Below are positions 1 to 64,000 of a DNA stretch of 64,000 bases, one piece after another; positions within the stretch are counted from its first letter, which is position 1, and each line of letters opens with the position of its first letter. A program made the translations under genes and the position numbers. Under the pieces are notes generated by a model. It saw only the letters and a program-made list of their open reading frames with translations, was not told the origin of the DNA and did no database searches. The stretch is from assembly GCA_001770415.1 (NCBI GenBank), contig MEQX01000003.1, forward strand, positions 8,442 through 72,441, written 5' to 3'. Source of the stretch: Betaproteobacteria bacterium RIFCSPLOWO2_02_FULL_63_19 (lineage in GTDB: Bacteria; Pseudomonadota; Gammaproteobacteria; Burkholderiales; SG8-39).

Positions 1-351
1 GTGGTCGTCGTCGTGCTCACGCTCGCCGCGATATCGATCCTCTCGCAAAAGCTGGGTTTCGAACGGGGGCTGTCGATCGGGCTGTTCCCGATCATCATTC
101 TGGCGATGACCATCGAACGCATGTCGATCGTCTGGGAAGAGCGCGGCGCGCTGGAGTCGGTGCAGCAGGCGCTCGGGAGCCTGGTGGTCGGAGCGCTGTG
201 CTACATGGTTATGAAGTTGGCGCTGGTTGAACACCTGGCATTCGTATTTCCGGAACTGTTGCTGGTGCTGCTCGCGATGATACTGCTGCTGGGCCGCTAC
301 TCGGGCTACCGATTGACGGAGTTGAGGCGTTTCAGGGAACTCGCCCGATGA
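1..351 (+). CDS. C-terminal fragment of a polytopic membrane protein (7-TM region of the transglutaminase-like family usually found beside RimK-type ligases); 5' end lies outside the window
   Basis: The frame-1 ORF is open at the window edge. It is strongly hydrophobic (LAAISILS, LFPIIILAM, LLLVLLAMILLLG). Its stop overlaps the next start (ATGA at 348-351). The family assignment is from memory of the usual gene neighbourhood. Confidence 0.5.
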   Translation: MVVVVLTLAAISILSQKLGFERGLSIGLFPIIILAMTIERMSIVWEERGALESVQQALGSLVVGALCYMVMKLALVEHLAFVFPELLLVLLAMILLLGRYSGYRLTELRRFRELAR

Positions 352-1304
352 TGGGGCTCCTTGGCGTGGCACGGACGCTGCGCGAGCGCGGCGTGATGGG
401 CATCAACGAGCGCAATGCCGAGTTCAACCTGGTCTACAACGAGCGCGCTCGCTACCCCCTGGTGGACGACAAGCTGCTCACCAAGGAACTCGCAACGAAG
501 GCGGGCGCGGCCGTGCCCAGGCTCTACGGCGTGATCGAGATCCAGCATCAGGTCGAAACGCTTGCGGCGCTGCTGGCGGATTACCAGGATTTCGTGATCA
601 AGCCGGCGCGCGGTAGCCAGGGCGACGGTATCGTGGTGGTCGTCGGGCGCTCCAGGAACAGCTACCGGCTGGCCGACGGCGCCCTGATGGAGCAGGCGGA
701 ACTCGAATTCCACGTCTCCAACATCCTCAGCGGCATCTTCAGCCTGGGGGAGCAGATCGACCGCGCGATGATCGAATACCGCGTGAACTTCGATCCGGTG
801 TTCGAGCGCATCACCTACCGCGGCGTGCCCGATATACGCATCATTGTGTTTGTCGGCGTTCCGGTAATGGCGATGGTGCGTCTGCCGACGCGCGCTGCCA
901 AGGGCAAGGCCAACCTGCACCAGGGTGCAATAGGATCAGGGGTGGACATTGCCACCGGGTGCACGCTCACCGCGGTATGGCGCGATCAAATAGTGACCGA
1001 GCACCCGGATACCGGCAACCCGGTGCAGGGCGTGCAGATTCCGCATTGGGACCGGCTGCTGGAGATCGCGGCGCAGAGTTACGAACTCACGGGCCTGGGG
1101 TATCTGGGCATTGATATCGTGCTCGATCGCGGTCTGGGTCCGCTCATTCTGGAGCTGAATGCGCGCCCCGGCCTCAACATCCAGATCGCCAACCGGGCCG
1201 GACTGCGTGCGCGCCTGGACGCGGTGCTGGCTCATCGCGCGCGGCTCGTGTCGATTGCAGACCGGGTCGCCTTCGCGCGCGAGCGCTTTGCGGCGGTTGC
1301 GTAG
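348..1304 (+). CDS. alpha-L-glutamate ligase-like (RimK-related) ATP-grasp protein
   Basis: 318-aa ORF. The N-terminus MGINERNAEFNLVYNERARYPLVDDKL and ATP-grasp-like motifs (FVIKPARGSQGDGI, LGIDIVLD, ILELNARPGL) are typical of this family. It is translationally coupled to the upstream membrane protein. Confidence 0.75.
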   Translation: MMGLLGVARTLRERGVMGINERNAEFNLVYNERARYPLVDDKLLTKELATKAGAAVPRLYGVIEIQHQVETLAALLADYQDFVIKPARGSQGDGIVVVVGRSRNSYRLADGALMEQAELEFHVSNILSGIFSLGEQIDRAMIEYRVNFDPVFERITYRGVPDIRIIVFVGVPVMAMVRLPTRAAKGKANLHQGAIGSGVDIATGCTLTAVWRDQIVTEHPDTGNPVQGVQIPHWDRLLEIAAQSYELTGLGYLGIDIVLDRGLGPLILELNARPGLNIQIANRAGLRARLDAVLAHRARLVSIADRVAFARERFAAVA

Positions 1305-1331
1305 CGCACGACGGTGCCGGACGCTCCGAAG

Positions 1332-2219
1332 CTAGAGGGATCCGGTCGTGTCGTCGAAGAGTTCGTCCACCTCGAGGCGGCGAGCGAGCAATCCTTGTTC
1401 GAAAGCGTATTCGATGGCGATCGTCAAGCTCGGTCGCAGCGCGTCGATGCCGAAGGGCAGCAGGTCGAGGTCCCCTTCGTCGGCAGGTGCGCCGGTTTGT
1501 CTGGATTCCCACAGCAGGCGGTAGATTTCCCGGATGATTTCCGGATTTGACCGAGACAACGACTCGCTGACCACGACCAGATGATTGATCGGCACGGCGC
1601 CATTGCGCCGGCACCAATCCCGAGCGGCTGCGTCAGGGTCCCTGATCAGTGGCTTCAGCGGTGAATCCTCCGGCACGGGCGCGCCGGCGACGGCCGCGTC
1701 GAGTTCACCGTCTCGGAGCATGGCGAGAAGTTCCTTGCCGGCCGGCGCACGTTCGGCGGTCGGCGGATCACGGTATTCCGCCACGTGCGCATCCTCGAAG
1801 GTGATCCAGTGAACGCGGTCCAGGTCGAGTTTGTAATCGTGCGCGAGAAAGCCGCGTATCCAGGTCGCCGTCGTGACCGAGTAGGACCGGATGCCCACGC
1901 GGCGCGAGGCAAGATCGGCAGGCGCCAGATCGCCACGCGTCGCGTTGTACACGAGATACTGATGCTGATGGCGCCCAAGCACGGTGGCCGGAACGAGCAC
2001 CAGCGGCGCACCCAGCGCTTTCGCCTGGAGAAAGGTGACGATCGCGAGTTCCGCGACATCGAAGGCCTGCTCGCGCACTACCCGTTTGAATGCGCGGTTC
2101 GGGACCTTTTCGTCGGCGAAATCCAGCACGACCCGCGTCGACCGGATCTCGCCATTCTTGAGCGCCCGGGTCCCCGGGTAATCCCCGAGCAGCACGCGCA
2201 GCTTCTCAAACTCACTCAT
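1332..2219 (-). CDS. PBP-fold NMT1-family protein, 4,5-dihydroxyphthalate-decarboxylase-like, no signal peptide
   Basis: The ORF is trimmed to the internal ATG (MSEFEKLRVLLGDYPGTRAL...). The pattern GDY.GTRAL..G, FDVAEL, DL..RRVG.RSY..T...W.RG.L and L..GELDA matches my memory of the PhtD/NMT1-like family. Confidence 0.5.
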   Translation of the reverse strand: MSEFEKLRVLLGDYPGTRALKNGEIRSTRVVLDFADEKVPNRAFKRVVREQAFDVAELAIVTFLQAKALGAPLVLVPATVLGRHQHQYLVYNATRGDLAPADLASRRVGIRSYSVTTATWIRGFLAHDYKLDLDRVHWITFEDAHVAEYRDPPTAERAPAGKELLAMLRDGELDAAVAGAPVPEDSPLKPLIRDPDAAARDWCRRNGAVPINHLVVVSESLSRSNPEIIREIYRLLWESRQTGAPADEGDLDLLPFGIDALRPSLTIAIEYAFEQGLLARRLEVDELFDDTTGSL

Positions 2220-2457
2220 TGGCGTCGTTCCAGTCGATAGGTTCTCGTCTACGGCGGCTCCATGGTATCCGCCCGAGGCGAACTTTGCTCGCCCGGTTCG
2301 ACGTGCATCGCGCAAGACGGATCCGCAAGCCGGATCTCGTCCGCGACCTGCTCCAGCCGAGCGAAGACGATTCGACGACTTGGTAGCGGTTGCACAGCCG
2401 ATTACCGGTCTGTTAAGGTGCGCGACAAATTGCCAACGCTGTGCGCTCGTCTAACCG

Positions 2458-2925
2458 ATGGCCATGAAGATACGGAATCAGACCGATTTTGCTACCGGAG
2501 TGCTGTATGTCGTTCTCGGCGGCTTCGCCGCGTTCATTGCCAGCGGCTACACGATGGGCACCGCGGCCGACATGGGAACCGGATTCTTTCCCTTCTGGCT
2601 GGGGGTGATCCTGGCGGCAATCGGCTTGGCGATTTGTGGCTCATCGGTCGCCTCGGGTGCCCCCATGGAAACCCTGTCTTCCTGGGATTGGAAGGCGCTG
2701 GGGTGGATCTGCGTGTCGATTCTGGCCTTTGCGCTGCTGTTCGAAGCGGCAGGAATGGTGCTTTCGATCTTTGTACTGGTCTTCGTTTCGTCGGTGGCCA
2801 GCCGCAAGTTCCGCTGGCAGGGCGCCATTGCCAACGCCTTCGTTCTTAACGTCATTTGTTACGGTGCCTTCGTCCGGCTTCTGAATATTCCGCTGCGCGT
2901 CTGGCCGGATCCGTGGTTTTGGTGA
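2458..2925 (+). CDS. tctB: tripartite tricarboxylate transporter small membrane subunit TctB
   Basis: 155-aa protein with 4 TM segments. It begins MKIRNQTDFATGVLYVVLGG (typical TctB start) and lies directly upstream of tctA. Confidence 0.75.
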   Translation: MAMKIRNQTDFATGVLYVVLGGFAAFIASGYTMGTAADMGTGFFPFWLGVILAAIGLAICGSSVASGAPMETLSSWDWKALGWICVSILAFALLFEAAGMVLSIFVLVFVSSVASRKFRWQGAIANAFVLNVICYGAFVRLLNIPLRVWPDPWFW

Positions 2926-2948
2926 AAATCCCGTAACAGCGGTTGAGC

Positions 2949-4448
2949 ATGGAGCTACTGCACAATCTGGAGACAGGTTTCGTTGCCGCGTTGACGCTGC
3001 AGAACCTGCTCTACTGTTTCGTGGGCTGTTTCCTCGGTACGTTGATTGGCGTGCTGCCGGGCCTCGGCCCCGTCGCGACGATCGCGATGTTGCTGCCCGT
3101 CACCTACACGCTGCCGCCGACAGCGGCCTTGATCATGCTGGCCGGAATCTATTATGGCGCGCAATACGGAGGATCGACGACGGCGATTCTGATCAATCTT
3201 CCCGGGGAATCGTCGTCGGTGGTGACCGCGATTGACGGTTACCAGATGGCCCGAAACGGGCGTGCGGGCGTCGCATTGTTCACGGCCGGCGCGGGCTCGT
3301 TCGTCGCGGGGTGCATCGGCGTACTGATTCTGGCGGGATTTGCCGTTCCATTGGTTGACGTGGCGTTTGAGTTCGGGCCGACGGAATACGCAGCGCTGAT
3401 GACTCTGGGTCTGGTCGGGGCGACGATCCTGTCATCGGGTTCGCTTCTGAAGGCCATAGGCATGGTCATTATCGGCCTGTTGCTCGGTCTGGTCGGAACC
3501 GATACCAACGGCGCGCCACGCTATTCGTTCGGCATCGACGAACTCTCCGACGGCATCGGCTTCGTGGCGATCGCGATGGGGGTTTTCGGTGTGGCGGAGA
3601 TCATCAGAAACGTGGAAAAGGACGAATCGCGGTCGTCGTCCGTTTCGAAAATCACAAGTATGTGGCCGACGCGCGCCGACATCGGCAGAATGGTGCCCGC
3701 GGTCCTGAGGGGCACGGCGATCGGCGCCTTCTTCGGGATCCTGCCCGGCGCCGGTGCCGCCGTTGCATCGTTCAGTTCTTATGCGATGGAGAAGAAGATC
3801 AGCAGCCGCCCCGAAGAGTTCGGGCACGGCGCTATCGAGGGGGTGGCGGGTCCCGAAGCGGCCAACAACGCTGCCGCGCAAACGGCGTTCATTCCTTTGT
3901 TGACCCTCGGACTTCCCGCAAGCGCCACGATGGCGATGATGCTCGGCGCGATGACCATCCACGACATTCAACCGGGACCCCAGGTGATGGCTTCGGATCC
4001 GGCGCTGTTCTGGGGCCTGATCGTCTCCATGTGGATCGGCAACCTGATCCTGATCGTATTGAACCTGCCAATGATCGGAATGTGGGTGAAGCTTCTCGCC
4101 GTGCCGTACCGGGCCCTCTACCCGGCCATTCTGGTCTTCTGCTCGATCGGCGTCTATACCGTTTCCAACTCCGATTTCGACATCTATCTCGTTTGCCTGT
4201 TCGGCGCCGTGGGGTACCTGTTTTCGAAATTGAACTGCGAGCCTGCGCCGCTGTTGTTGGGATTTGTCCTCGGGCCGCTGATGGAGGAGAACTTCCGCCG
4301 CGCTCTGCTGCTTTCCGACGGCGACTTCAGCGTCTTCCTCACGCGTCCGATACCGCTGGTTCTGCTTGTCATTACCGGCGCGCTGCTGGCCTCGATTCTT
4401 TTGCCGGCATTCCGGAGGACAAGGGAAAAGGCATTCGTCGAGAATTGA
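2949..4448 (+). CDS. tctA: tripartite tricarboxylate transporter permease TctA
   Basis: Roughly 500-aa polytopic protein. The N-terminus [11 protein letters not shown] and the motifs [23 protein letters not shown] and [10 protein letters not shown] are characteristic of TctA. I chose the ATG at 2949 rather than the TTG at 2943. Confidence 0.9.
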
Positions 4449-4458
4449 AACAGCGAGG

Positions 4459-4488
4459 AAAGCCACGTGGCGCACGCCACGCGGCTTT
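4459..4488. terminator. stem-loop between the convergent tctA and tctC genes (candidate bidirectional terminator)
   Basis: AAAGCCACGTGGCG-CA-CGCCACGCGGCTTT forms a 14-bp stem with one mismatch, flanked by A and T runs. It sits 10 nt after the tctA stop and 25 nt after the tctC stop. Confidence 0.4.
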
Positions 4489-4513
4489 GATGTCCGCTTG
4501 GGCGGCGGGCGAA

Positions 4514-5482
4514 TTACTTGCCCAGTTTTATACCGGCTTCGACGATCGTGGAACGCCAGTTCTCGATCTGGTCGCGCAGCCACCTGTCCAGTTCGGCAGC
4601 GGAACTGCCCACGGTCTGGAATGATTGCTTCTCGAAGCGGCTCTTGACTTCGGGCTGGTTGACGGCTTTTACGATTTCGGTGTTCAGCCGCGCGATGATT
4701 TCCGGCGGGGTTCTTGCCGGCGCGAAAAAGGCGACCCATTGCTCGCCGACGAATCCCGGCAGGGTTTCGGAAACAGTGGGCATGCCGGGTACCATGTCGC
4801 TGCGTTTGTCTGAGGTGATCGCCAGACCCCTGAGCCGTCCGCCTTTCAAGTAGGGTGTCACGGTCGGTATCGCGACGAACATGGCGTCGACCTGGCCTCC
4901 TGCCAGGTCCACGACCGCTGCTGCCCCTCCTTTGTAGGGCACCATCTTTATGTTGACCTTGGCCATCCGCTTGAACCGCTCCATGTACAGTCGCGCTGAC
5001 GAGCCCGGGCTCACCACCGCGAACTTGACCGATCCGGGCTTCTGTTTTGCGATATCAATCAGTTCCGCCACCGACTTTGCAGGGAAGTTGGCATTGACCA
5101 CCAGCATGGACGGTCCTTTGACGATCAGCGAAATGGGAGTCAGATCGTTCAGAGTGTCGTATTTCAATTTCTTGAAAAGCGACGGGTTGGTGGCGTGGCT
5201 GTCGAATACCGACAACAAGGTATAGCCATCGGGGGATGACTGCACCGCAGCCAATGTCCCGAGCGTTGCCCCCGCGCCGGGTTTGTTCTCGACCAGAACA
5301 TTCTGTCCGAGCGACTTCGTCAGTTCGGCCGCAACGAGTCGGGTGGTAATGTCGGCGAAGCCGCCGGGCCTGTTCGGGACAATCACTTTGATCGGCTTGG
5401 TCGGATAGGTCTGCGCGTAGGCAACGAGACTGCACAGGCCAACGACCGCGGCAAAGGCACACTTGAGCACGGCTTTCATCAT
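4514..5482 (-). CDS. tctC: Bug-family / TctC tripartite tricarboxylate transporter substrate-binding protein
   Basis: It has a signal peptide (MMKAVLKCAFAAVVGLCSLVAYAQ). Bug-family motifs are present: YPTKPIKVIVP..PGG, ENKPGAGA, PDGYTLL and VPYKG. The start is set at the ATG preceded by GGAGGAG. Confidence 0.85.
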   Translation of the reverse strand: MMKAVLKCAFAAVVGLCSLVAYAQTYPTKPIKVIVPNRPGGFADITTRLVAAELTKSLGQNVLVENKPGAGATLGTLAAVQSSPDGYTLLSVFDSHATNPSLFKKLKYDTLNDLTPISLIVKGPSMLVVNANFPAKSVAELIDIAKQKPGSVKFAVVSPGSSARLYMERFKRMAKVNIKMVPYKGGAAAVVDLAGGQVDAMFVAIPTVTPYLKGGRLRGLAITSDKRSDMVPGMPTVSETLPGFVGEQWVAFFAPARTPPEIIARLNTEIVKAVNQPEVKSRFEKQSFQTVGSSAAELDRWLRDQIENWRSTIVEAGIKLGK

Positions 5483-5723
5483 CGGCTTCTCCTCCACTAG
5501 TTGCTAAATTGACTGCTTATCCTCGGCTGGCAATAACTTTACCAAGATAAGGTCCGGCGCGTTGGACCCCGTTCCCCGCAACATCGACATCGCGGCCCTA
5601 CGGAGGCGCGACAGGCATGCACAATCCGATTCCGCTGCAGGATCGCCGAATTCTAAGCGCATTGGCCGGGATGCGACGTGCCACGCTGCGAAATGGCGCC
5701 GGATCGGCTGGGAAGGCGCCTTG

Positions 5724-6518
5724 TCATTTAGCAACCAATTCCTGGCGTCTTTGCGCCGCGTCCAGAAAATCCCGCATCACCGGGGTGGAGTCCAGCAGCT
5801 CCGGGTCTGACGAATGGAATTCGGGGTGCCACTGGAACCCGGTGACATAATTCTCACCTTTCATCCTGATCGCCTCGATAATGCCGTCGGCCGGGGACCG
5901 CGCCTCGACGATGAGGTCGTTGCCGAGTTTGTCGATCGCCTGGTGATGGATGCTGATCACGCGCCTGTGCGCAGTGTCGTCATAGAGACAGTCCAGCCGC
6001 GTGTCCGGGGTGAAAACGATCTCATGCGAATTCTCATCGTACAGTTCGCGGTTCAGATGGCGAATCGCGTCCGGGCGCTTGAATTCAATGTCCTGGTGCA
6101 GTGTGCCGCCCAGTGCAATATTGATTAGCTGGGCGCCGCGGCAGATGCCGAGCACGGGTTTGTTCTGGATCACGAATTCCCAGAACAGTTCGATCTCGTA
6201 GCGATCGCGCAGGCGGTCGCCGGCCCACTCGGGTCGCAACGGCTCCTCACCGTAGCTTTGAGGACTGATGTCCGCGCCTCCCTGGAGCACCAGGCCGTCG
6301 AACGCTTCGACCACGTCGTGGATCCGGATGCTGGAGCGTTGCAGTTCCGCTGACGAGCTGAGCGCAGGAATCATGAACACGAGCGCTCCATGGTACATGA
6401 TCCAGTGCGCCACGGACTGTTCCAGGTACTGAAGCACCTTGTTCCTGAATCCCAGTTCCACGGGCGGTGCGTGCATCAGGCGCGCTGAAAGCCCGATGCG
6501 CAGGGCGCGTTTGCGCAT
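5724..6518 (-). CDS. class-I glutamine amidotransferase / peptidase C26 (gamma-glutamyl-GABA hydrolase family)
   Basis: Contains the nucleophile elbow GICRGAQLIN and the C-terminal QWHPE motif typical of the PuuD/C26 family. It starts 1 nt after the ybdK stop. Confidence 0.8.
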   Translation of the reverse strand: MRKRALRIGLSARLMHAPPVELGFRNKVLQYLEQSVAHWIMYHGALVFMIPALSSSAELQRSSIRIHDVVEAFDGLVLQGGADISPQSYGEEPLRPEWAGDRLRDRYEIELFWEFVIQNKPVLGICRGAQLINIALGGTLHQDIEFKRPDAIRHLNRELYDENSHEIVFTPDTRLDCLYDDTAHRRVISIHHQAIDKLGNDLIVEARSPADGIIEAIRMKGENYVTGFQWHPEFHSSDPELLDSTPVMRDFLDAAQRRQELVAK

Positions 6519-6519
6519 G

Positions 6520-7638
6520 CTACGTCCCGGTCGCCCAGTGCTCGCTCTGCAGTCGAACGACTTCGGGAAGCGATTTCTCCGCCGCGTAGCGCTCGCGTAT
6601 CCACTTGGCGTCGTTGCCGCGCGTCAGGGAGTCGCGAACGGCTCTGCACGCGTCATCAGCGCCCAGTTCGATCGCGTGCTGCTCGATGCGCGCCAGCGTA
6701 TCGTCGATGTCGTCGCTGATCGAGATCCGCTGGTGCGTGCGCGGCTCGACCAGTTGGCCGTCCAGGCCAAAGCGGCAGGCCTGGAAGCGGTTGAACGCAT
6801 AGACGAGATAGTCGTCCTCGTCGGGCCGCAGCTGCACCTCGACGAGCAGATAGCGCGCGATCGATTGAACGTATCCGGCCAGCGCGGCGGCCTTTTCGAC
6901 GGTGAGCGGCGTGTCGCAGATGCGGATCTCGATCGAGCCAAATTCGGGTTTAGGGCGGATGTCCCAGTAGAAATCCTTCATCGACTCGACCATGCCCGTT
7001 GCCGCCATCTTGTCGAAATAGCGCTCGAAATCGGCCCATGAAAGCAGGTACGGGGCCCGGCCGCTGAGAGGGAAGGAAAGCACCGAGTTCAAGCGCGCGG
7101 AATCGAAGCGGGTATCAATGCCCTGTACGATCGGCGAGGAGGCGGTGAGCGCGATGAATTGAGGGATGTATCGCGCAAACAGATGAAGGAGCCGGAGCGC
7201 CTCATCGGCTCCGGAGCAGCCTACGTGAACGTGCTGGCCGAATATCGTGAACTGCTTCGCAAGGTACCCGTACAGCTGCGACAGGTGTTGGAATCGCGGT
7301 GTGTCATAGATCTTGCGTTCGCCCCAGTGCTGGAACGGGTGGGTGCCGCCGCCTGCGACCGCGATATCCAGGAATCGCGCCGCATCGAGCACCGCTCCGC
7401 GAATCTCTCGCAGTTCGCGGAGCAGCGAGCCGTAACTCGGCTGCACGGAAGTACTGATCTCGATCATGCTGCTGGTCAGTTCCGGCTTGATTTCTCCGGC
7501 GTGAGCGCGCCGACCGGCTACGCGCAGGAGGTCGTCGGACGACGCGACGAGATCGTAGGTGGCGGTCGACAGCAGCTGCAGTTCAAGCTCCACTCCAATG
7601 GTGAGTGGCTTGGACTGGGAAAAGGTCTCAAGCGGCAT
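6520..7638 (-). CDS. ybdK: carboxylate-amine ligase YbdK (glutamate-cysteine ligase family 2)
   Basis: 372-aa protein. The motifs TIGVELELQL, ELTSSMIEI.T, GTHPF and IRPKPEFGSIEIRICD are typical of GCS2/YbdK. Confidence 0.85.
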   Translation of the reverse strand: MPLETFSQSKPLTIGVELELQLLSTATYDLVASSDDLLRVAGRRAHAGEIKPELTSSMIEISTSVQPSYGSLLRELREIRGAVLDAARFLDIAVAGGGTHPFQHWGERKIYDTPRFQHLSQLYGYLAKQFTIFGQHVHVGCSGADEALRLLHLFARYIPQFIALTASSPIVQGIDTRFDSARLNSVLSFPLSGRAPYLLSWADFERYFDKMAATGMVESMKDFYWDIRPKPEFGSIEIRICDTPLTVEKAAALAGYVQSIARYLLVEVQLRPDEDDYLVYAFNRFQACRFGLDGQLVEPRTHQRISISDDIDDTLARIEQHAIELGADDACRAVRDSLTRGNDAKWIRERYAAEKSLPEVVRLQSEHWATGT

Positions 7639-7647
7639 GTCTCGTAC

Positions 7648-8862
7648 CTAGCGGTGGTGCTCGCCTGCGAGCTTGAGCGCGGCGAAGGTCATCACCGGGC
7701 CGGCCAGTTCGAGCACGACGATGGCGCCCAGCAGCGCAGACATCACGGACGCACCGAACTCCGGAAAAAGGGTCGCCGTGTCGAGCGTCAGCAGTAGCGC
7801 GACTCCGGACATCGGAGCCAGTGCGACGCCCAACGCGGCGGCCTGGCGCCAGCTCGCTCCGCTGGGTCTGGCAATGGCGGTGACGCCGACGATTTTGGCC
7901 AGCACGCGGCCGCAAACAAGGGCTGCTGCGACGGCGGCGCCGCGTGCCAATTGATCCATCGGAATCGACATGCCGCTGACGACGAACATGACGATGATGA
8001 GAACCGCGCCGGCGGATCCGAAATGCGGGGGATACACCAGCGGCCGGCCGCGGATCTGCCGCACGACGATCCCCGCCAGCAGCAACGGCAGCAACGGAGG
8101 CACGCGAAGCATCGCCGAGACCGAAACCGTGAGCGCGATCATTCCGAGCAGAAGAAAGGACAACACCTCTTCGTGGTCGCCCAGCCATCTTTCGAGGCGG
8201 CGAAACACGAGGGCAAACCCGGCCCCCGCGAGTACCGAACCGCAAAGCAGATAAGCCGGGTAGACCACGGCTTCAACCAGCGAGCCGCGGAATTCGTGAT
8301 GCAGCACGCCGACCATGAGGTTGACCCCCACGGCCGCGTAGATGGTGTTCAGGGCGGTGTGCAGCATCAGCCTTTCGGTGACCTGGCCCTGCGCGCGCAG
8401 TTCGGCGGCGATGCGCATCACCACCGAAGGCGAGGTGGCCATCGCGATGGTCGCCGCCGTCGCCGCGATCGCTTCGCGTGTGCCGAAATAACGCAATATC
8501 AGATATACCGTTGCGAAGCTTAGACTGGCCTCGAACAGGCTGGAGACCACCAGCCACCGATTGGTCATGAGCCAGCGCAGGTTTACCCGGGTGCCGAGTT
8601 CGAACAGCAGTATGCCCAGGGCAAGTTCGATGATCACCCGCCATTCGGTCGACGTGGAACCGCCGACGACCGCAAGCATTCCGGGGCCGGCGGCGAGACC
8701 GGTGAGAACGTAACCCGTCATTCGCGGCAGCCAGCCTGTCTTGGCGAACAGTTCACCGACAAGGACTGCGGCGATTAGCGCGACGGCCACCCACAGCGAT
8801 GGTGATGCTTGCAGCGGCCAGCTTGGAAGAAAACCGAATTGCGTTGCCAGCGCGGAGTTCAT
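7648..8862 (-). CDS. cation:proton antiporter (CPA2 / Kef-type membrane domain)
   Basis: 404-aa protein with about 12 TM segments and Na+/H+-exchanger-family character (LLFELGTRVNLR, ATSPSVV). No C-terminal KTN domain is present. Confidence 0.75.
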   Translation of the reverse strand: MNSALATQFGFLPSWPLQASPSLWVAVALIAAVLVGELFAKTGWLPRMTGYVLTGLAAGPGMLAVVGGSTSTEWRVIIELALGILLFELGTRVNLRWLMTNRWLVVSSLFEASLSFATVYLILRYFGTREAIAATAATIAMATSPSVVMRIAAELRAQGQVTERLMLHTALNTIYAAVGVNLMVGVLHHEFRGSLVEAVVYPAYLLCGSVLAGAGFALVFRRLERWLGDHEEVLSFLLLGMIALTVSVSAMLRVPPLLPLLLAGIVVRQIRGRPLVYPPHFGSAGAVLIIVMFVVSGMSIPMDQLARGAAVAAALVCGRVLAKIVGVTAIARPSGASWRQAAALGVALAPMSGVALLLTLDTATLFPEFGASVMSALLGAIVVLELAGPVMTFAALKLAGEHHR

Positions 8863-8919
8863 GGAGGTCGAGTAGGTCGTGGGTTCACCATAGCACGGGG
8901 CCGCCGTACCGCAACCCGC

Positions 8920-9993
8920 TCAGGGATGAGCATCCTCGCTGAACCACACGTCGGGCAGTTGCTCGCCGATCCCCGCGCTTCGGGCTTTCTCGAGGATCAG
9001 TGCGCCGACAGCGGCGAACTGCAGGCCGAGTCCGATGTTGTTTGCAAATGCGGTCGATTCATCAGCGCTCTGGCGTCCTTGCGCCATACCTGCAAGCAGC
9101 ATGCCCAGGTCCGGATAGGTGCTGAAGCGATTACCCTCGGCGTTCCACCATCCTGTTTCGTATTGTGACGCGACATTGGGAGTGCCGGGCATGACATTGT
9201 TCATCTGCTTTGCCTGATCGCGCGTGTGGATGACGACGCGCTGGCAGCGGTCCAGGACCGCCTGATCGAATTCCTGCGCTTTGATGCAACTTACGTGGAT
9301 ACCGGGCCTGACCCACTCCGGCTTGATTACCGGCACCAGCGACGAGGTCGAGGCCATGATGACGTCGGCTCCCTGCACGCAGCGCTCTGCCGAGTCGACG
9401 TCCACTATTTCCACCTGCGGATTCGCGGCGCGGGCCTCGGCCACGAACGCGCCTCTACTCTGCGCGCGCGGACTGTAGACCTGCACGCGCGTGAACGGGC
9501 GCACGGCAAGCGCGGCCATCAATTGCGCGCCCGCCTGCCAGCCAGTCCCTATCAGCGCCAGCGTGTGCGAGTCCTCACGCGCCATGTGCTTGAGTGCCAG
9601 CCCGTTTGCCGCACCGACCCGAAGGCGCTGTGCGACGCCATCCGGAAAGATCGCCAGCAACGCTCCTGTTTCGGTGCTGAACAGGAATACCAGGCCGACC
9701 CAGCGGCCGTCGGCGAGCGGTGTCTTCACGCGCCGCGGCATCCCCGCGATAACCGGGTGCGTAATGACGTCCGAGTTGATGCGCAGTGCCTGGATGCCGC
9801 GCGCGGGCCAGGTGCCGCCCATTTGTTTGAAAGCGTAGTAGCCGTCGGGATGCGCATTGGCGGAAATACTGTCGACGCGAGGCGACATCAGCGCCCGACC
9901 CGTGGCGAGGTCGCGATACATCGGCTCGAGTACCTCGAGGCAGTCGCGCATCGTGATCAGGTCCGCAATGGCTTCGTTGCTCAGTATCAGCAC
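8920..9993 (-). CDS. ornithine cyclodeaminase / mu-crystallin family protein
   Basis: 357-aa protein with a Rossmann-type LALIGTGWQAGAQL motif and overall OCD-family layout. Confidence 0.8.
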   Translation of the reverse strand: MLILSNEAIADLITMRDCLEVLEPMYRDLATGRALMSPRVDSISANAHPDGYYAFKQMGGTWPARGIQALRINSDVITHPVIAGMPRRVKTPLADGRWVGLVFLFSTETGALLAIFPDGVAQRLRVGAANGLALKHMAREDSHTLALIGTGWQAGAQLMAALAVRPFTRVQVYSPRAQSRGAFVAEARAANPQVEIVDVDSAERCVQGADVIMASTSSLVPVIKPEWVRPGIHVSCIKAQEFDQAVLDRCQRVVIHTRDQAKQMNNVMPGTPNVASQYETGWWNAEGNRFSTYPDLGMLLAGMAQGRQSADESTAFANNIGLGLQFAAVGALILEKARSAGIGEQLPDVWFSEDAHP

Positions 9994-10122
9994 GTCGCGC
10001 TCCGAATCGGTTGAGGTTCAACGTCGGGTGGCGCTCCGGCGCCGAAGTGCGCGCAGGACACCACCATGACCGGAGCGATTCTACGCGTTAAGCGAAGTAC
10101 GAGCGCGGCGTCGGATGCGCGA

Positions 10123-10341
10123 TCAGGGCGCTTGGTCCAGCCGGAAAAGCCTGTGCGCGTTGGTACGTCCTATCTTCTCGCGGTCGGCGTCGCTGATCGA
10201 CGCCACGTCGAACCAGTCGGCCGCGTGGTCTATGTTCTCGAACGGCCAGTCGATCCAGTGGTCTTTGGGCGCGAAAACCGCCGAATCCATGACCGTGTCT
10301 TCGATTGCGAAGTGCTCTTCGAGTCCGATCTTGCCTTGCAT
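10123..10341 (-). pseudogene. in-frame internally deleted remnant of an ACMSD/gamma-resorcylate-decarboxylase-type amidohydrolase
   Basis: The 72-aa ORF joins a family-typical N-terminus (MQGKIGLEEHFAIEDTVMDSAVFAPKDHW) directly to a family-typical C-terminus (DWPFENIDHAADWFDVASISDADREKIGRTNAHRLFRLD). About 250 aa of the TIM-barrel core are absent. Confidence 0.6.
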
Positions 10342-10363
10342 AGCTTGCTTCCTCACTGCGCGT

Positions 10364-11314
10364 TCAGGGTATGTCGTTGACGTCTCCCGGCGGTCCCTCG
10401 TGGTGGGGGGCAGTAACGTGGGCCGGCTGGACCGGATCGCGGCCCGCGGGAACGACGCGCGACAAGAACTCGATGACGGCGTTACCGAATATGTCGTTGC
10501 GGTCGCCCGCCACCATGTGGGCCGCCTCGCCCACATTGACGTATTCGCTGTGCGGGCACAGGCGCAAGAATTCCTGCGCCCCCTCTTCACTGAGCACATC
10601 GGACAGCCCGCCCCGCACAAGCAGCGTGGGCAAACGCAGGCGACGCGAACAGGCTTCGAGGCGCTCACGCCGTTTGTCGATATCGCGCCGTGCGGAGCGG
10701 AAGCGCGGATCCCAATGCCAGTGGTACTTGCCGTCGGCGCCCAAGCGCACGTTCTTCGCCAGGCCGTCGAGCGTGCGCGGCCGGCTGCGGTGCGGCTGGT
10801 AATTCGCGATCGCATCGGCCACTTCGCCGAGGGAACCGAATCCTTCCGGTTTCTGGTTCATGAATGCCCAGATCTTTTCGACGCCTGCGGGCTCGATGCG
10901 GGGACCGATATCGACGACCACCAGCGCGGTCGCGTCAACGTGATCCTCGCCAACTGCGACCAGGCCCGTTCCTCCACCCATCGAGGCGCCCACCAGCACC
11001 GGGCGGCGATTGCCCAGTGCGGCGACCACGCACTTGAGATCCTCGACCATGACGTCCTGCCCGTAGAGCCCGTCGGGGGCCCAGTCGGTATCGCCGTGGC
11101 CGCGTGCATCGAAGGCGATGCAATGGTAGCCCGCTGCGCCCAGCCTTTCGCCGGCCCCCTTCCACGCGTGGCGGGTTTGTCCACCGCCGTGCAGCAGAAT
11201 CACCAGCGGGCCGCTGGGATCGCCCCAGGCATCGCCCGCGATGCGGATACCTCCCGCTCCCGGCCAGAGGTGCATCGGATCGGGGGTGCCGGGAAGTCGC
11301 GTGCCTGCGCTCAT
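10364..11314 (-). CDS. alpha/beta-fold hydrolase
   Basis: Contains HGGGQTRHAW, the nucleophile elbow GASMGG and a C-terminal AAHMV His motif. Confidence 0.8.
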   Translation of the reverse strand: MSAGTRLPGTPDPMHLWPGAGGIRIAGDAWGDPSGPLVILLHGGGQTRHAWKGAGERLGAAGYHCIAFDARGHGDTDWAPDGLYGQDVMVEDLKCVVAALGNRRPVLVGASMGGGTGLVAVGEDHVDATALVVVDIGPRIEPAGVEKIWAFMNQKPEGFGSLGEVADAIANYQPHRSRPRTLDGLAKNVRLGADGKYHWHWDPRFRSARRDIDKRRERLEACSRRLRLPTLLVRGGLSDVLSEEGAQEFLRLCPHSEYVNVGEAAHMVAGDRNDIFGNAVIEFLSRVVPAGRDPVQPAHVTAPHHEGPPGDVNDIP

Positions 11315-11485
11315 GGGGTGAAGTATGGCCGAGATTCACCGATCGGTCTGGGACGCCCCGTGAACTCCCGACGAATCGAATCTGTTACCCTCCGCCCCGA
11401 CGGACGCCCTGTGCTGCGGCAACGGGCGAAGCGATACCGTCGCAGGAAATCATCATCCAGATCCGTATTTCCGGAGCAACGCGAA

Positions 11486-13264
11486 ATGTCCGCAAGCGAA
11501 TCCCGAAACCTCGAAGGCGCCGACAACTACTGGGGAACGTACGGCGCCGACGAATGGTCCGACGCAATTGTCGCCGCCATGGCCCTCGGCGGCGTCGAGC
11601 GCTTGTTCTTCGTCTCGGGGACCGAGATGAATTTCTTTCAGGAAGCCATCGCAAAGGCCCAAGTGCGCGGCTGGCCTGCGCCGAAACTGGTGAGCATGAT
11701 GCATGAGTCGGTCACACTCAATGCCGCGCTGGGAAGCGCAATGGTCAGTGGTCGCCCGGCGGCGACTACAGTACACGTGGACGTGGGCACGCTGCATTAC
11801 GGTGCGGCGCTTCACGCGGCTTGGCGCGGCGGTTATCCGGTGTTGATTACCGCAGGGACGGGCCCCAGAGCGTTTCCCGGATCGATGCGCGGCGCCCGGG
11901 AAACGCCGGTTCAGTGGATGCAGGAACCGCGCGACCAGGGCGAAATCGTCCGGCAGTACACCAAGGCCGACCACCGCATGGAACACCAGGACAATCCGGG
12001 CCTGATGGTCAGCCGGCTGCTTCAAATCGCGATGAGCGAACCCAAGGGGCCCGTCTACTTGGCGATCCCGCGGGAAACGGCGATGTTGCCTTTCGCGGGG
12101 ACGACGCGATTTCCGACGCGTGACCAGATGGGCCTCGCACGGCCGACGTGGCCCGATCCGGATGATGCACGCGAGATCGCACGCTGGCTGGTGAAGTCCG
12201 AGAACCCGTGCATGTACACGGATCGGGCCGCGCATGATCCGCTGGCCGTACCGGAACTGGTTCGGCTCGCCGAACTGCTGGCGGTTCCGGTGATGGAGTC
12301 CGGCAACGCCGACCGCCTGAGTTTTCCGGTGACCCATCCGCTGTACGGCGTCGGGCCGAGCGCCCGTGACGCGGACGTCGTGCTCGCATTCGAATCGGTC
12401 ATTCCTTACGTGCCCGGGCTGGACTCACCGGCGGCAAACGCGAAGATCGTACGCGTGAGCGTCGATCCGGTCCTGTCGCGCTTCAAAACCATGGAGTTTC
12501 GCGCCGATAAGTGGATCTCGGCTTGGCCCTCCTGCGTGGCGAAGGCACTCTATCGTGCAGCCGAAGGCATGTTGGACAAGAGCGATCTGTCGCGCATCGC
12601 CGATCGCAGGCAGCGCCTCGAGCGGCGCCGGCGAGAGATGAATGCGAAGCAGGTGGCGCTCGCCGTGGACGCCGGAAAACTGTCCAGGCCGACCGGGCGC
12701 TGGGTGGCCTATCAGCTCGGTCGCGCCCTCGCGCCCGAGGCGATCCTGTTGAACGATGCGTTGAGCAATGGTCCCCAGGTTCACGCGTACGCGGCGCGGG
12801 AACAGCCCGGCACGTACTTCCGAAGCGGCAGCAGCGCCGGCGGCTGGGGGTCGGGCGCCGCGTTCGGGGCGAAACTGGCAGCGCCCGAGCGCGACGTCGT
12901 GCTGGCCAGTAGTGACGGCTACTTCTCGTTCGGCACGCCGATGGCGGCGCTGTGGGCCGCCCGCTACCACAATGCGCCCTTCCTGTCGGTGGTGTTCGTC
13001 AACGGCACTTACAGCACCGGTACGACCGGGCTGCAAAATTCCTACCCGGACGGCTATGCGGTCCGCGGCAACAACTACGCGGGTGGAACCTTTGATCCGC
13101 CGCCGGATTTCGCCAGACTGGCGCAGGCCGCGGACGGCTATGGAGAATACGTCACCGAGACCGCCGATGTCGGTCCCGCGATCGCGCGCGGTCTTGACCG
13201 AGTGCGCGCGGGATGTCCGGCCGTCATCGCGGTGCGCGTTGCTGGGCCATTGCAGGGGGTATGA
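11486..13264 (+). CDS. thiamine-diphosphate-dependent enzyme (acetolactate-synthase-like family)
   Basis: This is the C-terminal 592 codons of the 1049-aa track ORF. An N-terminal TPP Pyr domain (LFFVSGTE...HESVTLNAALG) and a C-terminal PP domain (SSDGYFSFGTPMAALWAA, NG.Y) are recognisable. The start is the first ATG downstream of the divergent hydrolase gene. Confidence 0.8.
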   Translation: MSASESRNLEGADNYWGTYGADEWSDAIVAAMALGGVERLFFVSGTEMNFFQEAIAKAQVRGWPAPKLVSMMHESVTLNAALGSAMVSGRPAATTVHVDVGTLHYGAALHAAWRGGYPVLITAGTGPRAFPGSMRGARETPVQWMQEPRDQGEIVRQYTKADHRMEHQDNPGLMVSRLLQIAMSEPKGPVYLAIPRETAMLPFAGTTRFPTRDQMGLARPTWPDPDDAREIARWLVKSENPCMYTDRAAHDPLAVPELVRLAELLAVPVMESGNADRLSFPVTHPLYGVGPSARDADVVLAFESVIPYVPGLDSPAANAKIVRVSVDPVLSRFKTMEFRADKWISAWPSCVAKALYRAAEGMLDKSDLSRIADRRQRLERRRREMNAKQVALAVDAGKLSRPTGRWVAYQLGRALAPEAILLNDALSNGPQVHAYAAREQPGTYFRSGSSAGGWGSGAAFGAKLAAPERDVVLASSDGYFSFGTPMAALWAARYHNAPFLSVVFVNGTYSTGTTGLQNSYPDGYAVRGNNYAGGTFDPPPDFARLAQAADGYGEYVTETADVGPAIARGLDRVRAGCPAVIAVRVAGPLQGV

Positions 13265-13548
13265 ATGCGCCGTTGCGAATTTCGCGTGCACGGCCCGCAC
13301 CGGAATGTCGCCTCAGCCCGCGGGCCGCTCGGGGCGGATTTCGGCATGCCGCTGAGTAGCCGCGGCACTGGTGCGCCCTGGCTACGGGATCAAATGGTCC
13401 GGGAATTCCCGTATGGCGAGCATTCAGACAATACCACGGCCTTCTCTCGATTCAGGCCTAACATCGAACGGACGGGCCGCAAGCGCCGCGCGGCATCAGC
13501 CGTCAGTGCTGGTCCGCCGTTCACCAAGACGATGGCTTTATTGGCGTC

Positions 13549-13577
13549 TTGACGTTCTGACGTCTAAGCGTCATAAT
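13549..13577 (+). promoter_or_regulatory. candidate sigma-70 promoter and operator of the toxin-antitoxin operon
   Basis: TTGACG (13549-13554), a 17-nt spacer, then CATAAT (13572-13577). The spacer holds TGACG/CGTCA repeats and a GACGTC palindrome (13559-13564). Confidence 0.4.
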
Positions 13578-13815
13578 GCCGCGCATGGATAGCCAAAAAC
13601 GCGCCACTGTGTATTTCGAGCCCGATGTGCACCGGGCCCTACGCCTGAAGGCGGCGGCCTCGGATCGCTCTATCTCCGATATGGTCAACGATGCGGTCAA
13701 ATCCGCTCTGGCCGAAGATGCCGAAGATCTTGCGGCATTCGCCAAGAGAAAGAACGAGAAGAGCGTGTCCTTCGATACCTTCGTGCAGGGCCTGAAGCGG
13801 CGTGGCCGGATATAG
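13576..13815 (+). CDS. ribbon-helix-helix antitoxin (CopG/ParD-like)
   Basis: The RATVYFEPDVHRALRLKAAASDRSISDMVNDAV segment is an RHH fold signature. It sits directly upstream of, and overlaps, a RelE/ParE toxin gene. The true start may be the ATG at 13585 (see findings). Confidence 0.75.
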   Translation: MPRMDSQKRATVYFEPDVHRALRLKAAASDRSISDMVNDAVKSALAEDAEDLAAFAKRKNEKSVSFDTFVQGLKRRGRI

Positions 13816-14065
13816 GCTGCTGATCAAGGCCTCGGCCACGAAGGAGCTTGAGGCAGTTGATACCAAGGCCGACCGTCAACGCATTGTTGCGAAAATTCAG
13901 GCCTTGGCGGCGAATCCCCGACCGCAGGGTTCGGAGAAGCTCGCGGGCTACGCCGATCGCCACCGCGTACGACAGGGGAATTACCGGATCATCTACCTCG
14001 TTGACGACGAGCTTCGGGAAGTCACGATCTTTAGGATCGGGCATCGGAAGGATGTCTACCGGTAA
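13802..14065 (+). CDS. RelE/ParE-family type II toxin
   Basis: 87-aa protein. The motifs YRLLIKASATKELE, NPRPQGSEKL, RVRQGNYRIIY and VTIFRIGHRKDVY are characteristic. It has a GTG start overlapping the antitoxin 3' end by 14 nt. Confidence 0.8.
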   Translation: MAGYRLLIKASATKELEAVDTKADRQRIVAKIQALAANPRPQGSEKLAGYADRHRVRQGNYRIIYLVDDELREVTIFRIGHRKDVYR

Positions 14066-14098
14066 GCCATCTAAGCGCTTCGAACGGACGCCGCAGAC

Positions 14099-14114
14099 CT
14101 CGCTCGCGAGCGAG
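14099..14114. terminator. perfect 16-nt palindrome downstream of the toxin gene (candidate terminator hairpin, no T tract)
   Basis: CTCGCTCGCGAGCGAG is self-complementary and lies 34 nt after the toxin stop. Confidence 0.25.
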
Positions 14115-14369
14115 TCGTGCCGGTGCCCGCAACTTAGCGATTTTCGGTGCTAAGGGGCGCCTTGGCATTGGTTGCTGCTGAGCCAACCACGAATCGTCTC
14201 TGGATCGTGGAGCCAGGCCGTGTACGTATACGCGCGTGACCGGGGGGGCGTGCCTGACCCGCCCAAGGACGAGCAACTCCTTATTTCTTACGCGGCGCGG
14301 TGTAACCTTCCGGAAAGCGTCGCCGATATCGAAAAGGTTCTCAGAGGGGCCTGGTCAGGGAGGCAAGAG

Positions 14370-14999
14370 ATGTCCGATAAAGGATTGTCGACGCTTACGG
14401 ATGACGAGCACCAGATCGCAAGTTCGCTCGTTCGTTGGGGGTACGCCCGGGACAGCGACGATTGGGAAACGCTCGCAGGATGTTTCCACGACGATGCGAC
14501 AATCCACATCTCCTGGATATCGGCCAGCGCGGAGGAGTTTGTCGCCCGCTCACGCGCGATGGCCGCGAGGCGCAGGCCCGGCGACCATATGAAGCACGTG
14601 ATCGCGCCGCCGTGGATACGCGTTCACCGGGACCGTGCGTTTGCCCGGTGCAACGCAAACCTGTATATCCGGTCGACGATCGACGGCTGCCAGTTCGACC
14701 TGCAGTGCTGGATCCGTTTTTTCGATCTGCTGGAAAAACGGCAGGGGGTCTGGCGCATCGTCAAACGCACCGGCGTCTACGAAAAGGACCGGATGGACCC
14801 GGTCGACCCGCGCCTCGTTCCGAAGGACTTCTTCGCCGGCGTGGATCTGTCGACCTTTCCTGCGTCTGCGAGATATCTCTGCTACTGGGCCACTCGCCAC
14901 GGATTGTCGCCTACGACCAACATCATCTCGGTCTACAGCGACAACGAACGCGCGCTACGCGAGGAATCGGAGGCGTGGCTCGAAAGTGCACAGGCGTGA
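14370..14999 (+). CDS. SnoaL-like / NTF2-fold protein
   Basis: The ORF is trimmed to an ATG preceded by GGGAGG. The segment IASSLVRWGYARDSDDWETLAGCFHDDATI...W is typical of SnoaL_4-type NTF2-like proteins. Confidence 0.65.
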   Translation: MSDKGLSTLTDDEHQIASSLVRWGYARDSDDWETLAGCFHDDATIHISWISASAEEFVARSRAMAARRRPGDHMKHVIAPPWIRVHRDRAFARCNANLYIRSTIDGCQFDLQCWIRFFDLLEKRQGVWRIVKRTGVYEKDRMDPVDPRLVPKDFFAGVDLSTFPASARYLCYWATRHGLSPTTNIISVYSDNERALREESEAWLESAQA

Positions 15000-15164
15000 T
15001 GACCTAGTCGAGCGGTGGCGAGCGGACTGCTGACTCGATCCGCAATGTCGGCACGAGCCTGACCGTCGCGTGCTTCAGCGGCGCGATTCCTGTTTGACGC
15101 CGCGCGACAAACTGACGGGGTGCTACTATCGCGCCTCGTTATCTTCTGCGAACGGGACAAACTG

Positions 15165-16148
15165 ATGGAACCGCTACCGAGGGGCGCGAACTTCATGCGC
15201 TGCAAGTTTCTTTGGGAAATCGGCCTGCACATAGCAGGCGATCCAGCGACGCCGTATTACGGAAACCGCGATATGTGCATCACGATCGGCAAGGGATCCG
15301 GCGACGCCTTCCAACCGTGGCTGCGCATGGCAACGGGTGCCGCCCACCTGGCGCACGCGGTGGCCCGCAACGAGCTCGATCTCGCGATAGTCAATCCATC
15401 GGCCATGCTGACCCAGGCTTACCGAGGCACGGGGCTGTTTCCGAAGCCGCTGCCGCTGCGTATCGTCGCGAACTATCCTTCCTGGGACCGCTTTGTCTAT
15501 ATGGTGCATCCGCGAACCGGGATCACCTCACTGTCGCAGATCAAGGAGCGCCGCTATCCGCTCAGGCTTTCAACCCGCGAGGACCGCACGCATTCGACAC
15601 GCGTATTGATCGAGCAGACATTCGCGGCGTACGGTTTTACGCTCGCCGACTTCGAGTCTTGGGGCGGCAGCCTTCAGCTGAACACCGGGCCCGGGGACAA
15701 GCGGCGAATGGCCGCGCTGCAAGAGGGGAACATTGATGCTGTTTTCGACGAAGGGCTGATTACCTGGTTCGACGAGGCGCTCGCTGCCGGCATGCAGCCG
15801 ATCACGCCGGAGGCCGAGGTACTTGGCAAGTTGGAAGCGATCGGCTGGCGCAAGGTCGTGATGCCGGCCGGGCGTTTCCCCAACCTGAAGGTCGATCATC
15901 TGTGCATCGACTTCGGCGGCTGGCCCCTGTATACGCGCGCCTCCTTGCCCGAAGAGGACGCATACAAGGTATGCGACGCAATCGCCGCGCGCGAAGCCCA
16001 GATCGCGTGGGAAGACGCAAAGGGCTGGTCGCCGTTTCAGGGGGCGGGCCAGCTGGGGCGCGAAACGGAGGCCACACCGATGGACGTTCCGATGCACCCC
16101 GGAGCGGCCCGCTGGTTCCGAGAGCACGGCGTCGAGGTGAAGGCCTGA
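15165..16148 (+). CDS. periplasmic-binding-protein-fold protein (TAXI/NMT1-like) without a signal peptide; function unknown
   Basis: Long ORF with host-like codon usage. Resemblance to TAXI-type solute receptors is weak. No hydrophobic N-terminus and no adjacent transporter genes. The start codon is uncertain (15165 or the ATG at MRCKF). Confidence 0.45.
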   Translation: MEPLPRGANFMRCKFLWEIGLHIAGDPATPYYGNRDMCITIGKGSGDAFQPWLRMATGAAHLAHAVARNELDLAIVNPSAMLTQAYRGTGLFPKPLPLRIVANYPSWDRFVYMVHPRTGITSLSQIKERRYPLRLSTREDRTHSTRVLIEQTFAAYGFTLADFESWGGSLQLNTGPGDKRRMAALQEGNIDAVFDEGLITWFDEALAAGMQPITPEAEVLGKLEAIGWRKVVMPAGRFPNLKVDHLCIDFGGWPLYTRASLPEEDAYKVCDAIAAREAQIAWEDAKGWSPFQGAGQLGRETEATPMDVPMHPGAARWFREHGVEVKA

Positions 16149-16295
16149 ATTTCGACCCGCCGTCACGCCGGCGTGGGCTCTTTTGGCCGAAGAATCCAGC
16201 GGCGCGTACCCACGCGTTTCCCGGTGATGCGCGCGCGTCCTGAACCGGGCCGGGCCGAGCGACGCCGTTGAACTATCGCGTGCGCCTCGGGTCGC

Positions 16296-16607
16296 TCAGG
16301 CGATCTTGTTGCTCGGGTTCTGCAGCACCGCCGACGTGGCGGCGAAATCGGACGATCCACGCAATCTGCGCACGATCGCTTCGTAATGCGACTTCAGCCG
16401 GCCGGCGACCCAAGCGCTGCGGGCGGCCTGAGCCTGGCGCCGGATGGCTTCGATATCGAGGTCAAATTCCGGCAGACTGTCCGGTGCGATATTGCTTTGC
16501 ACAATATGGTCCTTGGAGGACGTGAGTTCCCATGCAGCAACGTCTATCCCGCCAAAAACCGTTTCGGAACGCCGAACGTGTTCATCGGGGTGGGGCTGGA
16601 ATTTCAT
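16296..16607 (-). CDS. hypothetical protein (103 aa)
   Basis: The ATG is preceded by GGAAAGGA with 6-nt spacing. I recognise no family. Confidence 0.45.
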   Translation of the reverse strand: MKFQPHPDEHVRRSETVFGGIDVAAWELTSSKDHIVQSNIAPDSLPEFDLDIEAIRRQAQAARSAWVAGRLKSHYEAIVRRLRGSSDFAATSAVLQNPSNKIA

Positions 16608-16909
16608 CGTAATTCCTTTCCTATCTGTTTGAGCCAGCATCATTAAACAAGCGTAGCTGCTCAAGATATCGACGCTTGGGCCGACAATCAAATCGCTTGT
16701 TTGGATGGGTCTAATTGTTCGGACTTATAGCTGATCTAACGTGATGATGCGATGCACAAATCCTGGCCAAAATAGGTCATTCGGCAGCCCGGATTTACTC
16801 CAATTGCGGGCCTTTGCAACTGTTTTATGTTGCCAACGGTCCGCGGGGACGGCAGTTGCCTGCGATAGAATTTGACCACGCCATCAACGAACACCTCCGA
16901 GGAGCGAGC

Positions 16910-17152
16910 ATGTCGGACGAAGACTTGAAGAACGAACTGGAGCGCCTCCGTCGCGAAAACGCTGCACTGAAGAAAGGCGCGGCCACCGGCATTACGATGA
17001 AAGTCAGCGAAAAGGGCGGACTTTCGGTCTACGGAATGGGGCGCTTTCCGATAACGCTTTACAAGGAGCAGTGGCTCAAACTCCTCGATATGTCCGACGA
17101 CATTCGGGCGTTTATTGACGCGAACGCAGCGGCGTTGAAGACGAAGGGATGA
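16910..17152 (+). CDS. small hypothetical protein (80 aa) with an N-terminal coiled-coil-like segment
   Basis: The ATG is preceded by GAGGAG. The sequence LKNELERLRRENAALKK is followed by VSEKGGLSVYGMGRFPITLYKEQW, a pattern I recall from small conserved hypothetical proteins. Confidence 0.5.
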   Translation: MSDEDLKNELERLRRENAALKKGAATGITMKVSEKGGLSVYGMGRFPITLYKEQWLKLLDMSDDIRAFIDANAAALKTKG

Positions 17153-17406
17153 GAACTGCGCACCCACGTCGCGACGAGACCGTTGTGCGTCCGTAAGCGA
17201 GGGTTCTGCAATCGGCCCTGAGTCCGCGCCGCTCGACGGACCTGCGGCGATTGCCGGTGCGTGAGCGGCGAGCGGTCGATCGCGGTCCTTCGTCGGTTCG
17301 GCAATAGTGACTGCCTGGAGGACACGCGCCGGCCGCCGTGGCCCGATCGGACGATGCGGGCGGTCACAACTGGACAAATCTGTCGAACGACTCAGGGGTA
17401 TTGCAC

Positions 17407-18481
17407 ATGTTGATCTTCAGGCAATTGGTGGACCCGCCTTCGTCCACCTATACGTACCTTCTCGCCGACAGCCGGACTGGAGCAGCGGTGATTATCGACC
17501 CGGTGTTCGAACAGATGCGCCGCGATATGGCGCTGATCAGTGAATTGGGGCTGCGGCTGCAGTATGTGCTCGAAACGCATGCACACGCCGACCACGTAAC
17601 GGGTGCGTGGATGCTCAAGCGCCAGTCCGGATGCCAGATCGCGGTGGCGCGATCGAGCGGCGCCCATGGGGCGGATCGGGGCCTTTCCCACGGCGACAAG
17701 ATCGAATTCGGCACGCGCCATCTTCTGGTGCGCGCGACGCCCGGCCATACCGATGGTTGCGTCACGTACGTACTCGACGACGAGAGCATGGCTTTCACCG
17801 GGGACTGCCTGCTGATCCGCGGCAGCGGAAGGACCGATTTCCAGCAGGGCGATCCCCGTCGCATGTACCGCTCCGTGCATACCCAGATATTCAGCCTGCC
17901 GCAGGCCTGCCTGCTCTACCCCGCTCACGACTACCGGGGACTCACCGTCACCAGTGTTCGCGAAGAGCGGCGCTTCAACCCGCGCCTCGGCGGTGAGATT
18001 AGCGAAGAGGACTTCGTCGGTTACATGAAGAACTTGGCGCTGCCGCACCCGCGGCAGATCGATGTCGCCGTGCCCGCCAATCTTGTTTGCGGCCGGCCCG
18101 ATGATGAGAATCTGGACCTGGCAGCGCCTGACTGGGCGCCGCTCGTCTACACGTTCGCCGGCATTTGGGAAATTCAGCCGCAAAGCCTCGAAGAAGTCGC
18201 CGACACGGTGCAGATCATTGACGTGCGCGAACCGGCCGAGTTCGATGGACCGCTCGGGCGCATTGATGCGGCCCGACCGATCCCTCTCGGAGAACTCGCT
18301 CGCCGCGCCGAGGAAATCGATCGCAGTCGCCCCGTGGTAACGGTCTGTCGCGCTGGGGGGGCGTTCGGCGCAGGCCGTGGCGATACTGCAAAAGGCCGGA
18401 TTTGCCGATATAGCCAACCTCGCGGGAGGCATGCTTCGCTGGAGGGCTGACGGGCACCCGGTCATCGGCGGCGGAGACTAA
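17407..18481 (+). pseudogene. persulfide dioxygenase (ETHE1-like MBL fold) - rhodanese fusion, interrupted by a +1 frameshift in a G7 run (or a sequencing error)
   Basis: The MBL motif ETHAHADHVTG and the ETHE1-like core are intact. The rhodanese domain reads VVTVCRAGG and then goes out of frame at GGGGGGG (18355-18361). Skipping one G restores RSAQAVAILQKAGFADIANLAGGMLRWRADGHPV and a stop at 18479-18481. Confidence 0.75.
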
Positions 18482-18750
18482 GCTGGAAGCCATGTCGAAG
18501 CGCAGGGTGGGAAGTTTCCCCGGGTAATCCGGGAAGGTACGCGTCGGACGGGCTTTGATCGCTGACGCGGCGATAGTCGCCGCTTTGGGCCAACGGTCGA
18601 TGTGCAGTTCCCGCGACCGTGACTCGATTCTCAATCAGGTTTGCGCCTGGGAGCGCGGGGCAAGGAAGCCGATCGCGGGCGAGGTACGCAAAGAGTCATA
18701 TAATCCGCACACGTTCGAAATTCGACCGCATGCAAGCGAGGATCAACCAC

Positions 18751-18984
18751 ATGCCCATTTATGAATACGAGTGTCTCGGCTGCCGCAAGGAGTTCGAAAT
18801 TCTGGTGCGCGAATCATCGCCGCCGCCGGCATGCCCGGACTGCAGCAGTACCAACTTGCGCAAGAAGCTGTCGGCGTTTGCGGCGTTGACCTCCGGCGCG
18901 GCCTCACCGAACGCGATGCCCGCTGCGTGTCAAACCTGCGGCATACCGGGAGGTCCGGGCGCCTGCGGATTTCAGGGCCACTAG
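18751..18984 (+). CDS. FmdB-family zinc-ribbon protein
   Basis: MPIYEYECLGCRKEFE...CPDCSS is the canonical FmdB/CxxC_CxxC_SSSS signature. The ORF is trimmed to this ATG. Confidence 0.8.
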   Translation: MPIYEYECLGCRKEFEILVRESSPPPACPDCSSTNLRKKLSAFAALTSGAASPNAMPAACQTCGIPGGPGACGFQGH

Positions 18985-19002
18985 CGGCGAACGGCTGCGC
19001 GC

Positions 19003-19404
19003 CTAGGGCCGCTTTGTTGCCAGTTCCTGCAACTGTCCGGCAACACATTTGCGGTGCTCGGCGCGCGTGAGTATGTTCTTGCATGCGGCCAGTGCCAGAA
19101 CGTGTGCCTCGCAGCGTTCCTTGTTGCGCGCCATGCTGCAGTCGCGTGGCTTGGGCGGCGTGAATTTCGCGGTAGGTGCCGGAAAATGCATGCATGCGCG
19201 CCATTCGTCGTCGGTCTTGCTTCTGCAGGACTCGATAGCCTGGTTGAGCGCTGCGCAACGCGCTTTGTCTTTCCATTTCGCGCAGTCCATCGGGTACGTG
19301 CCGGGCATCTTTTCCATCACCGCTCCTGAAGGCATTGCGGCAGCGGCAGTGGAAAATGTGGCAGCGATTAGGGCTGCGGCCAGCGCCGGGAGGTAGGGTT
19401 TCAT
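19003..19404 (-). CDS. secreted Cys-rich hypothetical protein
   Basis: The ATG is preceded by AAGGAGA. It has a signal peptide (MKPYLPALAAALIAATFSTAAAA) and eight Cys residues in the mature part. Confidence 0.6.
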   Translation of the reverse strand: MKPYLPALAAALIAATFSTAAAAMPSGAVMEKMPGTYPMDCAKWKDKARCAALNQAIESCRSKTDDEWRACMHFPAPTAKFTPPKPRDCSMARNKERCEAHVLALAACKNILTRAEHRKCVAGQLQELATKRP

Positions 19405-19793
19405 CGGGTCTCCTTTCATTCAGAGTCCACCGGCATGTGGCGAATTAAACAACCACATCACCGATCCGCGATACTGTGTCTGATAGTAAGGTCAATCTAC
19501 GCCTGCGCCACAGCGCCGGTTTGACTCCCGTCAAGCTTCCGGCGACTAGCGCTTTGCGGCTTCGAGTCGTCGTCGAATGGCCGAACGGAATCCTCATCTG
19601 AATCCAGCGGTTGCCTGCGTCGTGTCGCCGTTTTCGGCATCCTGCGCGACATCGCGCGCCTGGCGCAGTCGCCCGAATCTTGTTGTCGGGACCACATTCC
19701 TCTTCTATCCAGGGGCGCGCTCCGATATCATCCCCGCACCGGACGCGGAACGGTCCTGCAAAGCGCCGATGTTGCGCGTAGTGAAGAACTGAT

Positions 19794-20993
19794 ATGCACA
19801 ATCGAAGAATTCTCGTGTTGTATGCGCTGGCTTTCCTGGCGACTCTGGGCTACGGAATAATGATTCCGACCCTTTCGGTTCACGCGCACGCGCTCGGGGC
19901 CGATCACGCCGCCATCGGAATGATCATTTCCGCATTCGCGGCAGCGCAGCTATTGACCCAGATTCCCATGGGACGTCTCTCAGACAGGATTGGCCGGGTC
20001 GCCCTCGTGGTCACGGGCTTTGGCCTGATGGCCCTCGCCGCCACGCTGTTTCATTTCGCGACCAGCCCGGCGCAGTTCGTGGCGTTGCAGGCGCTTGCCG
20101 GTGTTGGTGCAGGGTGTCTGTGGCCGCCTCTGATGGCCATGCTGACCGACGATGTCGAACCTGCCGCGCGAGGCACATTGATGGGGATATTCAACACGGT
20201 GTTCTTCCTCGGGGTCGGCATCGGTCCGCTGGTAGGCGGAGTCATCGCTGGTGCATACGGGCATGACGCGGTGTTCAATGCGTGGACGGGCGTGGCGCTG
20301 CTGGGCGGACTGCTTTGTTTTGCCGCGATCAGGGAGTCGGCAACGGAAAAGCGGGCTGTAGCGGCGGGCGTTCGCGCTTCAATGGCGGCCAATACTCCGC
20401 TGATCAAGCCGGGTCTTTGGAGTACGTTTGCCGCAGGGTGCGTGATTCGTTCACGCGGGGGCGTCTGCACGAGCTTCAACAATGCGTTGCTTCCGCTTTA
20501 CGCGATTGCGCTTTTCGATGCGACGCCGGCGATGATCGGAAGCATCATGTTCATCCATGGACTAGGCATGGCCTTCTTCAATATCCCGGGAGGCATGATG
20601 AGCGACCGCGTGGGGCGCAGGCTTCCAGCGCTGGCGGGGTCGTTGATCGCGACGGCCGGCGTGTTGTGGTATTCGGCGGCGACCGGTTACTGGGCGCTGT
20701 TCGCTGCGGTCGGGTTGGCCGGGGCAGGCAATGCTTTCAGTACGCCCGCTGTGGCGGCGCTGACCGCCGACGTATGCGACCCCAGGCGCAGAGGTGAGGC
20801 GTTCGGATATTTCCTGACCTCTTTCAATCTCGGAATGGTCTTGGGCGCGTTGGTGTTCGGCTTCGTTTCGGAGGCGCTGGGTCTGTGGGGTGCGGTTTTC
20901 ACCTGGGGCCTCACCAGTTTCGTTCTATCTCTGTTTGGCCTGCTCATTCGAGAGACTGCCACGCGACGCTCACCGGAGCTTGCGCAAGCATAG
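19794..20993 (+). CDS. MFS transporter
   Basis: 399-aa protein with about 12 TM segments and the MFS loop motif GRLSDRIGR, repeated as SDRVGRR in the second half. Confidence 0.85.
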   Translation: MHNRRILVLYALAFLATLGYGIMIPTLSVHAHALGADHAAIGMIISAFAAAQLLTQIPMGRLSDRIGRVALVVTGFGLMALAATLFHFATSPAQFVALQALAGVGAGCLWPPLMAMLTDDVEPAARGTLMGIFNTVFFLGVGIGPLVGGVIAGAYGHDAVFNAWTGVALLGGLLCFAAIRESATEKRAVAAGVRASMAANTPLIKPGLWSTFAAGCVIRSRGGVCTSFNNALLPLYAIALFDATPAMIGSIMFIHGLGMAFFNIPGGMMSDRVGRRLPALAGSLIATAGVLWYSAATGYWALFAAVGLAGAGNAFSTPAVAALTADVCDPRRRGEAFGYFLTSFNLGMVLGALVFGFVSEALGLWGAVFTWGLTSFVLSLFGLLIRETATRRSPELAQA

Positions 20994-21143
20994 GGATTCG
21001 AACGGGTTACTAGGTATCGCCGGCCAGCGCGCCGCGTGAGACGCGCGATATCGGCAGTGCCCTAGCGCAGCACCCGGGTGCCGGCGGTGTCGTGTGTGGT
21101 GGATTCTCGTCCACGGTCGAATCAGCGAGCACCCCGGCGAAAT

Positions 21144-21848
21144 CTAGACGCCAAGGTACCGGTGCTGTATGTCCGCGTTTGCCTCGAGTTCGACTGACGT
21201 ACCGCTCCAAACGACGCGGCCTTTTTCGAGCACGAAATGGCGGTGCGCGACGCGGGTCAGCGCGCGTAGATCCTTGTCGATTACCAGTATCGACAGCCCT
21301 TCGGCCTTCAACTGCTCGATGGAGCGGAAAATGTCGTGCCGAATGAGCGGCGCGAGGCCTTCGGTTGCCTCATCCAGAATCAACAGTCGGGGATTGGTCA
21401 TCAAAGCGCGGGCAATTGCGAGCATCTGCTGCTCGCCGCCGGACAACTGGTTTCCGTAATTTCCACGGCGCTCGGCCAGATTGGGAAAGAATTGAAACAC
21501 GCGCTGCAACGTCCACTGTTTGGACTGTTGGCGGCGGGTGGCAGCGGTGGCGATCAGATTCTCGACGACCGTCAGATTCGGAAACACCTGTCGGCCTTCG
21601 GGGACCAGTCCAAGTCCGGCCTGAGCGACGCGATAGGAGGGTAGACCGGTCAGCGGCTTGCCCTCGAAAAGCACCTGTCCGGATCGCGGCCGCATCATTC
21701 CCATCACCGAACGCACCGTCGTGGTCTTTCCCATGCCGTTGCGTCCCAGCAGCGTGACTACCGTGCCTGCTTCGACCGTGAAGCTCACCCCAAAGAGCAC
21801 TTGGCTTCGCCCATACGCCGTCTCGAGGTCGCGAACTTCCAGCATCAC
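21144..21848 (-). CDS. Liv-type (branched-chain amino acid family) ABC transporter ATP-binding protein, LivF-like
   Basis: Contains Walker A GRNGMGKTT, the signature LSGGEQQML and Walker B LLILDE. Confidence 0.85.
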   Translation of the reverse strand: MMLEVRDLETAYGRSQVLFGVSFTVEAGTVVTLLGRNGMGKTTTVRSVMGMMRPRSGQVLFEGKPLTGLPSYRVAQAGLGLVPEGRQVFPNLTVVENLIATAATRRQQSKQWTLQRVFQFFPNLAERRGNYGNQLSGGEQQMLAIARALMTNPRLLILDEATEGLAPLIRHDIFRSIEQLKAEGLSILVIDKDLRALTRVAHRHFVLEKGRVVWSGTSVELEANADIQHRYLGV

Positions 21849-22600
21849 TCCAGCTCCTCCTCGCCCAGATACGCCTTGCGTACCTCCGGATTGGCGCGAA
21901 TCTCCTCTGGGGTGCCTGTCGCCACGATGCGCCCATACACGAGCACCGACAGGCGGTCGGCAAGTCTGAACACGGCGTCCATGTCGTGCTCGACGAGCAA
22001 GATAGTGAGACCGCCCTTCAAATGCGTCAAAAACTCGATCATGCGCTGCGATTCTTCCGTTCCCATGCCCGCCATCGGCTCATCAAGCATGAGCATCCTC
22101 GGCCGTGTCGCGAGCACCATGGCGACTTCGAGCTGTCGCTGTTCGCCGTGCGCGAGGTTCGCAGCCAGTACGTCGGCGCGCGCCCCGAGACCCACCTCTT
22201 CGACAATTCGTCGTGCGGGCTCGCGCAATGCCGGTTCATCGCGGGCGGCCCGCCAGAAACGGAAGCTGTGACCGGAATGGGCCTGGACCGCCAGTGCCAC
22301 GTTGTCCAGCGTCGTGAATTCGGGGTAAATGCTGGTGATCTGGAAGGAGCGCGCGAACCCCTTGTGGGATCGAGCCGGCGCATCGAGTGGGGTAATGTCC
22401 TCGCCGGAAAAATGGATGCTTCCGGCGTCAGGCCGCAGGTTGCCCGCGAGTTGACCGATCAGAGTGGTCTTCCCGGCGCCGTTGGGGCCGATCACCGCAT
22501 GCGTCTCGCCCTCGAGGATCTGCAGATGAACGTTGTCCGTGGCCTGCAGCGCGCCGAACGCCTTGCATAGCCCGCGAATGTCCAGCAGCACCTCAGCCAT
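21845..22600 (-). CDS. Liv-type ABC transporter ATP-binding protein, LivG-like
   Basis: Contains Walker A GPNGAGKTT, LAHGEQRQLEV and LMLDEP, plus a C-terminal LivG-type extension. It overlaps its neighbours by 4 and 8 nt. Confidence 0.85.
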   Translation of the reverse strand: MAEVLLDIRGLCKAFGALQATDNVHLQILEGETHAVIGPNGAGKTTLIGQLAGNLRPDAGSIHFSGEDITPLDAPARSHKGFARSFQITSIYPEFTTLDNVALAVQAHSGHSFRFWRAARDEPALREPARRIVEEVGLGARADVLAANLAHGEQRQLEVAMVLATRPRMLMLDEPMAGMGTEESQRMIEFLTHLKGGLTILLVEHDMDAVFRLADRLSVLVYGRIVATGTPEEIRANPEVRKAYLGEEELE

Positions 22601-23534
22601 GCCGGCCTCCGGCGAGCCAGCCGGCCAGCCCGCGTTTGGCGAACAGCACTACCAGCACCAGGAACGGTCCGAAGATGATCTGCCAGTGCTCGGTCCATCC
22701 GGACAGGAGATTCTCCAGTACCAGCAGCACCAGCGCGCCGGCGACCGGCCCCGCCGTGCTGCCCATGCCGCCAAGTATGACCATGAACATGATGTCGCCA
22801 GATATGGTCCAGTGCATGATGTGTGGCGACAGGTACTTGGTGTGGTTGACGTACAGCGCGCCCGCGAGACCGCAAATTGCGCCGGCGATCACGAACGCGA
22901 CCAGGCGGTAGGCATAGGGTGAAAAACCGATCGCCCGCGTGCGCGCTTCGTTGGACTTCGCCGCACGGATCACCATGCCGAAGCGCGAGTGGACCAGGCG
23001 GTGGACGATCACAAGCGTCAACACCAGGATCGCCAGGACCAGGTAATAGAAGGCGACCGGGTCACCAAGATCGATGAGGTTCCCGAACTGGCTCAGTCGC
23101 TTCAGGCCCATGCCGTCGTCCCCGCCGTATTCATCGACGGAAATGCCCAGGAAATAGAGCATTTGCGTAAAGGCCAATGTGATCATGATGAAGTAGATAC
23201 CGCTGGTCCGTATCGAAACCGAGCCGATCGCCAGTGCGACCAGAGCCGAGGCACCGATTGCCACCAGCCACTGCAACGGGCCGCTGTGGATGCCGTAAAA
23301 AGCCATGACCGCCACCGAGTAGGAACCGATCCCGAGGTAGGCGGCGTGTCCGAAGGACACCATGCCTCCGTAGCCGAGGATCAGATCCAGACTGACCGCG
23401 GCGATCGCAAGTATCATCACGCGCCGCAGCAGGTCGATGTAGAAGGGCTGATTCAGCATCCCGGCGACCGGCGGCACCAGCGCCAGCAGCGCCAGTCCGG
23501 CGAGTACCACGACGAGGCCCCGGTGTCCGCGCAT
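22593..23534 (-). CDS. Liv-type ABC transporter permease, LivM-like
   Basis: The hydrophobic C-terminal 313 codons of the 496-aa track ORF, containing GYGGMVSFGHAAY. Its start lies 2 nt after the livH-like stop. Confidence 0.8.
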   Translation of the reverse strand: MRGHRGLVVVLAGLALLALVPPVAGMLNQPFYIDLLRRVMILAIAAVSLDLILGYGGMVSFGHAAYLGIGSYSVAVMAFYGIHSGPLQWLVAIGASALVALAIGSVSIRTSGIYFIMITLAFTQMLYFLGISVDEYGGDDGMGLKRLSQFGNLIDLGDPVAFYYLVLAILVLTLVIVHRLVHSRFGMVIRAAKSNEARTRAIGFSPYAYRLVAFVIAGAICGLAGALYVNHTKYLSPHIMHWTISGDIMFMVILGGMGSTAGPVAGALVLLVLENLLSGWTEHWQIIFGPFLVLVVLFAKRGLAGWLAGGRHG

Positions 23535-23536
23535 GC

Positions 23537-24460
23537 TCAGTGTCCCCGTTCCGGGAACAGGCCTTCGGGCCTGAGCGCCAGAACGACGGCCATCAGCAGG
23601 TAAATGAGCATCGAGGCGAGCGCCGGTCCCGCCGACTGCGCCGCGCTTGGCGTGATCACCAGCGCGAGCAAGGGCTTGAGGAATGCACGCCCTAGCGTGT
23701 CGACCATGCCGACGATGAGAGCGCCGGCCATCGCGCCGCGGATCGAGCCGATGCCGCCGATGACGATCACCACGAACACCTGGATCAGGATCGATTCGCC
23801 CATGCCCGGCTGGACCGCATAGATCGGACCGGCCATCACCCCGGCGAGCCCGGCCAGCGCGGCGCCGAAGCCGAAGACGATGGTGTACAAGAGCCGGATG
23901 TTGATGCCCAGTGCGGCGACCATGGCGCGGTTGGACGCCCCTGCCCGGATCAGCATGCCCAGCCGCGTCCGCGTGACGACGTACCAGAGCAGGAACGCCA
24001 CCGCGATGCCGATCGCGATGATCAGCAGGCGGTACAGCGGATAGCGCAGGTCGGGCAGAAGCTCGACGTGCCCCGAGAGCCATTCCGGCAGGCTGGTGTA
24101 CAGCCCGCTCCTTCCCCAGACGATCGCCACGAGTTCGTTGAAAAACAGGATCAGGCCGAACGTTGCGAGCACCTGGTCCAGATGGTCCCGGTCATAAAGC
24201 GTGCGTAGCGCGACGACTTCGACGATCACGCCAACGACCAGTGTGGCTGGGAGCGCGAGCAGCGCGCCGATGACGAACGACCCCGACCACTGGTAGAACG
24301 AGGTGGCAAAATACGCCCCGATCATGTACAGCGACCCGTGCGCGAGGTTGACCAGGTTCATGATCCCGAAGACCAGCGTCAGGCCGGCCGCCATCAGGAA
24401 CAGCATGACGCCGAACTGGACCCCGTTCAGTACTTGTTCGGTGATGAGAATGAGGTTCAT
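23537..24460 (-). CDS. Liv-type ABC transporter permease, LivH-like
   Basis: The N-terminus LNGVQFGVMLFLMAAGLTLVFG..NLVNLAHG is typical of LivH. Confidence 0.85.
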   Translation of the reverse strand: MNLILITEQVLNGVQFGVMLFLMAAGLTLVFGIMNLVNLAHGSLYMIGAYFATSFYQWSGSFVIGALLALPATLVVGVIVEVVALRTLYDRDHLDQVLATFGLILFFNELVAIVWGRSGLYTSLPEWLSGHVELLPDLRYPLYRLLIIAIGIAVAFLLWYVVTRTRLGMLIRAGASNRAMVAALGINIRLLYTIVFGFGAALAGLAGVMAGPIYAVQPGMGESILIQVFVVIVIGGIGSIRGAMAGALIVGMVDTLGRAFLKPLLALVITPSAAQSAGPALASMLIYLLMAVVLALRPEGLFPERGH

Positions 24461-24556
24461 CTCGGGGCGATCCGTCTATGCCGCATGCCGACAAGATACA
24501 ACAAAAAGGGGCGCGGTCGGCCCGCGCCCCCAACGCTCAATCGCGCACGACCGCGA

Positions 24557-25723
24557 CTACATGTTGCAATCCTTTGCGTAGGCGTCGCGGTGGTCCGAGA
24601 ACACGGTCGTCTCGATCTGCATCTGCACGCCGTTGGCCCCCTTGACCGCTTTCGCCAGGTAGAAATTCTGGATCGGGAAGTGGTTGTTGCCGTAGCGGTA
24701 CTTGCCGCGGGTCGAGGCGTAGTCCGCCTTGAGCATTTCCGCCATCAGCGCCTTGGCATCCAGGTTGCCCTTAGTCGCGCGCACCGCGGCATCGATCAGC
24801 ATGATGCCGTCGTAACTTTGCGACCCGTAATAGGCCGGCGTGTACTTGAACTTCTTGCGGAAATCGGCGACATATTTCTGGCTCGCCGGATTCTTCAGGT
24901 CGGGGCTCCAGTAGCGCGTTTCCCACTGGCCCACGGCCGCGTCCTTGAGCGCGGGCAGGGTGACTTCGTCAACGGTGTAGGACGAGTACAGCGGGATCTG
25001 ACCGCGCAAGCCCGCCTGGGTGTACTGCTTGACGAACTGGATGCCCATGCCGCCCGGCAGGAACACGAACACCGCTTTCGGCTTCTTGGCGCGCAACTGG
25101 CTGAGTTCGGCCTGGTAATCCTGTTGGCCGAGCTTGGTATATACCTCGTCCGCGATTCGTCCCTTGAAGTAGCGTTTGAAGCCGGTCATCATGTCCTTGC
25201 CGGCCGCGTAATTCGGCGCGATAAGGTATACATCGTTGAACTTCTGGTCCTGCATGTACTTGCCCATCGCCTCGGGCGTCTGGTCGTTCTGCCAGGACGA
25301 GGAGATGAACAGCGGGTTGCACTCCTTGCCCGCCAGCTGGTGCGGCCCCGCGTTGGTGCTCATCATGATCTTGCCGGCGCTGGTGACCGACGGGGCTACC
25401 GCGAGCAGCACGTTGGACCATATGATCCCCGCGACGATATCGACGCGGTCCTTTTTAAGCATCTCCTCGGCGACCTGCTTGCCGACGTCCGGCTTGCGCT
25501 GGTCGTCGCCGAAGATGACCTCGGTCTGCAGACCACCGACCTTGCCGCCCAGGTGCTGCAGCGCAAGTTCGACCGAGTCCTTCATGTGTTTGCCGATGAT
25601 CCCTGCGGGCCCTGACAGCGTGGTGATGAAGCCGATCTTGATCTTGTCGGCCGCATGCGCCGGCCCGACCGCGAACATTGCCGCAACCGAAAGGGCGATT
25701 GCGCCACGAATGGAAGGTTTCAC
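24557..25723 (-). CDS. Liv-type ABC transporter substrate-binding protein
   Basis: It has a signal peptide, then the KIKIGFITTLSGPAG motif of type-I PBPs in the LivK family. Confidence 0.85.
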   Translation of the reverse strand: MKPSIRGAIALSVAAMFAVGPAHAADKIKIGFITTLSGPAGIIGKHMKDSVELALQHLGGKVGGLQTEVIFGDDQRKPDVGKQVAEEMLKKDRVDIVAGIIWSNVLLAVAPSVTSAGKIMMSTNAGPHQLAGKECNPLFISSSWQNDQTPEAMGKYMQDQKFNDVYLIAPNYAAGKDMMTGFKRYFKGRIADEVYTKLGQQDYQAELSQLRAKKPKAVFVFLPGGMGIQFVKQYTQAGLRGQIPLYSSYTVDEVTLPALKDAAVGQWETRYWSPDLKNPASQKYVADFRKKFKYTPAYYGSQSYDGIMLIDAAVRATKGNLDAKALMAEMLKADYASTRGKYRYGNNHFPIQNFYLAKAVKGANGVQMQIETTVFSDHRDAYAKDCNM

Positions 25724-26088
25724 GATTTGTTCCTCCTAAGAACTTGAGTGACCGCAGGAGTCTAGCAAGAGGCCCCGGTGGTGTCCAGACGGACCGATGG
25801 CGGGTCCGCGGGCACGATCCAAGCTGCGTGCGCCGGTGTCCTCCCGCGCACATGTTCCCGGTTGCGTCGAATCTCGGTTACACCTGTGCGGCGTCGCCGG
25901 GCGGGGTGAACGCCGTGTGCGCTGCCTTGAAATCGTGTCCGAAACGCCGCGCTATAGTCCTAACGTTCTCATCCCGGCTCCGGCGAGTTAAGGGGACGTG
26001 CCGAGGTGTCGAAGCACGGTGGCCGGTGGGCTACCTCCGCGTAGGTTTCGCGCGCCGACCACGGCCGCCCGGGACGGACAAGGACGTC

Positions 26089-27111
26089 TCAGGGCCGCCA
26101 ACTCTGCAGAATGCGCATGTAGTTTCCACGTTCAAACGCCGCAGGATCGGGGCTGCGCGCCAAGTTCATGCAGCCGCGCATCTTGGAGAGCGAATCGTAG
26201 CCCCGCTCCTCGAGTACGCGTTCGAGACCCCTCCGCAGCGTTGCCAGTTGTTGCGGCCCGTGTTTGAGCAGGGCAGAAACGACCTGCACCGCGTGAGCGC
26301 CGGCCATCACGGCCTTGACGGCGTCTTCCGGCTTGTGGACGCCGCCCGAGACCGCGAGCTCGAGTTTGCGCTGCGCAGACAGAATCGCCAGCCATCGCAG
26401 TCGCAGCAGGATCTCCGACGAGTTAGAGAGATGCAGTTCATTGCGGACTTCCAGGCGCTCAATGTCGATATCGGGTTGGTAGAACCGATTGAACAGAACC
26501 AGAGCGTCGGCGCCTGCGGTTTCCAGCCCTGCGGCGAAGTGAGAAAGTGACGAGAAAAACGGCGAGAGTTTTACCGCGATCGGAATACGGATAGCCTGCT
26601 TCACGGCGCGAACGATGTCGAACGTGCGCTTCTCGACGTCTGCGCCGTCCTCCGCGGCGTTCGTGGCTACGTAGTACACGTTGAGTTCCAGCGCATCGGC
26701 GCCCGCTTGCTCCATGAGCTTCGCGTACTCGAGCCAACCCGTCGCAGTGACGCCGTTAAGCGAGGCAATGACCGGCACTTGCACCGCCGCCTTGATTCGG
26801 CGGATCTGTTCGAGGTATGCCTGCGGGCCGAGGCGGAACTCGGAGGGCCCCGGGAAGAATGAACTGGCTTCCGCAAACTCGTTGACGTGCGATTCGATGT
26901 CAAAGCGGGTGCGGCCCTGCTCGTGTTCGATCTGCTCCTCGAACAGCGAATGCATCACGATCGCTGCGGCGCCCGCGTCCTCGAGACGGCGCACCATGTC
27001 CATGTCGTCCACCATCGGCGAGGCGCCGGGCATGAAAGGATGCGGCAGCTCCAGGCCCAAATAGCGAGTTGACAGATCGATCGAAGCAGTTGTGGTTGCC
27101 GATGTGTTCAT
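26089..27111 (-). CDS. dihydroorotate-dehydrogenase-like flavoprotein (class-1 DHOD fold, PFOR-associated)
   Basis: This is the C-terminal 340 codons of the track ORF, beginning MNTSATTTASIDLSTRYLGLELPHPFMPGAS. It has a TIM-barrel DHOD-like pattern (IASLNG, ADALELN, KLSP). Its start overlaps the nifJ stop (ATGA). Confidence 0.75.
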   Translation of the reverse strand: MNTSATTTASIDLSTRYLGLELPHPFMPGASPMVDDMDMVRRLEDAGAAAIVMHSLFEEQIEHEQGRTRFDIESHVNEFAEASSFFPGPSEFRLGPQAYLEQIRRIKAAVQVPVIASLNGVTATGWLEYAKLMEQAGADALELNVYYVATNAAEDGADVEKRTFDIVRAVKQAIRIPIAVKLSPFFSSLSHFAAGLETAGADALVLFNRFYQPDIDIERLEVRNELHLSNSSEILLRLRWLAILSAQRKLELAVSGGVHKPEDAVKAVMAGAHAVQVVSALLKHGPQQLATLRRGLERVLEERGYDSLSKMRGCMNLARSPDPAAFERGNYMRILQSWRP

Positions 27112-30100
27112 TGGGTCACTTGTCCTGGTTGTACGGCGCTGGCGGGTTGCCGCGACGCGGGGGCTGCCGCCGCAGGATCGGCTGCGCGCGGCGCTGGCTG
27201 CACGGGGGTGACCGGACGTGCCATGTGCTCGTAAAGAGCGCGCCGCTCTTCTGACTTGTGCTGCAGCAGGTGCATCAGATCCCGGAATCGCATCGGGTCC
27301 TGCTGCTCGACCATGCGGAAGCGCGTTTCGTTGCGGCAGAAATCGATCACTTTTCCTATTGAGGGCATCGAATCGACATGCAGCGGGCTCTTCCCGGGAC
27401 CAGCGTGGCGCGGATCGTAGCGGTACAAAGGCCAGTAACCGGTGTCGACGGCCAGTTGCTGCTGGGCGGCGCCGTACGCCATGTCGTAGCCATGCGCGAT
27501 GCAATGCGAATACGCGATGATCAGTGACGTTCCCGGGTAGGCTTCGGCCTCGGTGAAAGTCTTGACGGTCTGCGCATCGCTGGCGCCGAAAGCAACCTGT
27601 CCGACGTAGACGCTGCCATAGGACATCGCAAGCAGACCAAGGTCCTTCTTCGCGATGGACTTTCCCGCGGCAGCGAACTTTGCGGCCGCGCCGGTGGGCG
27701 TGGCCTTGGATTGCTGGCCGCCGGTATTGGAATAGACCTCGGTGTCCATGACCAGCACATTCACGTCGCGCCCTGAGGCCAGCACGTGGTCCAGCCCGCC
27801 GTACCCGATGTCGTACGCCCAGCCATCGCCGCCGACGATCCAGACGCTCTTGCGCACCAGATAGTCCGCAAGCAGTTCGAGCCGCCGGGCCTCGGGCCGG
27901 AAGCTGCTCTTGAGTTTTTCGCGCAACATCGCAACGCGGGCACGTTGGGCGCTGAGCGCCGCCTCGCCCTGCTGTGGGGCGCCCAGCAATTCGCGAACCA
28001 GGGCGTCGCCGACGTCGGCTCCGAGCACGCTCAGCAGTTCCTGCGCCTGTCGCGCGTGCTGATCGACCGCGAGGCGGAAGCCCAGGCCGAATTCCGCATT
28101 GTCCTCGAACAGGGAATTGCTCCAGACAGGACCCAGGCCCTCACGGTTCGCAGCATAAGGCGTCGTTGGCAGATTGCCTCCGTAGATCGACGAGCAGCCG
28201 GTGGCGTTGGCGATCATCGCACGGTCGCCGAACAATTGCGTCAGCAGTTTGACGTACGGCGTTTCGCCGCAGCCGTTGCAGGCGCCCGAGTACTCGAACA
28301 GCGGCTCGAAGAACTGGGTTCCCATGACGTTGAGCGGCAGCTTGCTGCGGTCGGACTCGGGCAACTCCAGGAAGTATTCGTAGTTGTCGCGCTCGGGCGC
28401 GCGCAGCGGCCCCTGCGGGACCATTTCGATGGCTTTTTGACGCGGGTTCAGCTTGTCCCTGGCGGGACATACTTCGACGCACAGACGGCAGCCGGTGCAA
28501 TCCTCCGGCGCCACCTGCAGGGTATAAACGCTGCCCTGAAAATACTTGCCCTTGAATTCGTCCCACTGGAAGGTGGGCGGTGCTCCTTTAGTCAATTCCG
28601 GCGGATAGACTTTCGCTCGTATGGCTGCATGCGGGCACGCGAGCACGCACTTGTTGCACTGGGTGCAGACCACCGGGTGCCACTGCGGAATCTCGAGCGC
28701 CAGATTGCGCTTCTCCCATTTCGCGGTCGCGGTTGGCCAGGTTCCGTCGACAGGGAAAGCGCTCACCGGCAGCGCATCCCCCTTGCCCGAGAGCATGACC
28801 GCGGTCACCCGCTTGACGAAGTCCGGCGCTTTGGCCGAGACGATAGGGGGTAGGTAGATCTCCGAGCGTGCTTCGGCTGGCACCTCGACCTGATGCAGAT
28901 GGGCGAGAGCGTCGTCGACCACTGCGTAATTCCTGTTCACCACATCCTCGCCTTTGGCGGAGTAGGTCTTCTTTATCTGACGTTTGATGTAGCCGATCGC
29001 CTCCTCGCGCGGGAAAATCGCTGCAAGCGCGAAAAAGCAAGTCTGCATCACCGTATTGACGCGTCCTCCCATCCCTGCACGCCGCGCCACGTCATAGGCG
29101 TCAATGGTGTAGACCTTCAGTTTCAAGTCGATGATCCGCTGCTGTATTTCTCGCGGCAGTTCGTCCCAAAGCTTTTCGGGCGCAAAGAGTGAATTGATGA
29201 GCAGCGTACCGCCGGGGGTCGCCATTTCGAGTACGTCGTAGCGCTCGAAGAAACTCCATTGATGCACCGCGACGAAACCTGCGCGTCGGATGAGATAGCT
29301 CGATCGAATGGGTCTTGGTCCGAAGCGAAGGTGAGAAATGGTGATGGCGCCGGATTTCTTCGAGTCGTAGACGAAGTAGCCCTGCGCGAACTGGTCGGTC
29401 TCCTCGCCTATGATCTTGATCGAGTTCTTGTTCGCGCCCACCGTACCGTCCGCCCCGAGCCCATAGAACACGGCGCGAACGACGTCCGCGGGTTCAATGT
29501 CGAAGGAGGCGTCAACCGGCAGCGAAAGGTGGGTGACGTCGTCGACGATGCCGACCGTGAAGGACCGGCGCGCTTGCTTCTGCGCCAATTCCTCGAATAC
29601 GGCGCGCGCCATGGCAGGGGTGAATTCCTTGGACGAAAGTCCGTACCGTCCGCCCGCGACCTGCACCTGCACCTTTTTCTTCGCCCCGCGCTGTTCGGCG
29701 TCGCGCAGCGCCGCCACCACATCGAGGTAAAGCGGTTCGCCGATCGCTCCCGGCTCCTTGGTGCGGTCGAGCACCGCGATCGCGCGCGTGCTCGGAGGAA
29801 GTGCTTCGACAAATTCCGCTACAGGGAACGGACGGAACAAGCGCACCTTGAGCAGGCCCACCTTTTCACCGCGCGAGGCCATCCAGTCGACGAGTTCATG
29901 CGCCGTTTCGGCGCCCGAACCCATCATGACGATCACGCGCTCGGCTTCGGGATGGCCGACGTAGTCGAATAGGCGATAGCGCCGCCCGGTGACCGCGGCG
30001 AAGCGCTCCATCGCCGCCTTCACCATTCCCGGACAAGCATCGTAGTAACCATTACAGGCCTCGCGGGCCTGAAAAAATACGTCAGGATTTTGCGCCGTGC

Positions 30101-30758
30101 CCCGCACCACCGGCCGGTCGGGCGACAGCCCCCGGCGACGATGGTCGGTAATGGCTTCTTCGTCCACCAGGGCGCTCAGTTCGTCGTTCGAGAGTATCGC
30201 TATCTTGGACACTTCGTGCGAAGTGCGAAACCCGTCGAAGAAGTGCAGGAAGGGTATGCGCGTTCCCAGCGTGGCCGAGTGGGCGATGGCGGCGAAGTCC
30301 TGCGCTTCCTGGACCGAGCCGGAGGCCAGCATTGCAAAACCGGTCGAGCGGCAGGCCATCACGTCCGAGTGGTCGCCGAATATCGAAAGGGCGTGCGTGG
30401 CCACGGTGCGCGCCGAGACGTGCATCACGAAAGGGGTGAGTTCGCCGGCGATCTTGAACATATTGGGGATCATCAGCAGCAGGCCCTGCGACGCGGTGAA
30501 CGTGGTCGCCAGCGCCCCGGCCTGGAGCGCCCCGTGGACCGCGCCGGCGGCGCCTCCTTCGGACTGCATTTCGGTGACCTGGGGGACCGTGCCCCAGAGG
30601 TTCTTCGCGCCCTGTGCGGCCCACTCGTCGGAATACTCGCCCATGTTGGAGGACGGTGTGATCGGATAAATGGCGATCACCTCGCTCAGGCGGTAGGCAA
30701 CCGAGGCCACGGCCTGGCTCGCATCTAGGGTTTGCATCGTCATTGGCGTAGTGCTCAT
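27108..30758 (-). CDS. nifJ: pyruvate:ferredoxin (flavodoxin) oxidoreductase
   Basis: 1216-aa protein. Contains YPITPSS, the MQSEGGAAGAVHGAL domain I motif, two ferredoxin CxxCxxCxxxCP motifs (CTQCNKCVLACP, CTGCRLCVEVCP) and the TPP motif GGDGWAYDIG. Confidence 0.95.
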   Translation of the reverse strand: MSTTPMTMQTLDASQAVASVAYRLSEVIAIYPITPSSNMGEYSDEWAAQGAKNLWGTVPQVTEMQSEGGAAGAVHGALQAGALATTFTASQGLLLMIPNMFKIAGELTPFVMHVSARTVATHALSIFGDHSDVMACRSTGFAMLASGSVQEAQDFAAIAHSATLGTRIPFLHFFDGFRTSHEVSKIAILSNDELSALVDEEAITDHRRRGLSPDRPVVRGTAQNPDVFFQAREACNGYYDACPGMVKAAMERFAAVTGRRYRLFDYVGHPEAERVIVMMGSGAETAHELVDWMASRGEKVGLLKVRLFRPFPVAEFVEALPPSTRAIAVLDRTKEPGAIGEPLYLDVVAALRDAEQRGAKKKVQVQVAGGRYGLSSKEFTPAMARAVFEELAQKQARRSFTVGIVDDVTHLSLPVDASFDIEPADVVRAVFYGLGADGTVGANKNSIKIIGEETDQFAQGYFVYDSKKSGAITISHLRFGPRPIRSSYLIRRAGFVAVHQWSFFERYDVLEMATPGGTLLINSLFAPEKLWDELPREIQQRIIDLKLKVYTIDAYDVARRAGMGGRVNTVMQTCFFALAAIFPREEAIGYIKRQIKKTYSAKGEDVVNRNYAVVDDALAHLHQVEVPAEARSEIYLPPIVSAKAPDFVKRVTAVMLSGKGDALPVSAFPVDGTWPTATAKWEKRNLALEIPQWHPVVCTQCNKCVLACPHAAIRAKVYPPELTKGAPPTFQWDEFKGKYFQGSVYTLQVAPEDCTGCRLCVEVCPARDKLNPRQKAIEMVPQGPLRAPERDNYEYFLELPESDRSKLPLNVMGTQFFEPLFEYSGACNGCGETPYVKLLTQLFGDRAMIANATGCSSIYGGNLPTTPYAANREGLGPVWSNSLFEDNAEFGLGFRLAVDQHARQAQELLSVLGADVGDALVRELLGAPQQGEAALSAQRARVAMLREKLKSSFRPEARRLELLADYLVRKSVWIVGGDGWAYDIGYGGLDHVLASGRDVNVLVMDTEVYSNTGGQQSKATPTGAAAKFAAAGKSIAKKDLGLLAMSYGSVYVGQVAFGASDAQTVKTFTEAEAYPGTSLIIAYSHCIAHGYDMAYGAAQQQLAVDTGYWPLYRYDPRHAGPGKSPLHVDSMPSIGKVIDFCRNETRFRMVEQQDPMRFRDLMHLLQHKSEERRALYEHMARPVTPVQPAPRAADPAAAAPASRQPASAVQPGQVTQ

Positions 30759-30837
30759 CGAAAGGTCCTTGTGACTGCATGGCCGCGTTCTCCGTCAGGG
30801 AGAACAGGGGGGCCATCCTATTTCAAAACGGGGCGCC

Positions 30838-30862
30838 GTGCCTTTGACCTAGGTTAAGGCAC
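30838..30862. promoter_or_regulatory. inverted repeat upstream of nifJ containing a CRP/FNR-like half-palindrome
   Basis: GTGCCTT-N11-AAGGCAC has 7-bp arms. The core TTGACCTAGGTTAA loosely resembles TTGAT-N4-ATCAA. It lies about 80-100 nt upstream of the nifJ start. Confidence 0.25.
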
Positions 30863-31370
30863 GCATTGGACAGTCAATCGCGTCGGACCGGTCCAATTTA
30901 TTGATCCTCGACCGATCGCCGCTGCACGTGTCGATCGGGGAGTCGGATGACGGCGCGGCATGGTCGTGCAGCGGTCCGTCGTCTGTTCGGCTGCAACGGG
31001 TTCGATTTCCGCCATCGCGTCGAGCGCAACACGACATTTGGCAACGGCTCCGCCTCGGAACTACCGCGCCTTGGATTCACGCTGGAAGGCACTCCGCCCC
31101 AAGGTGTCCGAATGTCGGCCGATTTCTCGAGTCCCGGGGCTCGGCCGGGACTTAATCGCGTTTCTCGATGCTGCATAGGAAAAAAATGCGGCCGGAAAGC
31201 GAATGCATGCTGTTGAAAGTATTAATCAATATTTGGTCGGACCGCCGTGGTATGTACAAGAAAAATATACTTCGGGTGCGTCACGGTACCCCTGATTGGC
31301 GCCAGACGCGTCTCGGCTATTGGATCTAAGGCATTGACTCGATTGCCGCTTTTTCGCTGATTGCAGTCTG

Positions 31371-31386
31371 TGGCATGGAGGTTGCT
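31371..31386 (+). promoter_or_regulatory. sigma-54 (-24/-12) promoter
   Basis: TGGCATGGAGGTTGCT against the consensus TGGCACG-N4-TTGCW: GG and GC have exact spacing and there is one mismatch in the -24 hexamer. It lies 45 nt upstream of the ATG at 31431. An NtrC-type activator is encoded 9 kb downstream. Confidence 0.6.
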
Positions 31387-31430
31387 GTATTTGGGTCAAA
31401 CGGAAGCGCGAATGCATCGAAGGTGGTCAC

Positions 31431-31892
31431 ATGAGCGAAAAAGCCAAAGTTCTGATCGTCGATGACCAAGAGGTGGTTCGTTTGAGCTATCTCAGGTCGC
31501 TGGGCAGCGAACACTGTAGGGTGGACGTGGCGGCAAGTGGCGAGGAAGCGCTGCTGACGATGCAGCAACGCAAATTCGATCTGGTCCTCCTCGACCTGCG
31601 GATGCCTGGTATGGACGGTATGGACGTGCTTAGGACGATCAAGCAGACGTGGCCCGACACCGAAGTGGTCATGATTACCGGATACCCCACGGTCGAGACG
31701 GCGAAAGAGGCGGTTCGGTTGGGTGCACATGGCTACCTGGCCAAACCACTCGGTCCGGACGATATCGTCAATGCGGCAAACGACGCCGTCATCCAAAAGA
31801 AGTGGACGCTGCGCAAGGACTGCGGGAATGCAGGCCTGGGCACGGGTTTGCACACCGATGAGTGGAAGAAGACCGAGGGCGCTGCTTGCTGA
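31431..31892 (+). CDS. stand-alone response-regulator receiver (CheY-like) protein
   Basis: Contains VLIVDDQ, the phospho-acceptor context LVLLDLRMPGMDG, then VVMITGY and AKP. No output domain is present. Confidence 0.85.
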   Translation: MSEKAKVLIVDDQEVVRLSYLRSLGSEHCRVDVAASGEEALLTMQQRKFDLVLLDLRMPGMDGMDVLRTIKQTWPDTEVVMITGYPTVETAKEAVRLGAHGYLAKPLGPDDIVNAANDAVIQKKWTLRKDCGNAGLGTGLHTDEWKKTEGAAC

Positions 31893-32485
31893 TCGTGTGG
31901 GCTAGATTGCCGTGCGAAGACGCCAAGGCGACGCGTGAAGCGAGTCAGGAGTCATAAATTGTTCGCGGTCGATATTGACGGGATGATCGAAAAGAGCGAC
32001 TAGCGGGGCCCTTTGGCAGGGGTCAACGCTGCAATAACTGCCGAGGAGGGGGCAGGAAGCGCTGAGCAGGCTGGGCAGCGAAAACTACGAAGTGGTTTTC
32101 ACTGGAATAAGAATGCGAATGGATGGCATGAACGGGCTGCAAGTGCCCAGGCGCGTGAACGAGGACCAACCTTGGCTCGCGTGGGCCGTTGTCATCGGTC
32201 CGGCCACGTATGTGCATGGCCGCCGCAATCCGGCGGCAGGCGTTAGCGGATTCTTCTACAAAAAGCCTTGCGCGAGCTCGGTCAAATCCCATTCGGCAAA
32301 GCTCGACCTCCCGGAGCACGCGGCGACGTCGGAATTAAGGTTGTCGCCGCGCCGGAGACGCACGCATGCTGCTGCTTCGGGGGCAGCCGGCCAGATTTCC
32401 TCACGTGAAGTCGCCAATACGACCTCCTAATGACCCCTCTAAACAATAAAGCCGTTTCGAAGCCAAGCAATTTGCGGAGGCACAC

Positions 32486-33649
32486 ATGGTTCTGCTGATC
32501 GTAGTCGTCACGATTATCGTTTTCGTAATTGTCGACTTTTCGCTGCGCGTATATCTACAGAGGAGGCGGGAATTACAGCTCAGGAAAGAACGCGAGAAGG
32601 CTCTTGACATCGGACTGAAACTGGACTTTTCGGAGGAAGCAAAGACTCTCAAGCGAGTGGAGGTCAAGGATCCAAAGGCAAGAATCTTGGCCGTCGACGA
32701 CGAGCCGATAATCCTGGACAGCTTCAGGAAGATTCTCGTCGTCGCTGGCTATAGCATCGACACGGTGGAAAAAGGGAGCGAAGCACTGGGGCTAATTTTG
32801 AAAAATGACTACGACTTCGTTTTTACAGACCTGAAGATGCCGGAAATGGACGGCCTGGAGGTAACCAAGGCAGTCAAGCACCTGCGCCCCGATATAGACG
32901 TGATAGTCATCACCGGATACGCGTCCATCGAAACCGCCGTCGAGACGATGAAGTACGGGGCGATGGACTACGTACAGAAACCATTTACCGAGGACGAACT
33001 CATCGAGTTCTTCAACAAGTCGCTCATCCGGCGCAAGGACCGGATCGAACGTCAAATGAAGCCGACGGTCCGCTTGATCACCCCATCGGTGAAGGAGTCG
33101 GCGTCAATGCACGAGTTCAATGTGCCGGCAGGGATATTCGTCTCTCAGAATCATACCTGGGTCAATATAGAGATGAACGGTACCGCGCGTGTCGGAATAG
33201 ACGATTTCGTACGCAAGATCATCGGAACGATCGATCAGGTCGCGCTCCCGAAACTGAACAAGGAAATAGAAAAGGGCGATCCGCTTTTCTCCATCACAAA
33301 AGATTCTCGAACCATGGACATCGCCTCGCCGATAAGCGGAAAAATCAGTTTGGTAAACGCCGAGCATGTCGAGCATCCGGAATGGATCGGATCAAAGCCG
33401 TTCGAGCTCAGTTGGATGGTCTGTCTCGATCCGTCGAATCTCTCCGAGGAATTGCGTTCGCTGAAGATTGGCGCAGATTCAGTCAACTGGTACAGGAAGG
33501 AAATTGACAGGTACAGCGAAATTGCAACCGCAATCGAGGGAGAAGACGCCGGTACCGGCCGACCGGAGAAGGGAGGTGACAAGGGAGGGAAACCCAGGGC
33601 AGACGAGAAATTCATGGCCGAGTTCGCTAACGCATTTCTGCTGAAATAG
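32486..33649 (+). CDS. membrane-anchored receiver domain fused to a GcvH-like (glycine-cleavage H fold) domain
   Basis: An N-terminal TM helix (LLIVVVTIIVFVIVDF) is followed by a REC domain at about 32678-33030 (ILAVDDEP, FTDLKMPEMDG, VIVITGY, QKP). The region at about 33120-33440 aligns without gaps, by eye, to E. coli GcvH (H.W, GT..VGI, LP, GD, DI..P.SG.I..VN). Confidence 0.8.
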   Translation: MVLLIVVVTIIVFVIVDFSLRVYLQRRRELQLRKEREKALDIGLKLDFSEEAKTLKRVEVKDPKARILAVDDEPIILDSFRKILVVAGYSIDTVEKGSEALGLILKNDYDFVFTDLKMPEMDGLEVTKAVKHLRPDIDVIVITGYASIETAVETMKYGAMDYVQKPFTEDELIEFFNKSLIRRKDRIERQMKPTVRLITPSVKESASMHEFNVPAGIFVSQNHTWVNIEMNGTARVGIDDFVRKIIGTIDQVALPKLNKEIEKGDPLFSITKDSRTMDIASPISGKISLVNAEHVEHPEWIGSKPFELSWMVCLDPSNLSEELRSLKIGADSVNWYRKEIDRYSEIATAIEGEDAGTGRPEKGGDKGGKPRADEKFMAEFANAFLLK

Positions 33650-33701
33650 TCGACACGGTTCGGGAAGCTGTTTGTTCGTCGATTCTCCGAGAGAGGTAGC
33701 C

Positions 33702-34220
33702 ATGATCAAATATCTTTTCGCAACGGTATCGGCAGTAATGTTTGCTGCAGCCGGCCCGCCTGCAGGGGCAGCCCCTCCAAAGGCCGCGGCGCCCGAGACG
33801 GCGGCGTCCGGCGCTGCGTCTTTGAGCGTGGTGGCGCCGGAAATACCGTCGGAAATCATTATTCCGTCTTCGGTGGGCGCGATCAGGTTCCCGCACCAGA
33901 TGCACATAAAAGATCTTTCGGTCAAGTGCGTCGACTGCCACCATCAGATAAACGCCAGGCCATTGAGCACCCCGCATCCGGACTATTTCAGCTCGACCTG
34001 GATCAACTGCAGGACTTGCCACGAGCAATCGGAGAAGCTCTCGAAGAAGGCGTTCGTCTGCTCGGAGTGCCATACGGCCCGGCCGAAAAATATCGCGGAT
34101 GAAACACTCAGCGCAAAAGTGGTGGTTCACAAACAGTGCTGGAAGTGCCACGCGGTGGGCACCGGCAAGGAGGCAAGCAAAGCCTGTGAAAAGTGCCATT
34201 CGGGCAAGAAGCGCTTCTGA
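33702..34220 (+). CDS. periplasmic c3-type multihaem cytochrome (5 CXXCH motifs)
   Basis: It has a signal peptide and the c3-like opening FPHQMHIKDLSVKCVDCHH. The five motifs are CVDCH, CRTCH, CSECH, CWKCH and CEKCH. Confidence 0.85.
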   Translation: MIKYLFATVSAVMFAAAGPPAGAAPPKAAAPETAASGAASLSVVAPEIPSEIIIPSSVGAIRFPHQMHIKDLSVKCVDCHHQINARPLSTPHPDYFSSTWINCRTCHEQSEKLSKKAFVCSECHTARPKNIADETLSAKVVVHKQCWKCHAVGTGKEASKACEKCHSGKKRF

Positions 34221-34264
34221 TCAGGGCTGTTCGATTGATTTTCGGTCTCTGGTAAGGACAGATC

Positions 34265-35149
34265 ATGGATAGAAGACGGTTTTTCGCGACTGCCGGTACC
34301 GCCGCCGGGACGCTGCTGCACATGAAGAAGTCGGAGGCCGCGAACGCCAAGGAGGGCAAGGAGTTTGTCGGCGTGCTCGTCGATACGACAAGGTGCATTG
34401 GGTGCCGAGCCTGCGAAGTTGCCTGTTCGGTGGCATGGAACAATTTTGTTCCGGACGTAAAGAATGACAACGCGCTCGATCATCGCAGAGATACCAGCGA
34501 TAAGCAGTACACGGTCGTCAATCGTTTCAAGACCGAAAAGGGAGATGTATTCGTGAAGAGGCAGTGCATGCATTGCTGGCAGGCGGCTTGTGTCGCGATG
34601 TGCCTGGTGAATGCAATGTACAAGACCAAGGAGGGACCTGTTACCTGGAATGGAGAGAAATGCCTGGGGTGCAGATTTTGCATGGTGGCCTGTCCGTTTG
34701 ACATTCCAAAAGCTGAGTATCTTTCATGGAATCCAAGAATCATGAAGTGCCACATGTGCTATGAGAGACTGCAGGAGGGAAAGAAGCCCGCATGCGTGGA
34801 AGCGTGCCCGGCCGATGCGTTGATGTTCGGTCAAAAGCGAGAACTGATGGAAATCGCACGGCATCGCGTATACAGCCACCCAGACAAATATGTGCACCAG
34901 ATATACGGCGAGCAGGAAGCCGGTGGAACAGGTTGGCTCTACCTCTCCGCCGTTCCATTCGATCAGATAGGGTTCAGAACCGATCTTGGCACGACGCCTT
35001 ATCCAGAATACACGAAACAGTTTCTGGTTTCCGTGCCGCTCGTTCTATTCGGTGTTCCGGCACTGCTGCTAGGGCTGAGCGAGCTGTCGGATAGAAAGAA
35101 TGAAGTTCGCGAAAGCGAAGGATGGACAGAGACGGGGGCGGACGAATGA
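34265..35149 (+). CDS. Tat-exported 4x[4Fe-4S] ferredoxin-like subunit (HmcB/NrfC/DsrO/HybA family) with a C-terminal TM helix
   Basis: It has the twin-arginine signal MDRRRFFATAG. Four cluster motifs are present: CIGCRACEVAC, CMHCWQAACVAMC, CLGCRFCMVACP and CHMC-X11-CVEACP. A hydrophobic tail (FLVSVPLVLFGVPALLLGL) follows. Confidence 0.9.
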   Translation: MDRRRFFATAGTAAGTLLHMKKSEAANAKEGKEFVGVLVDTTRCIGCRACEVACSVAWNNFVPDVKNDNALDHRRDTSDKQYTVVNRFKTEKGDVFVKRQCMHCWQAACVAMCLVNAMYKTKEGPVTWNGEKCLGCRFCMVACPFDIPKAEYLSWNPRIMKCHMCYERLQEGKKPACVEACPADALMFGQKRELMEIARHRVYSHPDKYVHQIYGEQEAGGTGWLYLSAVPFDQIGFRTDLGTTPYPEYTKQFLVSVPLVLFGVPALLLGLSELSDRKNEVRESEGWTETGADE

Positions 35150-36345
35150 ACACCACCGCAATTGGCACAAGCGAATTCAACCGGGTCGCGAGTTTCATTT
35201 GGCAGGAATTGAAGCCGCGGGGCAAGTGGCTTACCCCGTTCAATGTCATCTCCATTCCGATCATATTGCTCGGCATTGGAATCCTGTATTTCCGTTTTGT
35301 ATACGGGATCGGATTCGTCACCAATCTCAACCAATACTACCCGTTGGGTATCTGGATCGGATTTGACGTGGTGACCGGAGTGGCTCTTGCCGGCGGGGCC
35401 TACGTCATCACCTTCGTCGTCTATGTGATGAGAATGGAAAAATATCATTCCATAGTCAGAGTGACGGTCTTGAACGGATTGTTAGCGTACATCTTCTATG
35501 CTGGGGCACTGACACTGGATCTGGGACGGCCCTGGCACATCGTCAATCCGATCATCGGGAATTCGTTCGGCTACAACTCAGTGCTGTTCCTCGTTTCGTG
35601 GCATTTTCTGCTCTATATGCTCACGATGGCGCTGGAGTTTTCGCCGGTCGTTGCGGAATGGGCCCAGCTTGAGAAAGCGCGGAAATTTCTTTCCGGCCTG
35701 ACGCTCGGTGCGGTGATATTCGGTATTACGCTTTCTATTCTGCATCAATCCGGTCTTGGCGCCCTGTTCCTGATGGCCAAGCCGAAGATCCATCCGCTTT
35801 GGTATTCGGAATTCATACCGGTCATGTTCGTCGTGTCAAGCATTTACGCGGGACTCTCGATGATCATATTCGAGGGAACGATCAGCCACAAAGTCTTTAG
35901 AGACCTGCTTGCTGGCCAAGATCATCATCGCTATGAGGAGATCATCCTTGGTCTGGGCAAAGGTGCGGCCATCACGATGTTCGTCTATTACTTCTTCCAG
36001 GCGCTGCTGTTCATACATGAAGAACGCTGGGAACTCATAACGGATGCTTGGGGTTACTGGTATCTCCTCGAGGTCATCGGTCTGGTGCTCATACCCTGTT
36101 TCATGTACGCGTACGCGGTGCGCAACAGGAACCTCGGAATACTCAAGGTGGCGGCCGTCCTGGCCCTGCTGGGCATAATCCTCAACAGGCTGAACGTGAC
36201 CGTCATCGCGTACCGCTGGTATGACGTGGACAAGTATTACCCGTCATGGCAGGAGATCGTCGTGACGCTCACGGTGGTCTTCACCGAGATATGGATCTTC
36301 CGCTGGATTGTTACCCGCATGCCGGTCTTCGGCAAGAGACGATAG
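35146..36345 (+). CDS. NrfD-family polytopic quinone-interacting membrane subunit (HmcC/DsrP-like)
   Basis: 399-aa protein with about 10 TM segments. Its start overlaps the FeS-protein stop (ATGA). The position after a Tat-FeS subunit is the canonical NrfCD-type arrangement. Confidence 0.85.
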   Translation: MNTTAIGTSEFNRVASFIWQELKPRGKWLTPFNVISIPIILLGIGILYFRFVYGIGFVTNLNQYYPLGIWIGFDVVTGVALAGGAYVITFVVYVMRMEKYHSIVRVTVLNGLLAYIFYAGALTLDLGRPWHIVNPIIGNSFGYNSVLFLVSWHFLLYMLTMALEFSPVVAEWAQLEKARKFLSGLTLGAVIFGITLSILHQSGLGALFLMAKPKIHPLWYSEFIPVMFVVSSIYAGLSMIIFEGTISHKVFRDLLAGQDHHRYEEIILGLGKGAAITMFVYYFFQALLFIHEERWELITDAWGYWYLLEVIGLVLIPCFMYAYAVRNRNLGILKVAAVLALLGIILNRLNVTVIAYRWYDVDKYYPSWQEIVVTLTVVFTEIWIFRWIVTRMPVFGKRR

Positions 36346-36354
36346 GAGCCGCGA

Positions 36355-36533
36355 TGGAGTACTACACGTATGTAAACATATTCGAGACCAAGGGCCTGGA
36401 ATACCTCCTGTTGATGTGCTTCTTCGCCCTGTTCATCTATCTGGTGAGATACCTGTCGGGCCCCGGAAAGAAGGATTCGGCTCCCCGTGACGGGAGCGCG
36501 GCGGGCGGCCGGATGAAAGGCGCCGGGCATTGA
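36355..36533 (+). CDS. small single-TM protein (59 aa), possible accessory subunit
   Basis: The ATG lies 9 nt after the nrfD-like stop and is preceded by AGGAG. One TM helix (LEYLLLMCFFALFIYLV) is present. The C-terminal tail lies in a GC-rich patch, so the 3' end is uncertain. Confidence 0.4.
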
Positions 36534-36660
36534 CCGTGCGAGCGGAAGCCAGCGATGAGCGGCGCACCGACGACGAGCGCCGGCGGCATGCGCCGATGAG
36601 GGGCATTGTCCGGGCGCCGTTGCGCGGTCGTCGTCCGGCTGGCGAGCGCGTCGAGCACCG

Positions 36661-38532
36661 ATGAAATTCGCCGGAACCAAGATCGGCCTGAAGCTGGTCC
36701 TTGCGGTCGGCGTCATCACGATCGTCATCATCGGCGCCTTTTCCTACCTGAGCATCAACGCGCAGAGCGATGCGCTGCTCTCGCAGGCCGGAATACACGC
36801 GAACAAGCTGAGCGAGGCGATAAAGAACAGCACGCACACGAGCATGCTCGAGAACAGGAAAGACGAGATTCACGCGATCATCAACACGGTCTCGCACGAA
36901 CCGAGCATTCTCGAGATACGGATATTCAACAAGGAAGGGGTCGTCACGTTCTCGTCGCGGGAGAATTCGACCGGCAAGATGGTCGACAAGCGCGCCGAGA
37001 GCTGCTACGCATGCCACACGGAGAACCAGCCATTGCGAAGGCTTTCGATCGACAAGAGAATGCGCATCTACAGGATCAGTTCGAATTCGCCGCGCATACT
37101 GGCCGTCATCAATCCCATCTACAACGAGCCCTCGTGCTACCAGGCGGCGTGCCATGCACACCGCCGGGACCAGACGGTGCTGGGCGTGCTGGACGTAAAG
37201 ATGGACCTAAAGGACGTCGATCGGCAGATCGAAGACAGCAAACTCAGGTTGATCATCTTTGCCGCCATTGCGACTCTTGCTTTAAGCCTATTCATTGCAT
37301 ATTTCGTGAGACGGTGGGTCGGAAAGCCCGTTAGCGAACTGGTAAAAGCGACCAACCAGGTAAGCCTGGGGAACTTGAATTACACGATAGAAGACCCAGG
37401 GAAGGACGAACTGGGAATCCTGGCCACGTCCTTCAACAAGATGACGAAGAGTCTTGCGGATGCCAAGCTGCAGCTCTTCCAGGCCGACAAGATGGCTTCG
37501 TTAGGGCGGCTTGCCGCCGGCGTAGCTCACGAAATAAATAACCCGCTTACGGGTGTATTGACCTACAGCAGTTTTCTGCTTAAGCGAGTCAAGGACAATC
37601 CAGAACTGCAGGAAAACCTTGAGGTAATAGTTCGAGAAACCATACGGAGCAGGGAGATCGTAAAGAGTCTGCTCGACTTCTCACGGCAATCGATTCCCAA
37701 AAAGCATAGTGCAGACATAAGCAAGATCATCAAGAGCGCAATCGAAGTGGTTTCCAATCAGCTCGTACTCAAGGAAATCCAGCTGGATGCGCAGCTGGAT
37801 GAGTCTTTGCCGGAAATCACGGTTGACGCAAACCAGATCCAGCAGGTGCTAATCAACCTGCTGGTCAACGCAGCGGACGCGATCGGAGAGGGCGGCGGTA
37901 AGATTTCCATCGTTCCATCTCTGATTTCTCTTCCGCCGCACGGTCTGGCGAGGATCAAAGCTGCCGTTTGCCCAAAGAGGCACGACCTGATGGATAACGA
38001 AGTTCGAAGTTACGGGCTGCCGACCGTGAGGCTGAAGGCCATTTCGAAGGGGACAGAGGGGATCATCAACCTGGATCCCATTTATGGAAAGAACCGGCAC
38101 CAGTACGGTTTGGAACTGGATCAAGGAGGGGACTTGCAGTTGTCCTGCCCCCAGTGCAATACGTCATTGATAGACGAATCCATACGGTGCCCGAAATGTC
38201 GTTCGACGGTATACAGTTTCGAAACGCCCCCGGACGGGGTGCTGGAAGGCTGTACGAACCCGGACTGCGGTTGGCAACGCTGGCAGGCAATGGATGATAC
38301 CGGCCAGAAAGATTACATCGAACTGAGGATCGCGGATACGGGTCAGGGGATCCCAAAGGAGGATCTATCCAGGATATTCGAACCGTTCTTCACCACGAAG
38401 GGGCAGTACGGGAATGGCCTGGGACTCGCGGTCATATGGGGAATAATCGACAACCATAACGGAACGATCAGCGTGGAAAGTGAACTCGGCAAGGGGACGG
38501 TGTTCGTCATTCATTTGCCGATGCAGAATTGA
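36661..38532 (+). CDS. sensor histidine kinase: periplasmic loop with haem-c motifs, HAMP, HisKA, and HATPase with a large Cys-rich insertion
   Basis: TM1 and TM2 flank a loop of about 170 aa carrying CYACH (37003-37017) and CYQAACH (37135-37155). It also has a HAMP domain, the H-box GVAHEINNPL, the N-box LLVNAADA, G1 DTGQGI and G2 GNGLGL. Confidence 0.9.
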   Translation: MKFAGTKIGLKLVLAVGVITIVIIGAFSYLSINAQSDALLSQAGIHANKLSEAIKNSTHTSMLENRKDEIHAIINTVSHEPSILEIRIFNKEGVVTFSSRENSTGKMVDKRAESCYACHTENQPLRRLSIDKRMRIYRISSNSPRILAVINPIYNEPSCYQAACHAHRRDQTVLGVLDVKMDLKDVDRQIEDSKLRLIIFAAIATLALSLFIAYFVRRWVGKPVSELVKATNQVSLGNLNYTIEDPGKDELGILATSFNKMTKSLADAKLQLFQADKMASLGRLAAGVAHEINNPLTGVLTYSSFLLKRVKDNPELQENLEVIVRETIRSREIVKSLLDFSRQSIPKKHSADISKIIKSAIEVVSNQLVLKEIQLDAQLDESLPEITVDANQIQQVLINLLVNAADAIGEGGGKISIVPSLISLPPHGLARIKAAVCPKRHDLMDNEVRSYGLPTVRLKAISKGTEGIINLDPIYGKNRHQYGLELDQGGDLQLSCPQCNTSLIDESIRCPKCRSTVYSFETPPDGVLEGCTNPDCGWQRWQAMDDTGQKDYIELRIADTGQGIPKEDLSRIFEPFFTTKGQYGNGLGLAVIWGIIDNHNGTISVESELGKGTVFVIHLPMQN

Positions 38533-38549
38533 TGCCCCGATGCTGGCGG

Positions 38550-38565
38550 GGGCACGAACTATGTG
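38550..38565 (+). promoter_or_regulatory. weak sigma-54-like promoter candidate upstream of the 9-haem cytochrome gene
   Basis: GGGCACGAACTATGTG has a good -24 element (GGCACG) at correct spacing. The -12 element is TGT instead of TGC. It lies 57 nt upstream of the ATG at 38622. Confidence 0.25.
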
Positions 38566-38621
38566 ACTGCCGGATAGCGCTCGCCGCAAAAGTTATCGTG
38601 ATGCAACGAAAGAGGAGTGAA

Positions 38622-39947
38622 ATGGGCATTGGCCGGAGCAGACTGGAGACAACGGGTACGGCGTTCCACACGGAGTTTGTTGTCGCTGTCGGGATTGCGG
38701 TGTTGGCGGCAGTGCTCACTGTTGCGAGCCCGCGCGCTGGCGCCGCCGAGGGCGCGCTTTCGCAACTGGATCAGCAATGTCTGGCCTGCCATTCCGCAGA
38801 GGGACTCGAGAAGAAGCTTGATAACGGAGAGAAGCTCTCGATGCACGTGGATGGGGCGGCATTTGAGAAATCTGTGCACAACAAGATTGGATGCCCGGTC
38901 TGCCATGCCAATACCTCGTTCGAGAATCATCCTCCGGTCAAGACGAAAATCAGCAGTGTCCGCGAGTATTCGCTTTCGCAGAACAAGGTTTGCGAATCGT
39001 GTCACGCACCAATACTCAAACTGTACGAAAGCAGCATTCATGCCGCGCTTCTGCGCTCGGGGAATGCGTACGCCCCCATATGCACGGACTGCCACAGTCC
39101 CCATGCGGTGATGGCGAAAGCCGCCTATGACAAAGCAAGCGGGACTCCCTGCAGCAAGTGTCACGATCCCATTTTCAAGGCGTACGCCAGCAGTGTGCAT
39201 GGTAACGCCGGCCTGGACTGCTCGAACTGCCACCGTGCTCATGAAGTTACTGCCGCGACCGCGGGAGACCAGTTGAAGGACGCCTGTCTGGCGTGTCACC
39301 AAGGCGCCTTGGACAGCCACAAGACTTGGTTGCCGAATGCCGGCCGGCATTTCGACGCAGTGTCTTGCCCGGCCTGTCATTCGCCTAAAGCCAAGCGCAG
39401 GGTTGACCTCAGGCTATATGACAATGCAGCGCAACAGCGCGTCGCGGAAAAGAAGGGTGTGCCACAGTTCGAAAGCCGCATTCGCCTGGTCGATTCCAAG
39501 GGTTCTGGTTTGGACGCGATGGCGCTGCACAGCCTGCTTACCGGGTTCAACCGTGACGGAACGGACAACAGGACAACGCTGCGGGGCCGACTGGAGGTCA
39601 GCGACGGTGTCGACGCGCATCGACTCGTGCGAAGCAAAGGGGCGATACAGGATTGCGCCAAGTGCCACCGGCAGGGGGCCGATCCGTTCCAGAGCGTCAC
39701 GGTATCCATTGTCGGTCCGGATGGCAGGCCGGTACGCTATGGCGCCAAGCCGGAGGTCCTGAATTCGATGATTTCGGTGGATTCGGTGGGCGGCTTCTAC
39801 GCAATCGGCGGAACGAGGATCAAGCTGCTCGACTGGCTCCTGGCTCTCGCGGTGCTAGGCGGCATAGGCGTGCCGCTCGGCCATCTGACCATAAACTGGC
39901 TTGTAAAGCGATACGCGAAAAGGATCGGCGGCAAGGAGGACTCCTAG
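38622..39947 (+). CDS. membrane-anchored nonahaem cytochrome c
   Basis: The ATG is preceded by AGAGGAG. It has a signal/anchor segment and nine CXXCH motifs (CLACH, CPVCH, CESCH, CTDCH, CSKCH, CSNCH, CLACH, CPACH, CAKCH). A C-terminal TM helix (LLDWLLALAVLGGIGVPLG) is present. Confidence 0.85.
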   Translation: MGIGRSRLETTGTAFHTEFVVAVGIAVLAAVLTVASPRAGAAEGALSQLDQQCLACHSAEGLEKKLDNGEKLSMHVDGAAFEKSVHNKIGCPVCHANTSFENHPPVKTKISSVREYSLSQNKVCESCHAPILKLYESSIHAALLRSGNAYAPICTDCHSPHAVMAKAAYDKASGTPCSKCHDPIFKAYASSVHGNAGLDCSNCHRAHEVTAATAGDQLKDACLACHQGALDSHKTWLPNAGRHFDAVSCPACHSPKAKRRVDLRLYDNAAQQRVAEKKGVPQFESRIRLVDSKGSGLDAMALHSLLTGFNRDGTDNRTTLRGRLEVSDGVDAHRLVRSKGAIQDCAKCHRQGADPFQSVTVSIVGPDGRPVRYGAKPEVLNSMISVDSVGGFYAIGGTRIKLLDWLLALAVLGGIGVPLGHLTINWLVKRYAKRIGGKEDS

Positions 39948-40027
39948 GACGATACGCGATGCGGGGTTGATCAGAGCCGTGCGTCGTCCCGTCAAAGCCG
40001 AGCTCCCATAGGTAGAAGGAATACGCG

Positions 40028-40666
40028 ATGCCAAGAATATATGTTCACCCGCTTCCCGTCAGAATCTGGCACTGGATCAACGCGCTCGGATTCGTGGCGA
40101 TGATCGTCACCGGATTCCAAATACGTTACATCGGATTAATCGATCTGATGTCATTCCGGACGGCGGTGGTCTTGCACGACTGGATCGGTTTCGTACTAAT
40201 CGGCAATTTCTTTATCTGGTTACTGTTCTATCTGTTCTCAGACAAGATCAAGGTGTATCACCCCGAATTGAGCCCGATGAAGCATTTTCGCCAGAGTTTC
40301 CGGCAGGCTCTGTATTACGGCTACGGCATCTTCAAAGGTGAACCCAATCCACACCACGTTAGCGTCTATCAAAAGTTCAATCCAATGCAAAGCATGAGTT
40401 ATCAGGTCATTATGCTGCTCCTGGTGCCACTGCAGTTCTGGACCGGAGTGCTGCTGTGGGACGTCAAGCGCTTTTCGGGAATGATCGATGCGCTCGGAGG
40501 TGTACGGGTGGTAGATACGGCACACGTGCTTATCTTTATCTTCTTTTCGGGATTTATCTTCATACACGTCTACCTGGCTACGCTGGGCCACACTCGCATG
40601 GCTCACATCAAGTCAATGTTCACCGGATATGAGGACATAGACGAAGAACACCCCGCTGGCCGTTGA
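40028..40666 (+). CDS. b-type cytochrome membrane subunit (Ni/Fe-hydrogenase-cytb / PhsC / FdnI-like family)
   Basis: 212-aa protein with 4 TM segments. The family-typical opening is VRIWHWINALGFVAMIVTGFQI, with conserved His residues in TM helices (HW, HD, HVLIF, HVYLA). Confidence 0.85.
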   Translation: MPRIYVHPLPVRIWHWINALGFVAMIVTGFQIRYIGLIDLMSFRTAVVLHDWIGFVLIGNFFIWLLFYLFSDKIKVYHPELSPMKHFRQSFRQALYYGYGIFKGEPNPHHVSVYQKFNPMQSMSYQVIMLLLVPLQFWTGVLLWDVKRFSGMIDALGGVRVVDTAHVLIFIFFSGFIFIHVYLATLGHTRMAHIKSMFTGYEDIDEEHPAGR

Positions 40667-40790
40667 TCGAGGCGCGCAGGGGCGCGAGCGCAGGCGCGGC
40701 GGCCGCCGGTTTCCGCAGGTCACCGCGGGCATCCCTGGTTCGATCCGAGGCGCAAGCCTTTCCCGCCGCACGTGTGCGCGCCGCTCCGCG

Positions 40791-42215
40791 TCAGGCGGGC
40801 CGAGACTCTCCGGCATTCTGTTCGGTATCCCGGACGCGGATGCCATACTTCTTCATGAGCGCCTGGAAGTTCGCGCGCTGCATGCCGGTCTCCTCGGCAC
40901 TTCGGGTCACGTTCCATGCGTTTCTCTTCAGGGCCTCGATCACGAAAAGGCGCTCGATGCCTTCAACCGATTTCTCCCGCGCGGTCTTCTTTATCTTCTT
41001 CAGTTCGTCACTGGTTCTGGGTACGTCCAGATCGGGTTGCACCACCAATTCGACGATGTTGACCAGGTGGGCCTGACGGACCATCCGGTCGCCGGCGAGG
41101 ATCACCGCACGGTGGATGGTGTTCTCCAGCTCGCGCACGTTCCCGGGCCAGCCGTAGTTCATCAGCACGCTCATTGCGCCTTCTGAGAATTCTTCCACTT
41201 TCTTTCCAAGTTCTTCGCTGAATACCCTTAGAAAGTGGAAGGCAAGGGCGGGAATGTCGTCTTTCCGTTCGCGCAGCGGCGGCACCGTAATGGGAAAAAT
41301 ATTAATGCGGTAATAGAGGTCCTCACGGAATGTTCCATCGGCTACCATCGCCTTGAGGTCCTTATTGGTGGCGGTGATGAGCCTGAAATTGGCGGCCTGC
41401 GTCCGCGTGTCGCCTACGGCCTTGAATTCGCGTTCCTGGATGACCCGCAGTAGCTTGGCCTGGGTCGAAAGGGTGATGTTGCCTATTTCGTCCAGGAACA
41501 GGGTCCCATTGTCCGCGAGTTCAAACAACCCGCGCTTGTTGGCCACTGCGCCGGTGAACGCGCCCTTGACGTGTCCGAACATCTCACTCTCCAGCAAGTT
41601 CTCGCTCAGCGAGTTGCAGTCAACCGCGACGAAGGGCTTGTCCTTTCTGAGACTGTTGTAGTGGATCGCACGCGCGATCAGTTCCTTTCCGGTTCCGCTA
41701 TCGCCGGCGAGCATGACCGTGCTGCTGGTCGGTGCGCACTTTGCGATCAGCCGGTATACGGTCTGCATCTGCGGGCTGGCCCCGATGATGTTCTCGAAGC
41801 GGTACTTCGAACTGACTTCACTCTTGAGGTTGGTGTTCTCCTGCAGCAGTTGACGCCTCTCTAATGCGCGCTTCACCACCAGTTTCAGTTCATCCGGGTC
41901 GAAGGGCTTGGGCAGGTAGTCGAAAGCGCCCAGCTTCATCGCGCGTACCGCCGTATCAATCTGCGATAGACCGGTGACCATTATTACGTCGATGTCCGGA
42001 TGTGCTTCCTTGACCCTGCGCAGGACTTCCAGCCCGTCGATTCCAGGCATCATGATGTCCAGGATCACGAGGTCGTAGGGGGTTTCATCGATCTCTTGGA
42101 TTGCCTGCAGTCCGTCCCGTACGGCTTCGACGGTGTAATCGCCGCTGCCGAGTATGCGCAGACAGCTTCTGATGATGATTTCTTCGTCGTCGACGACCAG
42201 TATTCTGGCGCTCAT
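40791..42215 (-). CDS. sigma-54-dependent response regulator (NtrC family: REC-AAA+-Fis HTH)
   Basis: REC domain (ILVVDDE, LVILDIMMPGIDG). AAA+ domain with Walker A GDSGTGKE, the GAFTGA loop and RVIQEREF. C-terminal HTH (WNVTRSAEETGMQRANFQALMKKYGI). Confidence 0.95.
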   Translation of the reverse strand: MSARILVVDDEEIIIRSCLRILGSGDYTVEAVRDGLQAIQEIDETPYDLVILDIMMPGIDGLEVLRRVKEAHPDIDVIMVTGLSQIDTAVRAMKLGAFDYLPKPFDPDELKLVVKRALERRQLLQENTNLKSEVSSKYRFENIIGASPQMQTVYRLIAKCAPTSSTVMLAGDSGTGKELIARAIHYNSLRKDKPFVAVDCNSLSENLLESEMFGHVKGAFTGAVANKRGLFELADNGTLFLDEIGNITLSTQAKLLRVIQEREFKAVGDTRTQAANFRLITATNKDLKAMVADGTFREDLYYRINIFPITVPPLRERKDDIPALAFHFLRVFSEELGKKVEEFSEGAMSVLMNYGWPGNVRELENTIHRAVILAGDRMVRQAHLVNIVELVVQPDLDVPRTSDELKKIKKTAREKSVEGIERLFVIEALKRNAWNVTRSAEETGMQRANFQALMKKYGIRVRDTEQNAGESRPA

Positions 42216-43852
42216 TGACTGCTCCCGCTGCTCTCCATCTTTTCCGGCGTCGGCTCGATCGGCAGAAACACGCGGAAGGTCGATCCCTCACCCTCGGTGC
42301 TCTCTACCTCAATCGCGCCGCCGTGTGCCTTCACGATGCCGTGGCTCACGGACAATCCAAGTCCCGTACCGCTTCCTACCTTCTTGGAAGTGAAGAACGG
42401 GTCGAAAACGCGATGAATAATATTTTCCGGGATGCCGCAACCGGTGTCGATGACCGATATCTCCACCATGGGGACAGGCGGCGCGCCCGGTTCGGGTGGC
42501 CTCGGGTCGGGACAGCGGCGGGTGCGCACGGTAATGCCGCCTTTTTCTTCGATTGCGTGCTGCGCGTTGACGAGCAAGTTCATGATTACCTGCTTGAACA
42601 GGTCCTCATCGACCCACACCAACGGTAAGTCAGTGTCGAGTTCGAGGGTGATCTCGATATTGCGTAGGTGTGCGGGTCGCTCGATGATCCGAGTGGTGTC
42701 TTCGATGATCGGATTGAGGTCGGCAAATTTCTTTTCCGGCGGCCTTTCGCGTGCAAAATCCAGCAGCCTGCGGATGATCGCCGCGCAGCGCTTGGTTTCC
42801 CGGATGATCAGGTCCAGGTCCTCCGCGTCCGGGCTATCGTCCGGCAGCTTCTGGCGCAGCAGGTGGGCGAAGGTGAGAATACCGGTCAATGGATTGTTGA
42901 GTTCGTGGGCGATTCCCGCTGCCAGCAGACCTACGGACGCCAGTTTCTCCCCGCGAACAGCTTCGGCCTGCGCAGCGCGCAGTTCGCGGGTCCGTTTTTC
43001 CACTTTCTCTTCCAGTGTGTGAGCCCATTCGTGCAACTCCAGCCTGGATTGCCTGAGCGCTCTGGTCATGGCGTTGAACGATCCGGACAACTGTCCGAAT
43101 TCGTCGTCGCTGCGCACGGGTATTGTCTGTTCGAGGTCTCCGGAGGCAAGCCGTCTGGCACCTTCTTCCAAGTCGTTCAGGGGAACCTGAATCAGGCGAT
43201 GCACGAAGAAGGCGACCATGACAGAGGCCACAACGATGAAGCACAGCGAAAACAGGGCGATGGTCAGCGCATTGGCGCGCAATCCACGGTCGATGTCCTC
43301 CAGCGAATAGACGATATCCAGTACGCCAAGCACGGACGTGGTCTTTGCATGCTGGTGGCAGGCCGCTGTGTAGCACGAGGGCTCGTTGCGTATTACCTCC
43401 ATGCTGCCGAGCATGCGCCTGCCTTCGGGCGTAGTAAATGTCCAAGTTCGTTCATGTCTGGGCACCTGCTCCAGTGGCTGTTTGCTCTGGTGACAGTGGG
43501 AGCAGGCTTCGGCTTTGCGATCCAGCGTCTGCCCGATTTCCGATGCGTCGGTGGAATGCGTGATCTTGCCCTCTTTACTCAGGATTCGGACCTTGTCGAT
43601 GGTGCCCTTGTTGCTGACGTCGCGAATAATCCTGTCGACGTAATCGGGTTGATTCTGAAGCATCGCGTAGCGCGTGCTCTTGGTGATGACCTCGGACAAC
43701 TGGGTGACGCGGTCGGAAACGTTCGCCAGGAGTTCTTGGCGCTGATGCCAGATGACCAGTGCAACGAAGGCCGACATGACCGTCGTTAGCGCAAGTGTCA
43801 AGTACAGGGCGACCTTGAACTTGAGAGTTTCCGGACGCATGCGTGCCTTCAC
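42212..43852 (-). CDS. sensor histidine kinase, paralogue of 36661-38532, with haem-c motifs in the periplasmic loop
   Basis: It has the same architecture. CSHCH (43490-43504) and CYTAACH (43355-43375) lie at equivalent positions. HAMP, H-box GIAHELNNPL, N-box LLVNAQHA, G1 DTGCGI and G2 GTGLGL are present. Its stop overlaps the activator start (ATGA). Confidence 0.9.
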   Translation of the reverse strand: MKARMRPETLKFKVALYLTLALTTVMSAFVALVIWHQRQELLANVSDRVTQLSEVITKSTRYAMLQNQPDYVDRIIRDVSNKGTIDKVRILSKEGKITHSTDASEIGQTLDRKAEACSHCHQSKQPLEQVPRHERTWTFTTPEGRRMLGSMEVIRNEPSCYTAACHQHAKTTSVLGVLDIVYSLEDIDRGLRANALTIALFSLCFIVVASVMVAFFVHRLIQVPLNDLEEGARRLASGDLEQTIPVRSDDEFGQLSGSFNAMTRALRQSRLELHEWAHTLEEKVEKRTRELRAAQAEAVRGEKLASVGLLAAGIAHELNNPLTGILTFAHLLRQKLPDDSPDAEDLDLIIRETKRCAAIIRRLLDFARERPPEKKFADLNPIIEDTTRIIERPAHLRNIEITLELDTDLPLVWVDEDLFKQVIMNLLVNAQHAIEEKGGITVRTRRCPDPRPPEPGAPPVPMVEISVIDTGCGIPENIIHRVFDPFFTSKKVGSGTGLGLSVSHGIVKAHGGAIEVESTEGEGSTFRVFLPIEPTPEKMESSGSSQ

Positions 43853-44213
43853 CTCGCGTGATGTATCGGAGGCGATGGAAGGCTGTCGTCGCGTCTGGGA
43901 AATTCTGGGAACACCGGCTCCACGCAGTTTCGTTTCTCGATCCTCTTGTCCGACGGGTCGGATGGATGATTAGGCTAGCATTGTGACGAGAGCGGCAATT
44001 GACCCGCATCAAACCGGAAGGCGCAGCATTGCGGCCGGTGTCATGCGTGGCGTGCCCGGGCCGGCGGCATCCAACGGGGTGCATCGTCGGCACATCCGGT
44101 ATCCCGAAACCGCATCAACCGGTGACCGGTATGCCGTGTCGCTGCGGAATCCTCGGCGTATGATTCGCGAAAGACTGAATCCGGGAAAACGCAAATCTGT
44201 CGAGGTGAACGAG

Positions 44214-45197
44214 ATGAGGGCAGCTTTTTACACCCAGCAGGGACCAGCACGCGAAGTCATACGGCTCGGAGAATTGCCTGATCCGCACCCGGGTCCGGGG
44301 GAAGTCAGGGTCAGGATCCATGCCTCGGGGGTAAATCCGACCGATACATATACGCGCAGTGGTATTCGTCGTCGCGGAATGCCCTTCAGGACCATCGTGC
44401 CCAACCAGGACGGCGCCGGGCTTATCGATGAGGTGGGCGAGGGGGTCAGTCGCGAGCGCATTGGCGAGCGCGTCTACGTCACGATGGCCCAGTGGCAGCG
44501 ACCCTGGGGCACCGCAAGCGAGTTTGTCGCCTTGCCGGCCGAACGCGCTATTCGCCTGCCGCAGCAGGCGAGTTTTGAGCAGGGGGCATGTCTGGGCGTG
44601 CCGATCCTTACCGCGCACTATGCGCTCGCGCTCTATGGCGGCATCGTCGGGCAGACAGTATTGGTCCAAGGCGGAGCAGGCGGGGTGGGCTTCTATGCCG
44701 TTCAGTTCGCGAAGTTGCAGGGCGCGGCGACCGTCATTGCCTCGGTAAGCAGCGATCAGAAGGGGCAGATTGCGCGATCAGCTGGCGCGGACCATGTCGT
44801 CAATTACAGGACCGATGATCTCGCGGCGCGCGTTTCGGAGATCACCTCTGGTGGCGGCGTGCGGCGCGTGCTCGAAGTAGACTTTGCGGCAAACGCCGCA
44901 GCAATTCCGCAACTGCTCGGCAAATGCGGAACGGTTGTGGTCTATGGGTCGAGAGGCCCAGAGGGTACGGTTGCCGCGACCTGGGGAATCCAGAACCAAC
45001 CAACGATTCGTTTCATTTACATGTATGAGCTTCCGGCTGAGGCATACGTCGCCGCCTACGCGGATGTCGAGCGCTGGATGACGCAGGGCAAGCTGAAGCA
45101 CCTGCCGGTAAAGACCTTTTCGCTGGAGCAGACCGGTGCGGCGCATGATTGGGTCGAGCAGGGCGCCGGCGGTGTTCGCGCGGTAGTGACGCTTTGA
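44214..45197 (+). CDS. NADPH:quinone oxidoreductase / zeta-crystallin-type MDR family protein
   Basis: Contains GEVRVRIHASGVNP.D and the Rossmann motif VLVQGGAGGVGFYAVQ. The ORF is trimmed to the ATG at MRAAFYT. Confidence 0.85.
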   Translation: MRAAFYTQQGPAREVIRLGELPDPHPGPGEVRVRIHASGVNPTDTYTRSGIRRRGMPFRTIVPNQDGAGLIDEVGEGVSRERIGERVYVTMAQWQRPWGTASEFVALPAERAIRLPQQASFEQGACLGVPILTAHYALALYGGIVGQTVLVQGGAGGVGFYAVQFAKLQGAATVIASVSSDQKGQIARSAGADHVVNYRTDDLAARVSEITSGGGVRRVLEVDFAANAAAIPQLLGKCGTVVVYGSRGPEGTVAATWGIQNQPTIRFIYMYELPAEAYVAAYADVERWMTQGKLKHLPVKTFSLEQTGAAHDWVEQGAGGVRAVVTL

Positions 45198-45296
45198 TGC
45201 AGCATTAACGCGTCCGCGCAACCCCCGACGCGCCGAACGCCCGGCAGTGTGCTTCGTCGGCGCGTGCCCCGGTCCCGGATCCTGCGAATTTTCAGA

Positions 45297-45330
45297 CCGG
45301 AAACCGGACCCGGTGACGGGTCCGGTTCCG
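45297..45330. terminator. strong stem-loop between convergent genes (candidate bidirectional terminator)
   Basis: CCGGAAACCGGACCCG-GTGA-CGGGTCCGGTTCCG forms a 14-bp stem with one bulged A. It lies 100 nt after the qor-like stop and 28 nt after the small-ORF stop. Confidence 0.4.
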
Positions 45331-45357
45331 TGTAGCGTTAGTCTGCCAGATCCAGAC

Positions 45358-45423
45358 TTACGGCTTCTTTGGTGCCTTTTTCTTGCCTTTCGACTCTTTG
45401 CGTTTGTCCCGTCCCTTTGCCAT
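45358..45423 (-). CDS. tiny lysine-rich ORF (21 aa, MAKGRDKRKESKGKKKAPKKP)
   Basis: The ATG is preceded by AAAGGAG with 7-nt spacing, and the hairpin at 45297-45330 follows the stop. There is no further support. Confidence 0.35.
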   Translation of the reverse strand: MAKGRDKRKESKGKKKAPKKP

Positions 45424-45718
45424 GTCTGAACTCCTTTCGGTTATGGGGCTGGAAACCGTACCCAGCCTAAAAAACATTCTACATTGGCGAGGCGACCGAG
45501 GGATGGCGGCCGCGCAGGCGAACACGCAACGGGTTCCGTACCGTGTCGTCGTTCGCGACGGTGTTCGTTCCGCAGCGCTGGGGAACGAATGCGCGCGCCA
45601 GCGGGCGTGTTTCGGAACCTGCAGGTTCGTCGCGCTCGAAGTGACCGAGCCGAGCTCGAAGCGCAATGCTGACGAAGCGCTGACTGTTCGCGGCTCGGAA
45701 CACCGGCGTACGGACCAT

Positions 45719-46093
45719 TCAGCGGGGATACCGCGTTCGGACCGAGCCGGAATTAAGCAGCAGTCCCGCCACAGCCGTGACCGCGGCGACAGCCCCGAGA
45801 ATGACGGCCGCAGTCGTCCACGCCCTGCCCTCCAAACTGCGGGCCTGAACGATCTGGCAAGCCGTGACGATCCAGTTCACGGCCGCACCATATGCCATCG
45901 CCTGTAGCAGCATCAGGATCCAACGCTTGCGGTACAGGAACAGCAGCGGCGATAGCAGGCATAAGCCCAGCAGCGCGGGGCTGCCGGCACGCAGGAAATG
46001 TGCGCCCGCGAGCAGCGCGGCTACGGTGTAAAGACCTACGACGGCCACGAACTGAATTTTTGATGCGATTTTCACCCCGCTCGTAGTTACCAT
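45719..46093 (-). CDS. hypothetical membrane protein (4 predicted TM segments)
   Basis: 124-aa hydrophobic ORF. I recognise no family. Confidence 0.55.
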   Translation of the reverse strand: MVTTSGVKIASKIQFVAVVGLYTVAALLAGAHFLRAGSPALLGLCLLSPLLFLYRKRWILMLLQAMAYGAAVNWIVTACQIVQARSLEGRAWTTAAVILGAVAAVTAVAGLLLNSGSVRTRYPR

Positions 46094-46405
46094 TTGCAGG
46101 CGTCAATCTGCTTTTCGATTTCGGCGCTCCGCAAGACGACCAAGAACGCATTGATATCATTCACGCCTGAACGGCTTTGCGCGAATGCCACCGCCGCTCC
46201 AAGCGAGTAGGATACCGCTTCCGCGTTGTCTGCTAAGGGCAGTGACCGTATTCGTCGTGTCGCTTCGATTCATCTGCCGAACAAGACGCGGCAACACGCC
46301 GCGGCCTACCTCCAAATTTTCGTTCAAGCAGCAGATTCTCGCGGTGACGCTCACGGGGCACGTGCGCATAGGGGGACAACAAGTGCACTCGAAGAAGAGG
46401 ATCTG

Positions 46406-47872
46406 ATGATCGAAATCATTCCGGAGCAGGAGCGCGTCTCAAGGATTCTGGGAGCCGGTTTGCCCGAGTCGGCGGTGCTCGCGTTCGTCCGTGACCTGGA
46501 TTCGCCACGTGTCGACGCAGGCGGCACCTCACCACGGGCGGCGACCCTCGGCCGCGACAGTCAACGCGTTGGTCTAACCTGTCGTCAGGGACGCGATCTT
46601 CTGACCCTGCTGCCTCCGAAATCCAGGCGTAACGCGGCGGAGAAGATCGCAGGCCATGCGTTGGTGCACTTGCTTGCCGACACGGTCTGGCGCTTCTTCC
46701 GCGCCTACCGCAACCCGATTTACGACGCGCTGACCGAGGGACGCAGGCGAACGCTTCGCGTCGAGGACCTCGCGTGGCGGGCGGCTGAGCTGCTGCCGCA
46801 CGTCATGCCCTCGCGCACCGACCTGGCTCGGGAAAGCCAAAGCATGCAGATGGACAAGGATGGCATGGAGATCCACCAGGGGCTCTTCTTTGCACAGATG
46901 TTGAGCGATGCAGACATAGGCAGACATCTGTGCATGGCGATGCTTAAGCCCTTGCCTGAAGCGATCGAACGCCTGCCGGAGTTTACGACTAAAGGCGCGG
47001 TGAACCTGGGTCTGGTCCGCGTCGCCGCCAAGGGCGACGCGGGATACCTGTATTTCTGCAATACGCGTACCCTAAACGCCGAGGACGACGATTCGCTGGT
47101 GGCGCAGGAAATAGCCTGCGACCTGATCCTGCTGCATCCGGGCCTGCGTATGGGCGTGCTGCGCGGCGGTCCGGTGGAGCACGCGAAGCACAAGGACAGG
47201 CGTGTGTTCTCGGCAGGAATCAACTTGACGCGAATCTACCAGGGCAAACAGAGCTACCTTTTCTACCTCACGCGCGACATGGGACTGGTGAACAAACTGT
47301 ACCGGGGTTTGGTGCCGGTGAATCGTGATGGCACGCTGGACATCCACCCCGATGAGCCAGAGAGCACGCTTGAGAAGCCGTGGCTCGGAGTGGTCGATGC
47401 ATTCGCGATTGGAGGAGGCTGCCAGTTGCTTCTGGTGATGGATTACGTGATCGCGGAATCGGGTGCCTACCTCAGTCTTCCTGCGCGAAAGGAGGGGATA
47501 ATTCCGGGCTGCGCCAACCTGCGTCTGCCTCGATTCACGGGCGAGCGGCTGGCGCGCGAGGCGATCATGTTTGACAAGACGTTCCGCGTCGATGAGCAGG
47601 AAGCGCGCACGTTGGTCAACGAGGTCCATGAACGCGACGCGCTTGACGCAGCCGTGGAGCGGTGCGTGGCGAACGCAGTCGATTCGGGCATGGTCAGCGC
47701 CGGAGGAAACCGCAAGGCGGTTCGGGTTCAGTCCGAGCCGCTGGACACATTCCGCTGCTACATGGCGGCCTATGCGTACGAGCAGGCGTTTTGTCACGTT
47801 AGCGAACAACTCGCATACAACCTGGAACGTCACTGGATCGCCAGGCAGCGCCGGTCTTCAGCGGCGCAATGA
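46406..47872 (+). CDS. crotonase-superfamily protein with a long N-terminal helical extension (possibly DpgC-like cofactor-independent dioxygenase)
   Basis: The ATG follows GAAGAAGAGGA. The crotonase core is recognisable (VFSAGINL, AFAIGGGCQLLLVMDYVIA, ARKEGIIPG.ANLRL). The size and N-terminal domain recall DpgC, from memory and unverified. Confidence 0.6.
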   Translation: MIEIIPEQERVSRILGAGLPESAVLAFVRDLDSPRVDAGGTSPRAATLGRDSQRVGLTCRQGRDLLTLLPPKSRRNAAEKIAGHALVHLLADTVWRFFRAYRNPIYDALTEGRRRTLRVEDLAWRAAELLPHVMPSRTDLARESQSMQMDKDGMEIHQGLFFAQMLSDADIGRHLCMAMLKPLPEAIERLPEFTTKGAVNLGLVRVAAKGDAGYLYFCNTRTLNAEDDDSLVAQEIACDLILLHPGLRMGVLRGGPVEHAKHKDRRVFSAGINLTRIYQGKQSYLFYLTRDMGLVNKLYRGLVPVNRDGTLDIHPDEPESTLEKPWLGVVDAFAIGGGCQLLLVMDYVIAESGAYLSLPARKEGIIPGCANLRLPRFTGERLAREAIMFDKTFRVDEQEARTLVNEVHERDALDAAVERCVANAVDSGMVSAGGNRKAVRVQSEPLDTFRCYMAAYAYEQAFCHVSEQLAYNLERHWIARQRRSSAAQ

Positions 47873-48045
47873 CGATAGGGCTCGATCGTGTGCGACACCC
47901 TTCCGGGGCGATTATGGATATGTCGTGTTCCGGGGGGCGTCTGGGTTATTGTGGCGCGCGCGGTCCGGGTTGATTGTCGCCCCGGCTTTCAAAGCGCCCG
48001 GAAAAACAGCACAATACGCAATCCAATTGTCAAGGAGGTATACCA

Positions 48046-49332
48046 ATGAACCGCATACCACAGCAGCCGATCGATGCCAATGAACTGGCGCAGGTCACCG
48101 ACGTCGGGCGCCGGCGATTTATCGCCGGCTTGGGAGCCTCCGCGGCAATCGTATCGAGCGGATCGCTGATGCGCCCCGCTTGGGCACAGTCGACCCTCAA
48201 CGTGGGCGTCCTGCTGCCGACTTCGGGCTTTCAGGCTTTCATTGGCAAGTCCTGCAAGTTGGGCGCGGACATCGCCCCCAACGTGTTACCCGGGCTTGGC
48301 TACGGCATGCCGATCCGGCTTATGCACGCGGACACGGAGACCAACGTCGACGTGGCTCGTTCGCGCGCCGAACGGCTGATCAACGATGGCGCGCACGTGC
48401 TGGTCGGTGCGTTCGACTCGGGCGCGTCAGCGGCAATCGCCCAGGTGTGCGAGCAGAAGGGCGTACCGTTCATTGTCAATATTGCCGCCGCACCGCAGAT
48501 AACCGAGCAAGGCTACAAGTTCACTTTCCGCAATTTTCCGACGGCAATCGACCTCGTACGCAACGGACTGGCGTTGATAGGCGACATATTCCACGCGACC
48601 AATACCGTGCCGAGGACAGCGGTGTTCATGCACGTGAACGACACCTTCGGGCAGGCCATGGCCAGGGGCATAGGCGCCATCCTTCCGCGGTTGGACTTCC
48701 TGCCATTCAAAGTGGTCGAAACGATCGCTTATGACCCGGCGGCCAGGGACCTTTCGGTCGAGGTTGCCAAAGCGAAGGCGACGAAGGCGGATTTTCTGAT
48801 GCTGGTTTGCCGTTTGAACGACGCGATCCTGGTACGCCGGGAGATGGTCAAGCAGCGCTGGAGCCCGATGGGGATCATCGGGCCGGGAAATCCGGGCATG
48901 TACGAAGCGCAGTTCTACAACGCACTGGGCAAACTTTCCGAATATTGCATGTCGAACGTGCCTTGGTACAACCCGAAAGCGCCGCTTACGCATTCGATTG
49001 AACGCGCTTTCAGAAAGTCGTTCCCGAAGGAAAAACTGATGTTCCATGCACTCAATGTGGGCTTCACCGTCGAGGCAATCATGATCGCCGCCGATGCGTA
49101 CAAGCGCGCCAGGACGACCGACGCCAAGGCTCTCGCCGACGCCATCCGCCAGACCAGCATCGCCAACCGGATGATGATCGGCGGTCCGATCAAGTTCAAT
49201 GCCAAAGGACAGGTTGAGGGTATCAAGTCGGCGTGCATTCAAAACTTGAAAATGCGCCCGACGGTAGTTCTGCCAGCCGCGAGCGCCGAGGCGAAGCCGG
49301 TCTTTCCGATGCCTGGTTATCGGAAAGCGTGA
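48046..49332 (+). CDS. Liv-type ABC transporter substrate-binding protein with a twin-arginine-like signal
   Basis: The ATG is preceded by AAGGAGG. It has the signal GRRRFIAGLGASAAIV...AWAQ, then LNVGVLLPTSG, a type-I PBP opening. Confidence 0.85.
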   Translation: MNRIPQQPIDANELAQVTDVGRRRFIAGLGASAAIVSSGSLMRPAWAQSTLNVGVLLPTSGFQAFIGKSCKLGADIAPNVLPGLGYGMPIRLMHADTETNVDVARSRAERLINDGAHVLVGAFDSGASAAIAQVCEQKGVPFIVNIAAAPQITEQGYKFTFRNFPTAIDLVRNGLALIGDIFHATNTVPRTAVFMHVNDTFGQAMARGIGAILPRLDFLPFKVVETIAYDPAARDLSVEVAKAKATKADFLMLVCRLNDAILVRREMVKQRWSPMGIIGPGNPGMYEAQFYNALGKLSEYCMSNVPWYNPKAPLTHSIERAFRKSFPKEKLMFHALNVGFTVEAIMIAADAYKRARTTDAKALADAIRQTSIANRMMIGGPIKFNAKGQVEGIKSACIQNLKMRPTVVLPAASAEAKPVFPMPGYRKA

Positions 49333-49562
49333 GTGGTGTGGCATGGGGCGTGGGGCATGGCATCCCGCGCCGCGTGCTTCGAGCCGAAAGCGCGGGAACC
49401 CTTGGGCTTCCGCGTCTTTCCGGAGATTGGGATCGCACGAATTCCCAACATCCGGAACCCTGCATGACGTTGCAGTCTTCGCCCGCCTCAGTCGAATTTG
49501 AGTCCTAAGAAAGAAACCCGAGCCTCCGCCTCCGGCGCCGCCAGTGTGCGCGGCATCGCCCT

Positions 49563-50432
49563 ATGCCGCTAGAACTCGTCGCGAATGTCACGATTGCCGG
49601 ACTACTCACCGGACTTGTGTACGGTCTGATGGCTCTTGGGCTATCGGTCATCTTCGGAGTCGTGAGGGTGGTCAATTTCGCGCACGGCGAGATGATGACT
49701 ATCGCCATGTATGCCGCCGTCGTGCTGTTCGCCGCGTTTGGGATGGACCCGTTTATCGCGTTGTTTCCGGTGGCCGCGGTGTTCTTTCTGTTCGGTTATG
49801 CCCTGCAGGCAGGGCTGATCAATCCGTTCATCACGCGGCCAGAGCACACCCAGTTCATGTTGGTGCTGGCCGTGGCGATTATCATGGTGAATGGCCTGCT
49901 GATGGCGTTCGGGCCCGATGCGCGCAACGTCCCGGTGGACTACGCGCTCGACTCGTTCGGCATTGGCCCGTTGTTGCTCGACAAGGTCCGTGTCTATGCG
50001 GCGGTCGCAGCGGTGGCGGCTGCCGGCGGGCTGTTCCTGTTTTTCAAGTTCACGCCGACTGGAAGTGCGATCCGCGCCTGCGCCGATAACAATCTCGGAG
50101 CCAAGGTGGTCGGGCTCAACGTCAAGAGGTATTACGCGCTTACTTTCGGGTTGGGATCGGCGTGTGTCGGTGCCGCGGGCTGCCTGATGGTTCTGCTGGT
50201 CGATGTGACACCGGTGCTCGGTCCCGGCTATACGCTGCTTGCATTCATAATCGTTATTGTCGGCGGACTGGGCTCGATGGCGGGTGCGCTGCTCGGAGGT
50301 GTGCTGATCGGCGTTTCGGAAGCACTGGCGGGTCTGTATTTCACTCCGTCGGCAAAAAGCATGTTCAGCTTTGCACTGCTCATTCTCGTCCTGCTGCTGC
50401 GCCCGCAGGGGCTGCTCGGCAAGCGCTCCTGA
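49563..50432 (+). CDS. Liv-type ABC transporter permease, LivH-like
   Basis: The N-terminus GLLTGLVYGLMALGLSVIFGVVRVVNFAHGE is LivH-typical. Confidence 0.85.
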   Translation: MPLELVANVTIAGLLTGLVYGLMALGLSVIFGVVRVVNFAHGEMMTIAMYAAVVLFAAFGMDPFIALFPVAAVFFLFGYALQAGLINPFITRPEHTQFMLVLAVAIIMVNGLLMAFGPDARNVPVDYALDSFGIGPLLLDKVRVYAAVAAVAAAGGLFLFFKFTPTGSAIRACADNNLGAKVVGLNVKRYYALTFGLGSACVGAAGCLMVLLVDVTPVLGPGYTLLAFIIVIVGGLGSMAGALLGGVLIGVSEALAGLYFTPSAKSMFSFALLILVLLLRPQGLLGKRS

Positions 50433-50447
50433 GCGGATCGTATAGCG

Positions 50448-51464
50448 GTGAAAGCGCTTATCGCCAGGACCCCGAAACGCGCAATGCTGCTGATGGCGGT
50501 TCTCACGGCAGCATTGCTGATCTTGCCCGCGTTCGCCGACACCTACATCCTGTCGGTGGCGATACTGATTCTCTACTTTGCCTATCTCGGGCAGGCGTGG
50601 AACGTGATGATGGGTTTTTGCGGGCAGCTGTCTCTGGGTCATTCGTTGTACGTGGGCGTTGGAGCCTACGTTTCGGCGGCGCTTTTCGTGCACTTCGGCA
50701 TACAGCCCTGGCTCGGCGTCTGGGCAGCCGTGCTGGCTTGCATGGCTGCCGGAGCGGCGATCGGCGTCCTGGCATTTCGCTTCGGAATCGGCGGCGTATA
50801 TTTCGCACTGCTCACCATCGCCTTCGCTGAATTCACCCGCATCGGCTTCGATCACCTGCGATGGGTCGGCGGCTCGGGCGGGTTTTTTCTCCACGTGGCA
50901 CAGCGTGAATTCAATGACGTACTGGCTCTGCGCGGGTCACCGGCGATGTTCTATTACGTAATGCTGGTTGCAACGGTGGCCGCGTTTGTATTCTGCGCTT
51001 GGCTACTGCACACGCGGATCGGCTATTACTGGCAGGCGATCCGCGAGGATCCCGAGGCGGCTCAGGCGCTGGGCATCAACACGTTCAGATACAAGATGCT
51101 GGCCATCGTCATATCGTCCGGCATGTCGGCCTTCGGGGGCGTGTTTTTCGCCTTCTACTACAACAATCTGTTCCCGGAGCAGATCTTCAGCATGAGCCGC
51201 TCGATCGAGATCATTCTCGGGCCCATCATCGGCGGCATTGGCACGCTGTTCGGGCCGATCCTGGGAGCGGCAGTACTGACGGTGCTTGCGGAAGGCATCA
51301 CCGAACTCATGGCGGCGTTTGGATGGGAGATTCCCGGCGTGAAGCAGGTGTTCTACGGCGCGTGCCTGCTGGCGGTGATCGTGTTTGTGCCGCGCGGAAT
51401 CTGGCCCGCGCTAGCGCGTTGTCTAGGTTTGGAGAGCCGGGGAAAAGGGCCCCGCGATGGCTGA
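50448..51464 (+). CDS. Liv-type ABC transporter permease, LivM-like
   Basis: Hydrophobic protein containing GFCGQLSLGHSLY. It has a GTG start. Confidence 0.85.
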   Translation: MKALIARTPKRAMLLMAVLTAALLILPAFADTYILSVAILILYFAYLGQAWNVMMGFCGQLSLGHSLYVGVGAYVSAALFVHFGIQPWLGVWAAVLACMAAGAAIGVLAFRFGIGGVYFALLTIAFAEFTRIGFDHLRWVGGSGGFFLHVAQREFNDVLALRGSPAMFYYVMLVATVAAFVFCAWLLHTRIGYYWQAIREDPEAAQALGINTFRYKMLAIVISSGMSAFGGVFFAFYYNNLFPEQIFSMSRSIEIILGPIIGGIGTLFGPILGAAVLTVLAEGITELMAAFGWEIPGVKQVFYGACLLAVIVFVPRGIWPALARCLGLESRGKGPRDG

Positions 51465-52185
51465 CACATTATTATCGGTACGCGCTATTTCGAAGAGTTT
51501 CCACGGCCTGCGCGCGATTGCCGGGGCTTCCTTCGAGGTCGAAGAGGGTCATATCGTTGCGCTGATCGGTCCCAACGGCGCCGGCAAAACGACCTGCTTC
51601 AACATGATCGCCGGCGTGTTCGTGCCGGACGAAGGGGAGATACGCTTCGCCGGGGGACGAATCGATGGAATGAGGGCCGACCAGGTATGCGTTGCCGGGA
51701 TTGGGCGCACGTTCCAACTCGTCAAGCCATTTGCGGGATTAAGCGTTATGGACAACGTGATCGTTGGCGCACTACGCAGGAACAAGCATGTGGATGTGGC
51801 AAGGCGCAAGGCGCAAACGATATTGGATCAATTGGGACTTACGCAAAAAAGCGACCAGCCTGCTTCTGCGCTTACGCTGCCGGACCGCAAGCGCCTCGAG
51901 GTGGCGCGGGCACTCGCCACGGAGCCGCGGTTGCTTCTGCTCGATGAGGTGATGGCGGGCCTGAGGCCGACCGAAACGGACCAGATGGTGGCGATATTTC
52001 GCAACCTCAACCGGGAACAGGGGCTGACGATCCTGCTGATCGAACACGTGATGCGTGCGGTCATGGCGCTCTCCAAGGAGATCCACGTGCTGCATCACGG
52101 GGAACTGATCGCAAGCGGGTCGCCCGATGAGATCGTAAGGCATCCGGCCGTACTGGAGTGTTACCTGGGCGAGGAGACGGTCTGA
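51457..52185 (+). CDS. Liv-type ABC transporter ATP-binding protein, LivG-like
   Basis: Contains Walker A GPNGAGKTT and LLLLDE, plus a LivG-type C-terminus. Confidence 0.85.
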   Translation: MADTLLSVRAISKSFHGLRAIAGASFEVEEGHIVALIGPNGAGKTTCFNMIAGVFVPDEGEIRFAGGRIDGMRADQVCVAGIGRTFQLVKPFAGLSVMDNVIVGALRRNKHVDVARRKAQTILDQLGLTQKSDQPASALTLPDRKRLEVARALATEPRLLLLDEVMAGLRPTETDQMVAIFRNLNREQGLTILLIEHVMRAVMALSKEIHVLHHGELIASGSPDEIVRHPAVLECYLGEETV

Positions 52186-52889
52186 TGCTGGAGGTATGCG
52201 ACCTCGATCTGTATTACGGGGATGCGCAGGCGCTGGACCGCGTGTCGCTGAAGGTTGACGACGGAAGTATCGTCGCTATCGTCGGGGCGAATGGAGCCGG
52301 CAAGTCGAGCCTCATAAGGGCTATCGCGGGGATCGAGAAGCCGCGTTCGGGCCAGATCTGCTTCCGCGGGCAAGACATCACTGGATGGGAAAGTTACCGG
52401 ACCTGCGACCTTGGTATCGGGCAGGTGGCAGAAGGCCGGCAAATATTTCCCAGCCTCACGGTCCAGGAAAACCTAGAGACGGGTGCGATGCTGCATCGAG
52501 CGCGGGCAAGCAGGCGGCGGATACTGACCGATGTATTCACGATGTTTCCGCCGCTCGCGGAGCGCCGCAGTCAACTTGCGGGGACGATGTCCGGCGGGGA
52601 GCAGCAGATGCTCGCGATCGGGCGATGCCTGATGGGGCGGCCCGAAATGATCATGTTCGACGAGCCGTCGCTGGGACTGGCGCCGACGGTGGTGCACGAA
52701 GTATTCCGCGCGATCCGCGAGTTGAACGAGAAGGGAATGACCATACTGCTGGTGGAGCAGAACGTGGCTGTGTCGCTCAAACTTGCGTCGCAAGCCTACG
52801 TGCTTGAGAACGGAAAAATAGTGATGGAAGGGCGTGGCGAGACGCTGCTCACGGATGACGGTATCCGCCGTTCGTATCTCGGGCTTTGA
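52185..52889 (+). CDS. Liv-type ABC transporter ATP-binding protein, LivF-like
   Basis: Contains Walker A GANGAGKSS, MSGGEQQML and IMFDEP. Its ATG overlaps the previous stop (TGATG). Confidence 0.85.
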   Translation: MLEVCDLDLYYGDAQALDRVSLKVDDGSIVAIVGANGAGKSSLIRAIAGIEKPRSGQICFRGQDITGWESYRTCDLGIGQVAEGRQIFPSLTVQENLETGAMLHRARASRRRILTDVFTMFPPLAERRSQLAGTMSGGEQQMLAIGRCLMGRPEMIMFDEPSLGLAPTVVHEVFRAIRELNEKGMTILLVEQNVAVSLKLASQAYVLENGKIVMEGRGETLLTDDGIRRSYLGL

Positions 52890-52912
52890 GCAGCAGCTGT
52901 CGGCCCGAACGG

Positions 52913-53305
52913 CTACAGCTTCGATGTGTGCAATGCGCTCCTGTGCTCGAGTTCGTTCTGGCAGTCCGTGCAACGAACCGCCGACGGATAAGCGCGCAGA
53001 CGCTCGGTTGCGATTTGTTCTCCGCAGTCGACACACACGCCGAACCGGCCCTCGGTAATGCGGGCCTCGGCAGCTTCAACTGCACGCAATTCCTCGATGT
53101 CCCGGCTGGCGATCGCAAGATCCAGGCCGCTTGCCGCTTCCAGTAACGCCTTGTCGCCTCCGTCGGTCACCGATACCGCGTCAGGCGCGACCCGTTCGCT
53201 CCTGGCCTGGGCGAGCTTGGACTCGATTTCGGACATCAAATGCGCCTTGCGGCGCGTCAACTCCGCACGAAATTCATCGATTTGTGAAGGACTTAATGCT
53301 TCCAT
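52913..53305 (-). CDS. DksA/TraR-family C4 zinc-finger protein
   Basis: It has a coiled-coil N-terminus and the motif CVDCGEQI-X14-CTDC. Confidence 0.8.
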   Translation of the reverse strand: MEALSPSQIDEFRAELTRRKAHLMSEIESKLAQARSERVAPDAVSVTDGGDKALLEAASGLDLAIASRDIEELRAVEAAEARITEGRFGVCVDCGEQIATERLRAYPSAVRCTDCQNELEHRSALHTSKL

Positions 53306-53468
53306 ACGTTACCTCGTTCCATGAACTCAGCATAATGCGGCGTGGTCCGATCCCATTGATTAGGATCAAGTTCGGGTTCGGGCCTGGTCACGCCTATTGA
53401 AATGCCAGCGCGGCGCCACAATTCATCTGCATGAACCCGCGCTTGGCGGGCCATCGTCGGGGGAAGCT

Positions 53469-54329
53469 ATGGGAAATTTTTCGAAAGACGTGACATCGGC
53501 GAGCTTCGAAAAGGACGTGTTGCTGGCATCTTCGGAGGTGCCGGTGATCGTCGATTTCTGGGCGTCATGGTGCGCACCCTGCAAGGTGCTGAAACCGATA
53601 CTGGAGAAACTTGCCGACGAATATCGCGGAAAGTTCAAGCTTGCAAAGGTGGACACGGAAAAGGATCCGGAGCTGGCTGCCCGATTCGGTGTGCGCGGTA
53701 TTCCGAACGTGAAGGCGTTCGTCGGTGGTGCGCTGGTGGCAGAGTTCAGCGGCGCGATTCCGGAGCCATCGGTGCGCGCATTCATCGACAAGATCATCCC
53801 GAGCCCGTCGGAGAGGCTTCGCCTGCAGGCGAACGCGGCAATGCGCGAAGGGGATTTCGAAACTGCTGAAAGCCGTTTGTACGAGGCCGTTAAGCTCGAT
53901 CCAGGCCACCGTGAGGCCAGGCTTGACCTCGTCGGAGCACTGATTGCACGGCACGCATACTCAGAGGCGGACCTCGTCTTGGCGCAGTTGGCGGAACGGG
54001 AACGCAGCGAGCGGGGCGACGCGTACGCAAGGCAGATTATGTTGTGGAAAAAGGGGCAGAGCCTGCCTGCCTCGACCGACCTTGCGGCGCAGGTGGAGAG
54101 CCGGCCTGGAGACCTCGACTTGCGGCTCCAGCTCGGCGAGCGGCTGGTCGCGGAGAGCGACTATGAAGGCGCGTTGTGTCATCTGATCGAGGTCGTTCGG
54201 GGTGATCGGGGGGCGCTGCGCGAGCAGGCCCGACGGACAGTACTTGAGGTGTTCAACCTGGCGACCGATGGCGGGCAGACCGAGATGGTAGGCCGTTACC
54301 GACGCCTGCTCGCAAGCGCGATCTACTGA
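53469..54329 (+). CDS. thioredoxin-domain protein with a C-terminal TPR-like domain (YbbN/CnoX-like architecture)
   Basis: The active site is DFWASWCAPCK. The C-terminal helical repeats are typical of the Trx-TPR family. The ORF is trimmed to the ATG at MGNFSKDV. Confidence 0.8.
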   Translation: MGNFSKDVTSASFEKDVLLASSEVPVIVDFWASWCAPCKVLKPILEKLADEYRGKFKLAKVDTEKDPELAARFGVRGIPNVKAFVGGALVAEFSGAIPEPSVRAFIDKIIPSPSERLRLQANAAMREGDFETAESRLYEAVKLDPGHREARLDLVGALIARHAYSEADLVLAQLAERERSERGDAYARQIMLWKKGQSLPASTDLAAQVESRPGDLDLRLQLGERLVAESDYEGALCHLIEVVRGDRGALREQARRTVLEVFNLATDGGQTEMVGRYRRLLASAIY

Positions 54330-54494
54330 CACGCGGCCCGCGTTGCTAGACCCAAAGATATGGCCTTGGCGCGCGTTTTGCGGCAGAATCGCTGCAGCCT
54401 AATGTACGCCTCAGTTTGCCGCAGGTATTCTGGACGTCGCTAGGCGTACGGTTCCGGTGGCGGACTGGCTGCCCCGGACGGTCCGGTTCGCAGC

Positions 54495-55088
54495 ATGGCG
54501 ATGAACGTACCACTCATACTGACGCTCGATTTTCACGGTGTGCCGCACCGCTGGGTGACTTGGCAGCAGGCCTGTTTCTATCACGCCAAGAACCTCGTGG
54601 CATGGACGCTGGGCGAGGCCGCGTTCACGTTTTATGGAGGTGTCAGTCGCGCGACAGGCTCGCGTTCATCGATAACGACGAATTCGATCATTGCCATCCG
54701 AGGCAAGGCGATGGCGATGAAGAGTTTCAGCCAAGTTCCTCCGCTCAACAACCGTGAGCTGTTCCGGCGCGATCGGCATATCTGCGGATATTGCGGTGGA
54801 GAATTCGGATTCATGAGGCTCACGCGCGACCACATCACGCCGGTGTCGCGAGGCGGCCGTGACAGTTGGATGAACGTCGTCACTGCATGCCGGCACTGCA
54901 ACGGACTCAAACGCAACCGCACGCCAGAGGAGGCAGGGCTGCAGCTGCTCTTCACGCCTTATGTTCCAAATAAGGCCGAATACCTCATTCTCACCAACCG
55001 CAAGATCCTCGCGGATCAGATGGGCTTTCTTGTTCAGCATGTGTCGACGCACAGCCGGGTGCTGAAACTCGCCGGCGCCGCGGCCTGA
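54495..55088 (+). CDS. HNH endonuclease
   Basis: Contains CGYCGG...DHI.P.S.GG....N.V.AC..CN..K, the HNH motif. Confidence 0.8.
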   Translation: MAMNVPLILTLDFHGVPHRWVTWQQACFYHAKNLVAWTLGEAAFTFYGGVSRATGSRSSITTNSIIAIRGKAMAMKSFSQVPPLNNRELFRRDRHICGYCGGEFGFMRLTRDHITPVSRGGRDSWMNVVTACRHCNGLKRNRTPEEAGLQLLFTPYVPNKAEYLILTNRKILADQMGFLVQHVSTHSRVLKLAGAAA

Positions 55089-55091
55089 GCC

Positions 55092-55757
55092 GTGGCCGGA
55101 GTGCGGGCGCGGGTCCGCAAGCGTACGAGTTCCGTGTTCCGGATTCCGGAGTTCTGGAGCAGAGCCAGGCGAAGCCTGTCACAGCGCGACCCGGTACTTG
55201 CCGGAATCATCCGTGCCCACCCTGCAGCGGCGTTGCGCGGGCGTGGTGACCCATTTCAGACGCTCGCGCGCTCGATCGTAGGGCAGCAAATCTCCGTCAA
55301 GGCAGCCGACAGCGTCTGGAGGCGATTTCTTGACGCCGTCGTAAAGGTGCGCCCTGCAGCCGTGCTGGGAACCGAAGTGCCGACGTTGCGCAACTGCGGC
55401 CTTTCGCAGCGCAAAGTCGAATATTTGATGGAGATCGCCAGGCAGTTTGCCAACGGAGCAGTCAACCCGGGCGAATGGGACACGCTCGATGACGAAACCG
55501 TGATCGAGCAGCTGGTCCGTGTTCGCGGGGTGGGTCGCTGGACTGCCGAGATGGTGCTCATTTTTGGGCTCTTGCGCCCGAATGTTCTGCCTCTGGATGA
55601 TCTTGGCCTGCAGCGCGCCGTGAGTCTGCAGTATTTCGCGGGCAGACGCGTATCGATGCGGACCATCGAAAAGCTGGCGCGCAACTGGCAGCCCTGGCGG
55701 TCGGTGGCAACATGGTATCTCTGGCGCAGCCTCGATCCGGTGCCCGTGGAATACTGA
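55092..55757 (+). CDS. DNA-3-methyladenine glycosylase II family (AlkA-like, HhH-GPD)
   Basis: Contains the HhH-GPD segment VRGVGRWTAEMVLIF...LPLDDLGLQRA. It has a GTG start. Confidence 0.8.
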   Translation: MAGVRARVRKRTSSVFRIPEFWSRARRSLSQRDPVLAGIIRAHPAAALRGRGDPFQTLARSIVGQQISVKAADSVWRRFLDAVVKVRPAAVLGTEVPTLRNCGLSQRKVEYLMEIARQFANGAVNPGEWDTLDDETVIEQLVRVRGVGRWTAEMVLIFGLLRPNVLPLDDLGLQRAVSLQYFAGRRVSMRTIEKLARNWQPWRSVATWYLWRSLDPVPVEY

Positions 55758-55878
55758 TCTCCCCGGTCAGCGGCGATAAGACACCCGTGTGCATAGCGGC
55801 CGATGCCGGCGATTGCGAACCGGGTGGGCTTCTGGCGACCGTCGGGTAGAATGAGCTGATGGAACAGCGGACTGCCCA

Positions 55879-56847
55879 ATGAAGACTGCGTTTCTCGATT
55901 TTGAGCAGCCGATCGCAGAACTCGAGGCCAAGATCGAGGAGCTGCGTTTTGCACAGGAAGCCTCGGCGGTGGACATCTCCGTCGAAATCCAGCGCCTGCA
56001 GAAGAAGATCCAGGCCGTCACCAAGGAGATTTACGCGAAGCTCACGCCGTGGCAAGTGGCGCAGGTGGCTCGCCACGCTCAGCGACCATATACGCTTGAT
56101 TACATTGACTTTATTTTCACAGATTTCGAGGAACTCCACGGCGACCGTTCGTTCGGCGAGGACCCGTCGATCGTCGGCGGTCTGGCGCGTTTCAACGGAC
56201 AGTCGGTCATGGTTATCGGGCACCAGAAGGGGCGCGACACCAAGGAAAAGATTCTGCGCAACTTCGGCATGCCGCGGCCCGAGGGTTACCGGAAGGCAAT
56301 GCGCCTGATGCGCTTGGCGGAGAAATTCGGCATTCCGGTCGTCACGTTCGTCGATACACCCGGCGCTTATCCGGGCATCGGAGCGGAGGAGCGCGGACAG
56401 TCCGAGGCGATCGGGCGCAATCTCTACGTCATGGCGGAACTGCAGGTGCCGATCGTTTGCACGGTGATCGGCGAAGGGGGCTCAGGCGGCGCGCTTGCGA
56501 TCGCTGTTGGTGACGTGGTCATGATGCTGCAGTATGCGACCTATTCGGTGATTTCTCCCGAGGGCTGCGCGTCGATTCTATGGAAGAGTTCGGAAAGGGC
56601 GCCGGAGGCGGCGGAGATCCTCGGTATCACCGCGACGCGACTCAAATCGCTGGCGCTAGTGGACAAGATCGTCAGTGAGCCGCTTGGCGGGGCTCACCGT
56701 GACCCGGCTGGAGCAGCGCAGAACCTGAAGAAGGCCCTGCAGGACGCCTTGCGGCAACTTTCCGATAAGGGCGCGACCAAGCTTGTCGAGGAACGCTTCG
56801 AGCGCCTGATGAGCTATGGCAAGTATCGGGAACTCGAACTCAAGTAG
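55879..56847 (+). CDS. accA: acetyl-CoA carboxylase carboxyltransferase subunit alpha
   Basis: Contains [36 protein letters not shown] and [10 protein letters not shown]. Confidence 0.95.
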
Positions 56848-58192
56848 CCTTCGCGATGGCGTCGCCGCAGCATTGCGCTCGGTCGTTTATCCGCGGGCGC
56901 GGCTGGTGGTCGGACTGTCGGGAGGCGCGGATTCGGTCGCGTTGCTCGCGATCCTCGCGGATTTGAAGCGAGCGATGGGTTACTCGCTGCGCGCCGTTCA
57001 CGTTCACCATGGGATCAGCCCGAACGCATCAGCCTGGGCGCAATTCTGCGTGGAGCTTTGCGATGGGCTGGGGGTGCCGCTTCATGTCGAACGCGTCAGT
57101 GTCGATGAGTACCGCCAGCTCGGTGTCGAGGGCGCGGCGCGGCATGTGCGCTACGCAGTGTATGCGCGCGAGGATGCCGATTTCGTCGTGCTTGCGCATC
57201 ATCGCGACGATCAGGCCGAGACGCTGCTGCTTCAGTTGTTGCGTGGTGCCGGTCCGCTTGGTATGGCAGGCATGCCGGCGGTGCGCGTTTTGACTGGATC
57301 GAAGGCGAGGATACTACGGCCACTGCTGGGATTTGCTCGTACCGATATCCGAGCCTGGGCGCGCGAGCGGGGTTTGAGGTGGATCGATGACGAGAGCAAC
57401 GACGACGCATCAAGACAGCGGAACTTTGTCCGTCATCGTCTGTTGCCGTTGGTCGAGGAACGATTCCCCGCGGCCCGCGCGACCTTGGCGCGGGCCGCAA
57501 TGCACCAGGCTGAGTCAGGAGCACTGACTGAGCAACTAGCGCGGATGGACAGGGATGAGTTGGCGAGCCCCGGCGAGGAGAACGACGTAGGAGTCGCGCA
57601 ATTGCGTCAGTTGGGGGCGATACGAGCGAAGAATGTGCTGCGATCACTGCTGCGTGCACGATCGATTCGCGCGCCGACGTCGGCACAACTCGACGAACTA
57701 TGGCGGCAGCTTGTCGATGCGCGCGCTGACCGTGCGGTCATGTTGCGCGTTGAGGGGTGGGAACTACGGTGTTACCGCGGCCGGATACGGGTCGAGCGTT
57801 CGCGCGCTCCGGTGCCCGCGGATTTTCAGCGGATCTGGAGAGCTGAAAACAAGCTCTTGCTACTCGAACTGGGCGGAGTGCTCCGGTTCAAGCCAGAAGA
57901 GGGCCGGGGGCTGAGCGCTGAGCGGCTCCGCGGGGCTGAGGTAACAGTGCGTGTGCGCGCGGGCGGGGAGCGGTTGCAGCAGGACGCGCGCCGGCCGCGG
58001 CGTACGCTTAAGAACCTTTTTCAGGAGAAGGCCATTCCTCCCTGGCAGCGGGAACGCTGGCCGCTGCTTTACTGCGGCGATCAGCTGATTTGTGTGCCCG
58101 GGATCGGCGAGAGCTATTCGTGGAAGGCACGGCGCGAGGAAGCAGGGCTGATCGTGAGCTGGCAGACGTTGGACGACGCGGGACGAAAATAA
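56816..58192 (+). CDS. tilS: tRNA(Ile)-lysidine synthase
   Basis: Contains the PP-loop SGGADS and the HHRDDQAET motif. It sits in the conserved position after accA. Confidence 0.9.
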
Positions 58193-58215
58193 GAACGCCC
58201 TAAGGCCAAGCCGCG

Positions 58216-59613
58216 TCAAGCTTGCATCACCGTTTCCTGCATCGAATTGAAAACGACACGCACGCAGGTTCCGGTGCCGGAAGACGCGTCCTTGATCTCG
58301 ACGCTCGCGGCATGCCTGTCCGCGATTTCCGCGACTATCGAAAGACCCAGTCCGCAGCCTTCGCCACCAGTGCCGCGGATTCTGTAGAAACGCTCGAAGA
58401 CGCGCGCGCGTTCGGACTCCGGAATTCCTCTTCCATTGTCTTCCACCTCAAGGATCGACTTGGAACCGTGCGTATACGTGCGAAAAGTGATCGCGCCGCC
58501 CGAATCCGTGTACGCGATTGCGTTGTCGAGCAGATTGCCGAGCAACTCCCGGAGAAGCGTCGCGTCTCCGTCGATCCATGCGTCTCCCATGTCGAAGCCA
58601 AGGTCGATATCCTTCGCGAGCGCGCGTGGAATCCAGAAATGCGTCGCGTGGTCCACAAGCTCGCGAAGATTGATCGGATTTCTGCAGGGCGTGTGGCCGA
58701 CTCCCGGCTCCGCGCGTGCGAGAGCAAGCAACTGGTTGACCAAACGCGTTGCGCGTTCGGTCTCGCCGGCGATGATGTCCAACAATGCGCGTATCTCGTT
58801 CGGATTCGCTTCATCACGGGCGAGCTCCGCGTGGGTCTTGAGTCCGGCGAGCGGCGTGCGAAGTTGATGGGCGGCATTGGCAATAAAGCGTCTTTGTCTA
58901 TCGATGGCGCCGTCGAGACGGTTGAACAAATTATTCAGGGTTCTCACCAGCGACCTGATCTCTTTCGGCGTGTCGTTTTCGTTTACGGGATGAAGGTCGG
59001 CAGCAGAACGCGAATCGATTTCCTCGCGTAGGCGCTCCAGCGGCTTGAGCCCCCGCAAGATTCCGTACCCGAGCATTAGCATGGCCAGGAGGAAGAAAAT
59101 CGCTTCGGGAATCAGCGTGGACAGCAAAAGATCCCTGACCAGCCGATCGCGCTTCTCGACGGTTTCCGCGACCTGTACCAGCACTCGGCCGCCCGAGCGG
59201 GGGACCCCCAGCACGGCGACTCTGACGCGCCTTCCTTCGATAACGCTGTCGTAGTAGTTGTGATCGTAGGCAAGTTCCGGGTACATGTTCGGGGGCAGCG
59301 CAATGTGCGCGGTTCCCGCGATTCTTCGGCCGCTGCGCCCCATTACCTGGAAATACATGCGGTCGACGCTGTCTACACGCAGCGCTTCGAGCGCGATTTT
59401 CGATAGACCGATCTCGATATTGCCTTCGCGGTCACGGCGCAACTGGCTTGCGATGGCGAGCGCGGGGTCTAGAAGCGCGCTGTCATAGGCGTCCCGCGCG
59501 GCTCGGACCGCAGTGAGATAGGCAGACCAGGCGCTGAGCGCGGCGAGGGCGATCAGCGGCCAGATAAGCCAGCGCCCGAGCAGTTTCCTTATACTACGAT
59601 GCTCGCCGCCCAT
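58216..59613 (-). CDS. two-component sensor histidine kinase (QseC/TctE-like)
   Basis: Two TM segments, the H-box AAHQLRTPL, the N-box LLDNAI, G1 DNGRGI and G2 GCGLGL. Confidence 0.85.
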   Translation of the reverse strand: MGGEHRSIRKLLGRWLIWPLIALAALSAWSAYLTAVRAARDAYDSALLDPALAIASQLRRDREGNIEIGLSKIALEALRVDSVDRMYFQVMGRSGRRIAGTAHIALPPNMYPELAYDHNYYDSVIEGRRVRVAVLGVPRSGGRVLVQVAETVEKRDRLVRDLLLSTLIPEAIFFLLAMLMLGYGILRGLKPLERLREEIDSRSAADLHPVNENDTPKEIRSLVRTLNNLFNRLDGAIDRQRRFIANAAHQLRTPLAGLKTHAELARDEANPNEIRALLDIIAGETERATRLVNQLLALARAEPGVGHTPCRNPINLRELVDHATHFWIPRALAKDIDLGFDMGDAWIDGDATLLRELLGNLLDNAIAYTDSGGAITFRTYTHGSKSILEVEDNGRGIPESERARVFERFYRIRGTGGEGCGLGLSIVAEIADRHAASVEIKDASSGTGTCVRVVFNSMQETVMQA

Positions 59614-60277
59614 CCGGGTCTTCGACCATGTAGCCGAAGCCGCGTACGGTCCGGATCCTAATGCCCGCCTCCTCCAGCTTGCCCCTCAGGCGTGAAACAT
59701 AGACTTCGATCGCATTGGGAGTCAGTGAGACGTCCCAACTGCACAGCGCTTGCAGCATCTGATCTTTGCTGACCACCTGGCCCGCGCGCGGGATCAGATA
59801 TTCGAGCACTCCCCACTCGCGCGGCGTCAACTCAAGTTCCTTTTCGCCGATATACGCTCGACGCGCCTTGGCGTTGAGCGACAGGCCACCGATGCGCATC
59901 GTCGGACCGTGCACTGCCTGGCTGCGTCGCAGCACGGCGCGCACGCGCGCTTCCAACTCGGGCAGGGAAAACGGTTTAGTAACGTAGTCATCGGCACCCA
60001 GGTCCAGTCCGCTCACGCGGTCGGTTTCGGCACCGCTCGCGGTAAGGACAAGAATGCTTCCGACGCTGTTGTCTTCACGCAGCTGTTTTAGGACCTCGAA
60101 TCCATCGATGCCGGGCAGACCGATATCGAGCACGACCAGATCGTAATGCTCCTCTTTGCATGCTCGCAGTGCGAGTTCGCCGGTTCCGGCGTGATCCACG
60201 GCGTAGCCGGAGCGGCGCAGTGTGCGCAACAGACCGTCGGCCAAGGGCTTGTCATCTTCGACAATGAGAATGCGCAT
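59594..60277 (-). CDS. OmpR/PhoB-family response regulator
   Basis: REC domain (MRILIVEDD, LVVLDIGLPGIDG) with a winged-helix C-terminus (RTVRGFGY). Confidence 0.9.
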   Translation of the reverse strand: MRILIVEDDKPLADGLLRTLRRSGYAVDHAGTGELALRACKEEHYDLVVLDIGLPGIDGFEVLKQLREDNSVGSILVLTASGAETDRVSGLDLGADDYVTKPFSLPELEARVRAVLRRSQAVHGPTMRIGGLSLNAKARRAYIGEKELELTPREWGVLEYLIPRAGQVVSKDQMLQALCSWDVSLTPNAIEVYVSRLRGKLEEAGIRIRTVRGFGYMVEDPDGRRAS

Positions 60278-60642
60278 GCCAACCTACTGATCGAATTGAT
60301 TATTCAGCATATCATGCGGCGCCGATTTTCGGGTGCGTGATTACGCGGCTGCCGAAAAAAAGAGAGCGTGGGAGCACGAAGGACTCCCACGCTTTCAGAG
60401 GAGGATAAGAGACTACCTGCGCACATTACGTCTTGAAAGCTTGCAAACACCTGACAAGTTGCTTACATCGGGCTGACTTCGGCGGAGCGGGGCTGGGAGG
60501 TACGCATCGCGCCCGAGACCGAGCTCTGACGCAGCGCGCTCGCACATTTCGGTCCCACAAACGACGACATGGGCGCAAATCCTTGATAAAATGGAAAATT
60601 ACGCGATCGCTTTGCACCCTGTCAGACATTGGAGATCCACGC

Positions 60643-61068
60643 ATGGCCGCAGAACAAACCCTGTCCATCATAAAGCCCGACGCGGTGGCGAAAAACGTGA
60701 TCGGACAGATCTACGCGCGTCTCGAAGCCGCCGGACTACGGATCGTGGCGGCCCGGATGATGCGCCTGTCAGAATCACAGGCGGAGGGCTTTTATGCGGT
60801 CCATCGTGAACGACCTTTTTTCCGGGACCTAGTGAAATTCATGATCTCGGGTCCTGTCATGATCCAGGTTCTCGAAGGGGAAGACGCGATAGCAGAATAT
60901 CGCGATCTCATGGGCGCGACCGATCCCAAGAAAGCGGCCAAGGGCACGATTCGGTCGGATTTTGCCGCGTCGATCGATGCAAACGCGGTCCATGGATCGG
61001 ACGCGCCGGAAACGGCGCGCACCGAGATTGCGTATTTCTTTCCCAGCTTCGAAATTCTGTCGCGCTAG
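60643..61068 (+). CDS. ndk: nucleoside-diphosphate kinase
   Basis: Contains [10 protein letters not shown] and the NAVHGSD active-site His. The protein is 141 aa. Confidence 0.95.
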
Positions 61069-61079
61069 AGTTGGTTTCG

Positions 61080-62258
61080 ATGTCCGTCAATCTTCTCGGT
61101 TTGGACGCGCAGGCGCTGCAAGCGTTTGTCGTCGAGATAGGCGAGAAGCCGTTTCGCGCCAGACAGCTCATGCGTTGGGTGCACGGTACCGGGGAGAGCA
61201 GTTTCGCCGACATGACCGACCTGGCTAAGAGCCTGCGCGCGGCGCTGCAACACCGGGCAGTGGTGGTCGCACCGCGTGTTATCAGCGACCGCGTGTCCGA
61301 GGACGGCACGCGCAAGTGGCTGCTGGACGTGGGCAACGGCAACGCGGTGGAAACCGTGTTCATTCCGGAGCCGAGCCGCGGCACGTTGTGCGTTTCGACA
61401 CAGGCCGGCTGCACTCTCGCCTGTGAGTTTTGTTCGACGGGCAAACAGGGATTCAACCGCAATCTCACCACGGCGGAGATCGTCGGCCAGCTATGGCTTG
61501 CAAATCGAACCCTGAGGGTTGCGCCGCCGGGTGATCCCGAGACCCGCGGAGACGTGGACGCAGGTCCGCGCCACCTCGAACGCAACGAGGCACCCAAAGA
61601 ACGTGGTGGCGACGTGCGCGTCGCCTGCGGGGACCGCGCGGTGAGCAACGTCGTGCTCATGGGCATGGGTGAGCCGCTGCTGAATTTCGACAACGTTGTC
61701 CCGTCGCTGCGGCTGATGCTCGATGACAACGCTTACGGGTTGTCGCGCCGGCGGGTGACGGTGTCCACTTCGGGTGTCGTTCCGCTCATCGACAGGTTGC
61801 GCGACGAATGTCCGGTGGCCCTGGCCGTGTCGCTGCATGCGCCGAATGATCCGTTACGCGATCAACTGATGCCTATCAACCGAAAATATCCACTGCGCGA
61901 ACTGCTTGACGCATGCATCAGGTATCTCGGGCGCTCGCCGCGCGATTTCATTACATTTGAATATGTCATGCTCGCCGGGGTGAACGACGGCAGGCAACAT
62001 GCAACGCAACTGATTGCGCTGTTGGCCGGAGTACCGGGCAAAGTCAATCTGATACCGTTCAACCCGTTCCCCGGCGCGCGATTCCAGCGCTCGCCGCACG
62101 AGGCGATACGCCGCTTCAGTGACTATTTGAACTCTGCAGGGATTGTGACGACAACGCGCAGGACCCGAGGCGATGATATTGATGCGGCATGCGGTCAACT
62201 TGCCGGGCAGGTTCGTGACCGAACACGGCGGATAATCAGGATGGAGGCGGCAGGATGA
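61080..62258 (+). CDS. rlmN: 23S rRNA/tRNA (adenine-C2)-methyltransferase, radical SAM
   Basis: Contains [11 protein letters not shown], the radical-SAM motif [11 protein letters not shown], plus MGMGEPL and [13 protein letters not shown] chose the ATG at 61080 (the TTG at 61071 is also possible). Confidence 0.95.
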
Positions 62259-63076
62259 GTTTTCGATACCAATGGCTTGGGATTGTCTTTTTGCCCGTCT
62301 TGCTCAGCGGTTGCGCGGGGTCGCCCACCATTGCCGACAGCGTGGCGATGGAGACCGCCGTCAGCACCGCGAACGAATCGGGTGTCATTATCGGAGAAGT
62401 AAGTGCACCGCGCGATCGTGCGCGCGTGCACACCGAGCTCGCGGCCGCCTATTACGAGCGCGGGAATCTCGGCGTGGCGCTCGAAGAATCGCGAATCGCG
62501 ATCACGGCGGATTCCGACTATGCGTTGGCCTACAACATACTCGGGCTCGTGCATCTGGACCTGAAAGAGCTACCTCAGGCACAGCAGAGTTTCGAGCGCG
62601 CGCTGCAGTTGGCGCCGAACGATCCGGATATCAACCATAACTACGGCTGGTTCCTGTGCCAATCCAACCGCGAGGAGCAGTCGCTCAGATATTTCCTCAC
62701 AGCAATCAAGAACCCGCTTTATCGGACGCCGCAGAAATCGTACGCGCTAGCGGGCGCATGCGCGCAGCGCAAAGGCAATCAGAGCGCGGCGCGTGACTAC
62801 TTCGAGCGGGCGCTGAAACTCGACCCCAACCTACCCCTTGCGCTCGTCAATCTTGCCAAGATCAAGTACCGGGTGGGGGAACTCGTCGCAGCCCGCGACC
62901 TTGTCGGTCGCTATAACAGCATCGTCGAGCCGACCGCCGAGTCGTTGTGGCTCGCGTTGCGCATTCAGCGTCGGCTCGGTGAGCGAAGTGCGGAAGCCCG
63001 ATTGGCAGCGGAACTGGGGAGGCGGTTTCCCGGTTCGAAGGAACACGAGGCTTTGGTTGGGGGCCGCTACGAGTGA
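62255..63076 (+). CDS. pilW: type IV pilus biogenesis/stability TPR lipoprotein PilW
   Basis: It has a lipobox (LLSGC) and TPR repeats. It sits in the conserved position between rlmN and rodZ. Confidence 0.75.
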
Positions 63077-63951
63077 GCGAACTACCCGTGCAACCGCAGG
63101 AAGGCGAGAATATCGGCCCCGGTGCCATGCTCGCGCGCGCCCGCGCAGAGCGGGGGCTCAATATTGCCGAGGTCGCGGAGCACATCAAGTACAGGATAAG
63201 GCAAATCGAGGCGCTCGAAGCCGACGACTACAGAAGGCTGCCGGAGAGCACTATCGTGCGCGGCATGATTCGCGGTTACGTGAAATTTGTCGGATTGGAT
63301 CCCGCGCCGTTTCTGAAAGCTCTCGATCGCTACATGGTTCCCACCCAGGCGAACGTCGATTTGCGGACGCGGCGAATCCCCTTTCCAGATGGAAACAAGC
63401 GCGCGACACGCCTCTACGTTGCGCTTTCGATCATTGTGCTGCTGGCAATCATCGTGGTTCTATACGAATGGCATTTTTCGGTCCTGCCGCCTCCCACGGT
63501 CGTTAGTGCTCCTCCGACGCGAGCGGCGCCGGCACCGGCAATTCCGGCAAGGGCCAGTACTGTGGTTTCAGCGGCTCCCACAAAGCCCGCGATGCCCGCG
63601 GGAGCGCTCACCCCCGCGGCTCCCGCTAGGCCGCTCGTGCCTGCGGCGCCAGTCATGGCTGAGGCGCCGGTTGCGACACCGTCCGCCGAAGCGGTTATGC
63701 CGAGTACGGACGGGATGCCGCGTATCCAGTTCCAGTTTCAGCGCGAGTCCTGGGTGGAAATCAAGGATCGCGCTGGCAAGATCCTGCTTTCGCAGCTTAA
63801 TTCGGCCGGTACGCAGAAGGTTGTGGAAGGCGAACCCCCGTTTTCAGTCACTATAGGCAACGCCGCAGGGGTCCGTGTCACGTACAAGGGCGTACCGGTG
63901 GACTTGAAGCAACACATGAAGTCCGACGTCGCGCGGTTGACGCTTGAATAA
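63073..63951 (+). CDS. rodZ: cytoskeleton protein RodZ (HTH + TM + Pro/Ala-rich linker + C-terminal domain)
   Basis: N-terminal HTH (LARARAERGLNIAEVAEHIKYRIRQIEALE), a single TM segment, a PA-rich linker and synteny. Confidence 0.75.
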   Translation: MSELPVQPQEGENIGPGAMLARARAERGLNIAEVAEHIKYRIRQIEALEADDYRRLPESTIVRGMIRGYVKFVGLDPAPFLKALDRYMVPTQANVDLRTRRIPFPDGNKRATRLYVALSIIVLLAIIVVLYEWHFSVLPPPTVVSAPPTRAAPAPAIPARASTVVSAAPTKPAMPAGALTPAAPARPLVPAAPVMAEAPVATPSAEAVMPSTDGMPRIQFQFQRESWVEIKDRAGKILLSQLNSAGTQKVVEGEPPFSVTIGNAAGVRVTYKGVPVDLKQHMKSDVARLTLE

Positions 63952-63952
63952 C

Positions 63953-64000
63953 ATGGCTGACAGCAAAATCGAGCGACGCGCGACGCGTCAGGTTCGTGTT
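63953..64000 (+). CDS. ispG: 5' end of 4-hydroxy-3-methylbut-2-enyl-diphosphate synthase (truncated by the window end)
   Basis: Only 16 codons are visible (MADSKIERRATRQVRV). The RR.TRQV pattern and the position after rodZ fit ispG. Confidence 0.5.
   Translation, partial: MADSKIERRATRQVRV

Follow-up and report, generated by a model that had tools for sequence, protein, structure and literature searches.

A gene pair related to Geobacter CbcBA in a betaproteobacterium, with a BccR-type activator and a candidate sigma-54 promoter far upstream

When Geobacter respires at the thermodynamic limit, it does so through CbcBA, which has also been put forward as a marker of extracellular electron transfer. 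The complex couples the quinone pool with periplasmic cytochromes at very low redox potential. In G. sulfurreducens, genetics and electrochemistry indicate that it is induced at low redox and needed for acceptors below about -0.21 V; the genetics assigns quinol oxidation and electron export to it, and its role is described as low-yield or dissipative (Joshi et al.). The same authors report that G. sulfurreducens cbcBA depends on sigma-54 and on BccR, in agreement with the original prediction for the DNA described here. A 2026 review, which also cites a solved CbcA structure, gives Geobacter CbcA a midpoint of -279 mV, and has it pass electrons to PpcA-family cytochromes and to CbcC.

CbcBA has also been described in the syntrophic sulfate reducers Seep-SRB2, where it is regarded as horizontally acquired, and where the proteins, with nine haems, are still named CbcBA in the literature. 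For Seep-SRB2 the quinone-reducing direction has been proposed. In the literature that we found, Alpha-, Beta- and Gammaproteobacteria are not mentioned as cbcBA hosts, and a multi-term search on CbcBA in Betaproteobacteria returned nothing relevant.

Here we analyze a 64-kb stretch of betaproteobacterial DNA (the window), in which the gene for a multihaem cytochrome c is followed by the gene for a cytochrome b (Table 1). Sequence comparison shows that this gene pair (38622-40666) is genuinely related to CbcBA, the membrane cytochrome complex of Geobacter. The window CbcB is 42% identical to G. sulfurreducens CbcB (GSU0593) over its full length, with an E-value of 7e-56, and 42-45% identical to Geobacter CbcB overall. 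The window CbcA aligns with G. sulfurreducens CbcA (GSU0594) at 27% identity over 297 aa (E-value 9e-26), in an alignment that spans the haem-free segment, the last haem, and the His-bearing transmembrane (TM) helix. It also matches PDB chain 28pb (E-value 1.7e-19), which is 100% identical to residues 83-284 of the G. sulfurreducens PCA protein AAR33925.1. A Geobacter sp. locus (L002) gives the same figures as the G. sulfurreducens-type locus (L081). The pair had been predicted to be CbcBA-like, and that reading survives because the homology reaches well past the haem motifs.

Table 1. Features of the cbc cluster and its surroundings, in window coordinates.
Feature	Position	Strand	Evidence or remarks
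Inverted repeat TGTACAAGAAAAATATAC, candidate site for the BccR-like activator	31253-31270	+	about 100-118 nt upstream of the -24 element
Candidate sigma-54 (-24/-12) promoter TGGCATGGAGGTTGCT	31371-31386	+	45 nt upstream of RR1
RR1, single-domain response regulator	31431-31892	+	Pfam Response_reg, E 4e-32; first gene of the co-directional cluster
RR2, decayed response-regulator remnant	32050-32331	+	tblastn with RR2 of relatives that have it intact, E 2e-16 to 4e-13
TM-REC-GcvH-like protein (module 1)	32486-33649	+	Pfam, NCBIfam
5-haem c7/c3-type cytochrome (module 1)	33672-34220	+	Pfam, NCBIfam
HmcB/HybA-like FeS protein (module 1)	34265-35149	+	Pfam, NCBIfam
HmcC/HybB NrfD-like membrane protein (module 1)	35122-36345	+	Pfam, NCBIfam
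59-aa hydrophobic ORF (module 1)	36354-36533	+	conserved
HK1, sensor histidine kinase	36661-38532	+	Pfam HAMP, HisKA, HATPase_c
Sigma-54-like element of the original prediction GGGCACGAACTATGTG	38550-38565	+	judged not a real feature
cbcA-like gene	38622-39947	+	441-aa periplasmic cytochrome c, nine haem motifs
cbcB-like gene	40028-40666	+	212-aa, 4-TM cytochrome b, PF01292
BccR-like sigma-54 enhancer-binding response regulator	40791-42215	-	REC + Sigma54_activat (E 5e-69) + HTH_8; convergent with cbcB
HK2, sensor histidine kinase	42212-43852	-	periplasmic domain with CXXCH and CX4CH (read from the translation)

The CbcA-like protein has the expected architecture: the predicted nine CXXCH motifs, N-terminal signal and C-terminal TM helix are all there. 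The motifs start at residues 53, 91, 124, 154, 177, 200, 222, 249 and 345, the hydrophobic signal peptide covers residues 12-41 (AGA/AE), and the TM helix covers residues 400-424, with His421 inside. The step from motif 8 to motif 9, measured from Cys to Cys, is 96 residues and leaves 91 residues without haem (254-344) where about 100 had been estimated. Both the C-terminal-helix His and a gap before the last haem, of 93-101 residues, are kept in about 40 CbcA homologues. Counting candidate distal His ligands, as the original prediction proposed, we find nine conserved non-motif His, which matches the haem count. The extra di-haem unit stands out as an internal repeat, with a score of 94 compared with a shuffle mean of 24. 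An AlphaFold2 model of the protein from a 37-sequence alignment was too poor for use (pLDDT 42.8). As for the start of the gene, the ATG at 38622 has AGGAG just 5′ of it, and a database protein (P0001, from Betaproteobacteria bacterium RIFCSPLOWO2_12_FULL_63_13) is exactly 441 aa long and 100% identical; on these grounds we ruled out the TTG at 38529.

The cbcB-like gene lies on the same strand after a spacer of 80 nt that contains a ribosome-binding site, and the order of cbcA then cbcB is identical in all loci compared. Its product matches PF01292 with an E-value of 2.3e-26 and has four hydrophobic helices, in agreement with the predicted 4-TM cytochrome b of the PhsC/FdnI/hydrogenase family. 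All 42 sequences compared have His15, His50, His166 and His180, and these align with the four His of E. coli HyaC.

The explanation that we consider likely is that the two genes encode an inner-membrane bc cytochrome of the CbcBA family, acting as a quinol-fed electron outlet under sigma-54 control from the site at 31371-31386. CbcB would be a four-helix, probably di-haem cytochrome b facing the quinone pool. CbcA, with haem presumably bound at each of its motifs, would form a complex with it, as a nine-haem periplasmic cytochrome c anchored on CbcB through the C-terminal His-bearing helix. From the Geobacter system we infer the direction of electron flow, the quinone type and the physiological partner: quinol would be oxidized at CbcB, and electrons would pass through the b haems and the CbcA haem chain to soluble periplasmic cytochromes. 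The outcome, by the same analogy, would be a low-yield electron outlet for conditions of a very reducing periplasm or very reducing acceptors.

Betaproteobacteria usually use ubiquinone. With ubiquinone, the oxidation of quinol by low-potential haems would be unfavourable, and the direction could reverse. The same complex would then carry electrons from reduced periplasmic cytochromes to the quinone, as an uptake route in a probably ubiquinone-using host, and the ultimate donors could be Fe(II), reduced humics, a partner cell, or the partners of the FeS-NrfD module. We take this to be the less probable direction, and still one to be reckoned with. It agrees with the very low midpoint of Geobacter CbcA, and a reverse role in methane-oxidizing syntrophy was put forward for the CbcBA of Seep-SRB2, which is horizontally acquired and highly expressed. 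It also fits the lack of an outer-membrane conduit in the 64-kb window, in which the 5-haem protein is the only further multihaem cytochrome, and the probable co-transcription with a second cytochrome c/quinone module, which suggests two-way traffic. On the other hand, the only genetic evidence for the family favours quinol oxidation and electron export, and the reversal in Seep-SRB2 stands as a proposal.

An NtrC-type activator had been predicted next to the pair, and the convergent gene downstream of cbcB, with its REC, Sigma54_activat and HTH_8 domains, bears this out. Aligned from end to end, the activator shares 54% identity with BccR of the G. sulfurreducens-type locus, and its gene accompanies cbcAB in most of those proteobacterial loci (at least about 30) whose contigs are long enough. 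HK2, the kinase with which it is predicted to be co-transcribed, is 42% identical to the kinase beside bccR in the same Geobacter locus (E-value 1e-138), sensor domain included. HK1 is 36% identical to HK2; it too has CXXCH and CX4CH in its periplasmic domain, and it has a Cys-rich insertion in the ATPase domain. In the G. sulfurreducens-type locus, a gene downstream of cbcC encodes a sensor-HAMP protein, and the sensor and HAMP part of HK1 is 29% identical to it (E-value 1e-39). Orthologues of RR1, 56-64% identical, head the cluster in relatives; the similarity of RR1 to Geobacter GSU0596 is weak (19%, E-value 5e-4) and does not make orthology clear. The RR2 remnant has lost its N-terminus, and its acceptor Asp is replaced.

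Among the loci compared, only L016, L037 and L038 share with the window the insertion of module 1 (32486-36533) between the response-regulator genes and cbcA. In L030, just part of the gene for HK1, which follows module 1 elsewhere, is kept, at the contig end. We considered whether module 1 corresponds to Geobacter CbcC/D/E and ruled this out, as the Geobacter locus has no FeS or NrfD genes. What the G. sulfurreducens-type locus has instead is the dodecahaem CbcC and then the sensor-HAMP protein, and the likeness between the window 5-haem protein and CbcC is generic (E-value 5e-6).

Could the cluster be a horizontally acquired island in decay, its function lost in this genome? The GC content of the 12.7-kb stretch with the cbc cluster is 0.561, the window minimum, compared with 0.61-0.625 elsewhere, and RR2 is a pseudogene remnant. 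However, all the remaining ORFs are intact, the ligand residues are complete, and the promoter and the inverted repeat have been kept. Relative to their homologues, cbcA has a dN/dS of 0.14-0.26 and cbcB of 0.04-0.10, the mark of purifying selection in both genes. A loss of function is very improbable in our judgment.

Where is the cluster switched on? When the 64 kb are scanned with TGGCAC-N5-TTGCW, the site upstream of RR1 is the only one with a single mismatch. A motif TGGCAYGG-N3-TTGCW precedes the RR1 orthologue in 20 of 22 related loci, at about 50-130 nt (mostly about 50-70), and the position of the window site agrees with that of the promoter reported by Joshi et al. before the Geobacter cbcBA operon. 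Upstream of it lies the inverted repeat, and nothing else in the window fits TGTAYA-N5-8-TRTAC; in the 1.41 Mb of loci compared the pattern occurs 28 times, almost only in cbc regulatory regions, among them that of the G. sulfurreducens-type locus (L081, 8637) and, at the same position as in the window, those of nine proteobacterial loci. We propose the repeat as a candidate binding site for the activator. Based on these motifs, the cluster including cbcAB is probably switched on from 31371-31386, 7.2 kb upstream of cbcA, and not from 38550. Two sensor kinases with haem motifs and the BccR-type activator would act on this promoter, which probably drives RR1, the Hmc/Nhc-like FeS-NrfD module, HK1, and finally cbcA-cbcB.

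L016 has RR1 and the promoter of that gene on the opposite strand, downstream of cbcB. The long unit there must be driven otherwise, and a read-through of 9.3 kb in the window is therefore no more than our best guess. Upstream of the REC-GcvH gene there is no conserved -24/-12 site, and the NrfD-HK1 gap of the window contains no consensus site. Sigma-70-like and terminator-like matches are at or below the shuffle expectation.

The original prediction had placed a sigma-54-like promoter just before cbcA, at 38550-38565, from which cbcA-cbcB would be driven separately from the upstream genes. The string GGGCACG-N4-ATGT is indeed present, with the imperfect -12 element that was described, within the 89 nt between the end of HK1 and the cbcA start codon; and since the L016 unit cannot rely on the RR1 promoter, internal starts are possible in principle. 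But the element has 4 mismatches to TGGCAC-N5-TTGCW, including the missing GC at -12, and the window contains 1,517 sites that match as well or better, which is chance level. The 400 nt before cbcA in the window are free of -24/-12 elements, none recurs at that place in 31 related loci (there are a few isolated weak matches), and the HK1-cbcA spacer is not conserved among relatives. Nor is there a convincing terminator that would set the pair apart: the sole plus-strand match upstream of cbcA, a weak stem of 5 pairs, falls within the HK1 gene at its 3′ end, and terminator-like matches as a whole are fewer than the shuffle expectation. We therefore discard the promoter role of the element, and hold an internal promoter at about 38.55 kb to be most improbable. 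We propose to correct the operon model to a single conserved sigma-54 promoter far upstream, with no internal one.

The nine-haem clade is found in at least about 30 uncultured Alpha-, Beta- and Gammaproteobacteria among the matches listed in our scan of representative genomes, and all these proteobacterial loci come from metagenome-assembled genomes. In at least about 30 loci, cbcA then cbcB recurs with the activator and the kinase alongside. It is the whole unit that is present in at least about 30 uncultured species: two cytochromes, a BccR-type activator, a haem-motif kinase, a sigma-54 promoter and the repeat. Low-potential electron handling may thus occur in common soil and aquifer lineages. 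More speculatively, and with considerable doubt, the clade could have spread horizontally together with its regulators and promoter among uncultured Alpha-, Beta- and Gammaproteobacteria of soil, peat and aquifers. To these probably ubiquinone-based organisms it could offer a redox-sensed gate that sits between the quinone pool and periplasmic cytochromes; and in genomes like that of the window, where co-transcription with the Hmc/Nhc-type module is probable, the two quinone-facing complexes could form an in/out pair. If that were true, electrons could be exchanged reversibly, in the periplasm or outside the cell, in lineages that are not deemed electroactive.

One more identity has to be weighed for the cytochrome b, whose top NCBIfam matches are PhsC, hydrogenase cytochrome b and FdnI. 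Its scores, in bits, are 120.5 for PhsC (NF011582, cut-off 204), 70.2 for the hydrogenase cytochrome b (TIGR02125, cut-off 121.5) and 42.1 for FdnI (TIGR01583, cut-off 115.9). These identities were rejected, being below the curated cut-offs, and no molybdopterin, hydrogenase or formate dehydrogenase catalytic genes are found within 27-45 kb. The NapC/NirT/CymA type of quinol dehydrogenase was also rejected (19 bits compared with a TIGR02161 cut-off of 310.6; the anchor is C-terminal and not N-terminal). A PDB search with the single sequence gives zero matches, and one with a 14-sequence profile gives HyaC alone, with an E-value of 0.0093. That the protein is a generic anchor of the PhsC/FdnI/hydrogenase type, beside an unrelated multihaem cytochrome and serving another periplasmic reductase or dehydrogenase, would suit these top matches and the sole structural relative, but we give it almost no credence, given the missed cut-offs, the missing catalytic genes, the far closer Geobacter CbcB, and a pairing with CbcA-type proteins that is conserved across phyla, with CbcA and CbcB fused in some lineages.

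HyaC (PDB 4gd3), FdnI and PhsC share with the window CbcB the PF01292 fold family and four equivalent His, and in hydrogenases too the partner subunit supplies a C-terminal TM helix. The likeness is remote, and the partner differs: a multihaem cytochrome in the window, a catalytic subunit in those enzymes. Geobacter CbcL is another inner-membrane b and c cytochrome, with nine c haems, that oxidizes menaquinol for extracellular electron transfer. However, it is a single polypeptide with six TM helices, it is constitutively expressed, and it has no sequence homology to CbcBA (Joshi et al.).

In Seep-SRB2, CbcA likewise has nine haems and the C-terminal architecture seen in the window, and it is followed by a CbcB that is 44-47% identical to the window one. 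In the Seep-SRB2 loci examined there is no BccR-like activator alongside. The haem spacings differ (34, 22, 22, 19, 22, 24, 25, 100 in Seep-SRB2 vs. 38, 33, 30, 23, 23, 22, 27, 96 in the window), so that the extra haems may have independent origins.

Genes and regulation can both be compared with Geobacter itself. The window differs in its host, a betaproteobacterium, and in several details of the locus. Homologues of CbcA in Geobacterales have seven haems, and most of those in Proteobacteria and Seep-SRB2 have nine; the window protein reaches nine by means of the extra di-haem unit. The EF-hand-like loop in the haem-free segment of Geobacter CbcA is degenerate in the window. Activator and kinase genes are convergent and downstream in the window, whereas in Geobacter they are divergent and upstream. 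Between its leader genes and cbcA, the window carries two things that set it apart from Geobacter, an Hmc/Nhc-like FeS-NrfD module and a second kinase, and it has the 5-haem c7/c3-type cytochrome in place of the dodecahaem CbcC. In common with G. sulfurreducens CbcBA (GSU0593-GSU0594) and BccR (GSU0598), the window has cbcA followed by cbcB, a BccR-type activator with a neighbouring haem-motif kinase, a candidate sigma-54 promoter before the small response-regulator gene that heads the cluster, and a similar inverted repeat upstream.

A direct comparison to Geobacter, covering both the cytochromes and their regulators, supports reading the multihaem cytochrome c and the cytochrome b as a CbcBA-like pair, after the inner-membrane cytochrome complex of that genus. 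The reference locus (L081), obtained by exact-sequence look-up, encodes the same protein as G. sulfurreducens PCA AAR33925.1. It carries, in order, a kinase, a divergent activator (BccR, the sigma-54 activator of cbcBA), a pair of small ORFs, a response-regulator gene, and the genes for CbcA (349 aa), CbcB (218 aa) and the dodecahaem CbcC, in agreement with the G. sulfurreducens layout of Joshi et al. The CbcA of the window is 27% identical to that of L081 over 297 aa, up to the TM helix (E 9e-26), and CbcB is 42% identical over its full length (E 7e-56). The adjacent NtrC-type activator is 54% identical to BccR (503 bits), and the kinase HK2 is 42% identical to the one adjoining bccR (E 1e-138). 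A Geobacter sp. locus (L002) gives the same figures. Homology thus reaches well beyond the haem motifs, and the original prediction of a CbcBA-like pair with an activator next to it, as in Geobacter, stands.

The sole strong PDB match of the window CbcA is chain 28pb (E 1.7e-19), covering haems 1-2 and 5-9 and running through the haem-free segment. The aligned part of this chain is 100% identical to residues 83-284 of AAR33925.1. A 2026 review refers to a solved structure of CbcA, giving its code as '2BPB', and we read 28pb as that protein. As for CbcB being the cytochrome b of a thiosulfate reductase, hydrogenase or formate dehydrogenase, every curated model scores below cut-off, and there are no catalytic partner genes for such cytochromes near cbcAB.

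Features of the cbc cluster and its surroundings (window coordinates)
Feature	Position	Strand	Remark
Pyruvate:ferredoxin/flavodoxin oxidoreductase gene	27108-30758	-	1,216 aa; divergent from cluster
Inverted repeat TGTACAAGAAAAATATAC	31253-31270	+	~100-118 nt upstream of -24 element
-24/-12 site TGGCATGGAGGTTGCT	31371-31386	+	best in whole window; 45 nt ahead of RR1
RR1, single-domain response regulator	31431-31892	+
RR2, decayed second response-regulator gene	~32050-32331	+	N-terminus gone, acceptor Asp replaced; intact in relatives
TM-REC-GcvH-like protein	32486-33649	+
5-haem c7/c3-type cytochrome	33672-34220	+
HmcB/HybA-like FeS protein	34265-35149	+
HmcC/HybB NrfD-like membrane protein	35122-36345	+
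Conserved 59-aa hydrophobic ORF	36354-36533	+	begins MEYYTYVNIFETKGLEYLLL; directly 3' of NrfD-like gene
HK1 sensor kinase	36661-38532	+
Cys-rich insertion in HK1	37900-38316	+	~135 aa, residues ~414-552
Sigma-54-like string	38550-38565
cbcA-like multihaem cytochrome c gene	38622-39947	+	ATG start with AGGAG ahead, not TTG of longest ORF
cbcB-like cytochrome b gene	40028-40666	+
NtrC-type sigma-54 activator	40791-42215	-	converges on plus-strand genes
HK2, second sensor kinase	42212-43852	-	converges on plus-strand genes

The architecture that had been read from the sequence is all present. CbcA (441 aa; a database entry from 'Betaproteobacteria bacterium RIFCSPLOWO2_12_FULL_63_13' is identical) has an N-terminal hydrophobic signal (residues 12-41, AGA|AE), nine CXXCH motifs with their first Cys at 53, 91, 124, 154, 177, 200, 222, 249 and 345, a haem-free stretch of 91 residues between motifs 8 and 9, and a C-terminal helix (residues 400-424) with His421 inside. 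Nine His outside the motifs (H86, H103, H140, H161, H193, H207, H233, H243 and H333) are invariant or nearly so in an alignment of 37 sequences, a number sufficient to give each of the nine haems bis-His ligation. CbcB (212 aa) matches PF01292 (E 2.3e-26) and has four hydrophobic helices; His15, His50, His166 and His180 are invariant among 42 CbcB sequences and align with the corresponding His of E. coli HyaC. Our alignment places four His in CbcB and one in CbcA, whereas Joshi et al. described three conserved His in CbcB and proposed the fourth b-haem ligand to come from the CbcA helix.

In a comparison of about 40 CbcA homologues encoded by the retrieved loci, those of Geobacterales have seven haems and those of Seep-SRB2 nine; the Alpha-, Beta- and Gammaproteobacterial ones have nine, the exceptions being two loci where there are seven and a frameshifted copy in which eight motifs are left. 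In every intact copy the last haem motif follows a gap of 93-101 residues, and the His of the C-terminal helix is retained. The two extra haems of the window protein appear to come from duplication of a di-haem unit, with residues 116-168 aligning to 169-215 at a score of 94 (shuffle mean 24, sd 5), a score inflated by the common CXXCH motifs. Values of dN/dS (0.04-0.10 for cbcB and 0.14-0.26 for cbcA, approximate and with dS near saturation) indicate purifying selection on both genes. In the haem-free segment, Geobacter CbcA (L002 9902-10969; L081 10001-11050) has an EF-hand-like loop, e.g. DNNGDGKISLSE, and some Geobacter-type homologues have a precomputed EF-hand Pfam hit; the aligned residues ~290-310 of the window protein read DSKGSGLDAMAL, with the consensus positions lost. 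A Maridesulfovibrio locus (L052) encodes cbcA-cbcB as one fusion protein, and two loci (L023 and L043) have frameshifted CbcA C-termini, possibly assembly errors or pseudogenes.

The suggested internal sigma-54 promoter just ahead of cbcA is not supported. The string at 38550-38565 departs from TGGCAC-N5-TTGCW at four positions and has no GC in its -12 element, and 1,517 sites in the window are equal or better. In the 31 related loci, the 400 nt preceding cbcA contain no conserved -24/-12 site, and sequence in the HK1-cbcA spacer cannot be aligned from one relative to another. We dropped this promoter for a conserved site 7.2 kb upstream, ahead of RR1. In 20 of 22 loci a TGGCAYGG-N3-TTGCW site stands ~50-130 nt (mostly ~50-70) ahead of the orthologue of RR1, and L081 has TGGCAT-N5-GTGCA 48 nt ahead of the operon's first small ORF, the place where Joshi et al. 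put the G. sulfurreducens sigma-54 promoter. The inverted repeat further upstream is likely the activator binding site: its pattern, TGTAYA-N5-8-TRTAC, is rare, with 28 occurrences in the 1.41 Mb of DNA retrieved, and is almost confined to cbc regulatory regions; the G. sulfurreducens-type locus has it as TGTATATTTTTTTATAC.

Because RR1 through cbcB are co-directional, with short spacers except at the RR2 remnant, and no convincing terminator lies between them in the window, our best guess is one long sigma-54-dependent transcript from RR1 to cbcB. The wiring is not uniform in the clade: in L016, RR1, a perfect sigma-54 promoter (TGGCACGGACGTTGCA) and the inverted repeat (12492-13110, minus strand) lie downstream of cbcB on the opposite strand, and the kinase and activator genes immediately precede the long unit.

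This transcript probably also carries an Hmc/Nhc-like module, from the 5-haem cytochrome to the NrfD-like protein, as a second cytochrome c/quinone link; NCBIfam scores in the module are 333 and 381 bits, below the equivalog cut-offs. The module, with HK1, sits between the regulators and cbcA in three other loci (L016, L037 and L038), which also have the 59-aa ORF; the product of this ORF may be the counterpart of HmcD/NhcD, a small subunit known from sulfate reducers. The TM-REC-GcvH-like protein is an unusual fusion: its N-terminal TM helix is joined to a response-regulator receiver domain and to a domain resembling the glycine-cleavage H protein (Pfam GCV_H, E 1.7e-19). The same three loci keep it at 71-77% identity. 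In L030, the 3' part of HK1 alone lies directly upstream of cbcA, at a contig end. The Cys-rich insertion (CPQC...CPKC, CTNPDC) lies in the HK1 ATPase domain, has a weak Pfam double-zinc-ribbon match and is absent from the paralogue HK2. Intact RR2 of relatives consists of a REC domain and C-terminal hydrophobic repeats.

By homology, CbcB would hold two b haems in contact with the quinone pool, the CbcA helix would dock on CbcB and bring the final c haem close to the outer b haem, and the nine-haem chain would pass electrons to soluble periplasmic cytochromes. In G. sulfurreducens, CbcBA is required at potentials below about -0.21 V; its induction through BccR comes late, and the growth yield it gives is low (Joshi et al.). 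A dissipative role has been argued. The midpoint potential of G. sulfurreducens CbcA is -279 mV, and its partners in electron exchange are PpcA-family cytochromes and CbcC (2026 review). CXXCH and CX4CH motifs in the periplasmic domains of HK1 and HK2 suggest that these kinases may sense redox state through haem. The oxidoreductase gene adjoining the cluster hints at an anaerobic or facultative host. The direction of electron flow is the weak point of the model. Ubiquinone is the usual quinone of Betaproteobacteria, reverse electron flow has been proposed for Seep-SRB2 CbcBA, and the locus has the Hmc/Nhc-like module as a second cytochrome c/quinone link.

One scan finds at least 290 relatives in species-representative genomes, and a search of 1.84 billion representative proteins returns 116 at E <= 1e-30 and 788 at E <= 1e-10. 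The core of RR1, RR2, cbcA and cbcB with converging activator and kinase recurs in about 30 Alpha-, Beta- and Gammaproteobacterial loci from metagenome-assembled genomes, with titles including Burkholderiales, Rhodocyclaceae, Sulfuritalea, Sterolibacterium, Ideonella, Xanthobacteraceae, Beijerinckiaceae and Roseiarcus. This patchy spread, and a GC content of 0.561 over 31200-43900 (the lowest 12.7-kb stretch of the window; flanks 0.61-0.625), suggest horizontal acquisition of the cluster. In a 10,054-bp Logan contig (L082), the G. sulfurreducens-type cbc operon is duplicated in inverted orientation and bccR is present twice, probably an assembly artefact. Neither the Alpha-, Beta- and Gammaproteobacterial clade nor this operon context is described in the literature searched; the family itself is known, with homologues reported by Joshi et al. 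in Deltaproteobacteria, Calditrichaeota, Bacteroidetes, Verrucomicrobia and Chloroflexi, and with Seep-SRB2 later joining the known hosts.
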